This document shows positions 1 through 64,000 of a DNA stretch of 64,000 nt, one piece after another. Location of the stretch: the NCBI RefSeq assembly GCF_003334305.1, contig NZ_QOWS01000003.1, one strand, 5' to 3'. Under the pieces are notes generated by a model, which saw only the letters and a list, made by a program, of their open reading frames with translations, was not told the DNA's origin and searched no databases. Numbering within the stretch: position 1 is the first letter of the stretch; each line of letters opens with the position of its first letter. Source of the DNA: Escherichia coli (lineage in GTDB: Bacteria > Pseudomonadota > Gammaproteobacteria > Enterobacterales > Enterobacteriaceae). The position numbers were made by a program, and so were the translations under genes.

Positions 1-1563
1 ACCCAGCAGGTCTTGCAGCATAAAGCGGCCAGAACGAGTACCCGCATCCAGCGCGGTCAGGATGAACAGGGCTTCGAACAGAATACCGAAGTGATACCAG
101 AAGCCCATGTCAGCCATCGGCAGCACTTTGTGGAACACGTGAGCGATACCTACCGCCAGCGTTGGCGCACCACCTGCACGGTTCAGGACAGAAGGCTCAC
201 CAATGTCTTTCGCGGTTTGCAGGATCTGCTCTGGCGAAATCACGAAGCCCCAGGAGCTGACGGTCGCTGCCGCGTGTGCGGTAACGTCTTTCAGCTGCGC
301 CATGATGATCGGCGCGTTCTCGCCACCCATTTCATGCAGGTTAGGCATGGTGATGCCAAGGCCAGCAGGCGGGGTATTCATCGCGAAGTAAAGACCCGGT
401 TCGATGATGGACGCTGCAACCAGCGCCATAATCGCCACGAAGGACTCCATCAGCATTGCGCCGTAGCCAATGAAACGCGCGTCGGTTTCGTTAGCCAGCA
501 GTTTTGGCGTCGTACCGGAAGAGATCAGCGCGTGGAAGCCAGATACCGCACCACAGGCGATGGTGATGAACAGGAACGGGAACAGAGCGCCTTTCCACAG
601 CGGGCCAGTACCGTCAATGTACTGGGTCGTCGCAGGCATTTTCAGTTCCGGGTTCAGCACCACGATACCCAGCGCCAGGCCGACGATAACGCCGATTTTC
701 AGGAAGGTTGCCAGATAGTCGCGCGGTGCGAGGATCAGCCACACCGGCAGCAGTGCGGAAACAAACGCATAGCCAATCAGCGCGAAGGTAATGGTGGTGT
801 CTTTAAAGGTCAGTGCCGGACCCCAGTACGGATCGTGAGCAATCACGCCACCGAAGTAGATAGAGGCAACCAGCAGCACGATACCAATGACAGAGACTTC
901 ACCCACACGCCCCGGACGGATAAAGCGCATGTAGATACCCATAAACAGCGCAATCGGTACGGTTGAGCAAACGGTGAAAACACCCCACGGGCTTTCGGCC
1001 AGGGCTTTAACCACAATCAGCGCCAGGACGGCAAGGATGATGATCATGATTAAGAAACAGCCAAACAGCGCGATAGTCCCCGGTACTGGTCCCATCTCTT
1101 CTTTGATCATCTCACCGAGAGATGCGCCGTTACGGCGAGAGGAGATAAACAGCACCATAAAGTCCTGTACCGCACCGGCCAGTACTACCCCCGCCAGCAG
1201 CCACAGCGTGCCAGGTAGGTAGCCCATCTGCGCGGCGAGAACCGGACCAACCAGCGGACCAGCACCGGCGATAGCGGCGAAGTGGTGACCAAACAACACG
1301 TAACGGTTGGTCGGAACATAGTTCAGACCGTCGTTGTTAATAACCGCAGGCGTCGCGCGCGTGGGGTCGAGTTTCATCACCTTCTGGGCGATGTACAGAC
1401 TGTAGTAGCGATAAGCCACCAGATACACCGACACAGAGGCGACCACGATCCACAGGGCGCTGACGTGCTCCCCCCGACGTAATGCAACTACCGCGAGGCA
1501 GAATGCACCGATGATTCCGAGAATCACCCAGGGTATGTGCTTGAATAGTTTTTTCGTATCCAT
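1..1563 (-). CDS. btsT: Pyruvate/peptide transporter BtsT (CstA family), N-terminal part; gene runs off the window start
   Basis: Minus-strand translation from ATG at 1563 reads MDTKKLFKHIPWVILGIIGAFCLAVV..., CstA-family membrane protein; open to window edge so absent from ORF track. The + ORF 13..966 is its antisense. Confidence 0.8.
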   Translation of the reverse strand, partial: MDTKKLFKHIPWVILGIIGAFCLAVVALRRGEHVSALWIVVASVSVYLVAYRYYSLYIAQKVMKLDPTRATPAVINNDGLNYVPTNRYVLFGHHFAAIAGAGPLVGPVLAAQMGYLPGTLWLLAGVVLAGAVQDFMVLFISSRRNGASLGEMIKEEMGPVPGTIALFGCFLIMIIILAVLALIVVKALAESPWGVFTVCSTVPIALFMGIYMRFIRPGRVGEVSVIGIVLLVASIYFGGVIAHDPYWGPALTFKDTTITFALIGYAFVSALLPVWLILAPRDYLATFLKIGVIVGLALGIVVLNPELKMPATTQYIDGTGPLWKGALFPFLFITIACGAVSGFHALISSGTTPKLLANETDARFIGYGAMLMESFVAIMALVAASIIEPGLYFAMNTPPAGLGITMPNLHEMGGENAPIIMAQLKDVTAHAAATVSSWGFVISPEQILQTAKDIGEPSVLNRAGGAPTLAVGIAHVFHKVLPMADMGFWYHFGILFEALFILTALDAGTRSGRFMLQDLLG

Positions 1564-1911
1564 AGTAAAACCTGGCATTTTACTCGTCGTCTTTTGGCTT
1601 ACAGGTGCGGCAGCTGCGTTCGTTCACCTCTGTCACTTACTGTTGCAAGCTCCCGGGGATTCACTCACTTGCTGCCTTCCTGCAAACCAAAATCCATAGA
1701 GTAATTTGTTAATCATAGGCCGAAGCCGTTCTAGGTTTGCGTTGCGTTTGAGGAGGTAAATTGACCGCTATCCTGCAGTGATGTTGCCAGAGATACGCGC
1801 GCGTAAAGTAAGGTAAATAACTGAGTGGTTATTTTAGGGATGTAAGCGGTCAGGAATGGCGGTGAGCGGTTGGGCAAGAATTATTCATCGGGTGGATATG
1901 TGATTGAGATC

Positions 1912-1949
1912 ACAATAAAAATGCCCCTTCGACGAATGCGTGAAGGGGC
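1912..1949 (-). terminator. Rho-independent terminator downstream of hpaC
   Basis: Stem gccccttc (1923-1930) / gaaggggc (1942-1949) followed on the minus strand by a T-run (plus aataaaaat 1911-1919). Confidence 0.6.
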
Positions 1950-1955
1950 TGGAGC

Positions 1956-2468
1956 TTAAATCGCAGCTTCCATTTCCAGCATCACCGGATGGAAACGGCG
2001 TTTAAAGTAAATAAGTCCGTGACCTTCTGCACTGAGGATGATGTTTTTAATCTCCACCAGATACACCAGATGTGTGCCAATCGCCTGCACATCGCGGATC
2101 TCTCCTTCAAGACTGGCCAGCGAACCTTTCAGCACCGGCTGCGCCAGCGGACCTTTTTGCCAGCATGAGAGGCTAAAACGCTCTTCCATCGCCATGCCTG
2201 TCATGCCCGCGAAGTGGCGTGCCATCAGTTCCTGCTCATGGTTGAGGACGTTGACGCACAACTTACCGTTGCCCTGAAAAACCGGGTTCATCGCACTGTT
2301 GGCGTTAATGCACACCATCAGCGACGGTGGTGTATCCGTGACCGAGCAGACGGCCGTTGCCGTAATTCCGCATTGTCCGGCGTCGCCCTCGGTGGTGATA
2401 ATATTTACCGCTGCCGACAGGCTGGCCATTGCGTCACGAAAGCGCAGGCGTTGTTCATCTAATTGCAT
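1956..2468 (-). CDS. hpaC: 4-hydroxyphenylacetate 3-monooxygenase, flavin reductase component
   Basis: 170 aa ORF; small flavin reductase adjacent to hpaB; recognised from translation and operon context. Confidence 0.85.
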   Translation of the reverse strand: MQLDEQRLRFRDAMASLSAAVNIITTEGDAGQCGITATAVCSVTDTPPSLMVCINANSAMNPVFQGNGKLCVNVLNHEQELMARHFAGMTGMAMEERFSLSCWQKGPLAQPVLKGSLASLEGEIRDVQAIGTHLVYLVEIKNIILSAEGHGLIYFKRRFHPVMLEMEAAI

Positions 2469-2485
2469 CTTAACCTCCTGCTGCG

Positions 2486-4048
2486 TTATTTCAGCAGCTT
2501 ATCCAGCATGTTGATATCGTCGTTGTTGTGCAGGTGCGGCACAGTCCAGCCGTTCTGGTCGTATTCCGACAGGCAGCGATCAACCATCGCCATCATCTTG
2601 TCCATATTGCCGGAGCTTTGTGCCTGGCGCAGACACTGCAGGCGAATCTCATCCTGGCTACCGGAGTAGTTGATTTCATACAGTTCGTGACGACCACCAA
2701 ACTCGCTGCCAATGGCATCCCACATCAGTTTGAGGATCTTGATGCGCTGGACGTGATCCATACCGTTCGAACCGCGCACATACTTCGCCAGATACTGGTC
2801 GATCTGCGGATTGTTCAGGTCACGGGCACTGGAAGGGAGATAGATCAGGCCACTGGTAACGTTGCGTTCGATAATGTTTTTGATCTTCGCGTAGGCCATT
2901 GGTGCCAGTACGCGATAGGTTTGCAGTGCGGCATGATCCGGTAAATAAGCCCCGTTGACCCACGGCGTCGCTTCAGAACACATCGAGTCACTCAATGCCC
3001 AGAAGGTGTTGCGCCACGCCACCACTTCACCGAGATCGGCCTGCACACCACGGAACTCCAGGGTGCCGGTACATTCGAGTGATTTTTTCAGCAGTGCCGT
3101 AATGAAGTCGAGTTTCACTGCCAGGCGCACACAGGCTTGCAGCGGATACATACGGGCGAAACCGCCTTCCATCGTCCAGCGACGGCAGCGATCAAAATCG
3201 CGGTAGATCAGCACGTTTTCCCATGGGATCAGCACGTTATCCATCACCAGAATCGCATCGTTCTCATCGAAGCGGCTGGAGAGCGGGTAGTCGTACGGCG
3301 AGCCGGTAGCACCCGCGACCATCTCATAAGAGGCGCGGGAGATTAATTTCACGCCATCGGCATCCATTGGCGCAACGAACATCAGTGCGAAGTCCGGGTT
3401 TTCGCCCATTACTTGTGCCGAGCCGAAGCCAATCATGTTGTAGTGAGTCAGCGCCGAGTTGGTGGCAACCACTTTCGCACCGCTAACGATAATCCCGGCG
3501 TCAGTCTCTTTTTCCAGCTTGATGTAAACGTCTTTCACTTTATCGGTCGGCAAATGACGATCGATCGGTGGGTTAACAATCGCGTGGTTAAAGTAGAGGC
3601 CAGTTTCCTGAATACGGGTGTACCAGTTACGGGCGTTCTGCTCGAACTGACCGTAAAAGCCCGGATTCGCGCCCAGTGCGCAACCGAAAGCAGCTTTGTA
3701 GTCTGGGGTACGGCCCATCCAGCCATAGCTCAGGCGTGACCATTCAGCGATGGCGTCGCGTTGCTGGCGCAGGTCGTCGGCACTTTTCGCCACGCGGAAG
3801 AATTTATGGGTATAGCCGCCGCTGCCGGTGTCGGTGTTCCAACACAGAGAGTCCTGCATCTCCGGTTTGTGCAGCGCGTCGTACAGTTGGGCAACAGACG
3901 CTGCCGCATTACGAAATGCCGGATGAGTGGTGACGTCTTTCACTCGCTCGCCATAGATATAGATCTCGCGACCATCCTGCAGGCTTTTCAGATACTCTTC
4001 CCCGGTGAAAGGACGTTGGGTACTGGCGCGGAAATCTTCTGGTTTCAT
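2486..4048 (-). CDS. hpaB: 4-hydroxyphenylacetate 3-monooxygenase, oxygenase component
   Basis: 520 aa ORF MKPEDFRASTQRPFTGEEYLKSL...; length and sequence typical of HpaB. Confidence 0.9.
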   Translation of the reverse strand: MKPEDFRASTQRPFTGEEYLKSLQDGREIYIYGERVKDVTTHPAFRNAAASVAQLYDALHKPEMQDSLCWNTDTGSGGYTHKFFRVAKSADDLRQQRDAIAEWSRLSYGWMGRTPDYKAAFGCALGANPGFYGQFEQNARNWYTRIQETGLYFNHAIVNPPIDRHLPTDKVKDVYIKLEKETDAGIIVSGAKVVATNSALTHYNMIGFGSAQVMGENPDFALMFVAPMDADGVKLISRASYEMVAGATGSPYDYPLSSRFDENDAILVMDNVLIPWENVLIYRDFDRCRRWTMEGGFARMYPLQACVRLAVKLDFITALLKKSLECTGTLEFRGVQADLGEVVAWRNTFWALSDSMCSEATPWVNGAYLPDHAALQTYRVLAPMAYAKIKNIIERNVTSGLIYLPSSARDLNNPQIDQYLAKYVRGSNGMDHVQRIKILKLMWDAIGSEFGGRHELYEINYSGSQDEIRLQCLRQAQSSGNMDKMMAMVDRCLSEYDQNGWTVPHLHNNDDINMLDKLLK

Positions 4049-4298
4049 GTCGACCTCTACAGTATTAATCGGAATACGATTGTTAATTTTGTGTGTTGTT
4101 TTTGTTATTTAATTGAAGCTTGCAGGGGCGATTACGGGAAGACACTTTTGGGACAATGGCTGGTACTTTTCAGGTCGGGTACGGTTTTGTGATCGAGGTC
4201 GCTTTTAGCGATTTTTAACGTTACTAAATCCCCTTGCTCCAGGCGGAGAAAGGGGAATAGCAGGTGGTGCCTGGTTTCCCGTTAAGGCTAAGGGATTT
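4049..4298 (-). promoter_or_regulatory. hpaBC promoter region (HpaA-activated per literature)
   Basis: 250 bp noncoding gap between hpaA stop and hpaB start; AT-rich stretch 4075-4110. Confidence 0.4.
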
Positions 4299-5189
4299 TC
4301 ACGTCACAGGTACTTTTTTGGCACGATAAGCACTGGGCGAGCAACCGACTAAGCGATTAAAAAAGCGCGCAAAATAAGCCGGATCTTTAAAACCGAGTTG
4401 CCAGGCAATATTGTTCACGGCGTTATCAGAAAACAGCAGCAGCCGCTTGGCTTCTCGTAGCTGCCTGTCGAAAATCAACCGTTTTGGCGGACGGTTGGCA
4501 AAGCGGCGGCAGATGTCCGTGAGTCGTGATTCGGTGATATGCAGTTCGTTAGCGTAATCCGGTACTGTCCAGTGCTGATGAAAATGGCTTTCAATCAGCA
4601 TATTAAAACGCTGGAACAGTTTTAATTCTCCGCGCATCCCGCTGGCGGCATGGTCGTCGAGTTTTGCATTACGCAGCAGTAGGGTGAACACTGCCTGTGC
4701 CAGTAGCGTCAGGGTGTGTTCCCGTCCAGGCAGTTGTTCCACCGATTCCCGCTCTATCAGTTGCCAATAGTGTTCCAGCGCCGCCAGTTCGTCGGGTTTA
4801 TCTGCCAGTGACAGGCAAATCCCCGGCAGGCCGAAGGTTTCCCGAGTGCCTGGATAAAGAACTTCCAGCAGGGGCCAGATCAGATCTTCCCGTACCGTCA
4901 ACACATGACCGTCGGCGTCAGACTCCGTAATAAACGCATGAGGTACTGACGGTGGCGTCAGGACAAACAGGGGCGCTTCCACCGAGTAGCGATGATCGTC
5001 AAGCTGTAGCTCAATCTGTCCGCTATTGAGGAAATGCATCTGAAAGTACTGTTCGTGGCGATGTGGCAGCATATGGCGGCCAAAAAAGGCCGCCATGCGG
5101 GCGAACGACTGATAATGCACATCGTCCGTGCCCAGGCTTTCATCGTACTCTTTGCTGATATCAATATTGGCAATCTGACGGTCACACAT
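4299..5189 (-). CDS. hpaA: AraC/XylS-family activator of hpaBC
   Basis: 296 aa ORF with C-terminal AraC-type HTH (…RLIFDRQLREAKRLLLFSDNAVNNIAWQLGFKDPAYFARFF…). Confidence 0.85.
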   Translation of the reverse strand: MCDRQIANIDISKEYDESLGTDDVHYQSFARMAAFFGRHMLPHRHEQYFQMHFLNSGQIELQLDDHRYSVEAPLFVLTPPSVPHAFITESDADGHVLTVREDLIWPLLEVLYPGTRETFGLPGICLSLADKPDELAALEHYWQLIERESVEQLPGREHTLTLLAQAVFTLLLRNAKLDDHAASGMRGELKLFQRFNMLIESHFHQHWTVPDYANELHITESRLTDICRRFANRPPKRLIFDRQLREAKRLLLFSDNAVNNIAWQLGFKDPAYFARFFNRLVGCSPSAYRAKKVPVT

Positions 5190-5198
5190 CGTCGTTCC

Positions 5199-6575
5199 TT
5201 ACGGGGTCGCTCGCGGACGGGAGGACTGCATTGGAATCGCCCAGATAATCCCCGCACCAATCACCAGCAGCGCGGCAACAAACCACAATCCACTGTTAAA
5301 GCTGCCGGTCAGATCTTTCAACCAGCCGATCATAAACGGACTTAACGCTGAACCAATGTTGCCAGTGGCGTTGATCACCGCAATACCGATCGCTCGTGCC
5401 CGCAGGCTGATGGACTGATCCGGTGTTGTCCAGAAAATCGCCATTGCGCTGAATGATCCGGTCGAAGCCATAATGATCCCCAGCATCTGGATCATGTTGT
5501 GATCAGTTGCCGAAGCCAGTAACCAACCTGCGGCAGCGAACAAATAAGGAAGGGCGGTGTGATGCCTTCGTTCCTGGCGGCGATCTGAGTGACGGCTCCA
5601 GTAGACCATCCCGAGAATGGTACAAATCTGCGGTACGGCGGCCAGCAGGCCGATGGTGATATTACTGCTGCCCTGATTAAAACTTTGCAGGATCTGCGGT
5701 GTCCAGATGCTGATCGCACTAAGTGTGTTGGTCAGGCAGAAATACGCCAGGGTATACATCATCACCACCGGAGTGAAGATCTCCCGCCACATACTGCGTT
5801 GTTGCATGGCGTGGTGGCTGATGGCTCCCTCTGGCTGAACCAGCGTCAGACGATCGTTATCCATCATCTCTTGCAGGCATTTTTTGTCTTCTTTCGTCAG
5901 CCACTTAGCTTTGTCCGGTGAGTCATCAAGCCAGAACCACACCATGACGCCGAGTAATACCGACGGGAAGCCTTCCAGCAAAAACAGCCACTGCCAGCCT
6001 TTTAATGCCATTACGCCATCCAGCGACAAAATGTAGCCGGAAACGAGCGATCCCAACGCTGTCGTTACCGGCATTGCAACCATAAACAAGGCGTTGGCAC
6101 GGGCGCGGAAATAGGCCGGAAACCAGAAGGTTAAATACAGCAGAATGCCAGGCAGAAAGCCGGCTTCGGTAATGCCAACCAGTATACGCAGTACGTACAA
6201 GCTGGTGGGGCCAGTGGCAAACATGGTGGCAGTAGAGGCGATGCCCCAGAGCACCATGATGGTGGCGATCCAGCGCCGCGCACCGACAATACTCAGCATA
6301 ATGTTGCTGGGAATGCCGAAGATGACATAAGCGGCATAGAACAGGGTGGTAGCGAGGCCAAACATGGTGGCGCTCAGACCGAGGTCGCGTCCCATCGTGA
6401 GTCCGGCAAAGCCGATGTTGATGCGATCAAGGAACGAGAAGATAAACAGCACGAACAGAAAGACGATCAGGCGGCGAAATAGCTTCTTAATAACCGCCTG
6501 TTGTCCGGCAGTCAGCGCTTTATGCTGATTCGCCGGATCGATACTCTCCGGTATGGCAGGTGAGGTGTCGCTCAT
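5199..6575 (-). CDS. hpaX: 4-hydroxyphenylacetate permease (MFS)
   Basis: MFS-type membrane protein; start set at MSDTSPA (ATG 6575) preceded by aggaag RBS; track ORF extends to 6635. Confidence 0.8.
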   Translation of the reverse strand: MSDTSPAIPESIDPANQHKALTAGQQAVIKKLFRRLIVFLFVLFIFSFLDRINIGFAGLTMGRDLGLSATMFGLATTLFYAAYVIFGIPSNIMLSIVGARRWIATIMVLWGIASTATMFATGPTSLYVLRILVGITEAGFLPGILLYLTFWFPAYFRARANALFMVAMPVTTALGSLVSGYILSLDGVMALKGWQWLFLLEGFPSVLLGVMVWFWLDDSPDKAKWLTKEDKKCLQEMMDNDRLTLVQPEGAISHHAMQQRSMWREIFTPVVMMYTLAYFCLTNTLSAISIWTPQILQSFNQGSSNITIGLLAAVPQICTILGMVYWSRHSDRRQERRHHTALPYLFAAAGWLLASATDHNMIQMLGIIMASTGSFSAMAIFWTTPDQSISLRARAIGIAVINATGNIGSALSPFMIGWLKDLTGSFNSGLWFVAALLVIGAGIIWAIPMQSSRPRATP

Positions 6576-6619
6576 TTTTCTTCCTCTAATGGGATTTTTG
6601 TAGGGTACGACAAGGTTTA

Positions 6620-6749
<130 letters not shown>

Positions 6750-6750
<1 letters not shown>

Positions 6751-7538
6751 TAATACACGCCGGGCTTCACGGCGGTGGCCTGCGCACCAAACCGTGCTGC
6801 CAGCGCTTCAGCGGCGCGGGCGAGCAGGGTGGTGTCAACGCCGACGGCGACAAACAGCGCGCCCAGTTCCAGATAGCGTTTTGCCAGTTGCTCATTGGCG
6901 ATCAGGATCCCCGGCGCTTTGCCCGCTTCGCGGATCTGCACGATCGCCTGCTCAATGGCGGCCTGTACTTCCGGGTGCTGCGGATTACCGGCATAACCCA
7001 TATCGGCGCTCAGATCCGCCGGGCCGATAAACACGCCGTCGACCCCTTCCACGTCCAGAATCTGCGGTAAGTTCTTCATTGCCTCACGCGTTTCGATCTG
7101 CACCAGCACGCACATTTGATCGTTGGCTTTTTGCAGGTAATCAGGAATGCGATTCCAGCGCGAGGCACGGGCCAGCGCACTGCCCACACCGCGAATACCG
7201 GCGGGGGGATAACGGGTGGCGCGTACCGCTTCACGGGCTTCGTCAGCGTTTTGAACCATCGGCACCAGTAAGGTTTGTGTGCCGACGTCCAGCAGTTGTT
7301 TGATTTGCACCGGATCGTTCCACGACGGACGTACTACCGGCTGGCTGGGGTAGGGCGCAATCGCCTGTAGCTGGGTGAGCACGGTTTGCACGTTATTCGG
7401 CGCGTGCTCACCGTCGATCAATAACCAGTCGAATCCTGCTCCGGCCAGTAACTCTGCGCTGTAGCTGCTACTTAGCCCCAGCCATAATCCGATCTGCGGG
7501 CGGCCTGCTTTCAGCGCCGCTTTAAAACTGTTTTCCAT
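6750..7538 (-). CDS. hpaI: 2,4-dihydroxyhept-2-ene-1,7-dioate aldolase
   Basis: Start placed at [21 protein letters not shown] (262 aa); track ORF is longer upstream, running through the hpaH 3' end. Confidence 0.8.
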
Positions 7539-7548
7539 CGTTCTCTCC

Positions 7549-8352
7549 TTAAACAAAGCGGCAGCTAATGGAGCCCATGTTGCCGTAATCGACGTGGAAG
7601 GTGTCGCCCTTACGCGCCGGAACCGGGCGGGTGAACGAACCGCCGAGAATGATTTGCCCGGCTTCCAGTTGTACGTCATACGGTGCGAGTTTGTTCGCCA
7701 GCCAGGCCACGCCGTTTGCCGGATGATTTAGCACGCCAGCGGCGACGCCGGTTTCTTCAATCACGCCATTGCGATACATCAGGGCGGAGATCCAACGCAG
7801 ATCCAGTTCGTCTGGTTTGATCGGACGACCGCCGAGGATCACTCCGGCGTTGGCGGCGTTATCAGAAATGGTGTCGAACACTTTGCGCGGGCGCTGGGTT
7901 TCCGGATCGATGTTGTGGCAGCGAGCGTCGATCAGCTCCAGCGCCGGGATCACGTAGTCCGTGGCGTTGTAGACGTCGAACAGCGTGCAGTTTGGCCCAC
8001 GCAGCGGTTTTGCCAGCACGAAAGCCAGCTCCACTTCAATGCGCGGCACGATAAAGCGATCGGTCGGGATATCGCTGCCATCGTGGAAGAACATGTCGTC
8101 CAGCAATGCACCGTAATCTGGTTCGCTGATTTGTGAGCTGGCCTGCATCGCTTTCGAGGTCAGACCGATTTTGTGGCCTTTCAGCGTACGGCCTTCGGCG
8201 ATTTTCAGTCGAACCCATTCACGCTGCACCGCGTAAGCGTCTTCGATGGTGATCTCCGGGTAATCCAGGGAGATCGCGCGGATCTGTTCGCGCTGTTTTT
8301 CTGCCTGATCCAGACGCTGGGCGATCAGGGTGTGGGTGTGTTTATCGAACAT
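7549..8352 (-). CDS. hpaH: 2-oxo-hept-3-ene-1,7-dioate hydratase
   Basis: Hydratase-family ORF; start placed at [14 protein letters not shown] (267 aa). Confidence 0.8.
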
Positions 8353-8419
8353 AGCGATATCCTGTGGCATTGCCGGATGCGGCTGCGCCTTATCATCCGG
8401 CCTGGAAGCTGGTGCAAAT

Positions 8420-8800
8420 TTATTTAAACAACGCGTGCACGTTGTTTTGTTTAAAATTCAGCGTCGGGTGCAGCTCTGCAATCTCAAATGAAAGCGCCAG
8501 GTAACGGCTCTCCATCAGTGAGGCGAAGTGCGTTTTAATCAGATCAAACAGCATTTCGCCCACTTCCTGACGGCTTTCCAGGCTGCGCCCGCTGCCGATT
8601 TTTAGCGTCATATGCACAAAGGCGTAATCGTGCTTGCCATCAGCCATTTGCCAGGTATCGATCCAGTGCGCCCGGCTACGTATTCCCCCAAGCGGAAAAA
8701 TCCCCGTCGCCGCCAGTGCAGTGTTAACACTGGCAAACAGCTCAGGTAAGCGGGCTTCTTGACGAATATTTTCAGTACATTCCACGATAAAGTGCGGCAT
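8420..8800 (-). CDS. hpaF: 5-carboxymethyl-2-hydroxymuconate isomerase
   Basis: 126 aa ORF in hpa operon order. Confidence 0.8.
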
Positions 8801-8809
8801 GGTGGTTCC

Positions 8810-9661
8810 TTACGCGGGAAGCGGGAAAACAGCGTTAACCTGACCGGTGCCAGAGCTTGGGAATAGCTCGGTGATAAACTCCACCTTGCCGTCGTATTTA
8901 TCCCAGCCGAGCATCCCCAGCAGCATCACCGTGTCGTGCATATTGCCTTCGCCGTAGCAGTAGTCGGCGTACTCCGGCAGCATATTGCAGAACTCTTTGA
9001 ACTGGCCTTCGCGCCACAACTTCACCACGCGCTCGTCCATCTGGCGGTCGAACTCGCGGGTGTAGCTGTTCATCCCTTCTTCTGCACGCTGATCGTCAAT
9101 AAAGCGGTGCGATAACGAACCGCTGGCAAGGACCGCCACGGTGCCGTCGTACTGTTCGATCGCTTTCAGAATCGCTTCGCCCAGCTTGCGGCTGTCGGCA
9201 AAATCGTGAACCGTGCAGAAAGCCGAAATGGAGACCACTTTGAAGCGCTTGTCTTCATTCATGTAGCGCATCGGTACCAGCGTGCCGTATTCCAGTTTCA
9301 GGCTGGGAATGTTGTGCGCTTTTGCCCGCACGCCGAGCTTTAAGGCTTCATCGGCAATTAGCTGCCCCAACTCCGGGTTGCCCTCGTAGTTGTAGGTCAT
9401 GTCACGAATAAAATGCGGCAGCTCGTTGCTGGTGTAGACGCCTTCAAAATGGTCTGCACAGTTGATGTGATAAGCACTGTTGACCAGCCAGTGGGTATCG
9501 AAAACGATAATGGTATCGACGCCCATTTCCCGGCAACGCTTGCTGATCTCTTTATGCCCGTCGATCGCACCCTGGCGGCAACCGTGGTTTTTCCCTGGCA
9601 GTTCAGAGAGATACATCGACGGTACGTGCGTGATCTTGGCGGCTAACGCTAACTTACCCAT
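8810..9661 (-). CDS. hpaD: 3,4-dihydroxyphenylacetate (homoprotocatechuate) 2,3-dioxygenase
   Basis: 283 aa extradiol dioxygenase-like ORF in hpa operon. Confidence 0.85.
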   Translation of the reverse strand: MGKLALAAKITHVPSMYLSELPGKNHGCRQGAIDGHKEISKRCREMGVDTIIVFDTHWLVNSAYHINCADHFEGVYTSNELPHFIRDMTYNYEGNPELGQLIADEALKLGVRAKAHNIPSLKLEYGTLVPMRYMNEDKRFKVVSISAFCTVHDFADSRKLGEAILKAIEQYDGTVAVLASGSLSHRFIDDQRAEEGMNSYTREFDRQMDERVVKLWREGQFKEFCNMLPEYADYCYGEGNMHDTVMLLGMLGWDKYDGKVEFITELFPSSGTGQVNAVFPLPA

Positions 9662-9662
9662 A

Positions 9663-11129
9663 TCAGACTCCCCATTTCGGAATTGGATGGTCGCCCATGG
9701 AAATGCAGACGTTCTTCATTTCCGCGAACACTTCGAAGCTGTACTCACCGCCTTCACGTCCGGTGCCGGAGGCTTTTACGCCGCCAAACGGCTGGCGCAG
9801 GTCGCGGACGTTCTGGGTGTTGACGAACACCATGCCTGCTTCAATGCCACGCGCCAGGCGTAACACTTTGCTGACATCCTGTGTCCAGATGTACGACGCG
9901 AGGCCGTACTCCACGTCGTTTGCCAGGCGTAAGCCTTCGGCTTCGTCTTTAAACGGCAGCAGGCAGGCGACCGGCCCGAAAATCTCTTCCTGGGCGACGC
10001 GCATACGGTTATCAACGTCTGCCAGCACCGTTGGGCGCAGGAAGTTGCCGCCTTTCAGGTGTGCAGGCAGGTCAGACGGTTTATCCGGGCCGCCCGCCAG
10101 CAGGGTTGCGCCTTCTTCAATGCCGAGACGGATATAGCCGGAGACTTTTTCCCAGTGTTGCTGGCTGATAAGCGCCCCAACCTGGGTATTTGGATCGTTC
10201 GGATCGCCCACGCGCAGACGGTTGGCGCGTTCGGCAAAGCGTTTAACGAATTCCGGGTAGATGCTCTGCTGAATAAAGATGCGCGAACCGGCGGTGCAGC
10301 GTTCGCCGTTGATCGAGAAGATGGTGAACAGGGCGGCGTCCAGCGCGCGTTCAATATCAGCATCTTCAAAAATCAGCACCGGCGATTTACCGCCCAGTTC
10401 CATGGAGTATTTTTTCAGCCCGGCGTTTTTCATGATGTTGCGCCCGGTGGCGGTACCGCCGGTGAACGACACGGCACGCACGTCATGATGACGAACCAGC
10501 GCATCCCCTGCGGTTGCGCCGTAGCCCTGTACCACGTTCAGCACGCCTGCCGGAATACCGGCTTCCAGCGCCAGCTCACCCAGGCGGTCAGCGGTCAGCG
10601 GGGAGAGTTCCGACATCTTCAGCACCGCGGTATTGCCCAGCGCCAGACACGGCGCGACCTTCCAGGTGGCGGTCATAAACGGCACGTTCCACGGCGATAC
10701 CAGCGCACAAACGCCCACCGGCTGCACCAGCGTGTAGTTGAGCATCTTGTCGTCAACCGGATAGGTCTTGCCGTTCATCTGCTGGCAGACTTCCGCGAAA
10801 AATTCAAAGTTGTGAGAAGCGCGTGGGATCAACACATTTTTGGTCTGATGGATCGGCAGGCCCGTGTCCGCGGTTTCCATCGCGGCGATCTCCGGTACGT
10901 TCTGGTCGATCAGATCGCCCAGACGGCGCATCAGGCGCGCGCGCTCTTTCATCGGCAGATTGGCCCATTTCGGGAACGCCTCTTTCGCTGCCGCTACCGC
11001 CTGATTGATCTCCGCTTCACCGCCGGAGGCCACATCCGCCAGCACTTCACCCGTTGCCGGATTGGTAGTCTGGAAGTAGTCGTTACCTGCAACATTTTTA
11101 CCGTTGATCCAATGATTTACTTTTTTCAT
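9663..11129 (-). CDS. hpaE: 5-carboxymethyl-2-hydroxymuconate semialdehyde dehydrogenase
   Basis: 488 aa aldehyde dehydrogenase family ORF (…ELGGKSP… motif). Confidence 0.85.
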   Translation of the reverse strand: MKKVNHWINGKNVAGNDYFQTTNPATGEVLADVASGGEAEINQAVAAAKEAFPKWANLPMKERARLMRRLGDLIDQNVPEIAAMETADTGLPIHQTKNVLIPRASHNFEFFAEVCQQMNGKTYPVDDKMLNYTLVQPVGVCALVSPWNVPFMTATWKVAPCLALGNTAVLKMSELSPLTADRLGELALEAGIPAGVLNVVQGYGATAGDALVRHHDVRAVSFTGGTATGRNIMKNAGLKKYSMELGGKSPVLIFEDADIERALDAALFTIFSINGERCTAGSRIFIQQSIYPEFVKRFAERANRLRVGDPNDPNTQVGALISQQHWEKVSGYIRLGIEEGATLLAGGPDKPSDLPAHLKGGNFLRPTVLADVDNRMRVAQEEIFGPVACLLPFKDEAEGLRLANDVEYGLASYIWTQDVSKVLRLARGIEAGMVFVNTQNVRDLRQPFGGVKASGTGREGGEYSFEVFAEMKNVCISMGDHPIPKWGV

Positions 11130-12415
11130 TTCGCTGTTTCCTCACTCACAATTCGGTTCACCAGGCGGCCCACGCCTTCTACTTCCACCACCACTTCATC
11201 GCCAGGCACCACGTCAGATAAGCCTTTTGGTGTGCCGGTGGCGATCATGTCGCCCGGATTCAGGGTCATAAATTCGCTTAAGTAGGCGATCAGGAAGGGC
11301 ACGCTGAAGATCAGATCGGCGGTGGTGCCTTGCTGGCGTAACTCGCCGTTGACGAAGGTGCGAAGGGTCAGATTATGCGGGTCCGGGATCGCCTCTTTCG
11401 GCACGATGGTTGAAAGCATCGGCGTCAGTCCGTCGCGGCTTTTGACCCGCAGGTTAGGGCGGTAGTAGTTTTCCAGATAGTCGCGAATGGCGTAGTCGTT
11501 ACACACGGTGTAGCCCGCGACATAATCCATGGCATCGGCTTCGCTGACGTTACGCGCCTGTTTGCCAATAACTACCACCAGCTCCGCTTCATAGTGCATG
11601 TATTCAATATTGTTTGGACGCACGGAGGTCTGGTTATCGCCAGTGAGGGTATTTGGCGCTTTCAGGAACACCAGCGGTTCTTCCGGTGGCTTAAATTCCA
11701 GTTCGCTGGCGTGGTCGGCGTAGTTCAGGCCGAGGGCAAACAGCGTGCCGTGCGGGTGTGGCTGCGTTGGGAAGCTCTTGCGCGTGGTCACTTCACGTTC
11801 GTCCACTACCGGATTTTCCAGCGGCGGGAAACCTTCTGCGAGAACACGAACGCGATCGCCTGGCTGTATTTCCACGCGCGCCTGTGGCGTGCCGAGCAGA
11901 ATGGCATCGCCTGGATTCAGTGTGGCAAATTCGCTCAGGGCGCTCAGCAACTGCGCGGCGTTACGTTGTAAATCGGCGGTATTCCAGTGATCGGCAGGAC
12001 GCCCGTTGATCTCGGTATAGATGGTCAGATTATCGACATTGCTGAGAGCCACGGTTTCGCCAATGGGGCAGAATCCATCACGACATTTTGCTTTGATTGC
12101 CGGGCGGTAAAAGCTCTCTTCCGGCAGGCTGACGTCGTTAGCCAGCGCATATCCGGCGATGTACTCTGCCGCATCTTCTTCACGTACTTTCGTCGCCGTT
12201 TTTCCCACAATCAGCGCAACAGTCGCACCGCTCAGTACCTTTTCACCCTGTGGAAAGGGAATCGGTTCACCGCAACCAATCACCGTATTGCGCGGTTTAA
12301 TAAACCAGACCGCAGTTTTAGGCGGGGCTTTGTAGGGGGATTGCTGGAACGCTTCCTGCCATGCATCAAGTTGGCTGCGATGGTTCAACGCTACGGCGAA
12401 GATAGTGCCTTTCAT
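11126..12415 (-). CDS. hpaG: Bifunctional OPET decarboxylase / HHDD isomerase (duplicated FAH-fold)
   Basis: 429 aa with two internally similar halves; 4-bp overlap with hpaE start. Confidence 0.8.
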   Translation of the reverse strand: MKGTIFAVALNHRSQLDAWQEAFQQSPYKAPPKTAVWFIKPRNTVIGCGEPIPFPQGEKVLSGATVALIVGKTATKVREEDAAEYIAGYALANDVSLPEESFYRPAIKAKCRDGFCPIGETVALSNVDNLTIYTEINGRPADHWNTADLQRNAAQLLSALSEFATLNPGDAILLGTPQARVEIQPGDRVRVLAEGFPPLENPVVDEREVTTRKSFPTQPHPHGTLFALGLNYADHASELEFKPPEEPLVFLKAPNTLTGDNQTSVRPNNIEYMHYEAELVVVIGKQARNVSEADAMDYVAGYTVCNDYAIRDYLENYYRPNLRVKSRDGLTPMLSTIVPKEAIPDPHNLTLRTFVNGELRQQGTTADLIFSVPFLIAYLSEFMTLNPGDMIATGTPKGLSDVVPGDEVVVEVEGVGRLVNRIVSEETAK

Positions 12416-12421
12416 TACCAC

Positions 12422-12686
12422 TCCTCGGATTCGATCATTTTAATCATTAATATGTTAATGATTACTTTTATTCCCGATTGCGTAGTTTGGCAAAAGTAAG
12501 TGATGTAAATGTGATCTAATTAACAAACTATTTACATTTAAAGATAATAAAATATTAAATATCAGCAAGTTAACAAAACATGCTCAATTTTGATAAAATG
12601 AAGAATTGCAGGGGCAGCGCAGTCCCGGTAACGTGATGATTAACTGTTTCTATATTAATGATTTTGAATTTTTCAGGGGAAAGATA
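12422..12686. promoter_or_regulatory. Divergent hpaG / hpaR promoter-operator region
   Basis: 265 bp AT-rich gap between divergently oriented hpaG and hpaR. Confidence 0.5.
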
Positions 12687-13133
12687 ATGCACGACTCTCT
12701 AACCATTGCGTTGCTCCAGGCGCGAGAAGCGGCGATGAGTTATTTTCGCCCAATCGTTAAACGGCATAATTTGACTGAGCAACAGTGGCGCATCGTGCGT
12801 ATTCTGGCGGAAAGCCCATCAATGGATTTTCACGATCTGGCGTATCGCGCCTGCATTTTGCGCCCAAGCCTGACCGGGATCCTTACGCGGATGGAACGCG
12901 ACGGTTTAGTGTTGCGATTAAAGCCGATCAATGATCAGCGGAAGCTCTATATCTCGCTAACCAAAGAGGGGCAGGCGCTGTATAACCGCGCTCAGACACA
13001 GATTGAAGAAGCCTATCGGCAGATTGAAGCTCAGTTTACTGCCGAGAAAATGCAACAGTTAACCCATCTGTTAGAGGAATTTATTGCTCTGGGCAATTCC
13101 CGACAAGAAGACATCCCGGGCGATAATGAATAA
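12687..13133 (+). CDS. hpaR: MarR-family repressor of the hpa meta-cleavage operon
   Basis: Start at ATG 12687 (MHDSLTIALLQ…) with agggga RBS; 148 aa; MarR-like winged helix. Confidence 0.8.
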   Translation: MHDSLTIALLQAREAAMSYFRPIVKRHNLTEQQWRIVRILAESPSMDFHDLAYRACILRPSLTGILTRMERDGLVLRLKPINDQRKLYISLTKEGQALYNRAQTQIEEAYRQIEAQFTAEKMQQLTHLLEEFIALGNSRQEDIPGDNE

Positions 13134-13251
13134 CTTTTTAGTATCTGATAACCAGCGCCTGGTTTTTCCATGGATGGCGGGTTACACCTTTTCATAAAGT
13201 TTTTGCTTTCCAGGCCGAAAATCTTGCATCGGTCCACAGGAAAGAGAAACC

Positions 13252-14916
13252 ATGTTAAAACGTATCAAGATCGTGACCAGCTTACTGCTGGTTTTGGCTG
13301 TTTTTGGCCTTTTACAACTGACATCAGGCGGTCTGTTCTTTAATGCCTTAAAGAATGACAAAGAAAATTTCACTGTTTTACAAACCATTCGCCAGCAGCA
13401 ATCCACGCTGAATGGCAGCTGGGTCGCGTTGTTGCAGACGCGTAACACCCTCAACCGCGCGGGTATCCGCTACATGATGGATCAGAATAATATTGGTAGC
13501 GGTTCAACCGTTGCTGAGCTGATGCAGAGTGCCAGTATTTCGCTGAAACAGGCGGAAAAAAACTGGGCGGATTACGAAGCGTTGCCGCGTGACCCGCGTC
13601 AGAGCACCGCCGCAGCGGCAGAGATCAAACGTAATTACGATATTTATCACAATGCGCTGGCGGAGCTGATCCAACTATTAGGGGCAGGCAAAATCAACGA
13701 GTTCTTTGATCAGCCGACCCAGGGATATCAGGACGGTTTCGAGAAGCAGTATGTGGCTTACATGGAGCAAAACGATCGGCTCTATGATATCGCCGTCAGC
13801 GATAACAATGCCTCCTACAGCCAGGCTATGTGGATTCTGGTGGGCGTGATGATCGTCGTACTGGCGGTCATCTTCGCCGTCTGGTTCGGTATTAAAGCCT
13901 CGCTGGTAGCGCCAATGAATCGCCTGATTGACAGCATTCGTCATATTGCAGGCGGCGATCTGGTGAAACCGATTGAGGTGGATGGCTCTAATGAGATGGG
14001 GCAACTGGCAGAGAGTTTGCGCCATATGCAGGGAGAGCTGATGCGTACCGTCGGTGATGTGCGCAACGGGGCCAATGCCATCTATAGCGGTGCCAGCGAA
14101 ATCGCCACCGGCAATAACGATCTCTCTTCGCGCACCGAGCAACAGGCCGCTTCGCTGGAAGAGACGGCAGCCAGCATGGAGCAACTGACCGCAACGGTGA
14201 AGCAGAACGCCGAAAATGCGCGCCAGGCCAGCCATCTGGCGTTAAGTGCTTCTGAAACGGCGCAACGCGGCGGCAAAGTGGTGGATAACGTGGTGCAGAC
14301 TATGCGCGATATCTCCACCAGTTCGCAGAAAATCGCCGATATTATCAGCGTAATTGACGGCATTGCCTTCCAGACCAATATTCTGGCTTTGAACGCGGCG
14401 GTTGAGGCTGCGCGTGCGGGTGAGCAAGGGCGCGGTTTTGCGGTGGTTGCGGGAGAAGTGCGTAATCTGGCCCAGCGTAGCGCCCAGGCGGCTCGTGAAA
14501 TTAAAAGCCTGATTGAAGACTCGGTGGGGAAAGTGGATGTTGGCTCTACGCTGGTCGAAAGCGCCGGGGAAACAATGGCGGAGATTGTCAGTGCTGTGAC
14601 CCGCGTGACGGACATTATGGGCGAAATAGCTTCTGCTTCTGATGAGCAGAGCCGTGGTATCGATCAGGTTGGCTTAGCGGTTGCTGAGATGGACCGGGTA
14701 ACTCAACAGAACGCCGCGCTGGTGGAAGAATCTGCCGCCGCCGCCGCCGCGCTGGAAGAGCAGGCCAGTCGCCTGACCGAAGCTGTGGCAGTGTTCCGGA
14801 TTCAGCAACAGCAGCAACAGCAGCGTGAAACATCGGCTGTGGTAAAAACCGTGACGCCAGCTACGCCGCGTAAAATGGCAGTGGCAGATAGCGGGGAGAA
14901 CTGGGAAACGTTTTAA
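13252..14916 (+). CDS. tsr: Methyl-accepting chemotaxis protein I (serine chemoreceptor)
   Basis: 554 aa; HAMP and methyl-accepting domains; C-terminal NWETF pentapeptide; seven-Gln run at 14803-14823. Confidence 0.95.
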
Positions 14917-14929
14917 TCGCCATAAAAAT

Positions 14930-14955
14930 GCCCGATAAGCAAAATGTTATCGGGC
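14930..14955. terminator. Hairpin terminator between convergent tsr and lgoT
   Basis: Stem gcccgataa (14930-14938) / ttatcgggc (14947-14955); T-rich on the minus side. Confidence 0.5.
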
Positions 14956-14964
14956 ATAGGGAGA

Positions 14965-16326
14965 TTAATCTTTACGTGGGTCGTTGATCGGCTGACGAAC
15001 CAGGAAGATGTACGCCAGTGCCCCCGCTGCGGTGACGCAACCGCAGATGATTAGTGCCAGACGGAATGAGTGGGTGGTATCAACAATAAAACCAGTAATG
15101 ATCGGCGCAAAAGAGGCGCAGATGAAGCTGGCAAAGTTCTGGATACTGCCCACCGACGCAGTCATGCGAGAAGCAACTGCGACGTGGATCAAGCCCCAGC
15201 AGGATGTTCCGGCAAAGTGAATACAGAACAGTGCCATGCCAATCAGCAGAACCGCTGTCATGGATGTTGTCGCTTGCGGTACGACCAGCGTAAAGGCGGC
15301 AGAACAGAACATCCCGGCAATAATGCAGATCTTACGGCTTTTAATCGGAGCCATTCCCCCTTTGACCAGCCAGTCAGTAACGTAACCGTTGACCAGCATC
15401 CCGGCAGCCCCAAACAGGAAAGGGATAGCCGCCATCAACCCTGTGCTTTTTAAATCCAGGTTATAGGCTGTTTGCAGGTAACCAGGAAGCCAGGCCAGAT
15501 ACAGCCACGCAGTGTAGTTGATGCCACTGAATCCGAGCATCATTCCCCACATTGTGCGGTTACGGAACAGGCTGCGCCATTCGGCAAAACTGAGCGGATC
15601 TCGGCGGGCATTGACGCTACCTGCATTGAGATAAGCTTGTTCAACGGCAGTCAGTTCTACGTGCTCGCGGTTGCGATAGAGCATATACCAGCCAATGGCG
15701 AGAAAAATCCCCAGCACACCAATGGTAATAAACATCCCACGCCAGCCCATCACCAGCATCATCGCCGCCAGAATCGGTGGGCTTACGGCAACGCCAATGG
15801 TAGAAGCTGCGTTGAAGAAGCCCATCGGGCGTCCGCGCTCTTTGATGTTGAACCAGTCGTTAATGACTTTTACGCCACATGGGTTCATCGGCGCTTCACC
15901 AATCCCCATACCGATACGCACCAACACGAACTGCGTAAAGCTGTGCACCATGCCAGACATGGCCTGGAACAGTGACCAGAAGAACATCCCCAGTCCCAGC
16001 ATCAGGCGTGGGCCTTTACGATCCAATAGTGGGCCGCAAGGAAGTTGCGCAATCCCGTAAGCGAGTGAAAACACGGAGAGCAAAGCGCCGATTTCGGTGG
16101 CACTTAATCCCAATTCTTCACGAATCGTTAAATTTGCTACCGACAGCGAACTGCGGTCGAGATAATTGATTACCGCCGCAAAAAATAATAACAACATGGC
16201 GGTGGTTTGAATGCGTTTAATTCGGGTACTGCGTTGAACTAATCCATCTGGTGGCACGGGAATATCTGCCGACGAAGATGGAGTAAATGAAGAACGCGGA
16301 TCGAGGGTGATATTTTCTTTTTCCAC
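14965..16326 (-). CDS. lgoT: L-galactonate:H+ symporter (MFS)
   Basis: 453 aa MFS transporter; synteny with lgoR and lgoD (yjiZ). Confidence 0.8.
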   Translation of the reverse strand: MEKENITLDPRSSFTPSSSADIPVPPDGLVQRSTRIKRIQTTAMLLLFFAAVINYLDRSSLSVANLTIREELGLSATEIGALLSVFSLAYGIAQLPCGPLLDRKGPRLMLGLGMFFWSLFQAMSGMVHSFTQFVLVRIGMGIGEAPMNPCGVKVINDWFNIKERGRPMGFFNAASTIGVAVSPPILAAMMLVMGWRGMFITIGVLGIFLAIGWYMLYRNREHVELTAVEQAYLNAGSVNARRDPLSFAEWRSLFRNRTMWGMMLGFSGINYTAWLYLAWLPGYLQTAYNLDLKSTGLMAAIPFLFGAAGMLVNGYVTDWLVKGGMAPIKSRKICIIAGMFCSAAFTLVVPQATTSMTAVLLIGMALFCIHFAGTSCWGLIHVAVASRMTASVGSIQNFASFICASFAPIITGFIVDTTHSFRLALIICGCVTAAGALAYIFLVRQPINDPRKD

Positions 16327-16540
16327 GCCGGACTCCTGTATTTATAATTTTAATTGTTTACGTAATTGTGAATTACGCAAGGTTGACATTAACGGCAGGT
16401 TAAAGTTTTAGGACTTTACTACCGCTCACAAAAAAATTTTTAGTCGACTGATTGTGAGCATAGGTAAGCGGGAATTTCCCGGTATTTATCTTTTGATAAA
16501 ACCGTGCACCCGCTAATAGTTTGCTGTTTTTAATCCGTAC

Positions 16541-17455
16541 TTAATGAGCATAACGCGTGTTCTCATTAATGGATCGAATCATTGATTGTTTAGCTGAATT
16601 CAAATGGTTACGGAGCGCAAGGGTGGCATCAAGGTCACTGCGGCAAATCAGAGCGCTGAGAATGGTCATATGCTCATCGACGGCAATGATATTGCGCTGT
16701 TTAAGATCGCTTTCGTCCCATTGATAGTGAAAATGAAAGATGACTGAGATGATCTCAAGCGATTGATCAAAAAAGATATTGTCGGCAGCTGAAAGCAGTA
16801 AGGAGTGAAAATCTCTGTCAAGTTGCGAGAACATGCGAAAGCTATTGCCGATGTTGTCACGCAGTAGCCGATGACGTTCGAGCATGGTTTTCGCCTGCAG
16901 CCAGCGGGGATCATGATCAGGCAGGTTGAGAAAGTGCTGAAGTGAATGTGTTTCGAGCATTTCGCGTAGCTCAAACAGCTGCTCGGCGTAGGATTGATCG
17001 AATTGCTTCATGCTCCACTGGCCGCGTTTTTCGCTTTGAATAAGATTATAACGGCCGAATTTTAAAAGATATTCTCTTACAACCACCGGGCTGACACCCG
17101 CGGCCCGAGCCAGTTGCAGTTCAGAAAAAGTTTCCCCAGGGCGTAACTGACGCTGGTTTATCATCGTGAAAAAAGCCTGCTCAAACACTTTGTTTTGTTC
17201 ACTCATTGAAGCGGTAGTACAGGCGAAACCGTCATCATGGTCAGGTTTACGCGCAATAACATAGTCGTTTCCAACCTGCGTTAAGACGCCGCATTCGCGT
17301 AAGTGGCTGAGAATATGACGCACTGTTGTGCGGCTGATGTTGTACATTTCCGCCAGCGCACTTTGCGATGGAAGTGGGGAAGGGATATGACCCCGCGCCA
17401 TATCATCAATGACCTGGTTAATCACATTGTGGCGTAAATTTTGTGAACGACTCAT
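16541..17455 (-). CDS. lgoR: GntR-family transcriptional regulator of L-galactonate utilisation
   Basis: 304 aa; N-terminal GntR-type HTH (…LAEMYNISRTTVRHIL…) (yjjM). Confidence 0.8.
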   Translation of the reverse strand: MSRSQNLRHNVINQVIDDMARGHIPSPLPSQSALAEMYNISRTTVRHILSHLRECGVLTQVGNDYVIARKPDHDDGFACTTASMSEQNKVFEQAFFTMINQRQLRPGETFSELQLARAAGVSPVVVREYLLKFGRYNLIQSEKRGQWSMKQFDQSYAEQLFELREMLETHSLQHFLNLPDHDPRWLQAKTMLERHRLLRDNIGNSFRMFSQLDRDFHSLLLSAADNIFFDQSLEIISVIFHFHYQWDESDLKQRNIIAVDEHMTILSALICRSDLDATLALRNHLNSAKQSMIRSINENTRYAH

Positions 17456-17593
17456 ATTTTCCTCCTTGTGAGTCCATTAAAACCCGATTTAAAACATTTT
17501 TATGCGTGTGTTTTCACAAAACAGATTTTCCGTTCCGCTGCCATTTTTCATTTTCATTGATATCTAAGGCAACAAAAAATGGAGAGCCGAATC

Positions 17594-18616
17594 ATGTCTA
17601 CGATGAATGTTTTAATTTGCCAGCAGCCGAAAGAATTAGTCTGGAAACAACGCGAGATACCTATTCCGGGTGACAATGAAGCATTAATAAAAATTAAGTC
17701 TGTCGGGATTTGCGGTACCGATATTCATGCCTGGGGTGGAAATCAACCATTTTTTAGTTATCCACGTGTTTTAGGCCATGAAATATGTGGGGAGATTGTT
17801 GGGCTGGGTAAAAATATTGCTGATCTTAAAAATGGTCAGCAAGTTGCTGTGATCCCTTATGTTGCCTGTCAGCAATGCCCGGCGTGTAAAAGCGGGCGTA
17901 CCAATTGCTGTGAAAAAATTTCAGTCATTGGCGTGCATCAGGATGGCGGTTTTAGTGAGTATTTGAGCGTGCCGGTGGCGAACATTTTGCCCGCAGACGG
18001 TATTGACCCGCAGGCGGCCGCATTGATTGAACCTTTCGCTATTAGCGCTCATGCGGTGCGTCGCGCAGCCATTGCTCCCGGCGAGCAGGTGCTGGTGGTC
18101 GGGGCGGGGCCAATCGGTCTGGGCGCGGCGGCAATCGCTAAAACCGATGGCGCACAGGTGGTGGTGGCGGATACCAGTCCGGCGCGCCGTGAACATGTGG
18201 CAACGCGTCTGGAATTACCTTTACTGGACCCGTCAGCCGAAGATTTTGACGCGCAGCTACGGGCGCAGTTTGGTGGTTCGCTGGCGCAGAAAGTGATCGA
18301 CGCGACAGGTAATCAACATGCGATGAATAACACCGTGAATTTGATTCGTCACGGCGGCACGGTGGTATTTGTCGGCCTGTTTAAAGGTGAGTTGCAGTTT
18401 TCCGATCCGGAATTCCATAAAAAAGAAACGACGATGATGGGCAGCCGCAACGCCACGCCGGAAGATTTTGCTAAAGTCGGTCGACTGATGGCGGAAGGAA
18501 AAATCACTGCCGACATGATGTTAACCCATCGCTATCCGTTCGCCACGCTGGCAGAAACCTACGAGCGCGATGTGATTAACAATCGTGAGTTGATTAAGGG
18601 TGTAATTACTTTCTGA
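17594..18616 (+). CDS. lgoD: L-galactonate 5-dehydrogenase (Zn-dependent alcohol dehydrogenase family)
   Basis: Start at MSTMNVLICQQ (340 aa); GHEICG and GAGPIGLG motifs (yjjN). Confidence 0.8.
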   Translation: MSTMNVLICQQPKELVWKQREIPIPGDNEALIKIKSVGICGTDIHAWGGNQPFFSYPRVLGHEICGEIVGLGKNIADLKNGQQVAVIPYVACQQCPACKSGRTNCCEKISVIGVHQDGGFSEYLSVPVANILPADGIDPQAAALIEPFAISAHAVRRAAIAPGEQVLVVGAGPIGLGAAAIAKTDGAQVVVADTSPARREHVATRLELPLLDPSAEDFDAQLRAQFGGSLAQKVIDATGNQHAMNNTVNLIRHGGTVVFVGLFKGELQFSDPEFHKKETTMMGSRNATPEDFAKVGRLMAEGKITADMMLTHRYPFATLAETYERDVINNRELIKGVITF

Positions 18617-18642
18617 TAAGGCGAGATTATTAAAGTTGCCAT

Positions 18643-18745
18643 GCAGCGTCCGGGGAAGTGTTGGGCGCTGTTTTTTTTCTGTTTCTCAATGATGTTTTGT
18701 AGGCCGGAGAAGGTGTGTAGGTCGCACCTTATGCGACCTACACAT
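18643..18745. terminator. lgoD terminator plus REP-like palindrome between lgoD and opgB
   Basis: gcgctgtttttttt (18665-18678) T-run; palindrome tgtgtaggtcgcacc…gcgacctacaca 18714-18743. Confidence 0.5.
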
Positions 18746-18755
18746 CAGTCAGGAA

Positions 18756-21047
18756 TTACCCTTCACGTTCCACAACTTTAATTTCCACCATGCCGATCCC
18801 GAGCTTACGCGGCGAGTGTCCGAGGATATTCCCTTCGTTGGTTGAGACAGGTTCCGGCGGCACAATTACCAGTGTGTCGGCATCGGTTGGGTTATCGAAA
18901 TGCAGTGTGGTGGTGGTCACTTCATTGCCCAGCACAAGAGTTTGTTCTTCATTGCCTACGCGTACCGGAATAGGACGGCTGGCGTTATTGCCGTATGCTT
19001 TGGCGGTAATCACCAGGTCAAATTTCTTCGGCAGCGGATGCTTGTACTCGATTTTTACTTCATCGCCCAGCTGCGCGTTGGACCAGCGGCCCCACGACTC
19101 TGGACGGGAAATCCCACTAAACTGTTTCACCTCTTCAGGCGCACCGGCGACGTTGAAGATGAAACTGTCGGCTTTGTAGCGAATATCGTTATCAACAATT
19201 TTCAGCGTATCGACATTGCCTTTATAACGCGCCATGTCGATGACCGTATCTTTAAATGCCGTTTTGCCCTGCCATGTTGTTTTGTCAACATGCTGAACAA
19301 TTTGCTGACCGCCAAGCTGCCCTTGCGAGACACACCAGTCGGTGGAGAGTGCCAGTTCCGGAGCCCAGAGTTGTGCCATCTTATAGCAACGGTCAACCCA
19401 GACGAAATTGTCGCGTGGAGCGAAATCGGCCAGCTGGAAACGCAGCGGTGCTGAGTATTCGCTTTCCGGCAGCGGTTCTACGCGCTTGTCTGAAACCCGC
19501 AACAGCAGCGGCAAACGGAAATGGCTACCCGAGAAGGCAATCATGTTTTTCTGCTGGTCGATAGTGAACTCTTTCATCTCTTTAGGGAATTTCCACAGGC
19601 GGATGATATCCGGCTTCCACGCCAATGTTTTCTCTTTGATATTGAGGAAGATTTCCGACATCGACTGCCCGGATAAACTGCTACGACCAAGTCCGAGATA
19701 GTTATCGCCACCGAGAATGTCCAGCACCGTCGCGCCGTTATCCATCGTGTTACGCTTCACTGCCAGCGTCTCTTGCTGCGGCTTGTCGCCACGAATGACA
19801 AAAAACAGGTTATTGCGATCCTGCTTATTAAGGTATTTCCACGCCGTGTTGTTCATCGCTAAATGGTCAGAAGAGACGACGATGACGGTATCTTTAAACC
19901 ACGGTGACGCTTTGATTTTGTTGATAAACGCCGCGATATTCTCCTGGCTGCAACTTACCGCGCTGAATGACTGGTTCGGCTTACCGTCAAAATCATATTT
20001 TTTGCGGTTACAGGTACGCGAGATAAAACCATCCGGGTGATGGGTATCGACTGTCAGGGTAAACAGTGAGAATCGCTGACCTGAGCGGGAAAGCTCTTCA
20101 AACTTTTTCCACGCTTCATCGAGAACGGTATCGTCGTAGAATCCCCAGTCGTTGCGATAGTGCGGGTCGGCCACCACGCTTTTCAGCTCTTCTGAGCCGT
20201 ATAAGTGGTCGAAGCCATGCGACTTCAGGAACACATCTTTACCGGCAAAACGCAGATTCGCGCCCTGCACGAAATAGTTCTGATAACCCGAGTTTTTCAG
20301 GATATCGCCCAGACAGATGTTCTGCGGGAAGAAGCTGGAGACAGAGGCGGAGGCGTTGCCTTCAAAGGGGGCAAACAGCGGTATGCCGCACTGAGAAGCC
20401 ACCATGCCCGCAATCGTGTAATCCGTTCCTGGCAGCTGCTGCGTGTGGCTGAAATCCAGGCCTTCATTTTTCAACGCGCCCAGTTCAGGCGTGAGATCCG
20501 GGAAAGCTTCGTTATCAAAATAGGTCCGCTCGAGACTTTCGCCGTAGATATAAACCAGGTTGAGTTTCGGGTCAGGGATAGTTTTCGACGGCTCTTTATA
20601 ATAAGCCGCAAAGTCCGGGTCGCCATCGCGTGACTGGGATTTCACCAGTTCCGTTATCTGACGAAATGCCGGGCTGGCGTCCACCGAACCCAGCGCCAGT
20701 AAGAGCGCCAGCAGGCTGTAACCAAAATGGTGCGGATGATGGCGACGACGGCGCAGGATCCAGCCCAGCGCACCGAACACCGCTGTCAGCCCCAGCACAA
20801 TGCCGATACCCGGCAGGATGTATTTGCTGACGCCAGCACCGGTCAGGCTGTTGGTTAAGGTATAGAGAACCGCGTCGTTAATACCATCGCCAGTAAAATA
20901 GTCGCTGGCAAACAGGGTGATATTTAAAACGACAAATAGCCCCAGCACCGTTAATGTGGCTGCAAACCACCAGGTGTTACGTCCCGCTTTCCATGCGTAA
21001 ATCAGCACAGAGGCGAGAAAAAGGGCGAAAGAGAGTAGTTCTGACAA
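18756..21047 (-). CDS. opgB: Phosphoglycerol transferase I (osmoregulated periplasmic glucan biosynthesis)
   Basis: 763 aa; N-terminal TM segments plus sulfatase-like domain (mdoB). Confidence 0.9.
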
Positions 21048-21300
21048 CGGGCGATCCTCACTAAACCGGGCCGTTTAGCCAACGTTTAAGCTTTTTGAGA
21101 AGCACAATGTAATGGCGTCGCCATATTGCTGCAATTCTAGTGTCAAAAAAATGCGATGTTGTTAGGAATTAGTTTATAAACAGACTTTTTTGATCGCGGT
21201 CGCTTCCCGTGTAACAGGGGGAAAACCGTCCAGGAGCAGGGAAAAGGGCAGGAGAGAGCCGCGTCAGCCGGGTAACAGCTAAAACGCGGCGTTTCGCGGT

Positions 21301-21798
21301 TCAGGAAATGAAGTTCAGCCCCTGCTTTAACACCAGATCGCAGGCTTTGGTTTTCACCTTTTCTGCCAGCGGAGTCGTTCCGATGTTATCCAGATTGAGT
21401 TGCTGACCATCTTTGGTTTTCAGCAAACCCTGAATGCCGTCCAGATAGTTGGTGTCTTCTTTTTGCTCTTCACTGTTCAGGCCCAGCTTTTCCAGCATCT
21501 GGTTCTTGATGTTTTCGGCATCGGTTACCGAAGCCAGCTTTTGCTTCGCGCAGTATTGCAGAATGCCTGCGGCATTGTTCATGTTATCTGCGCTTAAGGC
21601 CTGGTTTCCGCTGCTAAGCAAGTTAGTTAATGACGCGAGCGACCAACCGCCTTCCTGTGTCGTACTGTTTTGGTTGCCAAGTTCGCTGGCGGCGCTGGAG
21701 AGCGCATCTTTCCAGGACGCAGCATGCACCCCGGTGGAAATTAATGCGCTGGCGGCAATGGCACAGCACAGAAGATGTTTAACAGTTTTCATCATCAT
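21301..21798 (-). CDS. yjjA: Secreted protein of unknown function
   Basis: 165 aa with signal peptide; position upstream of dnaC as in K-12. Confidence 0.7.
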   Translation of the reverse strand: MMMKTVKHLLCCAIAASALISTGVHAASWKDALSSAASELGNQNSTTQEGGWSLASLTNLLSSGNQALSADNMNNAAGILQYCAKQKLASVTDAENIKNQMLEKLGLNSEEQKEDTNYLDGIQGLLKTKDGQQLNLDNIGTTPLAEKVKTKACDLVLKQGLNFIS

Positions 21799-21843
21799 TA
21801 CTCAAGGTGGAATTGTGTCGGAGTATACCGCCAGAAACGGGGA

Positions 21844-22581
21844 TTAATACTCTTTACCTGTTACCCGGCTACGGTAGCTATCCCAGTTGAAGATCACCCA
21901 CAAACTGTTACCCAGGCGCATACGGTCCATCACGCGTTCGCCCAGCAACTTGGTCATCTCTTCCATATTACTGTTGGTCAGCATCCCGGTTGGGCGTTTG
22001 GAAGAAGAGCGGCGATCGACGATCTGGTTGATGATCACTTTTTCGTATTTCGATTCGGTCTGCACGCCGATCTCATCGATCACCAGCAGATCAACGTTGC
22101 TCAGATCGTTAAGCAGTTGTTCTTCACTGGTACCGCTATTCCTGAAGGTATCTTTCATCGCCGACATAATATCGGCCACGGTGATGATCAATACGGATTT
22201 ACCGCGTAGCAGCAGCTCGTTGCAGATTGCCGCCGCCAGATGGTTTTTGCCGGTTCCTGGCTTACCAGAAAAGATAAAGCTGGCGATGTTGCCGTCAAAC
22301 TCTTCGACATACTGGCGCGCTTTGCTTAACGCATTCATCTGCCCTTCACACTCAACGCGATAGTTCTCAAAGGAGCAGTTCTGATGCAGTGGACGAATAC
22401 CGGAGCGGTTAAAGGTGCGCTGCATTTTCATCGCCCGATTTTCACGTTCGAGAGCGGCGGAGCGGATCGCCCCTTGTTCTTTTTGCCAGGCCAGTAGTTC
22501 TTCACCCGTTTTGAATGCGGGTTTGATATGGGCAGGCATCATTTTTTGCAGGCGTTGCATCAGGTCGCCAACGTTTTTCAT
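21844..22581 (-). CDS. dnaC: DNA replication helicase loader DnaC
   Basis: 245 aa; Walker A GKPGTGKNHLAAA. Confidence 0.95.
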   Translation of the reverse strand: MKNVGDLMQRLQKMMPAHIKPAFKTGEELLAWQKEQGAIRSAALERENRAMKMQRTFNRSGIRPLHQNCSFENYRVECEGQMNALSKARQYVEEFDGNIASFIFSGKPGTGKNHLAAAICNELLLRGKSVLIITVADIMSAMKDTFRNSGTSEEQLLNDLSNVDLLVIDEIGVQTESKYEKVIINQIVDRRSSSKRPTGMLTNSNMEEMTKLLGERVMDRMRLGNSLWVIFNWDSYRSRVTGKEY

Positions 22582-22583
22582 CG

Positions 22584-23123
22584 TTACCCTCTGAATCCTG
22601 GTGGAATTTGGCTGTCAGGTTCACTGACCGTATTCACATCTCGTTTCGGCAGTCCGCCGTTGCTGGCACGACCGATTTGCAGGCTGCGCGCCAGTTTTTG
22701 TTGCCACTGTACATGGTGAAAGACTTTACCTTCCGCCTGCCAGTAGGCAATGAATGAGGTCAGTTCTTCGGTGGTCACCGGCTCTCTTAGCGCCACGCCC
22801 CATAGCGCCGCCAGGCGGATAAAGTCGGCATCGGGTTGCCAGTCCGGATACATGGCGAATTTCCCCATGGGTACAGCAACGGGAGCAGCTTGCGGTTCCT
22901 GATAGAGTTGATCGTCCAGAGCGACATCGCTTCCCGGACGCGCCAGCTTTTCTTCCAGCGCCAGCAGTTCAGCCAGGCGTGCAGGCGTGACGGCATAAAA
23001 CGCCGGGGCATTGTTAGCAAATACGGCAACCACACCGCCTTCAGCTTTTGCCAGAACGGTTTGGTGATCGTGTACCAGGGCGTCAATACCAACGACGTCC
23101 GGGGTCAAAACTCTGGAAGACAT
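22584..23123 (-). CDS. dnaT: Primosomal protein DnaT
   Basis: Start at [17 protein letters not shown] (179 aa); 2-bp gap to dnaC. Confidence 0.9.
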
Positions 23124-23230
23124 ACTGTTTCTCAAATATGGAACGATGAACGAGAAGGGAGATAACTTTTATAGTAACACACGGAGGAGAGGTGGCTGTC
23201 TCTCATCCGCGTGCTTTAAGCGAGGCAATT

Positions 23231-23704
23231 TTATACGCGAGGGCGCTTGCGGTACAACCATAATCCAGGAATGGAAAGACCGATGGATAACGCACCAACA
23301 ATCGATGAAGCTGTAAGAAAGTTGGTTAACAGGGTAATCATCAACGGTTCGCTGTAACCTAACTGGCTGATTTTTACCGCCGAAATCATTGCGGTATAAG
23401 CCGATATGCCCGGGAACATAGGGATAACGGCCGCCACGGTAAACACTTTCGGATGCGCCAGATACCAGCGCGACCATTGAATACCAATGGTGCCGACCAG
23501 CATAGAAGCCATAAAGGTTGACCACTCAATATTCAGCCCGCTGGTCATTAAGATCATTCGTGAACCATGACCAATCGCGCCAAGCAGCGCACACCAGCGT
23601 AATGCCCGAACGGGAACGTTGAACACCATCGCAAAGCCGACCGCTGGAATGGCGGCGAGGATCATATCCTGCGCCAATGCAAACAGAAACTCGATCACAC
23701 CCAT
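23231..23704 (-). CDS. yjjB: Inner-membrane protein YjjB (putative transporter subunit with YjjP)
   Basis: 157 aa hydrophobic ORF; overlaps yjjP 3' end. Confidence 0.75.
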
Positions 23705-24465
23705 CCGCGTAGCCCCCAAATCGTCAGTGCCATCACCACGCCGACGCAGGTAGCCAGTGTCAGCAGACTGGCGATCGCCCAGCGTGCCAGTCCGGTATTG
23801 ATGTGGCCTTTAAACATATCGGCGACGGCATTTATCAACGGAAATCCCGGCACCAGCAGCAGAACGCTGGCGGCCATCGCAATGGTGGGTGTATTGCTGA
23901 AGGTGGGAAGTTGCAAAAGCAAACCGGAAATAGTGGTGGCGGCGAAAGCGGTGAGGCAAAAGTTGATCTGTGGATGAAGATGACGTTGTGCCAGTAGCTG
24001 GCGGATATACATCGCGGCCGTACTGGCAAAGAAGGTGATGACGGCACCATCCCAGCCACCTTTATTGAGTTTACAGAAACAGGCGCAGGAAAGGCCAACC
24101 ATTAAGGCTACCAGCCATCTTGGGTAACGTAATGGCTGAATTTGGCTAAATCGTTTCTCTACGCCTTTGTAATCCAGCAGATGGTGCTCCGCCAGAATCA
24201 CAATGTGCTGGACTTCAGTCACCACATGCATATTAATGCCGCGATCGTGATTTTTACGTGTCGATGTCAGGCATTGCCCATCTTTAATGGTTGTCAGCAC
24301 TATGGCGTTCGAAGAGATAGAACTTTCAACGCTGTCCATTCCCAGCGCCCGACCCAGTCGTGAGGAAAGCTCATCAACCAACGCGCTTTCCGCACCATGT
24401 TGCAGAAGAAATAATCCACACTGGATACAAAGCCGTGTTACGGCTCGCTGTTGCTCAGTTTGCAT
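23695..24465 (-). CDS. yjjP: Inner-membrane protein YjjP (ThrE-like)
   Basis: Start placed at [12 protein letters not shown] (256 aa); track ORF extends to 24528. Confidence 0.75.
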
Positions 24466-24528
24466 AACTCGCCCTTTGTCATAGACGTGCTGCGTATTGT
24501 TCAGATAATGAGAATCCATTTGTATCAT

Positions 24529-25083
24529 GAAGCACGGTTGTTTTGCGGTAGGTTAAGATCAAAATTGCGCTGATTAATCCTGGTTATCGGGACAAGCTCG
24601 GTGATAAAAAGCGAATTATCTCTCGCCGCAAACAAACTATCACATGAATATTATCACTATAATGAATTTATTGTTTGGCCTTTACGAATTAGGATAATAG
24701 ATAACCGGGCACGTTTTTTAATGTTAACAAGTTAAAACCATCAGATTTCATTGAATAAATATTGGTTGTGTGATTTTTCATTCTGCGGGAAGGGATATCA
24801 TTTAATTATAAATTAAATGAATGTGATTTCTGTTTTTCATTAAGTATTCCTAACAACTTAATGTAGATATTTTAAATGTCTCCAGGCTATTTCACCAGGT
24901 TATCATTTGATGCTAACCTTCTGACACATGCAGTGGAGTTGTTGTGCAGCAGGAGTATGCTGATATGAAAGTGAATGCTAAGGATAATTTATTCGCTTAA
25001 TCTATTAATTTGCTGGAAACATTTAAGGAATGAATATCCTGAATAAACCATCATGATTTTTAGACAGTGGATGTGGAGGAAAT
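24529..25083. promoter_or_regulatory. AT-rich divergent yjjP / yjjQ-bglJ control region
   Basis: About 550 bp strongly AT-rich noncoding DNA; known H-NS-silenced, LeuO-activated locus in K-12. Confidence 0.6.
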
Positions 25084-25809
25084 ATGTTGCCAGGATGCTG
25101 CAAAAATGGAATTGTTATCAGTAAAATACCTGTTATGCAAGCAGGGTTAAAAGAGGTCATGAGGACTCACTTCCCTGAATATGAAATAATATCCAGCGCC
25201 TCTGCGGAGGACCTTACCTTATTACAATTACGTCGTTCCGGATTAGTCATTGCTGATTTAGCCGGTGAAAGTGAAGATCCTCGTTCTGTTTGTGAACATT
25301 ATTATTCTTTAATCTCACAATATCGGGAAATTCACTGGGTTTTCATGGTGTCACGCTCCTGGTATTCCCAGGCAGTAGAATTGCTCATGTGCCCTACGGC
25401 GACGTTATTGTCTGATGTTGAACCCATTGAGAATCTGGTCAAGACCGTACGTTCCGGCAATACGCACGCAGAGCGTATCAGCGCCATGCTGACCTCTCCG
25501 GCAATGAATGAAACTCATGATTTTAGCTATCGCTCCGTCATTCTCACTCTTTCAGAGCGCAAGGTACTGCGGCTATTAGGTAAAGGATGGGGCATCAACC
25601 AGATAGCTTCGTTGCTTAAGAAAAGTAATAAAACTATCAGCGCCCAAAAAAACAGTGCGATGCGTCGACTGGCAATTCACAGCAACGCTGAAATGTATGC
25701 ATGGATAAATAGCGCGCAGGGTGCAAGAGAACTTAACTTGCCTTCTGTTTATGGAGATGCCGCAGAATGGAACACAGCCGAATTAAGAAGAGAAATGTCG
25801 CACTCATAG
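25084..25809 (+). CDS. yjjQ: LuxR/FixJ-family transcriptional regulator
   Basis: 241 aa with C-terminal LuxR-type HTH (…[41 protein letters not shown]…). Confidence 0.85.
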
Positions 25810-26444
25810 AAAAATGCGTCATGAGCAGTATCGGTATTGAGAGTTTATTCAGAAAGTTTGCGGGTAACCCTTATAAGCTCCATACCTATACCAGTCAGGA
25901 GTCATTTCAGGATGCCATGTCGCGGATCTCATTTGCGGCGGTCATTTTTTCTTTTTCTGCCATGAGAAGTGAGCGCAGAGAGGGATTATCTTGCCTGACT
26001 GAACTGGCGATTAAGTTTCCGCGTACCCGGCGTTTAGTTATTGCGGATGATGATATTGAAGCTCGGCTGATTGGTTCATTGTCGCCATCACCGCTGGACG
26101 GTGTATTAAGTAAAGCGTCAACGCTGGAGATTTTTCATCAGGAACTCTTTTTGTCATTAAATGGTGTACGTCAGGCGACCGACCGACTGAACAATCAGTG
26201 GTACATTAACCAAAGCCGGACGCTAAGCCCGACGGAGAGAGAAATATTGCGCTTTATGTCGCGTGGCTACTCAATGACACAAATTGCCGAGCAGCTTAAA
26301 CGCAATATCAAAACGATCCGTGCACATAAATTTAATGTGATGTCGAAACTGGGCGTCAGTTCTGATGCAGGGTTGTTGGAGGCCGCAGATATTCTGTTAT
26401 GTATGCGGCATTGCGAAGCAAGTAATGTGTTGCATCCCTATTAA
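25767..26444 (+). CDS. bglJ: LuxR-family regulator BglJ (RcsB partner)
   Basis: 225 aa with LuxR-type HTH (…[44 protein letters not shown]…); overlaps yjjQ by 43 bp. Confidence 0.85.
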
Positions 26445-26481
26445 TCCGCATGATGCCGGGTTTACTTCCCCGGCAGTGCTT

Positions 26482-27270
26482 TCATTTCAGCGTACAATCG
26501 CCACATTGCTGCACATCCGGTAAGCGATAACGCTGGCAGCAGGTCCGGCGCACCAGCAGGCCGTCGCGTAGCACCACGGTACGCCAGAGTGGATTATCTT
26601 CACCGGTAGTAAGCGTTTTCTCAAAAAAGAGGGCATGGCGCAGCGATTCAACCGTCGCCTCGCCGAGCAGTTGCTTCATCTCAGTAAGATACCAGTTGAT
26701 CAAATAACCGGTATTACTCCAGATAAGTTTGCCGTTGATCTCTCCGGTCGCTTCTAGTGCCTGCACAACCGGAACCAGCGCCTGGCTGATTAACCTTTCC
26801 ATTCGCTGCTGCGGCGAATGTGGTGTTGCGTTTTTATCTTCACACACATCGACCCAGAAACAGGCGGCACGGCCGGTTTCGTGAAACTCAGCATGGAAAT
26901 GTTCCGGCGACACATCTAATGCCTTTTCCTGCGTCAGTAGCGCCAGCATTAATGGTGGCACCATCAGGCCGATATACCATTGTGCCCATAGTGAGATCAG
27001 CGGTTTGTTCTCGCGGATCATCGTTGGTTGGTTGCGATAGATATGATCGGAATAGACCGCGAGTAGAGAACTTAGCGCATTCGGTGATGACCATTGCGCC
27101 AGCGTCATGGCGTTAAGCGGAGCGGGTTCATCCAGGCGGATAAACTCCAGCAAATGTTCACGATGTTCGGCGATCGTCGCACGTACGGCTTGTGCAAGCC
27201 CAGCATCCTGTGGCTGGAGATGCGTTCGCCAGATAACATCTTCATAGAGCGGTGCGGAACGATAGGCCAT
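26482..27270 (-). CDS. fhuF: Ferric-siderophore reductase FhuF (2Fe-2S)
   Basis: 262 aa; C-terminal cysteine cluster C-C-x10-C-x2-C (…TCCQRYRLPDVQQCGDCTLK). Confidence 0.9.
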   Translation of the reverse strand: MAYRSAPLYEDVIWRTHLQPQDAGLAQAVRATIAEHREHLLEFIRLDEPAPLNAMTLAQWSSPNALSSLLAVYSDHIYRNQPTMIRENKPLISLWAQWYIGLMVPPLMLALLTQEKALDVSPEHFHAEFHETGRAACFWVDVCEDKNATPHSPQQRMERLISQALVPVVQALEATGEINGKLIWSNTGYLINWYLTEMKQLLGEATVESLRHALFFEKTLTTGEDNPLWRTVVLRDGLLVRRTCCQRYRLPDVQQCGDCTLK

Positions 27271-27282
27271 AATCGGGATAGT

Positions 27283-27397
27283 AATCTAAATGATAATGAT
27301 TGCTAATCCTAGCGATAGGTTTACCCGATAGCAAGGGATTTCTCTGGCTTGCAAATGATAAAAATTATCATATGATATTGGTTTTCATTATCAATGA
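27283..27397. promoter_or_regulatory. Putative Fur boxes in the fhuF / yjjZ divergent promoter region
   Basis: aaatgataatgattgc (27283-27298) and aatgataaaaattatcatatgatattggttttcattatc (27354-27393) resemble the gataatgataatcattatc consensus. Confidence 0.6.
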
Positions 27398-27410
27398 AAG
27401 AGATGAAACC

Positions 27411-27647
27411 ATGTTGCAACGTACGCTGGGCAGTGGCTGGGGAGTGTTGCTGCCAGGATTGCTGATTGCAGGGCTGATGTATGCGGATTTATCACCGGAT
27501 CAGTGGCGGATTGTCATTCTGATGGGATTAGTATTGACGTCGGTGATGCTGTATCACAAACAGTTACGGCATTACGTTTTGCTACCATCGTGCCTGGCGC
27601 TTATTGCTGCCATCATGCTGATGATAATGAATTTGAATCAGGGATGA
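27411..27647 (+). CDS. yjjZ: Small membrane protein of unknown function
   Basis: 78 aa from ATG 27411 (MLQRTLGSGWGVLLPGLLIAGLMY…); track ORF starts further upstream at a non-ATG. Confidence 0.65.
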   Translation: MLQRTLGSGWGVLLPGLLIAGLMYADLSPDQWRIVILMGLVLTSVMLYHKQLRHYVLLPSCLALIAAIMLMIMNLNQG

Positions 27648-27685
27648 AAAATCAAGGAAGAAACAAGAAAGGAAGTAAAGATAAT

Positions 27686-27772
27686 TGGTGCGAGGGGGGG
27701 GACTTGAACCCCCACGTCCGTAAGGACACTAACACCTGAAGCTAGCGCGTCTACCAATTCCGCCACCTTCGC
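27686..27772 (-). tRNA. leuQ: tRNA-Leu (anticodon CAG), single copy
   Basis: 87 nt; minus strand reads GCGAAGGTGGCGGAATTGGTAGACGCGCTAGCTTCAGGTGTTAGTGTCCTTACGGACGTGGGGGTTCAAGTCCCCCCCCTCGCACCA. Confidence 0.95.
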
Positions 27773-27813
27773 ATACCATCAATTCTTAAAAAGAATTGCT
27801 ACCACGGAGGCGC

Positions 27814-27841
27814 ATTCTAGTGGTTTTCAGCTTTTCGTCAA
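27814..27841 (-). promoter_or_regulatory. Sigma-70 promoter of the tRNA-Leu gene
   Basis: Minus strand TTGACG (27836-27841), 16-bp spacer, TAGAAT (27814-27819), then GC-rich discriminator gcgcctccg. Confidence 0.7.
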
Positions 27842-27894
27842 TAGTTAATTATCGCCGGAGGTGTAATTGCTGGAAAAATGTCCATCAGGAAACT

Positions 27895-28060
<166 letters not shown>

Positions 28061-28072
28061 TCGGCGGGATAC

Positions 28073-29104
28073 TTAACCTTTCTTCGCCTGGCGGGTCATA
28101 ATGGCGCGATACACCTTGAAGCGCCCGGTTTGCGCGATAACTTCATGGAAGCCAAATGTCTCATCCAGCACGTCCGGGTAAGGCAGGAAGGCGTTCGCTA
28201 CAATTCGCAGCTCGCCGCCGCTATTAAGATGACGCACCGCGCCGCGAATCAGCGTTTGCGCCGCATCCAGGCTGGTTTGCATCCCATCGTGGAACGGCGG
28301 GTTGGAGATGATCATATCAAAACGACCTTTCACCTCGGAAAAGACGTTGCTGGCAAAGACTTCACCTTCAACACAGTTGGCCGCAAGTGTTGCGCGGCTG
28401 GCTTCTACCGCTGGCGCAGAGACATCGCACAAGGTGAGACGAATTTTCGGCGAATGGCGCGCAAAGGCAACTGAAAGCACCCCCGCGCCACAGCCGACAT
28501 CCAGCACTTTACCTTTCGTGTGCGGAGTTAACGTCGAGAGCAGCAACTGGCTACCGACATCCAGACCGTCGCGGCTAAACACGCCAGGCAGCGTTTTGAC
28601 CGTCAGGCCATCGACGCTGTATTCGCCCCAGAATTTATCGGCATCAAATACCGGCTGTTTTTCCAGACGACCAAAATAGAGGCCACAGCGACGAGCGCTG
28701 TCGACTTTATTCAACGGCGCATAATCTGCCAGCATCTGCTCGGCGCTGCGCACGCCGCTGCGGTTCTCGCCAACGACAAAAATATCCGTCCCCACCGGCA
28801 GCAGAGAAAGTAAATTCATCAACTGGAACTGGGCTTCCGGTTTGTTCTTCGGCCAGTAGTAAATCAGCGTATCGCAATCTGCGACGTCATCCGCCGTGGC
28901 GACCAGACTGAAACGGGCGTTATCCCCCATCTGGCGGCTTAATACCTGCCAGTGGTGGAATTGCTGGGTATGAGCACGGCTGGCCGCGGTATCTAAACGC
29001 GCGGGCAGGTCATCCTGTAAGTCTCCGGCAAACAGAATACGGCTTTGTTCGAAATCATCACTGTGACGCAGCAAGACTTCACTTGCCGGGGTAAATGCAG
29101 ACAT
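28073..29104 (-). CDS. rsmC: 16S rRNA (guanine1207-N2)-methyltransferase
   Basis: 343 aa; SAM-binding [12 protein letters not shown] motif and NPPFH catalytic motif. Confidence 0.9.
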
Positions 29105-29206
29105 GGAATGCTCCTCAATTGATACTGGCGGCGATTATAGCCATATGTTGGCGCGGTATCGACGAATTTGCTATATTTGCGCCCCTGACAACAGGAGCGA
29201 TTCGCT

Positions 29207-29620
29207 ATGACATCCCGACGAGACTGGCAGTTACAGCAACTGGGCATTACCCAGTGGTCGCTGCGTCGCCCTGGCGCGTTGCAGGGGGAGATTGCCATTG
29301 CGATCCCGGCACACGTCCGTCTGGTGATGGTGGCAAACGATCTTCCCGCCCTGACTGATCCTTTAGTGAGCGATGTTCTGCGCGCATTAACCGTCAGCCC
29401 CGACCAGGTGCTGCAACTGACGCCAGAAAAAATCGCGATGCTGCCGCAAGGCAGTCGCTGCAACAGCTGGCGGTTGGGTACTGACGAACCGCTATCACTG
29501 GAAGGCGCTCAGGTGGCATCACCGGCGCTCACCGATTTACGGGCAAACCCAACGGCACGCGCCGCGTTATGGCAACAAATTTGCACATATGAACACGATT
29601 TCTTCCCTCGAAACGACTGA
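29207..29620 (+). CDS. holD: DNA polymerase III psi subunit
   Basis: 137 aa (MTSRRDWQLQQLGITQWSLRRP…); overlaps rimI start. Confidence 0.9.
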   Translation: MTSRRDWQLQQLGITQWSLRRPGALQGEIAIAIPAHVRLVMVANDLPALTDPLVSDVLRALTVSPDQVLQLTPEKIAMLPQGSRCNSWRLGTDEPLSLEGAQVASPALTDLRANPTARAALWQQICTYEHDFFPRND

Positions 29621-30035
29621 TTTACCGGCGGCTTACCACATTGAACAACGCGCCCACGCCTTTCCGTGGAGTGAAAAAACCTTTGCCAGCAACCAGGGCG
29701 AGCGTTATCTCAACTTTCAGTTAACGCAAAACGGCAAAATGGCGGCGTTTGCGATTACGCAAGTGGTGCTGGATGAAGCTACATTGTTCAATATTGCGGT
29801 CGATCCTGACTATCAGCGTCAGGGATTGGGAAGGGCGCTGCTGGAACATCTGATCGACGAACTGGAAAAACGCGGCGTGGCGACACTATGGCTGGAAGTC
29901 CGTGCTTCAAACGCTGCCGCCATTGCCCTGTACGAAAGTTTAGGCTTTAACGAGGCGACGATTCGCCGCAATTACTACCCCACCACGGACGGTCGCGAAG
30001 ACGCCATCATCATGGCGTTGCCAATCAGTATGTAA
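29589..30035 (+). CDS. rimI: Ribosomal protein S18 alanine N-acetyltransferase
   Basis: 148 aa GNAT fold (…[14 protein letters not shown]…). Confidence 0.9.
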
Positions 30036-30049
30036 GACAAGGTGGAATA

Positions 30050-30727
30050 ATGAAGTGGGACTGGATTTTCTTTGATGCCGATGAAACGCTGTTTACCTTT
30101 GACTCATTCACCGGCCTGCAGCGGATGTTTCTTGATTACAGCGTCACCTTTACCGCTGAAGATTTTCAGGACTATCAGGCCGTTAACAAGCCACTGTGGG
30201 TGGATTATCAAAACGGCGCGATCACTTCATTACAGCTTCAGCACGGGCGTTTTGAGAGCTGGGCCGAACGGCTGAAAGTTGAAGCAGGCTTGCTTAACGA
30301 TGCCTTTATTAATGCGATGGCGGAAATCTGCACGCCGCTGCCGGGCGCGGTTTCTCTGCTTAACGCCATTCGTGGCAACGCCAAAATCGGCATCATCACC
30401 AACGGCTTTAGCGCCTTGCAGCAAGTGCGTCTGGAACGCACGGGCCTGCGTGATTACTTCGATTTGCTGGTGATTTCCGAAGAAGTTGGCGTTGCCAAAC
30501 CGAATAAGAAAATTTTCGATTATGCGCTGGAACAGGCGGGCAATCCTGACCGTTCACGCGTGCTGATGGTTGGCGACACTGCCGAGTCCGATATTCTCGG
30601 TGGCATCAACGCCGGGCTTGCGACCTGCTGGCTGAATGCGCACCATCGCGAGCAACCAGAAGGCATCGCGCCCACCTGGACCGTTTCTTCGTTGCACGAA
30701 CTGGAGCAGCTCCTGTGTAAACACTGA
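30050..30727 (+). CDS. yjjG: HAD-family pyrimidine 5'-nucleotidase
   Basis: 225 aa; HAD motif I FFDADETL and motif [10 protein letters not shown]. Confidence 0.85.
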
Positions 30728-30817
30728 TTGCCTCCCCCCCGTTGATGGGTAAAATAGCCGCAATTTTTCGTTTTCAACAAGCGCGGCGCGATGCCGCTTA
30801 CTCAAGAAGAAAGAATT

Positions 30818-32407
30818 ATGACGTTGTCTCCTTATTTGCAAGAGGTGGCGAAGCGCCGCACTTTTGCCATTATTTCTCACCCGGATGCCGGTAAGACTAC
30901 CATCACCGAGAAGGTGCTGCTGTTCGGACAGGCCATTCAGACCGCCGGTACAGTAAAAGGCCGTGGTTCCAACCAGCACGCTAAGTCGGACTGGATGGAG
31001 ATGGAAAAGCAGCGTGGGATCTCCATTACTACGTCTGTGATGCAGTTTCCGTATCACGATTGCCTGGTTAACCTGCTCGACACCCCGGGGCACGAAGACT
31101 TCTCGGAAGATACCTATCGTACCCTGACGGCGGTGGACTGCTGCCTGATGGTTATCGACGCTGCAAAAGGTGTTGAAGATCGTACCCGTAAGCTGATGGA
31201 AGTTACCCGTCTGCGCGACACGCCGATCCTCACCTTTATGAACAAACTTGACCGTGATATCCGCGACCCGATGGAACTGCTCGATGAAGTTGAGAACGAG
31301 CTGAAAATCGGCTGCGCACCGATCACATGGCCGATTGGCTGCGGCAAGCTGTTTAAAGGCGTTTACCACCTTTATAAAGACGAAACCTATCTCTATCAGA
31401 GCGGTAAAGGCCACACGATTCAGGAAGTCCGTATTGTTAAAGGGCTGAATAACCCGGATCTCGACGCTGCGGTTGGTGAAGATCTGGCACAGCAGCTACG
31501 TGACGAACTGGAACTGGTGAAAGGCGCGTCTAACGAGTTCGACAAAGAACTGTTCCTTGCGGGCGAAATCACTCCGGTATTCTTCGGTACTGCGCTGGGT
31601 AACTTCGGTGTTGATCATATGCTGGATGGCCTGGTGGAGTGGGCTCCTGCGCCGATGCCGCGTCAGACTGATACCCGTACCGTAGAGGCGAGCGAAGACA
31701 AATTTACCGGCTTCGTATTTAAAATTCAGGCCAACATGGACCCGAAACACCGCGACCGCGTGGCGTTTATGCGCGTAGTATCCGGTAAATATGAAAAAGG
31801 CATGAAGCTGCGCCAGGTGCGTACTGCGAAAGATGTGGTTATCTCCGACGCGCTGACCTTTATGGCGGGCGACCGTTCGCACGTTGAAGAAGCGTATCCG
31901 GGCGATATCCTCGGCCTGCACAACCACGGCACTATTCAGATCGGCGACACCTTTACCCAGGGTGAGATGATGAAGTTCACCGGTATTCCGAACTTCGCAC
32001 CAGAACTGTTCCGTCGTATCCGCCTGAAAGATCCGCTGAAGCAAAAACAGCTGCTCAAAGGGCTGGTACAGCTTTCCGAAGAGGGCGCGGTGCAGGTGTT
32101 CCGTCCGATCTCCAACAACGATTTGATCGTTGGTGCTGTTGGTGTGCTGCAGTTTGATGTGGTGGTATCGCGCCTGAAGAGCGAATACAACGTTGAAGCA
32201 GTATATGAATCAGTCAACGTTGCCACTGCCCGCTGGGTAGAATGTGCGGACGCGAAGAAATTCGAAGAGTTCAAGCGTAAGAACGAAAGCCAACTGGCGC
32301 TTGATGGCGGCGATAACCTCGCTTACATCGCTACCAGCATGGTCAACCTGCGCCTGGCGCAGGAACGTTATCCCGACGTTCAGTTCCACCAGACCCGCGA
32401 GCATTAA
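30818..32407 (+). CDS. prfC: Peptide chain release factor 3 (GTPase)
   Basis: Start at [10 protein letters not shown]; G1 motif [17 protein letters not shown]; 529 aa. Confidence 0.95.
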
Positions 32408-32416
32408 TTCTTGCCT

Positions 32417-32450
32417 CCAGGGCGCGGTAGCCGCTGCGCCCTGTCAATTT
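32417..32450 (+). terminator. Candidate prfC terminator hairpin
   Basis: Stem cagggcgc (32418-32425) / gcgccctg (32436-32443) followed by tcaattt. Confidence 0.45.
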
Positions 32451-32799
32451 CCCTTCCTTATTAGCCGCTTACGGAATGTTCTTAAAACATTCACTTTTGC
32501 TTATGTTTTCGCTGATATCCCGAGCGGTTTCAAAATTGTGAACTATATTTAACAAAGTAATGACATTTCTGACGGCGTTAAATACCGTTCAATGCGTAGA
32601 TATCAGTATCTAAAGCCGTCGATTGTCATTCTACCGATATTAATAACTGATTCAGAGGCTGTAATGGTCGTTATTCATCACCCATCGCTTTTGTGATGGC
32701 GACCATTGACTTCTGTAGAGGGTGAAGTCTCTCCCTATTCAGCAATGCAACCTCGTGTTGCCAGGCTCAAATTACGAGCAAACATACAGGAATAAATCG

Positions 32800-33405
32800 A
32801 TGACTATGACAAGACTGAAGATTTCGAAAACTCTGCTGGCTGTAATGTTGACCTCTGCCGTCGCGACCGGCTCTGCCTACGCGGAAAACAACGCACAGAC
32901 TACCAATGAAAGCGCAGGGCAAAAAGTCGATAGCTCTATGAATAAAGTCGGTAATTTCATGGATGACAGCGCCATCACCGCGAAAGTGAAGGCGGCGCTG
33001 GTGGATCATGACAACATCAAGAGCACCGATATCTCTGTCAAAACCGATCAAAAAGTCGTGACCCTGAGCGGTTTCGTTGAAAGCCAGGCTCAGGCCGAAG
33101 AGGCAGTGAAAGTGGCGAAAGGCGTTGAAGGGGTGACCTCTGTCAGCGACAAACTGCACGTTCGCGACGCTAAAGAAGGCTCGGTGAAGGGCTACGCGGG
33201 TGACACCGCCACCACCAGTGAAATCAAAGCCAAACTGCTGGCGGACGATATCGTCCCTTCCCGTCATGTGAAAGTTGAAACCACCGACGGCGTGGTTCAG
33301 CTCTCCGGTACCGTCGATTCCCAGGCACAGAGCGACCGTGCTGAAAGTATCGCCAAAGCGGTAGATGGTGTGAAAAGCGTTAAAAATGATCTGAAAACTA
33401 AGTAA
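32800..33405 (+). CDS. osmY: Osmotically inducible periplasmic protein OsmY (two BON domains)
   Basis: Start at [28 protein letters not shown] (signal peptide); 201 aa. Confidence 0.9.
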
Positions 33406-33531
33406 TTCGTCGTAATTCGTCCTCCCGAACTTTGTCGGGAGGCGCGATGTGCACCACACTAAAAATATCGCATTGAGTGATTTTCACGCTCATATCAAGC
33501 GGTGACATTAACTATGGTAAAGGAGACGCTT

Positions 33532-33693
33532 ATGTTTCGTTGGGGCATCATATTTCTGGTTATCGCGTTAATCGCCGCCGCACTTGGGTTTGGTGGTCTG
33601 GCCGGTACCGCTGCAGGCGCAGCTAAAATTGTCTTTGTCGTCGGGATTATTCTGTTCCTGGTGAGTTTGTTCATGGGCCGAAAACGACCCTAG
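33532..33693 (+). CDS. ytjA: Small membrane protein (DUF1328)
   Basis: 53 aa [53 protein letters not shown]; aaggag RBS. Confidence 0.65.
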
Positions 33694-33814
33694 ATTTCAG
33701 ACCATTAAGAAAATTTTATCCAAAGCCAGTCCAGCGGACTGGCTTTTGCGGTTTTAGCGAATAATAAATTGCGTTACTTTGTCATTCTTTCACAACAAAA
33801 ACAGGAAGGCAGAG

Positions 33815-64000: not shown

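Follow-up and report, generated by a model that had tools for sequence, protein, structure and literature searches.

The hpa catabolic cluster of Escherichia coli between btsT and tsr: probable residence at an ancestral enterobacterial site

The hpa genes decide whether Escherichia coli can use 4-hydroxyphenylacetate (4-HPA) and 3-hydroxyphenylacetate (3-HPA), which arise in the gut from tyrosine and plant phenolics, and their HpaBC monooxygenase is in wide use in biocatalysis. Such a cluster lies near one end of the 64,000-nucleotide stretch of E. coli DNA analyzed here (the window), where a preliminary description had read it as an island. The cluster is not novel, having been described already in E. 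coli W, B, and C. The question raised by the locus is whether hpa was inserted between two core genes or was lost from the strains that now lack it. A loss from K-12 has already been suggested in the literature (PMC7201708), and the present analysis adds sequence-level support for this older idea. The precise limits of the variable segment are one modest addition; a literature search found no paper discussing the btsT and tsr junctions.

Content, integrity, and predicted function of the cluster

Judged by its sequence, the interval 1564–13251 holds the E. coli hpa regulon in its canonical, intact form, predicted to serve the aerobic breakdown of 4- and 3-hydroxyphenylacetate through the homoprotocatechuate meta-cleavage route. 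The genes hpaC-B-A-X-I-H-F-D-E-G lie on the minus strand and hpaR is divergent, with btsT and tsr as flanks (Table 1). In a profile search, all 11 proteins covered their NCBIfam equivalog models end to end with scores above the curated cut-offs (for HpaC, residues 1–170 of 170), and the ORF list, translations, and profile coverage revealed no internal stop and no frameshift. Over its first 15 kb, the window shows 100% identity to E. coli H15, whose RefSeq annotation places a pseudogene flag on none of btsT, the hpa genes, and tsr, in accordance with the ORF list; beyond 27.7 kb, the window differs from H15 in lacking 236 bp of a tRNA-Leu array. The eleven genes, order, orientation, and completeness given in the preliminary description are thus borne out by annotation, ORF list, and equivalog matches. 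Frameshifts and translated frames without an Hpa match, named there as grounds for abandoning the assignment, were looked for and neither was found. Gene set, order with divergent hpaR, and intact reading frames are those of the E. coli hpa cluster.

Table 1. Features of the btsT–hpa–tsr region (window positions; W, E. coli W).
Feature	Position	Strand	Basis
btsT (yjiY), pyruvate/H+ symporter, 5′ part, left core flank	1..1563	-	H15 RefSeq annotation
ERIC/IRU-type repeat, ~126 bp, btsT leader	1579..1704		gap in K-12 alignment
btsT control region, conserved	1710..1914	-	common to K-12 and alleles A2, A3
CRP-type core TGTGATTGAGATCACA	1899..1914		perfect match
hpaBC intrinsic terminator	1923..1949	-	fold −18 kcal/mol, z −4.1, then AUUUUUAUU
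hpaC, flavin reductase component, 4-HPA 3-monooxygenase	1956..2468	-	NF012030, 385.6 bits (cut-off 315); identical to W
hpaB, oxygenase component	2486..4048	-	TIGR02310, 1109.6 bits (cut-off 885); identical to W
hpaA–hpaB spacer, putative HpaA-dependent hpaBC promoter	4049..4298	-	inferred from E. coli W literature
hpaA, AraC-family activator of hpaBC	4299..5189	-	TIGR02297, 390.3 bits (cut-off 274.65); identical to W
hpaX, MFS 4-HPA permease	5199..6575	-	TIGR02332, 892.3 bits (cut-off 615.4); one residue off W
Three REP units, two direct, third inverted relative to second	6621..6749		sequence; REP consensus
hpaI, 4-hydroxy-2-oxoheptanedioate aldolase	6750..7538	-	TIGR02311, 433.8 bits (cut-off 368.8)
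hpaH, 2-oxo-hept-4-ene-1,7-dioate hydratase	7549..8352	-	TIGR02312, 464.7 bits (cut-off 351.5); identical to W
Single degenerate REP, hpaH–hpaF spacer	8371..8404		spacer sequences compared by eye
hpaF, 5-carboxymethyl-2-hydroxymuconate isomerase, "Escherichia-type" allele	8420..8800	-	NF011605, 263.5 bits (cut-off 215)
hpaD, 3,4-dihydroxyphenylacetate 2,3-dioxygenase	8810..9661	-	TIGR02298, 546.6 bits (cut-off 315.95)
hpaE, CHMS dehydrogenase	9663..11129	-	TIGR02299, 739.3 bits (cut-off 638.35); identical to W
hpaG, bifunctional isomerase/decarboxylase	11126..12415	-	NF011750, 979.2 bits (cut-off 811)
hpaG/hpaR divergent control region	12416..12686		palindrome TAATCATTAATATGTTAATGATTA at 12441–12464, TTAA-N4-TTAA core; half-site pair 12636–12663
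hpaR, MarR-family repressor of meta operon	12687..13133	+	TIGR02337, 201.1 bits (cut-off 121.2); identical to W
tsr sigma-28-type promoter TAAAGTTT-N11-GCCGAAAA	13195..13221	+	sole match in window, none expected by chance
tsr, serine chemoreceptor, right core flank	13252..14916	+	H15 annotation

The E. coli W cluster hpaRGEDFHIXABC (GenBank Z37980.2) goes back to Prieto et al. 1996 and Galan et al. 2003, as these are cited in PMC7180172. Window and W agree in all eleven genes and in how these are ordered and oriented, in the location between btsT and tsr, and in the 174-bp REP-containing hpaX–hpaI spacer, in line with the earlier statement that the interval matches the described E. coli cluster. 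Six Hpa proteins are identical between the two, four differ by one residue, and HpaF has 20 differences in 126 residues; at the nucleotide level, the identity is 98.9% over 1–8394 and 97.8% over 8421–17000. W appears to have two REPs in the hpaH–hpaF spacer, the window one. The same 11-gene cluster and literature phenotype are known from E. coli B (BL21(DE3)/REL606) and, as hpc genes, from E. coli C (PMC7201708, PMC3446290). HpaB of the window carries Arg at residue 379, shared with BL21(DE3), for which it is the typical residue, whereas REL606, with Cys379, grows on 4-HPA only (PMC7201708). From the near-identity to W and from Arg379, growth on both 4-HPA and 3-HPA as sole carbon source is predicted. 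HB101 has an hpa region with the window type of HpaF (identical protein accession), but its hpaB is truncated at the 3′ end, where an IS1 lies, and hpaC and btsT are missing.

The steps of the pathway are established for E. coli W and C, and they are assigned to the window because of its near-identity to that system. HpaX would import the substrate, HpaBC would hydroxylate it to 3,4-dihydroxyphenylacetate, HpaD would open the ring, and HpaE, HpaF, HpaG, HpaH, and HpaI would convert the cleavage product to pyruvate and succinate semialdehyde. The AraC-type HpaA would activate hpaBC from the hpaA–hpaB spacer, which is ~98.5% identical to W (HpaA-dependent regulation is summarized in PMC7180172). 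The MarR-type HpaR would repress hpaGEDFHI and its own gene by acting on AT-rich palindromes between the divergent hpaG and hpaR, where sigma-70-like hexamers occur on both strands. One of these palindromes, found only once in the window, is a putative HpaR operator of the TTAA-N4-TTAA type, and the half-site pair nearer hpaR is related to it; an HpaR site of this form has been described as similar to that of E. coli W (PMC7180172). The hpaBC terminator was missed by a simple terminator scan, probably through too short a loop limit, and was detected as a hairpin by direct folding. An Rfam scan of positions 1–16000 returned no known RNA family.

Limits and alleles of the variable segment

Comparison of the slot alleles, including the K-12 btsT–tsr region that the preliminary description had proposed for alignment, narrowed the boundary ranges given there (1564–1955 on the left and 13134–13251 on the right) to ~1915 and 13193/13194, so that the variable segment spans 1915–13193. 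On the left it is bounded by the perfect CRP-type site upstream of btsT, the only perfect match to this core within the 64-kb window and identical in the btsT–hpaC spacer of six other genera. The adjoining btsT control region also contains two boxes, at 1843–1850 and 1863–1870, which we take to be BtsR-like. Its gene, as yjiY, is among the top predicted CRP targets (PMC1794230). On the right, the segment ends at the tsr promoter, which is kept in all four alleles of the slot and in other genera. The consensus for sigma-28 promoters is well established.

Allele counts were taken over 5426 complete E. coli genomes. The K-12-like empty slot (A0) occurs in 2752 of them and the hpa allele (A1) in ~2070 (~38%); a five-gene D-amino-acid-type cluster (A2) occupies the slot in 194 and a 0.8-kb AT-rich segment (A3) in 363. 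Among the A2 genes are those for a deaminase, an N-acyl-D-amino-acid deacylase, RidA, and a symporter. The absence of hpa from K-12, stated in the preliminary description, holds for MG1655, where the btsT–tsr spacer measures only 377 bp. Its further claim that the cluster marks strain lineage is only loosely true, given at least four slot alleles and the share of hpa among complete genomes. The site is a four-allele polymorphism within the species and could be used as a typing marker.

All four fillings (hpa, A2, A3, and the K-12 filler) are unrelated and lie between the same two regulatory elements. No similarity to hpa DNA could be detected in the ~85-bp filler specific to K-12; when this filler and A3 were set against the hpa cluster and A2, neither showed similarity beyond the common flanks, nor was a deletion scar readable. 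The 180-aa ORF of A3 had no NCBIfam match, and its best Pfam match was insignificant (E 0.11). The stem of the hpaBC terminator also closes the A2 cargo, where it folds at −23.3 kcal/mol, and the A1/A2 breakpoint falls in the terminator loop.

Ancestral residence and its alternatives

The surroundings of hpa in other genera were surveyed with one representative genome per species, by tblastn on the 80 listed loci found with HpaI. Among these, hpaC adjoins btsT (95–96% amino acid identity) in at least 20 enterobacterial loci and hpaR adjoins tsr (84–95%) in at least 11. Both flanks are present in at least nine, from Pseudocitrobacter, Enterobacter, Lelliottia, and one Citrobacter genome; the btsT side only was found in Klebsiella and Raoultella, and the tsr side only in Leclercia and in a divergent Escherichia locus (L010). 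The tsr orthologues next to hpaR share 84–87% of their amino acids with the window in several genera, and the conserved tsr promoter directly follows hpaR in Enterobacter, Lelliottia, Leclercia, one Citrobacter genome, and L010. The gene order within hpa is that of the window in Enterobacter, Lelliottia, Pseudocitrobacter, the Klebsiella oxytoca group, Raoultella, and Citrobacter. At the nucleotide level, other genera are 85–88% identical to the window in btsT, mostly 76–90% in hpa, and 77–80% in tsr. Departures from the arrangement also exist. In some other genera, additional genes separate hpaC from btsT or hpaR from tsr, and the stretch from the CRP site to hpaC holds repeats or a terminator peculiar to each genus. 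Salmonella enterica has homologous enzymes at 84–98% amino acid identity; in one Salmonella locus (L034), hpaBC adjoins hpaR in inverted orientation, and neither btsT nor tsr was detected within the fetched flanks of this or of the other Salmonella, Kluyvera, and Serratia loci. The listed matches, from representative genomes, include no hpa locus of E. albertii or E. fergusonii; these representatives may simply be without hpa.

It is highly likely that hpa occupies an ancestral enterobacterial site, that it is no mobile island, and that hpa-negative strains, K-12 included, carry derived alleles. Loss by K-12, rather than gain by the present strain, is the most likely course that these comparisons suggest. 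In hpa-negative E. coli, the DNA separating the btsT control region from the tsr sigma-28 promoter would have been deleted or replaced. The spread of the slot alleles through the species probably relied on ordinary homologous recombination in the core genes on either side. The term "island" used in the preliminary description suggests an insertion. Given the btsT–hpa–tsr order conserved across several genera and the similar divergence of flanks and cluster, its "junctions" more plausibly mark where loss or replacement ended in hpa-negative strains.

Descent within the cluster has not been uniform. E. coli has two hpaF alleles ~18% apart, and between the window and W 70 of 381 nucleotides differ. 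The window allele is 96% identical to hpaF of L010. The W type, found in roughly one in two hpa-positive E. coli strains, W among them, is 93% identical to Pseudocitrobacter and only ~80% to the window/L010 type. The genes hpaH, hpaD, and hpaE are 93–97% identical between E. coli and Pseudocitrobacter, compared with 85–90% for other genera; some inter-genus exchange has therefore taken place, and strict vertical descent is too simple. A recent transfer of the whole cluster from Pseudocitrobacter was considered and rejected, with ~86% overall nucleotide identity and 87% in btsT despite 99% amino acid identity of HpaI. Patches of higher Pseudocitrobacter identity persist in the cluster.

Could hpa nevertheless have entered an originally empty btsT–tsr spacer of some E. 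coli lineages as a horizontally acquired island? The limited share of A1 in the species, the K-12 arrangement, and the alternative cargos in the same slot speak for such an event, but it is very unlikely. Neither a tRNA nor a mobility gene such as an integrase or transposase occurs in the cluster (ORF list, annotation), and no direct repeat pairing its two ends was found; gene list, tRNA scan, and repeat search here agree with the preliminary description. GC content is 0.51–0.60 over the cluster compared with 0.57 in btsT and 0.56 in tsr, without a compositional break. Thus mobility genes, att site or repeats, atypical composition, and absence from related genera, the marks of an acquired island, were all lacking. 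The shared gene order and divergence in several genera argue against insertion as well, as does the left-junction sequence, which in hpa-positive E. coli matches other genera while that of K-12 differs. Loss in the E. coli ancestor, followed by regain in some lineages through homologous recombination of a btsT–hpa–tsr segment from a relative, is quite unlikely. It would fit the visible exchange with Pseudocitrobacter in hpaF, hpaH, hpaD, and hpaE, but the cluster differs by only 1–2% between distant E. coli strains, no candidate donor genus matches closely from end to end of the segment (btsT, hpaC, hpaA, hpaX, and hpaR stand at 80–88%), and the cluster is 94–96% identical per gene to L010, roughly what closely related Escherichia species would be expected to show.

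A further reading, somewhat speculative and unlikely on balance, takes the btsT–tsr spacer as a true cassette-exchange site with the shared terminator hairpin as recombination joint and the hpaF dimorphism kept at about 50:50; a shared terminator stem with differing loops closes two of the cargos, so that the hairpin could act in this way instead of selection alone fixing the break points. A silent or non-functional cluster in the source strain is highly improbable. Its strain-specific REP and ERIC content could alter regulation, but neither frameshifts nor stops interrupt the genes, every protein is full length, ten are at most one residue away from their functional W counterparts, and the promoter regions are ~98–99% identical to W.

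REP and ERIC repeats

The REP/BIME cluster noted earlier at 6620–6750 consists of REP elements matching the consensus exactly at 6672–6705, where no match is expected by chance; five further consensus copies occur in the window, again with none expected. Direct and inverted units are both present (inverted pair 6692–6705/6720–6733), the region folds at −67 kcal/mol, and the stretch matches a median of ~21 places per E. coli genome; palindromic units in many dispersed extragenic copies are typical of REP/BIME elements. Copy number varies with the strain: the hpaX–hpaI spacer measures 117–123 bp in strain 144 and HB101, compared with the length shared by the window and W. The long residence proposed from these repeats was right but understated, as the btsT–hpa–tsr arrangement is conserved over several genera.

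The repeat in the btsT leader is inserted ~15 nt upstream of the btsT ATG, between control region and start codon, and presumably corresponds to the published ERIC core, which it resembles. It forms a long imperfect hairpin (−54.8 kcal/mol, z −5.8), is extragenic, and has a handful of dispersed 126-bp copies at 75–82% identity (median eight places per genome), all features of ERIC/IRU elements. Together with the hpaF dimorphism, it offers a small lead for work on regulation and recombination. The insertion is missing from K-12 and from the other genera, and within E. coli it occupies the btsT leader site in 2063 genomes, thereby tracking the hpa allele by count.

Gene Content and Relation to Described Clusters

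Across its first 15 kb, the window is 100% identical to an annotated E. coli strain (H15), whose RefSeq annotation was carried over to obtain the gene coordinates of the 4-hydroxyphenylacetate (4-HPA) catabolic cluster and its flanks. The mechanical ORF list of the window is consistent with this annotation, which sets no pseudogene flag on any gene from btsT to tsr, and the positions of the eleven hpa genes in the preliminary description agree with it exactly. Each of the 11 Hpa translations was scanned against the NCBIfam equivalog models at their curated cut-offs. All matched their own model from the first to the last profile position and above the cut-off (e.g., HpaB 1109.6 bits vs 885, HpaG 979.2 bits vs 811, HpaR 201.1 bits vs 121.2), so that neither missing Hpa matches nor frameshifts, the grounds on which the assignment was to be abandoned, were found. 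Taken jointly, the identity and function read for the cluster are almost certainly right, as judged from these matches. The finding is correct and was well described; the hpa cluster itself is already known and has been characterized since the 1990s.

Genes of the hpa cluster and its flanks in window coordinates (H15 RefSeq annotation)
Gene	Position	Strand
btsT	1-1563	-
hpaC	1956-2468	-
hpaB	2486-4048	-
hpaA	4299-5189	-
hpaX	5199-6575	-
hpaI	6750-7538	-
hpaH	7549-8352	-
hpaF	8420-8800	-
hpaD	8810-9661	-
hpaE	9663-11129	-
hpaG	11126-12415	-
hpaR	12687-13133	+
tsr	13252-14916	+

The described cluster comprises 11 genes, namely the operons hpaBC and hpaGEDFHI plus hpaA, hpaR, and hpaX (PMC7201708, PMC3446290), with HpaA as activator of hpaBC and HpaR as repressor of the meta operon (PMC7180172). 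The proposed match to it was borne out by E. coli W (NC_017635), where the genes and their order are unchanged and btsT and tsr again flank them. HpaC, HpaB, HpaA, HpaH, HpaE, and HpaR are identical in the window and E. coli W, while HpaX, HpaI, HpaD, and HpaG differ by one residue each and HpaF by 20 of 126. 4-HPA supports growth of E. coli B, C, and W but not of K-12 (PMC7201708, PMC3446290). Residue 379 of the window HpaB is Arg, as in BL21(DE3); REL606 has Cys at this position and can use 4-HPA but not 3-HPA for growth (PMC7201708). In the divergent hpaG/hpaR region, a near-perfect palindrome, TAATCATTAATATGTTAATGATTA (12441–12464), has the core TTAA-N4-TTAA, as reported for HpaR sites (PMC7180172); a related pair of half-sites is found some 200 bp from it. 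We infer that HpaR would bind the palindrome.

Limits and Alleles of the Variable Segment

The limits were drawn by aligning the window with K-12 and other alleles. The cluster is indeed absent from K-12, MG1655 having a 377-bp btsT–tsr spacer instead. On the left, the window carries, relative to K-12, an additional element of about 126 bp at 1579–1704, some 15 nt upstream of the start codon of btsT. Window and K-12 have almost exactly the same btsT control region (1710–1846), and similarity is lower from there to a CRP-type site upstream of btsT, TGTGATTGAGATCACA (1899–1914), the sole perfect TGTGA-N6-TCACA within the 64-kb window. On the right, the compared sequences all come together at 13194/13195, where the tsr promoter starts. 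This sigma-28-type promoter, TAAAGTTT-N11-GCCGAAAA (13195–13221), is a unique match in the window, with 0 expected by chance. Convergence at these two sites places the variable segment, on alignment, at 1915–13193 (11,279 bp), with limits that fall inside the brackets suggested beforehand (1564–1955 and 13134–13251) and are far narrower.

The hpaBC terminator (1923–1949; −18 kcal/mol, z −4.1) lies between the CRP-type site and hpaC. Searches of genes, tRNAs, and repeats upheld the earlier remark that integrase, tRNA, and direct repeats are lacking at the ends: no tRNA was found at the segment, no repeat pairs its two ends, and neither the ORF list nor the H15 annotation holds a mobility gene. 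A scan of window positions 1–16000 gave no Rfam match, and no step in GC separates the cluster from its flanks.

Four alleles of the segment account for about 99% of 5426 complete E. coli genomes. The K-12-like empty spacer (A0) occurs in 2752 (query coverage of at least 80%), and the hpa cluster (A1) in 2020 when at least 80% of the segment is required, or 2072 when hpaF is counted. A2, in 194 genomes, is a 5.8-kb cluster of five genes for an amino-acid deaminase, an N-acyl-D-amino-acid deacylase, RidA, a sodium:solute symporter, and a MurR/RpiR regulator (strain CUVET19-1704: L003, 4184–8183; L005, 18831–24986). A3, found in 363 genomes and characteristic of O157:H7 and O55:H7, consists of roughly 0.8 kb of AT-rich sequence (L007, 14225–15005; L090, an O157:H7 locus, 669–1211) with a 180-aa orphan ORF that has no NCBIfam and no significant Pfam match; in strain GF66.1 this ORF is broken by a stop. 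All four are still bounded by the CRP-type site at left and by TAAAGTTT at right, and all sequence between differs. The A2 cargo ends with the stem of the hpaC terminator: A1 and A2 are identical through its first arm and have both arms in common, with different loops. Outside the flanks, no pair among hpa, the K-12 filler, and the A3 filler shows similarity. The claim that the cluster marks strain lineage thus holds only loosely: the polymorphism has four alleles and is no simple presence/absence mark.

In HB101 (L009, 3904–6983), hpaB is cut off at its 3′ end with IS1 directly after it, and hpaC, btsT, yjiX, and yjiA are unannotated between this point and a truncated rpn; the partial cluster looks like an IS1-associated deletion. 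In E. coli W, a penicillin G acylase gene lies between yjiS and yjiA (L091, 1674–4214), about 3.4 kb left of btsT; in K-12, mrr is immediately left of yjiA.

Ancestry and Exchange between Genera

A scan for HpaI in one genome per bacterial species gave at least 80 loci, which were searched by tblastn with the window's proteins. hpaC adjoins a btsT orthologue (95–96% aa) in at least 20 and hpaR adjoins tsr (84–95% aa) in at least 11; both flanks are present in at least nine, from Pseudocitrobacter, Enterobacter, Lelliottia, and one Citrobacter genome. The btsT side is retained in Klebsiella and Raoultella, and the tsr side in Leclercia and in L010, a divergent Escherichia (91.7% nt identity to the window). 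Flanks and cluster are about equally similar to the window at the nucleotide level (btsT 85–88%, most hpa genes 76–90%, tsr 77–80%). The CRP core in the btsT–hpaC spacer of six genera has the window's sequence, that of K-12 being TGTGATTCATATCACA, and hpaR directly abuts the conserved tsr promoter in Enterobacter, Lelliottia, Leclercia, the Citrobacter genome, and L010. No hpa locus was recovered from E. albertii or E. fergusonii in this one-genome-per-species set, and the Salmonella arrangement is rearranged. The btsT–hpa–tsr order is probably ancestral, with the hpa-negative E. coli alleles derived by loss; the conserved synteny so read supports the hypothesis of hpa loss in K-12 quoted in PMC7201708. 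Given the synteny in several genera, the segment previously termed an island is better read as an ancestral one probably lost elsewhere.

A caveat on ancestry with loss is that exchange between genera at hpa is clear. hpaH, hpaD, and hpaE are 93–97% identical (nt) between E. coli and two Pseudocitrobacter loci (L011, L013), compared with 85–90% for other genera, while hpaF, hpaR, hpaA, hpaX, and hpaC reach 80–83% with the same loci. To judge from these identities, the mosaic is a product of past exchange between both genera. Furthermore, hpaF is dimorphic within E. coli: window and W differ at 70 of 381 nt, their neighboring genes by less than 2%, and the divergent patch in W spans about 7800–8820 in window coordinates. 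The window type (at least 95% identity; 1083 genomes) is 96% identical to L010, and the W type (80–90%; 987 genomes) 93% identical to Pseudocitrobacter, which suggests that a patch recombined between genera is frequent.

Repeats and Other Features of the Window

The REP/BIME cluster reported earlier is real, with three units at 6621–6749 and an exact REP consensus at 6672–6705. This stretch hits about 21 sites in the median genome, and REP copy number varies among strains; a degenerate REP lies in the hpaH–hpaF spacer (8371–8404). Alignments to most other genera show gaps where the hpa REPs lie, a pattern consistent with accumulation during residence in Escherichia.

The 1579–1704 element in the btsT leader, which we take to resemble the published ERIC core, has the properties of an ERIC/IRU repeat. 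Its fold is an extended, imperfect hairpin (z −5.8), and 126-bp copies of 75–82% identity are found at a median of 8 sites in each genome. It occupies the btsT-leader site in 2063 genomes, close to the number of hpa-positive genomes, and is lacking in A0 (K-12), in the A2 and A3 examples read, and in other genera. These counts, rather than a per-genome table, point to linkage with hpa. The repeat could alter btsT mRNA stability or translation.

Elsewhere, the window has one tRNA-Leu(CAG) gene (27686–27772) where H15 and CUVET19-1704 have three tandem copies, and at this site it lacks 236 bp relative to H15; either a genuine drop in copy number or a collapsed assembly could account for this. 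The difference also shows that H15 is not the strain from which the window derives. By transferred H15 annotation, two small gene remnants sit in what is otherwise core genome: beside lplA, a helix-turn-helix gene interrupted by an internal stop (about 42886–43149), and, after nadR, a truncated NadS-family fragment (about 48678–48773), near which lie REP copies at 48774–48807 and 48890–48923.

Follow-up and report, generated by a model that had tools for sequence, protein, structure and literature searches.

The window, a 64,000-nucleotide stretch of Escherichia coli DNA, carries tsr, which encodes the serine chemoreceptor (methyl-accepting chemotaxis protein I). The gene, the elements of its 3' end and the features downstream of it are listed in Table 1. 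An hpaR-like ORF of the MarR family (12606-13133) lies directly upstream of tsr, together with hpa genes for 4-hydroxyphenylacetate degradation (about 8000-13100). The 12 kb around tsr showed 100% identity to several E. coli chromosomes, for example those of strains A7 and H15, and chromosomes of this type share with the window the gene order hpa cluster - tsr - lgoT. At least 80% of positions 8000-20000 was covered in only 2,053 of 5,426 genomes, indicating that not all genomes have this 12-kb arrangement in its entirety.

Table 1. Features at the tsr locus (window coordinates)
Feature	Position	Strand	Remarks
tsr, serine chemoreceptor (methyl-accepting chemotaxis protein I)	13252..14916	+	ORF; 554 aa + stop
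C-terminal tether, I517-E549	14800..14898	+	33 aa; preceded by R516, the last helix residue, and followed by the pentapeptide
Gln run, Q518-Q524	14803..14823	+	2.33 copies of the 9-nt unit CAGCAACAG; polymorphic
Codon ACG, T538 (PATPRK)	14863..14865	+	GCG, Ala, in K-12 (PAAPRK)
Codon GGG, G548 (DSGENWETF)	14893..14895	+	GAG, Glu, in K-12 (DSEENWETF)
NWETF pentapeptide	14899..14913	+	end of the ORF; function from the literature (PMC7390727, PMC10561060)
Terminator-like hairpin common to tsr and lgoT	14928..14957	.	11-bp stem; T-run read on the - strand
lgoT (MFS transporter)	14965..16326	-	directly downstream of tsr, convergent

Structure matches, RefSeq annotation and comparison with K-12 agreed that the ORF has an MCP signalling domain orthologous to that of Tsr. 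A 221-nt query over the 3' end of the window tsr matched a feature annotated tsr in RefSeq in 5,383 of 5,426 complete E. coli genomes. The C-terminal 188 aa showed 100% identity with the Tsr portion of PDB 3ZX6_A and matched K-12 Tsr (6S1K_E) except for a 3-Gln gap and two substitutions, and the C-terminal region also matched PDB 1QU7 and 8C5V. Some of the 221-nt matches differed in length by 1 nt. Their interpretation as frameshifts was rejected, since these differences are located past the stop codon, in a stretch with another downstream gene. The gene found there is lgoT in the window, K-12, HS and FMU073332, and in CFT073, SF-468, LF82, 2014C-3051 and N50 it is replaced by a gene for a TRAP transporter large permease. 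No more than a few bases lie between this junction and the tsr stop codon, and the tsr tail therefore adjoins a variable region. The hairpin between tsr and lgoT was scored on the - strand; on the + strand an A-run precedes it.

The ORF closes with NWETF followed directly by the stop codon (14899-14916), which places the pentapeptide at the protein's extreme C-terminus. NWETF binds CheR and phosphorylated CheB, and is carried on an unstructured linker of roughly 30-35 aa (PMC7390727, PMC10561060). The boundary of the tether was set at I517 after PMC10561060, and its length was taken as the number of residues from 517 up to the one preceding NWETF. On this count the window has a tether of 33 aa, against 30 aa for K-12 and 36 aa for HS. 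The window value falls in the range of about 30-35 aa; disorder of the tether is taken from the Tar literature, where it is known from EPR work cited in PMC7390727 and PMC10561060. The Gln run starts one residue past the tethering residue R516. The 1QU7 crystal construct stops at residue 520 and the 8C5V chain at residue 516.

The Gln run reads, in frame, CAG CAA CAG CAG CAA CAG CAG, exactly as the preliminary description reported it: seven Gln in a 554-aa Tsr that ends in NWETF. Tandem Repeats Finder returned a period of 9, the unit CAGCAACAG, 2.4 copies and 100% matches over 14803-14824, so that the tract consists of perfect unit copies arranged head to tail, as in a variable-number tandem repeat (VNTR). 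Strains differed by whole 9-bp units, again as in a VNTR, both in the 12 genomes read directly and in 180 sampled rows with span differences of 9 or 18 nt. The alleles were Q4 (1.33 copies, 12 nt), Q7 (2.33 copies, 21 nt) and Q10 (3.33 copies, 30 nt), which give Tsr proteins of 551, 554 and 557 aa with tethers of 30, 33 and 36 aa, respectively. The tract does not behave as a contingency locus or phase-variable gene, since the unit is of 9 bp and every allele seen was in frame with the NWETF end. A second short coding repeat of tsr, (GCC)x5.7 at window positions 14734-14750, encodes an Ala run and is also polymorphic; strain TUM14664 has A4 and a 552-aa Tsr. The Tsr of strain 3PT has 543 aa and is without 11 residues between two AAL motifs.

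The Tsr encoded by a K-12-type chromosome (L001/L088) has 551 aa and contains QQQQ, PAAPRK and DSEENWETF. The named K-12 genomes (substr. RV308 and strain DHB4) matched it in having the Q4 length, and the wild-type K-12 Tsr tail given in Table 1 of PMC10561060 is the Q4-type tail of this chromosome. These sequences bear out the preliminary description of K-12 Tsr, namely a protein of 551 aa with about four Gln at this site and with PAAPRK and DSEENWETF in place of the PATPRK and DSGENWETF of the window. The DNA alignment of the window with the K-12-type tsr had a single in-frame 9-nt gap within the CAG/CAA tract and nothing else there, so the two runs differ by exactly one 9-bp unit CAGCAACAG, encoding QQQ. 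Over the whole protein the differences between window and K-12-type Tsr were Q92E, Y178H, +QQQ, T538A and G548E. K-12 Tsr (551 aa; 6S1K, 1QU7) is thus the product of the same gene in the same place beside lgoT, and like the window protein ends in NWETF, but it has four residue differences outside the repeat, one 9-bp unit fewer and a tether of 30 instead of 33 aa. PATPRK was also found in CFT073, SF-468, LF82 and 94-3024, and Gly at the position of residue 548 is also the state in most outgroup orthologues.

To survey the frequency of the alleles, all complete E. coli genomes (5,383 with tsr) were searched with three queries that were alike except for how many repeat units they contained. The Q7 query (101 nt, megablast) had matches of at least 95% identity and the same length in 4,060 of the 5,383 genomes, with 2,720 at 99% or above. 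The Q4 query (92 nt, megablast) and the Q10 query (108 nt, blastn, single gapped alignments) had matches of at least 95% identity in 1,286 and 72 genomes, respectively. For each query 60 evenly spaced rows were sampled and classified by match span. The Q7 sample held 46 matches of equal length, one of them an interrupted allele, and 14 shorter by 9 nt; the Q4 sample held 14 Q4, 44 Q7 and 2 Q10 alleles, and the Q10 sample 13 Q4, 45 Q7, 1 Q10 and 1 divergent allele. Combined, the data gave frequencies among complete E. coli genomes of about 74% for Q7, 23% for Q4 (K-12 included), 1.3% for Q10 (72 genomes) and 1% for other forms, the counts for the whole collection being based on match spans and identity bands instead of on sequence extraction. 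Megablast with repeat-containing queries merges two overlapping pieces into one place, and the identity bands mix alleles. Some Q10 genomes were joined as two-piece megablast matches, which puts an uncertainty of a few tens on the Q7 and Q4 totals.

About 1% of E. coli genomes carried an interrupted run, QQEQQRQ, equal in length to Q7. No run lengths other than those of Q4, Q7 and Q10 were found in the 180 sampled rows, a sample that 3-nt variants (Q5, Q6, Q8) below about 2% would escape, and a four-copy allele, Q13, had no single-piece full-length match among the best 15 rows of a search that joins overlapping pieces. Strains with Q7 were O157:H7 Sakai, O26:H11, O104:H4, CFT073, ATCC 25922, O127:H6 and NCTC86; Q4 was found in K-12 derivatives and many others, and strains with Q10 include HS, LF82 and NRG 857C. 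Q7 is the majority allele of E. coli, and the window is ordinary at this locus. Seven Gln in both K-12 and most strains would have contradicted the expansion proposed in the preliminary description; most strains (about 74%) do have seven, and K-12 has Q4.

The tails of twelve genomes besides the window were read directly. Q4 occurred on the K-12-type tail (RETS / PAAPRK / DSEE), on the tail of AMSCJX03 (PVAPRK / MVVADSGE) and on that of SF-468 (REAS / PATPRK / DSEE). Q10 also occurred on three tail haplotypes, represented by HS (K-12-like tail), LF82 (B2-like tail) and 94-3024 (window-like tail), and HS and the K-12-type strains have the same tail with 3.33 and 1.33 copies, respectively. Q4 and Q10 were each found on at least three tail haplotypes in these direct reads, a pattern that recombination could also give. 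The presence of each of these alleles on several haplotypes argues for a small coding repeat with 1, 2 or 3 copies. The tract thus appears to behave like a short in-frame tandem repeat in which entire units are gained and lost, and recombination between haplotypes could contribute.

The interrupted QQEQQRQ was read in FMU073332, LR-58-1 and N50, where it has seven residues. Its DNA in FMU073332 and LR-58-1 is CAG CAA GAG CAG CAA CGC CAG, from which N50 differs at synonymous sites. The tsr 3' end that carries it, present in about 1% of E. coli genomes, is strongly divergent, its DNA being about 91% identical across 100 nt. This 3' end is similar to the allele found in a cryptic-clade genome, and recombination may have brought it in.

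Orthologues were taken from a scan with one genome per species. The position of V514-F515 was constant in 20 of the 20 orthologues checked among the matches listed, and all length variation therefore lies in the tether. In the 15 Enterobacteriaceae orthologues among the matches listed, length varied wholly after residue 516 and the tether measured 32-36 aa, 33 aa being the commonest length (8 of the 15) and 30 aa, the K-12 length, being found in none. At the position of the Gln run Leclercia has QQDQQKA, Enterobacter cloacae QQEQQKA and Citrobacter werkmanii QHDQQRA. QQAQQRQ was found in L036, a genome labelled E. coli that was taken as cryptic clade, its Tsr being only 95% identical. E. albertii, E. 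fergusonii and Salmonella were not among the matches listed, and the direction of change is therefore read from more distant genera and this one cryptic-clade genome.

The interrupted seven-residue segments, together with the 32-36-aa tethers of the orthologues, suggest that the seven-residue length is ancestral, and the perfect Q7 would then be an E. coli-specific, homogenised version of the ancestral segment. The perfect Q7 may go back to three point changes in QQEQQRQ or, alternatively, to duplication in a Q4 intermediate. K-12 carries a minority allele with a tether shorter than in any orthologue surveyed among the matches listed; since orthologue tethers are of 32-36 aa and never of 30 aa, the 30-aa tether of K-12 appears to be a derived as well as a minority state.

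Taken together, Q7 is very probably the commonest natural allele of a short 9-bp (CAGCAACAG) coding tandem repeat located at the start of the unstructured tether of Tsr. Slippage during replication, or unequal recombination, would occasionally remove or add one of the perfect 9-bp copies, always in frame. The two-copy allele of the window would retain the ancestral tether length, the Q4 of K-12 would be a derived contraction by one unit and the Q10 of HS and LF82 an expansion by one unit.

Variants of Tar with engineered tether lengths reportedly go back to Li and Hazelbauer in 2006 and Bartelli and Hazelbauer in 2011. The C-terminal linker of Tar is, like that of Tsr, an unstructured tether of about 30-35 aa that ends in NWETF and holds CheR and CheB near the methylation sites. 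In Tar the length of the tether scales the position of the enzyme, as determined with engineered variants that differ by 5-12 residues (PMC10561060), whereas the variation in Tsr is natural, has a step size of three residues and is located at the tether's proximal end. For Tar tethers of 22, 29, 34 and 46 aa, each residue shifts the fitted most-probable position of CheR, x0, by 0.128 +/- 0.048 nm (intercept 6.0 nm), a contour length of 0.36 nm per residue being assumed (PMC10561060). On these values each 9-bp unit of tsr would alter the reach of pentapeptide-bound CheR/CheB by three residues, adding about 1.1 nm to the contour length and moving the most probable position by about 0.4 nm, a change of a few per cent. 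Such a 3-residue step would stay within the 32-36 aa range of related genera. As tethers of 32-36 aa in the orthologues and of 30-36 aa in E. coli are tolerated, the variation in tether length of Tsr is probably close to neutral.

The linear relation between CheR position and tether length in Tar (PMC10561060) would also agree with copy number being a selected tuning knob, by which lineages repeatedly switch between 30-, 33- and 36-aa tethers and alter adaptation of the serine response by niche. The occurrence of Q4 and Q10 on several tail haplotypes each, hence apparently recurrent changes, and the restriction of these changes to whole 9-bp units point the same way. However, neutral slippage and recombination near the variable junction (lgoT or the TRAP transporter gene) predict the same pattern, there are just three alleles of which one is dominant, and no association with host or source was visible in the 180 sampled rows. 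Moreover, a literature search found no paper describing natural copy-number variation of the tsr Gln run. We consider selection of this kind unlikely.

The proposal of the preliminary description amounts to a 9-bp triplet-repeat gain specific to the lineage of this genome, with a longer tether that could tune CheR/CheB adaptation kinetics. This proposal is largely refuted by the population and outgroup data and seems very improbable. Q7 is carried by about 74% of complete genomes, across O157:H7, O26, O104:H4, CFT073, ATCC 25922 and NCTC86, and outgroup orthologues share the 33-aa tether, none among the matches listed having 30 aa. Three residues are predicted to shift an x0 of roughly 10 nm by about 0.4 nm. 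What stands of the proposal is the clean 9-bp in-frame difference seen in the alignment, by which the window is longer than K-12 at exactly this tract, and the influence that the length of the tether has on methylation kinetics in Tar (PMC10561060). The notion of an expanded run in this genome was rejected, since a Q7 majority in the species and outgroup tethers mostly of 33 aa reverse the direction of change. That the run is an artefact of sequencing or assembly, for which only the repetitiveness of this low-complexity tract speaks, has practically no probability, because the surrounding 101 nt recurs near-identically in thousands of independent genomes, with identical sequence in thousands of independently assembled complete ones, the 21-nt tract is far below the length of any read, and the same allele is present in the cloned crystallisation construct 3ZX6.

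With other in-frame VNTRs of bacterial genes the tsr tract shares perfect tandem copies and whole-unit differences between strains, and it may also share recurrence on different backgrounds. It differs from them in its very low copy number (1-3), in having three alleles only and in being without on/off switching. Copy-number variation of tsr is in this respect an ordinary kind of polymorphism. The Q7 allele itself is already known from thousands of annotated genomes and from PDB 3ZX6, a fusion of Af1503 HAMP and Tsr that has Q7, PATPRK and DSGENWETF, all as in the window, and no difference in the last 188 residues; this identity indicates that the allele has already been cloned and deposited.

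Since Q7 is the norm of the species, it matters little for the window itself, and at the tsr tail a departure from the K-12 sequence says little about whether an allele is unusual. The 30-aa tether of K-12, as against the typical 33 aa, is relevant to quantitative models of CheR/CheB tethering that use K-12 lengths. In PMC10561060 the Tsr tether (30 aa) is described as shorter than that of Tar (34 aa), in keeping with the geometry of the methylation sites; the 30-aa Tsr tether is a peculiarity of K-12, because most E. coli have 33 aa. It is conceivable, if rather doubtful, that with the three discrete tether lengths carried by E. coli (30, 33 and 36 aa) the serine-adaptation parameters of K-12 are unrepresentative, which would be the case if 3-residue steps measurably change the reach of CheR/CheB. 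If so, the argument of PMC10561060 on the relative tether lengths of Tsr and Tar would likewise be unrepresentative of most E. coli.

Follow-up and report, generated by a model that had tools for sequence, protein, structure and literature searches.

An AT-rich spacer between yjjP and yjjQ-bglJ of Escherichia coli as the probable counterpart of the characterised K-12 control region

Introduction

The closest described system is that of Escherichia coli K-12, whose yjjP/yjjQ-bglJ regulatory region was reportedly the subject of work by Stratmann, Madhusudan & Schnetz in 2008 (J Bacteriol 190:926). As summarised in passages of two later papers (PMC5025477 and PMC3950696, citing Stratmann 2008), H-NS, together with StpA, represses yjjQ-bglJ and, more weakly, yjjP in K-12, and H-NS holds yjjQ-bglJ off under laboratory conditions. 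The same passages state that LeuO, when it is expressed, activates both yjjQ-bglJ and yjjP, and they confirm the description of the K-12 locus as H-NS-repressed and LeuO-activated that was given in an earlier note on the DNA studied here. Passages of PMC3950696 also describe expression of yjjQ-bglJ in an hns stpA mutant of K-12 and a miniTn10 insertion upstream of bglJ that makes bglJ constitutive. By genomic SELEX, the yjjP<>yjjQ spacer was found to be bound in vitro by the RpoD holoenzyme and was flagged 'HNS' (PMC3946193). The divergent gene pair yjjPB encodes a succinate exporter, as cited in a passage of PMC7236211.

Here, the corresponding spacer was analysed in a 64,000-nucleotide (64-kb) stretch of E. 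coli DNA, which is referred to as the window. The spacer is read as a control region common to two divergent transcription units, yjjPB (exporter) and yjjQ-bglJ (LuxR-type regulator), and as orthologous to the characterised K-12 region; a probability of roughly 0.85 is assigned to this reading, the mechanism proposed in the Discussion included. The feature is real but was known before, through direct experiments on a K-12 sequence that is nearly the same. The additions made here are incremental: a boundary correction, a family-wide architecture, an enrichment of LeuO-like sites, the placement of a MarA site, and two candidate operators.

Results

The spacer and its flanking genes

The window is E. 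coli chromosomal DNA. Around the spacer, a 1-kb stretch matches E. coli strain A7 at 100% identity and occurs in 5425 of 5426 complete E. coli genomes; the spacer itself is found in 5424/5426, at 95.5–100% identity. In the RefSeq annotation of A7, the minus strand carries yjjA, dnaC, dnaT, yjjB, and yjjP, and the plus strand carries yjjQ and bglJ, after which come fhuF, yjjZ, and three tRNA-Leu genes. This annotation bears out the divergent arrangement of yjjP and an overlapping yjjQ-bglJ pair proposed in the earlier note, with 43 nt shared by the latter two genes (Table 1). BglJ matches its NCBIfam equivalog model with 383 bits against a cutoff of 176, YjjB is likewise an equivalog match, and YjjQ shows similarity to LuxR/FixJ-type HTH proteins only. 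Elsewhere in the window, the A7 annotation lists as pseudogenes a frameshifted btsT (1–1563), an HTH-domain gene with an internal stop between deoD and lplA (43122–43385), and a partial NadS-family gene after nadR (48914–49009).

The left boundary of the spacer had been placed at 24529, which is 63 bp short: the longest open reading frame (277 aa, ATG at 24528) had been taken for yjjP, and the RefSeq start is at 24465. In nearly all of the 75 analysable loci described below, the alignment of YjjP homologues begins at residue 1 of the 256-aa form or within its first six residues. Because these homologue starts fit the 256-aa form and a conserved non-coding element lies inside the 63-bp extension, the spacer is taken to span 24466–25083.

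Table 1 Features of the yjjP/yjjQ-bglJ locus in window coordinates.
Feature	Position	Strand	Description
yjjP/yjjQ spacer	24466–25083		618 bp, 34.1% GC; divergent control region; RefSeq annotation of A7 and composition
yjjP CDS	23695–24465	-	256 aa; start codon at 24465, not 24528; forms the YjjPB exporter with yjjB
yjjQ CDS	25084–25809	+	241 aa; LuxR/FixJ-type HTH
bglJ CDS	25767–26444	+	225 aa; 43-nt overlap with yjjQ
yjjQ Shine-Dalgarno GGAGG	25075–25079	+	4 nt before the ATG; conserved family-wide
Predicted sigma-70 promoter of yjjQ-bglJ, CTGATA-17-GATAAT	24960–24988	+	PMC3946193 (K-12) and scan; unique in the window
Predicted distal yjjP promoter, ATGAAA-17-TTTAAT	24812–24840	-	PMC3946193; once in the window; poorly conserved even within Escherichia
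Marbox GCATCAAATGATAAC	24899–24913	-	Exact, unique window match to the ETEC H10407 site (PMC5684230)
17-codon ORF MNIITIMNLLFGLYELG	24644–24697	+	Quoted in the earlier note; not coding
Inverted repeat TTAAG-TATTC-CTAAC (TTAAGTATTCCTAAC)	24840–24854	.	Candidate operator, ~244–245 bp upstream of the yjjQ ATG
TTGATC-N29-TGATACA module	24521–24562	-	Candidate yjjP core promoter and upstream site; unique in the window
TTGATC	24557–24562		yjjP side of the spacer
TGATACAA	24520–24527		yjjP side of the spacer
Best LeuO-core-like site, ACATTTA-AGGAA-TGAATAT	25019–25037	.	12/14 half-site positions

Base composition

The interval 24529–25083 has a GC content of 33.5%, compared to 52.5% for the 64-kb window (standard deviation of 4.5% for 555-bp windows). 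Equally low 555-bp windows amount to 0.28% and all fall in a single cluster at 24441–25356; nowhere else in the 64 kb does a 555-bp window drop below 36% GC. Among the 39 annotated intergenic regions of at least 50 bp, the 618-bp spacer is the longest (the next measures 399 bp) and its GC content is the third-lowest; the two lower ones, hpaG/hpaR and fhuF/yjjZ, are both much shorter. These values confirm the long, strongly AT-rich noncoding region that had been described from the letters. The low-GC tract also extends into the first ~250 bp of yjjQ (36–44% GC). Many A/T tracts had been noted as well; tracts are indeed present, but not in excess, with 14.6 per kb versus 15.7 ± 5.0 in composition-matched shuffles. 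A peak of AA/TT periodicity at ~10.8 bp in the spacer is not significant given the number of frequencies tested, and a search for direct and inverted repeats within the spacer returned short two-copy matches only. As for the shorter AT-rich regions, the hpaG/hpaR divergent spacer (12416–12686, 271 bp) has the lowest intergenic GC content in the window at 29.9%, the hpa (4-hydroxyphenylacetate) cluster occupies 1956–13133, and the fhuF/yjjZ divergent spacer (27271–27410, 140 bp) has a GC content of 32.9%.

Likeness to K-12 and H-NS-type motifs

The yjjP/yjjQ-bglJ region of K-12 has the same flanking genes in the same orientation, and its promoter hexamers and marbox are identical to those of the window. 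The encoded proteins differ at one amino acid in YjjQ and two in YjjP. The strain backgrounds differ in that the window carries the hpa cluster, which, to our knowledge, K-12 does not have. Because the two spacers differ at 7 of 618 positions (611 identical, 98.9% identity), none of which falls in a mapped or predicted element, the K-12 results are expected to transfer to this strain. By this analogy, the view that H-NS silencing of the yjjQ-bglJ region carries over from K-12 is supported.

A high-affinity motif is not obligatory for H-NS targets. Such a motif, of the tCGATAAATT type, is said to have been described by Lang et al. in 2007, and in the spacer it has no match with 0–1 mismatch. 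When up to three mismatches are allowed, the spacer contains 16 matches, compared to 11.0 ± 3.6 in composition-matched shuffles; these matches are ~3 times denser in the spacer than in the rest of the window and no more frequent than shuffles give. As H-NS-type motifs do not rise above the shuffles, the case for H-NS that can be made from the letters is a matter of composition alone.

LeuO and RcsB-BglJ motifs

The 7-N5-7 palindromic core of LeuO (ATATTCA-N5-TGAATAT) was rebuilt from the cas and leuO regions of K-12, following PMC6698644; the cas region carries ATATTCA-TACTG-TGAATAT and the leuO region ATATTGA-TTTGG-TGAATAT. Six sites that agree with this core at a minimum of 10 of the 14 positions are present in the spacer, versus 1.24 ± 1.1 in shuffles, and none of 500 shuffles reaches six (P < 0.002). 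Predicted LeuO-core-like sequences are thus enriched beyond composition. Sites with at least 12/14 agreement occur twice in the 64 kb, and one of them is the predicted site at 25019–25037, which is located downstream of the inferred yjjQ transcription start and just upstream of the yjjQ ribosome-binding site.

For RcsB-BglJ, the scan used the core wwTTCykA, and the RcsAB box was taken as TaAGaatatTCctA. The core has one match in the spacer, at 24845–24852, and 28 in the whole window, where 28.2 are expected by chance. With up to three mismatches, the RcsAB box is absent from the spacer. The earlier note had proposed scans for both LeuO and RcsB-BglJ motifs: the former gave the enrichment described above, and the latter, with the core motif, gave nothing above chance.

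Promoters and the MarA site

The transcription start inferred for yjjQ-bglJ from the CTGATA/GATAAT promoter is near 24995, and conservation of its −10 block, AAGGATAAnnnATTC, extends over Escherichia, Citrobacter, and Salmonella; the promoter itself is a prediction. In enterotoxigenic E. coli (ETEC) H10407, MarA ChIP-seq gave a strong peak (+++) in yjjP<>yjjQ, with a predicted marbox of sequence gcatcaaatgataac (PMC5684230). The earlier note does not mention the marbox at 24899–24913. This marbox is mostly conserved over five Escherichia clades, three of which have one substitution within the 15-mer, and its centre (24906.5) is located at about −88 relative to the start inferred for the CTGATA/GATAAT promoter. 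By coordinate arithmetic only, the centre would lie at −61.5 if the −10-like TATGCT (24956–24961) were used, with a start near 24968. A marbox centred at −61.5 corresponds to the classical class-I geometry.

A conserved module near yjjP and an inverted repeat upstream of yjjQ

On the yjjP side of the spacer, TTGATC is found in 75/75 loci, 75–103 nt from the yjjP ATG, compared to ~5/75 in shuffles. In nearly every locus that carries the block TGnTAnAn, TTGATC is situated exactly 35 nt upstream of it. From this arrangement we infer that the module may be the ancestral yjjP core promoter, with an extended −10-like TGnTAnAA, together with an upstream protein site; the promoter assignment is kept at this strength because the last base of the −10-like element is atypical. 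Other identities were considered for TTGATC itself. With 32 nt to the −10-like block, it was ruled out as the −35 element of a standard promoter, and it was set aside as an FNR half-site (TTGAT-N4-ATCAA) since in the alignment the second half is conserved at 2/5 positions only.

On the yjjQ side, the family consensus GTTAG-N5-CTAAC is found in 32 of the 75 loci versus 13.7 (maximum of 21) in shuffles, and 23 of 36 matches are positioned 240–259 bp from the yjjQ ATG. In the K. oxytoca group and in Kluyvera the palindrome is perfect, and the repeat keeps company with yjjQ where pobA and an AraC-type gene intervene. The E. coli copy has two mismatches to the family consensus and, taken alone, is not significant. 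A role for GTTAG-N5-CTAAC as a YjjQ operator in common with flhDC is unsupported: flhDC is without the repeat and has TTTAG-N7-CTTAG in the RcsAB-box region, in a comparison made with the repeat sequence itself.

Conservation across the Enterobacteriaceae

YjjQ loci were collected from 80 species of Enterobacteriaceae, with one genome per species, and 75 of these loci were analysable. The order yjjB-yjjP / yjjQ-bglJ ... fhuF is kept over the 80 species, which include Escherichia, Citrobacter, Salmonella, Klebsiella, Enterobacter, Kluyvera, Raoultella, and others. Spacers of 387–709 bp, with a GC content of 32–44% compared to ~56% for yjjP, occur in 53 species; in 22 species, 1.8–2.6 kb separates yjjP from yjjQ. 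At the K. pneumoniae locus (L069, 1653–3735), pobA (4-hydroxybenzoate 3-monooxygenase) and an AraC-family regulator gene are found between yjjP and yjjQ, and the AT-rich segment upstream of yjjQ persists despite these intervening genes. The GC content of yjjQ and bglJ is about 47–48% throughout, below that of their neighbours in every genus. Outside Escherichia, identity to the E. coli proteins is 55–74% for YjjQ and 39–69% for BglJ, compared to 82–91% for YjjP, 79–90% for YjjB, and 64–80% for FhuF. Based on the synteny in 80 species and the persistently low GC content, the locus is an old resident, and sequence comparison indicates that its AT-rich architecture is ancestral to the Enterobacteriaceae and not a recent horizontal acquisition.

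Gaps between yjjP and yjjQ of a size like that in the K. pneumoniae locus are seen in Kluyvera, Raoultella, and C. amalonaticus. At a Citrobacter locus (L019, 5412–7583), genes for a YbaK-like deacylase and a PTS cellobiose-type IIC component lie between bglJ and fhuF, and gaps of comparable size at this second position are seen in most non-Escherichia loci.

Within Escherichia, the flanks of the spacer (~24466–24590 and 24838–25083) are conserved, at about 90% identity. The central ~250 bp (24590–24830) of E. coli can essentially not be aligned with the corresponding DNA of the cryptic Escherichia clades or of E. whittamii. The sole conserved island in this central part, ATGAATATTATCA (24644–24656), contains an exact LeuO half-site, TGAATAT.

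Insertions and natural variation

During mouse gut colonisation, IS insertions in the spacer are recurrently selected, and yjjP expression is ~2-fold higher aerobically (PMC4674774, PMC5094792). In the search of E. coli genomes with the spacer, 19 genomes gave split matches and 13 gave less than 80% coverage. Three aberrant isolates were inspected, and IS1 is involved in 3/3. In strain 203740 (human stool), IS1 is accompanied by a deletion that removes most of yjjQ and leaves 45 bp of the spacer, with bglJ intact beside the element. In PS3Tanimalfeces2 (cat), IS1 is accompanied by a deletion that runs from the 5' end of yjjP into bglJ. The IS1 of GDSC2239PM was ruled out as a spacer insertion because it sits in yjjQ, inside codons ~10–14 (window 25112–25124). 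The IS1 events in isolates parallel the laboratory transposon allele with constitutive bglJ, as well as the insertions that arose in gut-evolution experiments. Taken together, the mouse-gut insertions and the natural IS1 events indicate that disruption of the yjjP/yjjQ region is selected or tolerated.

Alternative readings of the spacer

The spacer could instead hold an unannotated gene, that is, a small protein (the 17-aa or another short ORF), a small RNA, or a leader element. The 17-codon ORF retains its start, stop, and length in 3/4 other Escherichia clades, its start falls on the conserved island ATGAATATTATCA, and the yjjP leader region is strongly conserved. Across the Escherichia clades, however, this ORF shows 0 synonymous versus 29 non-synonymous codon differences, with an in-frame stop in the closest clade, and relative to K-12 it shows two amino-acid changes and no synonymous change. 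It is preceded by no Shine-Dalgarno sequence. The remaining ORFs with 15 codons or more are each either interrupted or show mainly non-synonymous differences, so all ORFs were rejected as small-protein genes on frame conservation and substitution pattern, in support of the view in the earlier note that the short ORFs are not coding. On the RNA side, an Rfam scan of both strands of 24200–25400 gave no match at E ≤ 1, RNAalifold returned 0 conserved pairs for the yjjP leader in 45 genera-level sequences, and 60 sampled RefSeq records have no annotated feature inside the spacer. A hidden gene is accordingly considered very improbable. Slightly less credit still is given to yjjQ-bglJ as a recently acquired foreign island under xenogeneic H-NS silencing, a reading that is largely refuted. 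In its favour, yjjQ and bglJ (~45% GC) lie below their neighbours (~52%) in GC content, and the two proteins they encode evolve far more rapidly than YjjP, YjjB, and FhuF; against it, the synteny is the same in 80 species with low GC content in all, and the locus is present in 5424/5426 E. coli genomes, a distribution that is neither patchy nor narrow as would be expected of such an island.

A third reading, somewhat better placed than these two but still improbable, is that of an ordinary crowded divergent promoter region, in which the AT-richness would stem from promoters and sites for specific factors (MarA, LeuO, and others) and H-NS would not be the main control. Such crowding agrees with the several specific elements packed into the spacer, with the lack of a specific H-NS nucleation motif in it, and with the conservation of the yjjP module independently of the AT-rich part; other divergent spacers are also equally or more AT-rich, as exemplified by hpaG/hpaR. 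In contrast, the experiments on the 98.9%-identical K-12 sequence, as relayed in the passages cited in the Introduction, show dominant H-NS repression with the operon off, in vitro binding of H-NS is flagged in the spacer (PMC3946193), and the central ~250 bp, which are without conserved sites, are still AT-rich in all genera.

Discussion

The preferred reading remains that of a shared control region of yjjPB and yjjQ-bglJ that is orthologous to the one in K-12. In the mechanism proposed for it, H-NS would coat the spacer (34% GC) and the adjoining low-GC start of yjjQ through composition rather than through a specific high-affinity site, and this coating would occlude the yjjQ promoter (−35 at 24960, −10 at 24983). 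LeuO would bind the palindromic core-like sites, the best of which is at 25019–25037, and would block or remodel the H-NS filament. The yjjP gene would have its own compact promoter/operator module less than 100 bp from its start (24521–24562), one that would predate the silenced yjjQ side and could be separated from it. A further operator may be provided by the conserved inverted repeat at 24840–24854, on the yjjQ side.

A more tentative proposal, which is considered possible and at the same time rather doubtful, is that both conserved elements may serve as operators for regulators with no link to the locus so far: TTGATC-N29-TGnTAnAA, which all 75 loci carry 75–103 nt upstream of yjjP, and GTTAG-N5-CTAAC, which many genera carry ~200–260 bp upstream of yjjQ. 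If this were true, the two elements would be natural, signal-responsive switches of the succinate exporter and of a 'cryptic' regulator operon that lacks a known inducing condition, and the candidate operators would offer concrete sites for seeking the natural inducer. Together with the family-wide AT-rich architecture, these conserved candidate operators suggest that the 'silent' state may be an old regulatory design that has been maintained, as opposed to a by-product of recent import. The locus is part of a known circuit, in which H-NS, LeuO, and BglJ-RcsB control bgl, leuO, cas, and other genes, and YjjQ reportedly represses flhDC (Wiebe 2015).

Several features of the locus have counterparts in known systems. 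With the promoters of the MarA/SoxS/Rob regulon it has in common a MarA site, in that the 15-nt site predicted under the MarA peak in ETEC H10407 is present exactly in the spacer. With bgl, leuO, and cas of E. coli it has in common an AT-rich control region on which H-NS (and StpA) impose silencing that LeuO relieves. The LeuO palindrome of cas is perfect, whereas the best site in the spacer reaches 12/14, and a BglJ-RcsB box is not detectable in the yjjP/yjjQ spacer by the core-motif scan. The low-GC tract that reaches into yjjQ, the first gene, resembles the upstream-plus-downstream arrangement of H-NS sites at bgl described in a passage of PMC9678765. At all of these loci, yjjQ-bglJ included, IS insertions are natural de-silencing or disrupting mutations. 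Unlike bgl, leuO, and cas, however, the silenced genes yjjQ and bglJ are themselves regulators, which feed back on leuO and bgl.

Follow-up and report, generated by a model that had tools for sequence, protein, structure and literature searches.

In Escherichia coli, the short intergenic region from which fhuF and yjjZ are divergently transcribed is best read, on the anatomy of the locus and its comparison across enterobacteria, as two ancestral Fur operators joined by a deletion and not as one shared operator. The region was analysed within a stretch of 64,000 nucleotides of E. coli DNA (hereafter the window), in which a sequence-only reading had noticed two Fur-box-like segments between the two genes and had proposed that a shared operator places the small membrane protein YjjZ under iron control alongside the siderophore reductase FhuF. 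Both segments stand as described, i.e., each of the quoted strings is present once in the window, segment 1 (aaatgataatgattgc) at 27288-27303 and segment 2 (aatgataaaaattatcatatgatattggttttcattatc) at 27354-27392. As for the shared operator, the proposal holds insofar as there is one gap and Fur acts on both genes, but anatomy and comparison indicate two operators, one per promoter. Very probably, the locus consists of two back-to-back promoters, each under its own Fur operator, of unequal affinity, which a deletion has joined.

The FhuF open reading frame scores 477 bits against the NCBIfam equivalog model NF007932, for which the cut-off is 300, and the translation of yjjZ (78 aa) shows three hydrophobic stretches and has no match in NCBIfam. 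With the fhuF start at 27270 on the minus strand and the yjjZ ATG at 27411 on the plus strand, the gap between the divergent genes spans 27271-27410, i.e., 140 bp, and contains two sigma-70 promoters that point away from each other, their -35 hexamers separated by 14 bp (Table 1). Of 5426 complete E. coli genomes, 5425 contain a match to a 281-bp query spanning the site. At the locus, 4 of the 191 positions aligned between the window and K-12 differ, without any indel; K-12 coordinates were converted to window coordinates through this gap-free alignment, anchored on both start codons (old K-12 coordinate minus 4576416). An RNA element in the gap is not supported, since a Rfam scan of 26400-28200 (E ≤ 1) found no family there, the only matches being a tRNA-Leu and REP/naRNA4 elements downstream. 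Respective to these downstream features, a single tRNA-Leu(CAG) follows yjjZ (27686-27772, minus strand), where K-12 and strain H15 have three tandem copies (leuV, leuP, leuQ); further on, before rsmC, comes a REP-type element (27912-27994) that passes the gathering score of Rfam naRNA4 with 70.3 bits, and a partial second REP/naRNA4 copy (28023-28065) comes after it.

Table 1. Coordinates of the features of the fhuF-yjjZ locus, in window positions unless a comparative locus (L number) is given
Feature	Position	Strand	Source and remarks
fhuF, siderophore-iron reductase, 262 aa	26482-27270	-	ORF; NCBIfam NF007932 FhuF equivalog; RefSeq annotation of identical DNA
Low-affinity Fur footprint "fhuF2"	27264-27317	.	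Chen 2007, old K-12 4603680-4603733; contains segment 1
Segment 1, weak Fur box	27288-27303	.	String position, once in the window
fhuF core promoter, -35 TTGCTA (27334-27329), 17-nt spacer, -10 TAGGAT (27311-27306)	27300-27334	-	Sequence
Putative deletion junction	27342-27346	.	Alignments; other genera carry ~1.3 kb here, including the GGDEF gene
High-affinity Fur footprint "fhuF1"	27347-27399	.	Chen 2007, DNase I, converted; contains segment 2
yjjZ sigma-70 promoter, -35 TTGCAA (27349-27354), 16-nt spacer, -10 TATGAT (27371-27376)	27349-27384	+	Promoter scan
Segment 2, strong Fur box cluster	27351-27392	.	Consensus and matrix scans, shuffles
Rare T allele (A in K-12)	27384	+	Within the strong cluster, where K-12 has the yjjZ +1
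yjjZ, 78-aa DUF1435 protein	27411-27647	+	ORF translation; RefSeq annotation of matching E. coli genomes
GGDEF gene	L025:316-1380		Equivalent position in 70 of 80 comparative loci (L007-L082)

Fur sites were scored with a symmetric position weight matrix built from 10 footprinted K-12 Fur regions with fhuF left out, namely fepA-fes, fepB, entC, fepD-entS, fur, tonB, cir, sodA, fecA, and fecI, the training-site coordinates coming from Table 3 of Chen 2007 (PMC2189734); the training sites themselves score 11.8-24.2 bits. Besides, the window was compared with the 19-bp Fur consensus, GATAATGATAATCATTATC, a Fur operator being otherwise definable as an array of GATAAT hexamers. The matrix scan, which had been suggested as a check of the sequence-only reading, resolves segment 2 into two 19-bp sites, at 27374-27392 (21.0 bits) and 27351-27369 (18.6 bits), both within the range of the footprinted training sites and together the top two of the 64 kb, with weaker Fur sites 6 bp out of phase with them; outside segment 2, the next-best score in the window is 14.2 bits. 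The objection that matrix scores here might prove low is thereby answered by segment 2; segment 1 reaches only 9.3 bits. No random sequence out of 100 of 64 kb scored as high as 21.0 bits, and none of 2000 local dinucleotide shuffles of the gap attained the score of segment 2, which rules out chance AT-richness as its source. The consensus points to the same place: its three closest matches within the 64 kb (3, 4, and 4 mismatches) all lie at 27351-27392, the site at 27374-27392 is the only one within 3 mismatches (0.01 expected), and the only match to the 7-1-7 Fur motif with a single mismatch, TGATAAAAATTATCA at 27356-27370, falls inside segment 2. Segment 2 is clearly far above chance as a Fur site.

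Outside the fhuF-yjjZ gap, the highest Fur-matrix scores in the window come from several matches of 12-14 bits at 12401-13140, yet within the range of random maxima; they occupy an AT-rich gap of 830 bp between an hpaG-like gene (11126-12421, minus strand) and a chemoreceptor gene (13252-14916, plus strand) matching the NCBIfam methyl-accepting chemotaxis protein model NF011615. The presence of hpa genes in the window means that the strain is not K-12. A Fur-like site of 12.6 bits (24504-24522) lies upstream of yjjQ, and an intergenic MG1655 ChIP-exo peak that is listed without an assigned gene would fall at ~24145-24179 if the strains are collinear there (Gao et al. 2023, PMC10164565).

The published yjjZ start, 4,605,777 in NC_000913.3, corresponds to 27384 in the window (PMC10301672), and the strong cluster covers yjjZ from -35 to +9. 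At this same position the window carries T where the 21 other genera and species in the alignment have A without exception. Among 5419 complete E. coli genomes, only 14 have the exact 41-mer with T; the change from A to T brings the strong-site score from 22.2 to 21.0 bits and removes an overlapping site of 4.9 bits. A minus-strand arrangement, TTGATA-16-TATGAT (27394-27367), was considered as a fhuF promoter and rejected, as fhuF transcription has been mapped to start, after conversion, at 27301/27300 of the minus strand (Chen 2007, PMC2189734).

At the other end of the gap, segment 1 covers fhuF from +1 to ~+13 and adjoins the -10 of a core promoter whose hexamers were read from the sequence. 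It scores 9.3 bits at 27292-27310 and 7.0 bits at 27286-27304; 34 window positions equal or exceed 9.3 bits, shuffling the fhuF-side half of the gap gave as good a score in 157 of 2000 cases (p ~0.08), and by matrix score alone segment 1 is not beyond chance. It is accepted as real because of its conservation across genera, where its core AATCATTATCATT (fhuF strand) is kept, and of the published low-affinity footprint.

That Fur binds in the gap and controls both genes is already part of the literature and of the E. coli regulatory databases, and all the binding and expression evidence considered here comes from publications on other strains, the allele of the present strain being read from its sequence. 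Two Fur clusters were predicted at the locus, with sites of 16.1, 20.8, and 22.3 bits on the one hand and of 14.6 and 9.3 bits on the other hand, and Fur was found to protect both segments in vitro by DNase I footprinting, in addition to gel shift (Chen 2007, PMC2189734). In vivo, the MG1655 Fur ChIP-exo peak converts to 27363-27378, and the W3110 Fur ChIP peak is given to both yjjZ and fhuF (Gao et al. 2023, PMC10164565). Likewise in CFT073, one ChIP peak serves for both genes, which are derepressed 208-fold (yjjZ) and 90-fold (fhuF) (Banerjee et al. 2020, PMC7157518). Altogether, direct Fur binding at the locus has been published for K-12 and eight other strains. ChIP cannot separate two sites that are ~60-80 bp apart. 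Across nine E. coli strains, yjjZ ranks 1 in the 36-gene core Fur regulon (PMC10164565), with log2 fold changes upon fur deletion of 5.5-11.3 for yjjZ and 2.0-8.5 for fhuF (PMC10164565 supplement); the derepression of fhuF is below that of yjjZ in 8 of the 9 strains, and the difference is very large in MG1655 (PMC10164565). In the ROSE study, which cites two yjjZ Fur sites in EcoCyc, the yjjZ start was obtained from a sigma-70 promoter in vitro and in a Δfur strain, and was absent in the wild type (PMC10301672). In Salmonella, iron represses a yjjZ reporter, and yjjZ has been counted among the members of the Fur regulon (PMC8432900), while fhuF, ~1.4 kb from the strong box, is 8.5-fold up in published Δfur data. 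A fhuF fusion has long served as reporter in the Fur titration assay (Chen 2007, PMC2189734). Taken with the footprints and ChIP peaks, the derepression of both genes in Δfur strains bears out the expectation that yjjZ and fhuF are under Fur and iron control; for yjjZ, whose possible lack of iron regulation had been named as a point that would count against the reading, regulation is present, both as derepression in Δfur E. coli and as repression by iron in Salmonella.

What the comparison of genomes brings in is the history of the gap. The fhuF locus was collected from 80 enterobacterial species, in 75 of which yjjZ was found. Only in 4 Escherichia (140 bp), 4 Leclercia, and 2 Silvania (153-166 bp for both genera) is yjjZ directly divergent from fhuF; in 70 of the 80 species, including those of the genera Salmonella, Citrobacter, Klebsiella, Raoultella, Enterobacter, Lelliottia, Kluyvera, and Kosakonia, a gene on the fhuF strand, with a product of ~350 aa, lies between them. 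The product is a membrane-anchored GGDEF diguanylate cyclase (TIGR00254, 160 bits), and wherever the yjjZ start is visible in species carrying it, the yjjZ ATG stands 1395-1444 bp from the fhuF ATG. In Salmonella, this intervening gene is named STM4551, and a literature search for STM4551 together with fhuF returned no paper. The gene has not been relocated within these 64 kb, since a tblastn search of the window with the GGDEF protein of Salmonella gave no match.

In all these arrangements, each promoter keeps its own box. The strong box, typically GATAATGATAACCAATATC, lies at most ~40 bp from the yjjZ ATG in 75 of 75 species, with 2 mismatches to the Fur consensus in 63 of them, 3 in 10, and 4 in 2, and the yjjZ -35 and -10 are kept alongside it across genera. 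The weak-box core AATNATTATCATT is found at most 70 nt upstream of fhuF, just after the -10, in 76 of the 80 species (~20 named genera); the fhuF -35 CTTGC and -10 TAGGAT are kept in the 22 genera and species aligned, and a near-invariant AATCATTATCATTTAGATT directly follows the -10 across the aligned genera. Besides these boxes, a block CAATTTATCACCTT...TGTCAT (L025:165-200 in one comparative locus) is kept ~70-100 bp upstream of yjjZ in the genera carrying the GGDEF gene; it fits a candidate promoter for that gene (ATGACA-17-TAAATT, extended -10), which would stand back to back with the yjjZ promoter, outside the Fur box.

The homology of E. coli to the other genera stops at ~27341 on the fhuF side and starts again at ~27347 on the yjjZ side. 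The GGDEF gene is carried both by close relatives of Escherichia and by every more distant genus, so that the E. coli adjacency would most simply be derived, through a deletion. Between the -35 elements, Leclercia and Silvania have ~36 nt vs 14 in E. coli, and this different junction points to a deletion in Leclercia and Silvania independent of that in Escherichia. Fusion through deletion of the GGDEF gene in Escherichia appears well supported by these alignments, and the strong site would belong ancestrally to yjjZ, though the literature names both as fhuF sites. The response of Salmonella fhuF to Δfur also argues for the weak box close to the gene being enough to bring it under Fur.

Mechanistically, the locus would most likely work by classical promoter occlusion, with two operators that differ in affinity. 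In iron-replete cells, Fe2+-Fur dimers would fill 27351-27392, over the -35, -10, and +1 of yjjZ, shutting out RNA polymerase and leaving yjjZ nearly completely silenced, while Fur would occupy at lower affinity the weak box at ~27286-27310, over the edge of the fhuF -10 and from +1 to ~+13, and repress fhuF. When iron is scarce, Fur would come off and both yjjZ and fhuF would be transcribed; with unequal affinities, fhuF should leave repression more readily and yjjZ should have the larger dynamic range. As regards its origin, the ancestral order would have been yjjZ - GGDEF gene - fhuF with one Fur box per end, from which Escherichia would have lost the ~1.3-kb middle, as Leclercia and Silvania would have done independently. 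We infer the steric occlusion, the functional independence of the operators, and the direction of evolutionary change. Unequal operator affinities fit both the larger dynamic range of yjjZ respective to fhuF and the use of fhuF in the Fur titration assay. For the latter, fhuF was reportedly chosen as reporter by Stojiljkovic in 1994 for its special sensitivity to Fur titration.

A truly shared operator would read the same region otherwise: the strong cluster would govern both promoters, with Fur spreading or cooperating over ~60 bp, and the weak box would be a mere extension of it. Such a reading agrees with the labelling of both footprints as fhuF promoter sites and with the widening of Fur protection at higher concentration (Chen 2007, PMC2189734), with the assignment of a single ChIP peak to both genes (PMC10164565, PMC7157518), and with the position of the strong cluster at -46 to -98 of the fhuF start. 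It becomes improbable, though, when considering that fhuF still has its own conserved box in the 70 of 80 species where the strong box is ~1.4 kb off, and that Salmonella fhuF is Fur-repressed despite this distance. Moreover, the two footprints are separate, with ~30 bp without protection between them (PMC2189734), and the weaker derepression of fhuF in 8 of 9 strains, most of all in MG1655, fits a different, weaker site. Within the preferred reading of two operators, the strong cluster, lying 46-98 bp upstream of the fhuF start, might still contribute to fhuF repression.

Another reading concerns segment 1 alone, which would not chiefly be a Fur site but a leader or translation signal or an OxyR site, the Fur control of fhuF being indirect or exerted from elsewhere. 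Its matrix score is indeed weak, and the invariant block runs past the Fur-like part (CATTATCATTTAGATT). An OxyR-like match, to the motif ATAGnTnnnAnCTAT-N7-ATAGnTnnnAnCTAT, covers the fhuF -10 and spacer at 27293-27329 with 13 of 20 specified positions, consistent with the repression of fhuF by OxyR reported in a review; in the OxyR motif scan of the window, ~10 loci are as good or better, and the match is not distinctive. Against this stand a low-affinity DNase I Fur footprint exactly here and the 14.6 and 9.3 bits given to the segment by Chen's information model (PMC2189734), as well as the conserved core itself, which is a perfect GATAAT hexamer plus flank. That segment 1 is chiefly something other than a Fur site is very hard to credit, whereas its conservation could come in part from the fhuF 5′ leader or another regulator. 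The reading retained is thus that of two Fur operators, one strong and one weak, each at its own promoter.

Divergent iron-regulated genes are familiar in the enterobactin cluster of E. coli, where fepB and entC are said to have been shown by Brickman et al. in 1990 to diverge from a bidirectional control region. We know of no indication that the fepB-entC arrangement stems from a recent deletion. For fepA-fes and fepD-entS, Hunt in 1994 and Christoffersen in 2001 reportedly described bidirectional regions with a central Fur site overlapping both promoters. With these last two regions, fhuF-yjjZ has in common divergent sigma-70 promoters, a short AT-rich gap, and Fur repression; it differs from them in that their operator is truly shared while its own promoters stand back to back with a site each. 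It resembles fepB-entC more closely in having two separate Fur-protected regions, one per promoter, between divergent iron-regulated genes (footprints at 623939-623969 for fepB and 624054-624102 for entC; Chen 2007, PMC2189734). However, the partners of fepB-entC share one pathway whereas one partner of fhuF-yjjZ is without known function, and the fhuF-yjjZ sites, unlike those of fepB-entC, differ strongly in affinity. The K-12 sites fhuF1 and fhuF2 (Chen 2007, NAR 35:6762), together with the yjjZ sites of EcoCyc/RegulonDB, are the same locus, with segments 1 and 2 inside the two footprints; respective to them, the present strain carries a single rare change in the strong site, T instead of A at 27384.

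As Fur control was already established at this locus, the finding has little weight as a discovery, although it shows that a working operator can be recognised correctly from the letters alone, and its only new element is the recognition of the "shared" region as a probable deletion-made fusion of the yjjZ and fhuF operators. A more tentative corollary, which we regard as possible but doubtful, is that the deletion of the GGDEF gene in Escherichia changed the iron response of fhuF through cooperative loading of Fur from the strong to the weak site; if true, the response would contrast with that in Salmonella, Citrobacter, and Klebsiella, where the operators are 1.4 kb apart. The strong Fur site would belong ancestrally to yjjZ, the gene on which Fur repression is strongest in nine strains; the locus would offer a clean natural case of two operators joined by a gene deletion, and as a fused locus it may be used to ask whether a weak Fur site responds differently when a strong one lies nearby.

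Follow-up and report, generated by a model that had tools for sequence, protein, structure and literature searches.

The leuQPV operon of Escherichia coli, which in K-12 carries three tandem tRNA-Leu(CAG) genes, has been reduced to a single gene in the 64,000 nucleotides of E. coli DNA analyzed here (hereafter, the window). We are confident that the reduction took place by misalignment between the repeated genes, and that the one-copy state is real and inherited within the lineage; the same loss has arisen recurrently in the species and appears to be fixed in O157:H7. This reading draws on the anatomy of the locus, the frequency of the one-copy allele in the population, its occurrence in the closest relatives of the window, its polyphyletic distribution, and the lack of extra copies elsewhere in the genome.

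The sole tRNA identified by ARAGORN in the window was a tRNA-Leu of 87 nt with anticodon CAG (27686..27772, minus strand). The Rfam tRNA model RF00005 matched the same gene (27689-27772, minus strand; 48.5 bits, E = 1.4e-8). Together with the flanking ORFs, these searches confirmed the original prediction of one 87-nt tRNA-Leu between yjjZ and rsmC. The gene is transcribed towards yjjZ, its convergent downstream neighbour, which marks the left edge of the locus; rsmC lies upstream of the tRNA and marks the right edge. The K-12 leuQPV operon has the same location between these two genes, and the gene order in the window, including holD and rimI, agrees with the K-12 leuQPV locus. The features of the region are the following:

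26482-27270, minus strand: fhuF, flanking ORF assigned by synteny with K-12
27411-27647, plus strand: yjjZ (DUF1435, 78 aa), from the sequence and the annotation of K-12 and STW0522-31
27640..27685, minus strand: 3' trailer, from the alignment with K-12 and a terminator scan
27686..27772, minus strand: tRNA-Leu(CAG) gene, 87 nt, from ARAGORN and Rfam RF00005
27773..27813, minus strand: discriminator and leader, from the sequence, invariant in the alignment
27814..27841, minus strand: sigma-70 promoter of the operon, consensus scan 10/12
27890..28070, no strand assigned: REP/BIME cluster, repeated REP-type sequence with an Rfam naRNA4 match
28073-29104, minus strand: rsmC (16S rRNA m2G1207 methyltransferase, 343 aa), from the ORF list and the annotation of relatives

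A strong promoter with the structure TTGACG-16-TAGAAT and a GC-rich discriminator had also been proposed for this gene, and both the consensus scan and the sequence agreed. The -35 hexamer TTGACG (27841-27836, minus strand) is separated by a 16-nt spacer from the -10 hexamer TAGAAT (27819-27814, minus strand), and their score of 10/12 was the joint-highest match in the region. The GC-rich discriminator GCGCCTCC (27813-27806, minus strand) lies directly 3' of the -10. We infer from the sequence a transcription start near G27805, which would give a leader of about 33 nt to the 5' end of the mature tRNA. From the -35 hexamer through to the tRNA, the alignment of the window, K-12, STW0522-31 and O157 was invariant. 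The pre-tRNA leader also contains a perfect 8-bp hairpin (27779-27797, minus strand; CAATTCTT-TTT-AAGAATTG), located just upstream of the RNase P site and invariant in K-12, O157 and the window.

On the other side of the gene, the trailer (CCA-AUUAUC...) is the K-12 leuV trailer: it is C/U-rich and G-poor, has no hairpin, and enters the convergent 3' end of yjjZ. A terminator scan of the window locus found no intrinsic terminator after the tRNA. In K-12, RNase P cuts the single tRNAs out of the operon transcript independently of RNase E. Transcription is presumed to stop after leuV at a Rho-dependent terminator that lacks structure, with PNPase and RNase II trimming the downstream sequence (PMC2190699). 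By analogy, the trailer in the window is presumed to be a zone of Rho-dependent termination, and its leader would be removed by RNase P, as in the K-12 experiments (PMC2190699). Since promoter, leader and trailer are unchanged, the one-copy allele should be transcribed and matured as in K-12. Its transcript would need just a single 5' RNase P cut, whereas the intercistronic RNase P cleavages of the K-12 transcript are not required.

The three tandem copies that the original prediction named for K-12 (leuQ, leuP and leuV) are indeed present at this locus in MG1655, as 87-nt tRNA-Leu(CAG) genes separated by spacers of 28 and 34 nt. The two spacers can be recognized by AAAACCACGTTGATATTGCTCGCACTGG and AACGAGGCGATATCAAAAAAAGTAAGATGACTGT, and both are absent from the window. 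The alignment with K-12 resolves the locus in the window into leuQ promoter plus leader, a single tRNA and, directly after it, the leuV trailer, with no other rearrangement. Exactly 236 bp are missing, corresponding to two tRNA genes and both spacers. Both breakpoints fall within the 87-nt repeat unit, which is as finely as the junction can be placed. The tRNA of the window is 100% identical (87/87) to K-12 leuQ and leuV, both in the alignment and in a comparison copy by copy; it has a C at position 48, not the T typical of leuP, and its run of eight C is intact. The two loci share the position between yjjZ and rsmC, and their -35 to -10 core, discriminator, leader, tRNA and 3' trailer are identical; neither has an intrinsic terminator (from our scan for the window, and from the literature for K-12). 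In contrast to K-12, the window has one tRNA instead of three, and lacks the 28- and 34-nt spacers and the T48 leuP. With one gene and no spacers, the window thus carries a reduced allele of leuQPV, not its canonical form.

T48 was found in leuP, the middle copy, in 6/6 of the intact three-copy loci inspected. Among the extracted loci, T48 was scored in the middle tRNA copy of L001, L014-L016 and L019. In ETEC1739 (L018) T48 is located in copy 1, and copy 2 is truncated and could not be scored. The leuP of O111 11128 carries in addition C26T. MJ-T (L007) has two copies with a 28-nt spacer between them, and its second copy follows that spacer yet has C48. Because of this combination, we read the second copy of MJ-T, from its sequence, as a leuP/leuV chimera with a crossover 5' of position 48, or as a product of gene conversion.

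Replication slippage, which is RecA-independent, and unequal sister-strand exchange, which is homologous, can both delete the DNA between direct repeats. Misalignment between identical 87-nt repeats would have deleted the 236 bp from a three-gene leuQPV by one of these two routes, both of which fit the sequence; the simplest pairing would be that of leuQ with leuV. What remained would be a functional monocistronic unit, in which an intact tRNA gene is expressed from the operon's own strong, stringent-type promoter and leader and is followed by the leuV trailer, which would keep the presumed Rho-dependent terminator. Gain and loss of whole units through misaligned identical repeats is shared with glyVXY, with tRNA arrays in general and with the number of rrn operons, and in these stable-RNA arrays the effect of dosage is likewise dependent on growth rate (PMC4539685; PMC9981150). 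Unlike in those arrays, the units of leuQPV are set apart by unique spacers, and therefore their loss is not reversible to the original structure.

The one-copy allele is a real, ordinary trait of the lineage of the window. The 12 nearest complete genomes over positions 15001-40000 of the window were 99.4-99.6% identical to it; since the nearest was 99.6% identical over these 25 kb, the exact strain is not represented among them. One copy was present in 11 of the 12, and two copies in the remaining one, MJ-T. SMBL, BEC1-S17-ESBL-07, C311 and STW0522-31 have a single tRNA-Leu annotated between yjjZ and rsmC (the STW0522-31 locus being 99.9% identical to the window), PapRG-06-3 and IZSBS22 align to the window over 25 kb in a single piece with no insertion, and PapM-36-2, GF8, GF75, GF161 and KD0845 are also members of the one-copy set. 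The assemblies of these relatives come from different groups in different countries.

We then surveyed 5426 complete E. coli genomes with two queries. The spacer query was a concatenation of both K-12 spacers, bordered in each case by 20 nt of tRNA sequence, edges that are too short to score alone. Both spacers, and so three or more copies, were found in 4963 genomes (91.5%), one spacer (two copies) in 36 (0.7%), and neither spacer in 427 (7.9%). Extra spacer places amounted to at most 17 across all genomes, which implies that arrays above three copies are rare. The junction query was the 287-nt leader-tRNA-trailer of the window, with a threshold (E <= 1e-110) unreachable by a half-match. It matched end to end, revealing a contiguous one-copy allele, in 425 genomes (7.8%), in agreement with the 427 from the spacer query. 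That 425/5426 complete genomes share the one-copy architecture supports a real change in copy number, as against the other explanation that had been suggested, a collapse in the assembly. Two other counts were discarded. A 901-bp query contained REP elements and matched 13 places in the median genome; its count of 504 genomes (>=80% coverage) was contaminated, with two-copy genomes included. The 287-nt query at the default E-value returned 509 genomes, which is not a census, as leader and trailer pieces were joined across three-copy arrays.

Identity to the window among the 425 ranged from 95.8% to 100%, with 30 genomes at >=99% and 395 at 95-99%; the 287-nt match was 100% identical in at least 11 genomes. 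In an evenly spaced sample of 60 rows out of the 425, O157:H7-type records made up ~70%, at 98.3% identity, and all of them (40-plus) were one-copy. Outside O157:H7, one copy was present in only ~2% of genomes. O157:H7 (EDL933, Sakai, EC4115 and hundreds of closed genomes) has the same architecture as the window, with leader, one tRNA and leuV trailer, and so do one-copy strains scattered outside O157 (STW0522-31, SMBL, C311, ST648 and others). The 287-nt core was 100% identical to that of the window in STW0522-31, SMBL, PapM-36-2, GF8 and others, versus 98.3% in O157:H7. O157:H7 differs from the window also in flank haplotype and REP content (189 nt between tRNA and rsmC, against 300 in the window), which points to an independent event. 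One of the 425 alleles was located on a record classed as plasmid, probably a mislabelled chromosomal replicon or fragment.

The flanks of the locus place the one-copy allele on several backgrounds. We built a neighbour-joining tree from a flank alignment of 1460 nt, which covered yjjZ, part of fhuF and the 3' portion of rsmC and excluded both the array and the REPs. The loci were chosen for diversity: besides that of the window, they comprised 13 with one copy, one with two copies and seven with three. One-copy alleles were found on at least seven flank haplotypes differing by 1-4.5%, interspersed with three-copy alleles. One-copy and three-copy loci grouped together in the tree as GF130 with clone D i14, 2824 with K-12, and Ec-050-T20 with 07_3986. 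In the haplotype group to which the window itself belongs, SMBL (one copy) and MJ-T (two copies) have identical flanks, and O111:H- 11128 (three copies) differs from them at one site. Dozens of O111 genomes with three copies match, at 100% identity, the 200 nt of flank immediately adjoining the tRNA in the window. Such near-identical flanks with one, two and three copies imply that the loss is recurrent. Judging from these sequences, it would be recent as well and would have occurred in several E. coli backgrounds, and local or very short recombination could move the alleles.

Regarding gene dosage, the tRNA-Leu(CAG) sequence was found at a median of 4 places per complete E. coli genome, with a range from 1 to 10. 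Each of the window's one-copy relatives has 2 places genome-wide, presumably the gene between yjjZ and rsmC and leuT. Compensation by extra tRNA-Leu(CAG) genes elsewhere was considered for these relatives and rejected on this count of 2 places per genome. Published numbers of CTG-Leu tRNA genes are 4 in K-12, 2 in EDL933, 3 in Sakai (McDonald 2015 Table S1, PMC4539685) and 4 in E. fergusonii (PMC4539685 Table S1). The E. fergusonii count is consistent with an ancestral state of three genes at this locus plus one elsewhere. Totals vary among O157:H7 genomes (e.g. NZ_AP018488.1), with 2 in EDL933 and a third copy in some strains, among them Sakai and PV15-279. The sampled O157:H7 records all have one copy between yjjZ and rsmC, so the extra copy of some strains lies elsewhere. 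For Sakai, an additional Pro(CCA) tRNA is listed too (PMC4539685 Table S1), which hints at a duplication of leuT-proM.

One-copy genomes would thus have two tRNA-Leu(CAG) genes, the one at the locus and leuT, rather than four. As a result, less of the most-used tRNA would be supplied, at a modest cost in rich medium and with a neutral or beneficial effect in poor medium. A K-12 strain with leuVPQ deleted is viable. Loss of tRNA redundancy in K-12 has been reported to be beneficial in poor media (PMC9981150), and in a range-expansion experiment larger colonies were associated with indels in individual copies of leuP, leuV, leuQ and leuT (bioRxiv 10.1101/355404). By analogy with the leuVPQ deletion, a similar but weaker effect would be predicted for the natural three-to-one allele, which retains half of the gene dosage.

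These two reports would fit a scenario in which the loss is adaptive, that is, in which a lower dosage of tRNA-Leu(CAG) was repeatedly selected under slow growth or nutrient limitation, instead of reflecting neutral instability of the repeats. Such a scenario would also fit the excess of reductions (425 one-copy and 36 two-copy genomes) over expansions (at most 17 extra spacer places), and the presence of the one-copy allele on at least seven flank haplotypes, with apparent fixation in O157:H7. We nevertheless regard it as unlikely. Deletion between close direct repeats is easy and the unique spacers cannot be regained, so a bias towards deletion is expected also without selection. Moreover, the ~2% of one-copy genomes outside O157:H7, and the 91% of all genomes that keep three copies, argue for purifying selection on the array, and O157:H7, which is strongly overrepresented among the genomes, amounts to a single event. 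Deletion-biased repeat instability accounts for the data equally well as selection does. It is also doubtful that the parallel cut in tRNA dosage in O157:H7 and in the livestock/wastewater-associated clade of the window represents a selected adjustment of translational capacity. If loss were selected, the leuQPV array would be a natural dial for growth strategy.

A single origin of the one-copy allele, spread afterwards by homologous recombination through import of short tracts, is very improbable. E. coli recombines often, and since tRNA and promoter are invariant a very short import would leave no trace; however, the flanks of one-copy alleles begin to diverge a few tens of bases from the tRNA, and between O157 and the window there are already differences in the first 100 nt to either side of the gene (with 287-nt identities to the window of 95.8% to 100%). 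Given this early divergence, a shared import could span ~100-200 bp at most. In addition, each one-copy haplotype clusters with a different three-copy haplotype.

Finally, the near-identical 87-nt repeats of a strain that truly has three or two copies might have been merged during assembly. The repeats are only 115-121 bp apart, the window was produced with a sequencing technology of uncertain type, and genomes with identical immediate flanks have three or two copies; with two copies in MJ-T and three in O111 genomes with identical flanks, a three-copy state here would not be phylogenetically absurd. We consider such a collapse highly unlikely all the same. It would lead one to expect the full array in the closest closed genomes, but 11/12 of them, from independent laboratories, have one copy and 1/12 has two. 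This agrees with one half of the alternative outlined in the original prediction, namely a single copy in further closed genomes of the lineage. The one-copy state is found as well in 425 complete genomes and in all 40-plus O157:H7-type records sampled, and the published counts for EDL933 and Sakai also show a reduced number. The spacers are unique, so a collapse would usually be expected to break the contig or to leave a spacer, not to produce a seamless join of leader, tRNA and trailer within 64 kb of contig, and the whole array is only ~330 bp, which one long read or a large k-mer spans.

The one-copy leu allele is already known, since RefSeq annotation includes it and published tables of tRNA genes show it. 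In the open-access literature we found no paper explicitly describing this polymorphism among strains, and its documentation there is limited to a supplementary table (PMC4539685); a study of deletions of tRNA transcription units (PMC11480407) had nothing specific on leuQPV. The annotation of the strain should read two tRNA-Leu(CAG) genes, not four, and models of codon adaptation or of the tRNA pool based on K-12 counts would overestimate the CUG-decoding capacity that this lineage and O157:H7 have. The census, with ~91% of genomes at three copies, 0.7% at two and 7.8% at one, recurrent loss and no compensating copies, is useful for the study of tRNA redundancy, and O111 11128, MJ-T and SMBL offer natural three-, two- and one-copy alleles on near-identical backgrounds. 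Beyond such bookkeeping, the importance of the finding is small.

A second, independent length polymorphism at the locus is that of the REP/BIME cluster, which separates the leu promoter from the stop codon of rsmC. Inside the cluster, Rfam naRNA4 (nucleoid-associated ncRNA 4) matched at 27912-27994 (plus strand; 70.3 bits). The tRNA and rsmC are 300 nt apart in the window and also in STW0522-31 and C311; this distance is 267 nt in K-12, SMBL, BEC1-S17 and MJ-T, only 189 nt in O157, and ~199 nt in both AVS0223 and GF130.

In some RefSeq assemblies, the C8 run in the T-arm/acceptor of tRNA-Leu(CAG) is replaced by C9 or C7, so that the gene is 88 or 86 nt long. We observed such variants in BEC1-S17-ESBL-07 (L005, 891-978), where the sole tRNA copy at the locus is affected, in PA45B (L017, 1584-1783) and in ETEC1739 (L018, 1699-1784). 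This C run is a documented hotspot of indels (PMC8510543), and the C9 and C7 variants could equally be true indels or homopolymer sequencing errors. In the intergenic region between fhuF and yjjZ (27349-27394), we also noted two promoter-like sequences that overlap and point in opposite directions, TTGCAA-16-TATGAT (plus strand) and TTGATA-16-TATGAT (minus strand), as would fit divergent transcription of fhuF and yjjZ from promoters of their own.
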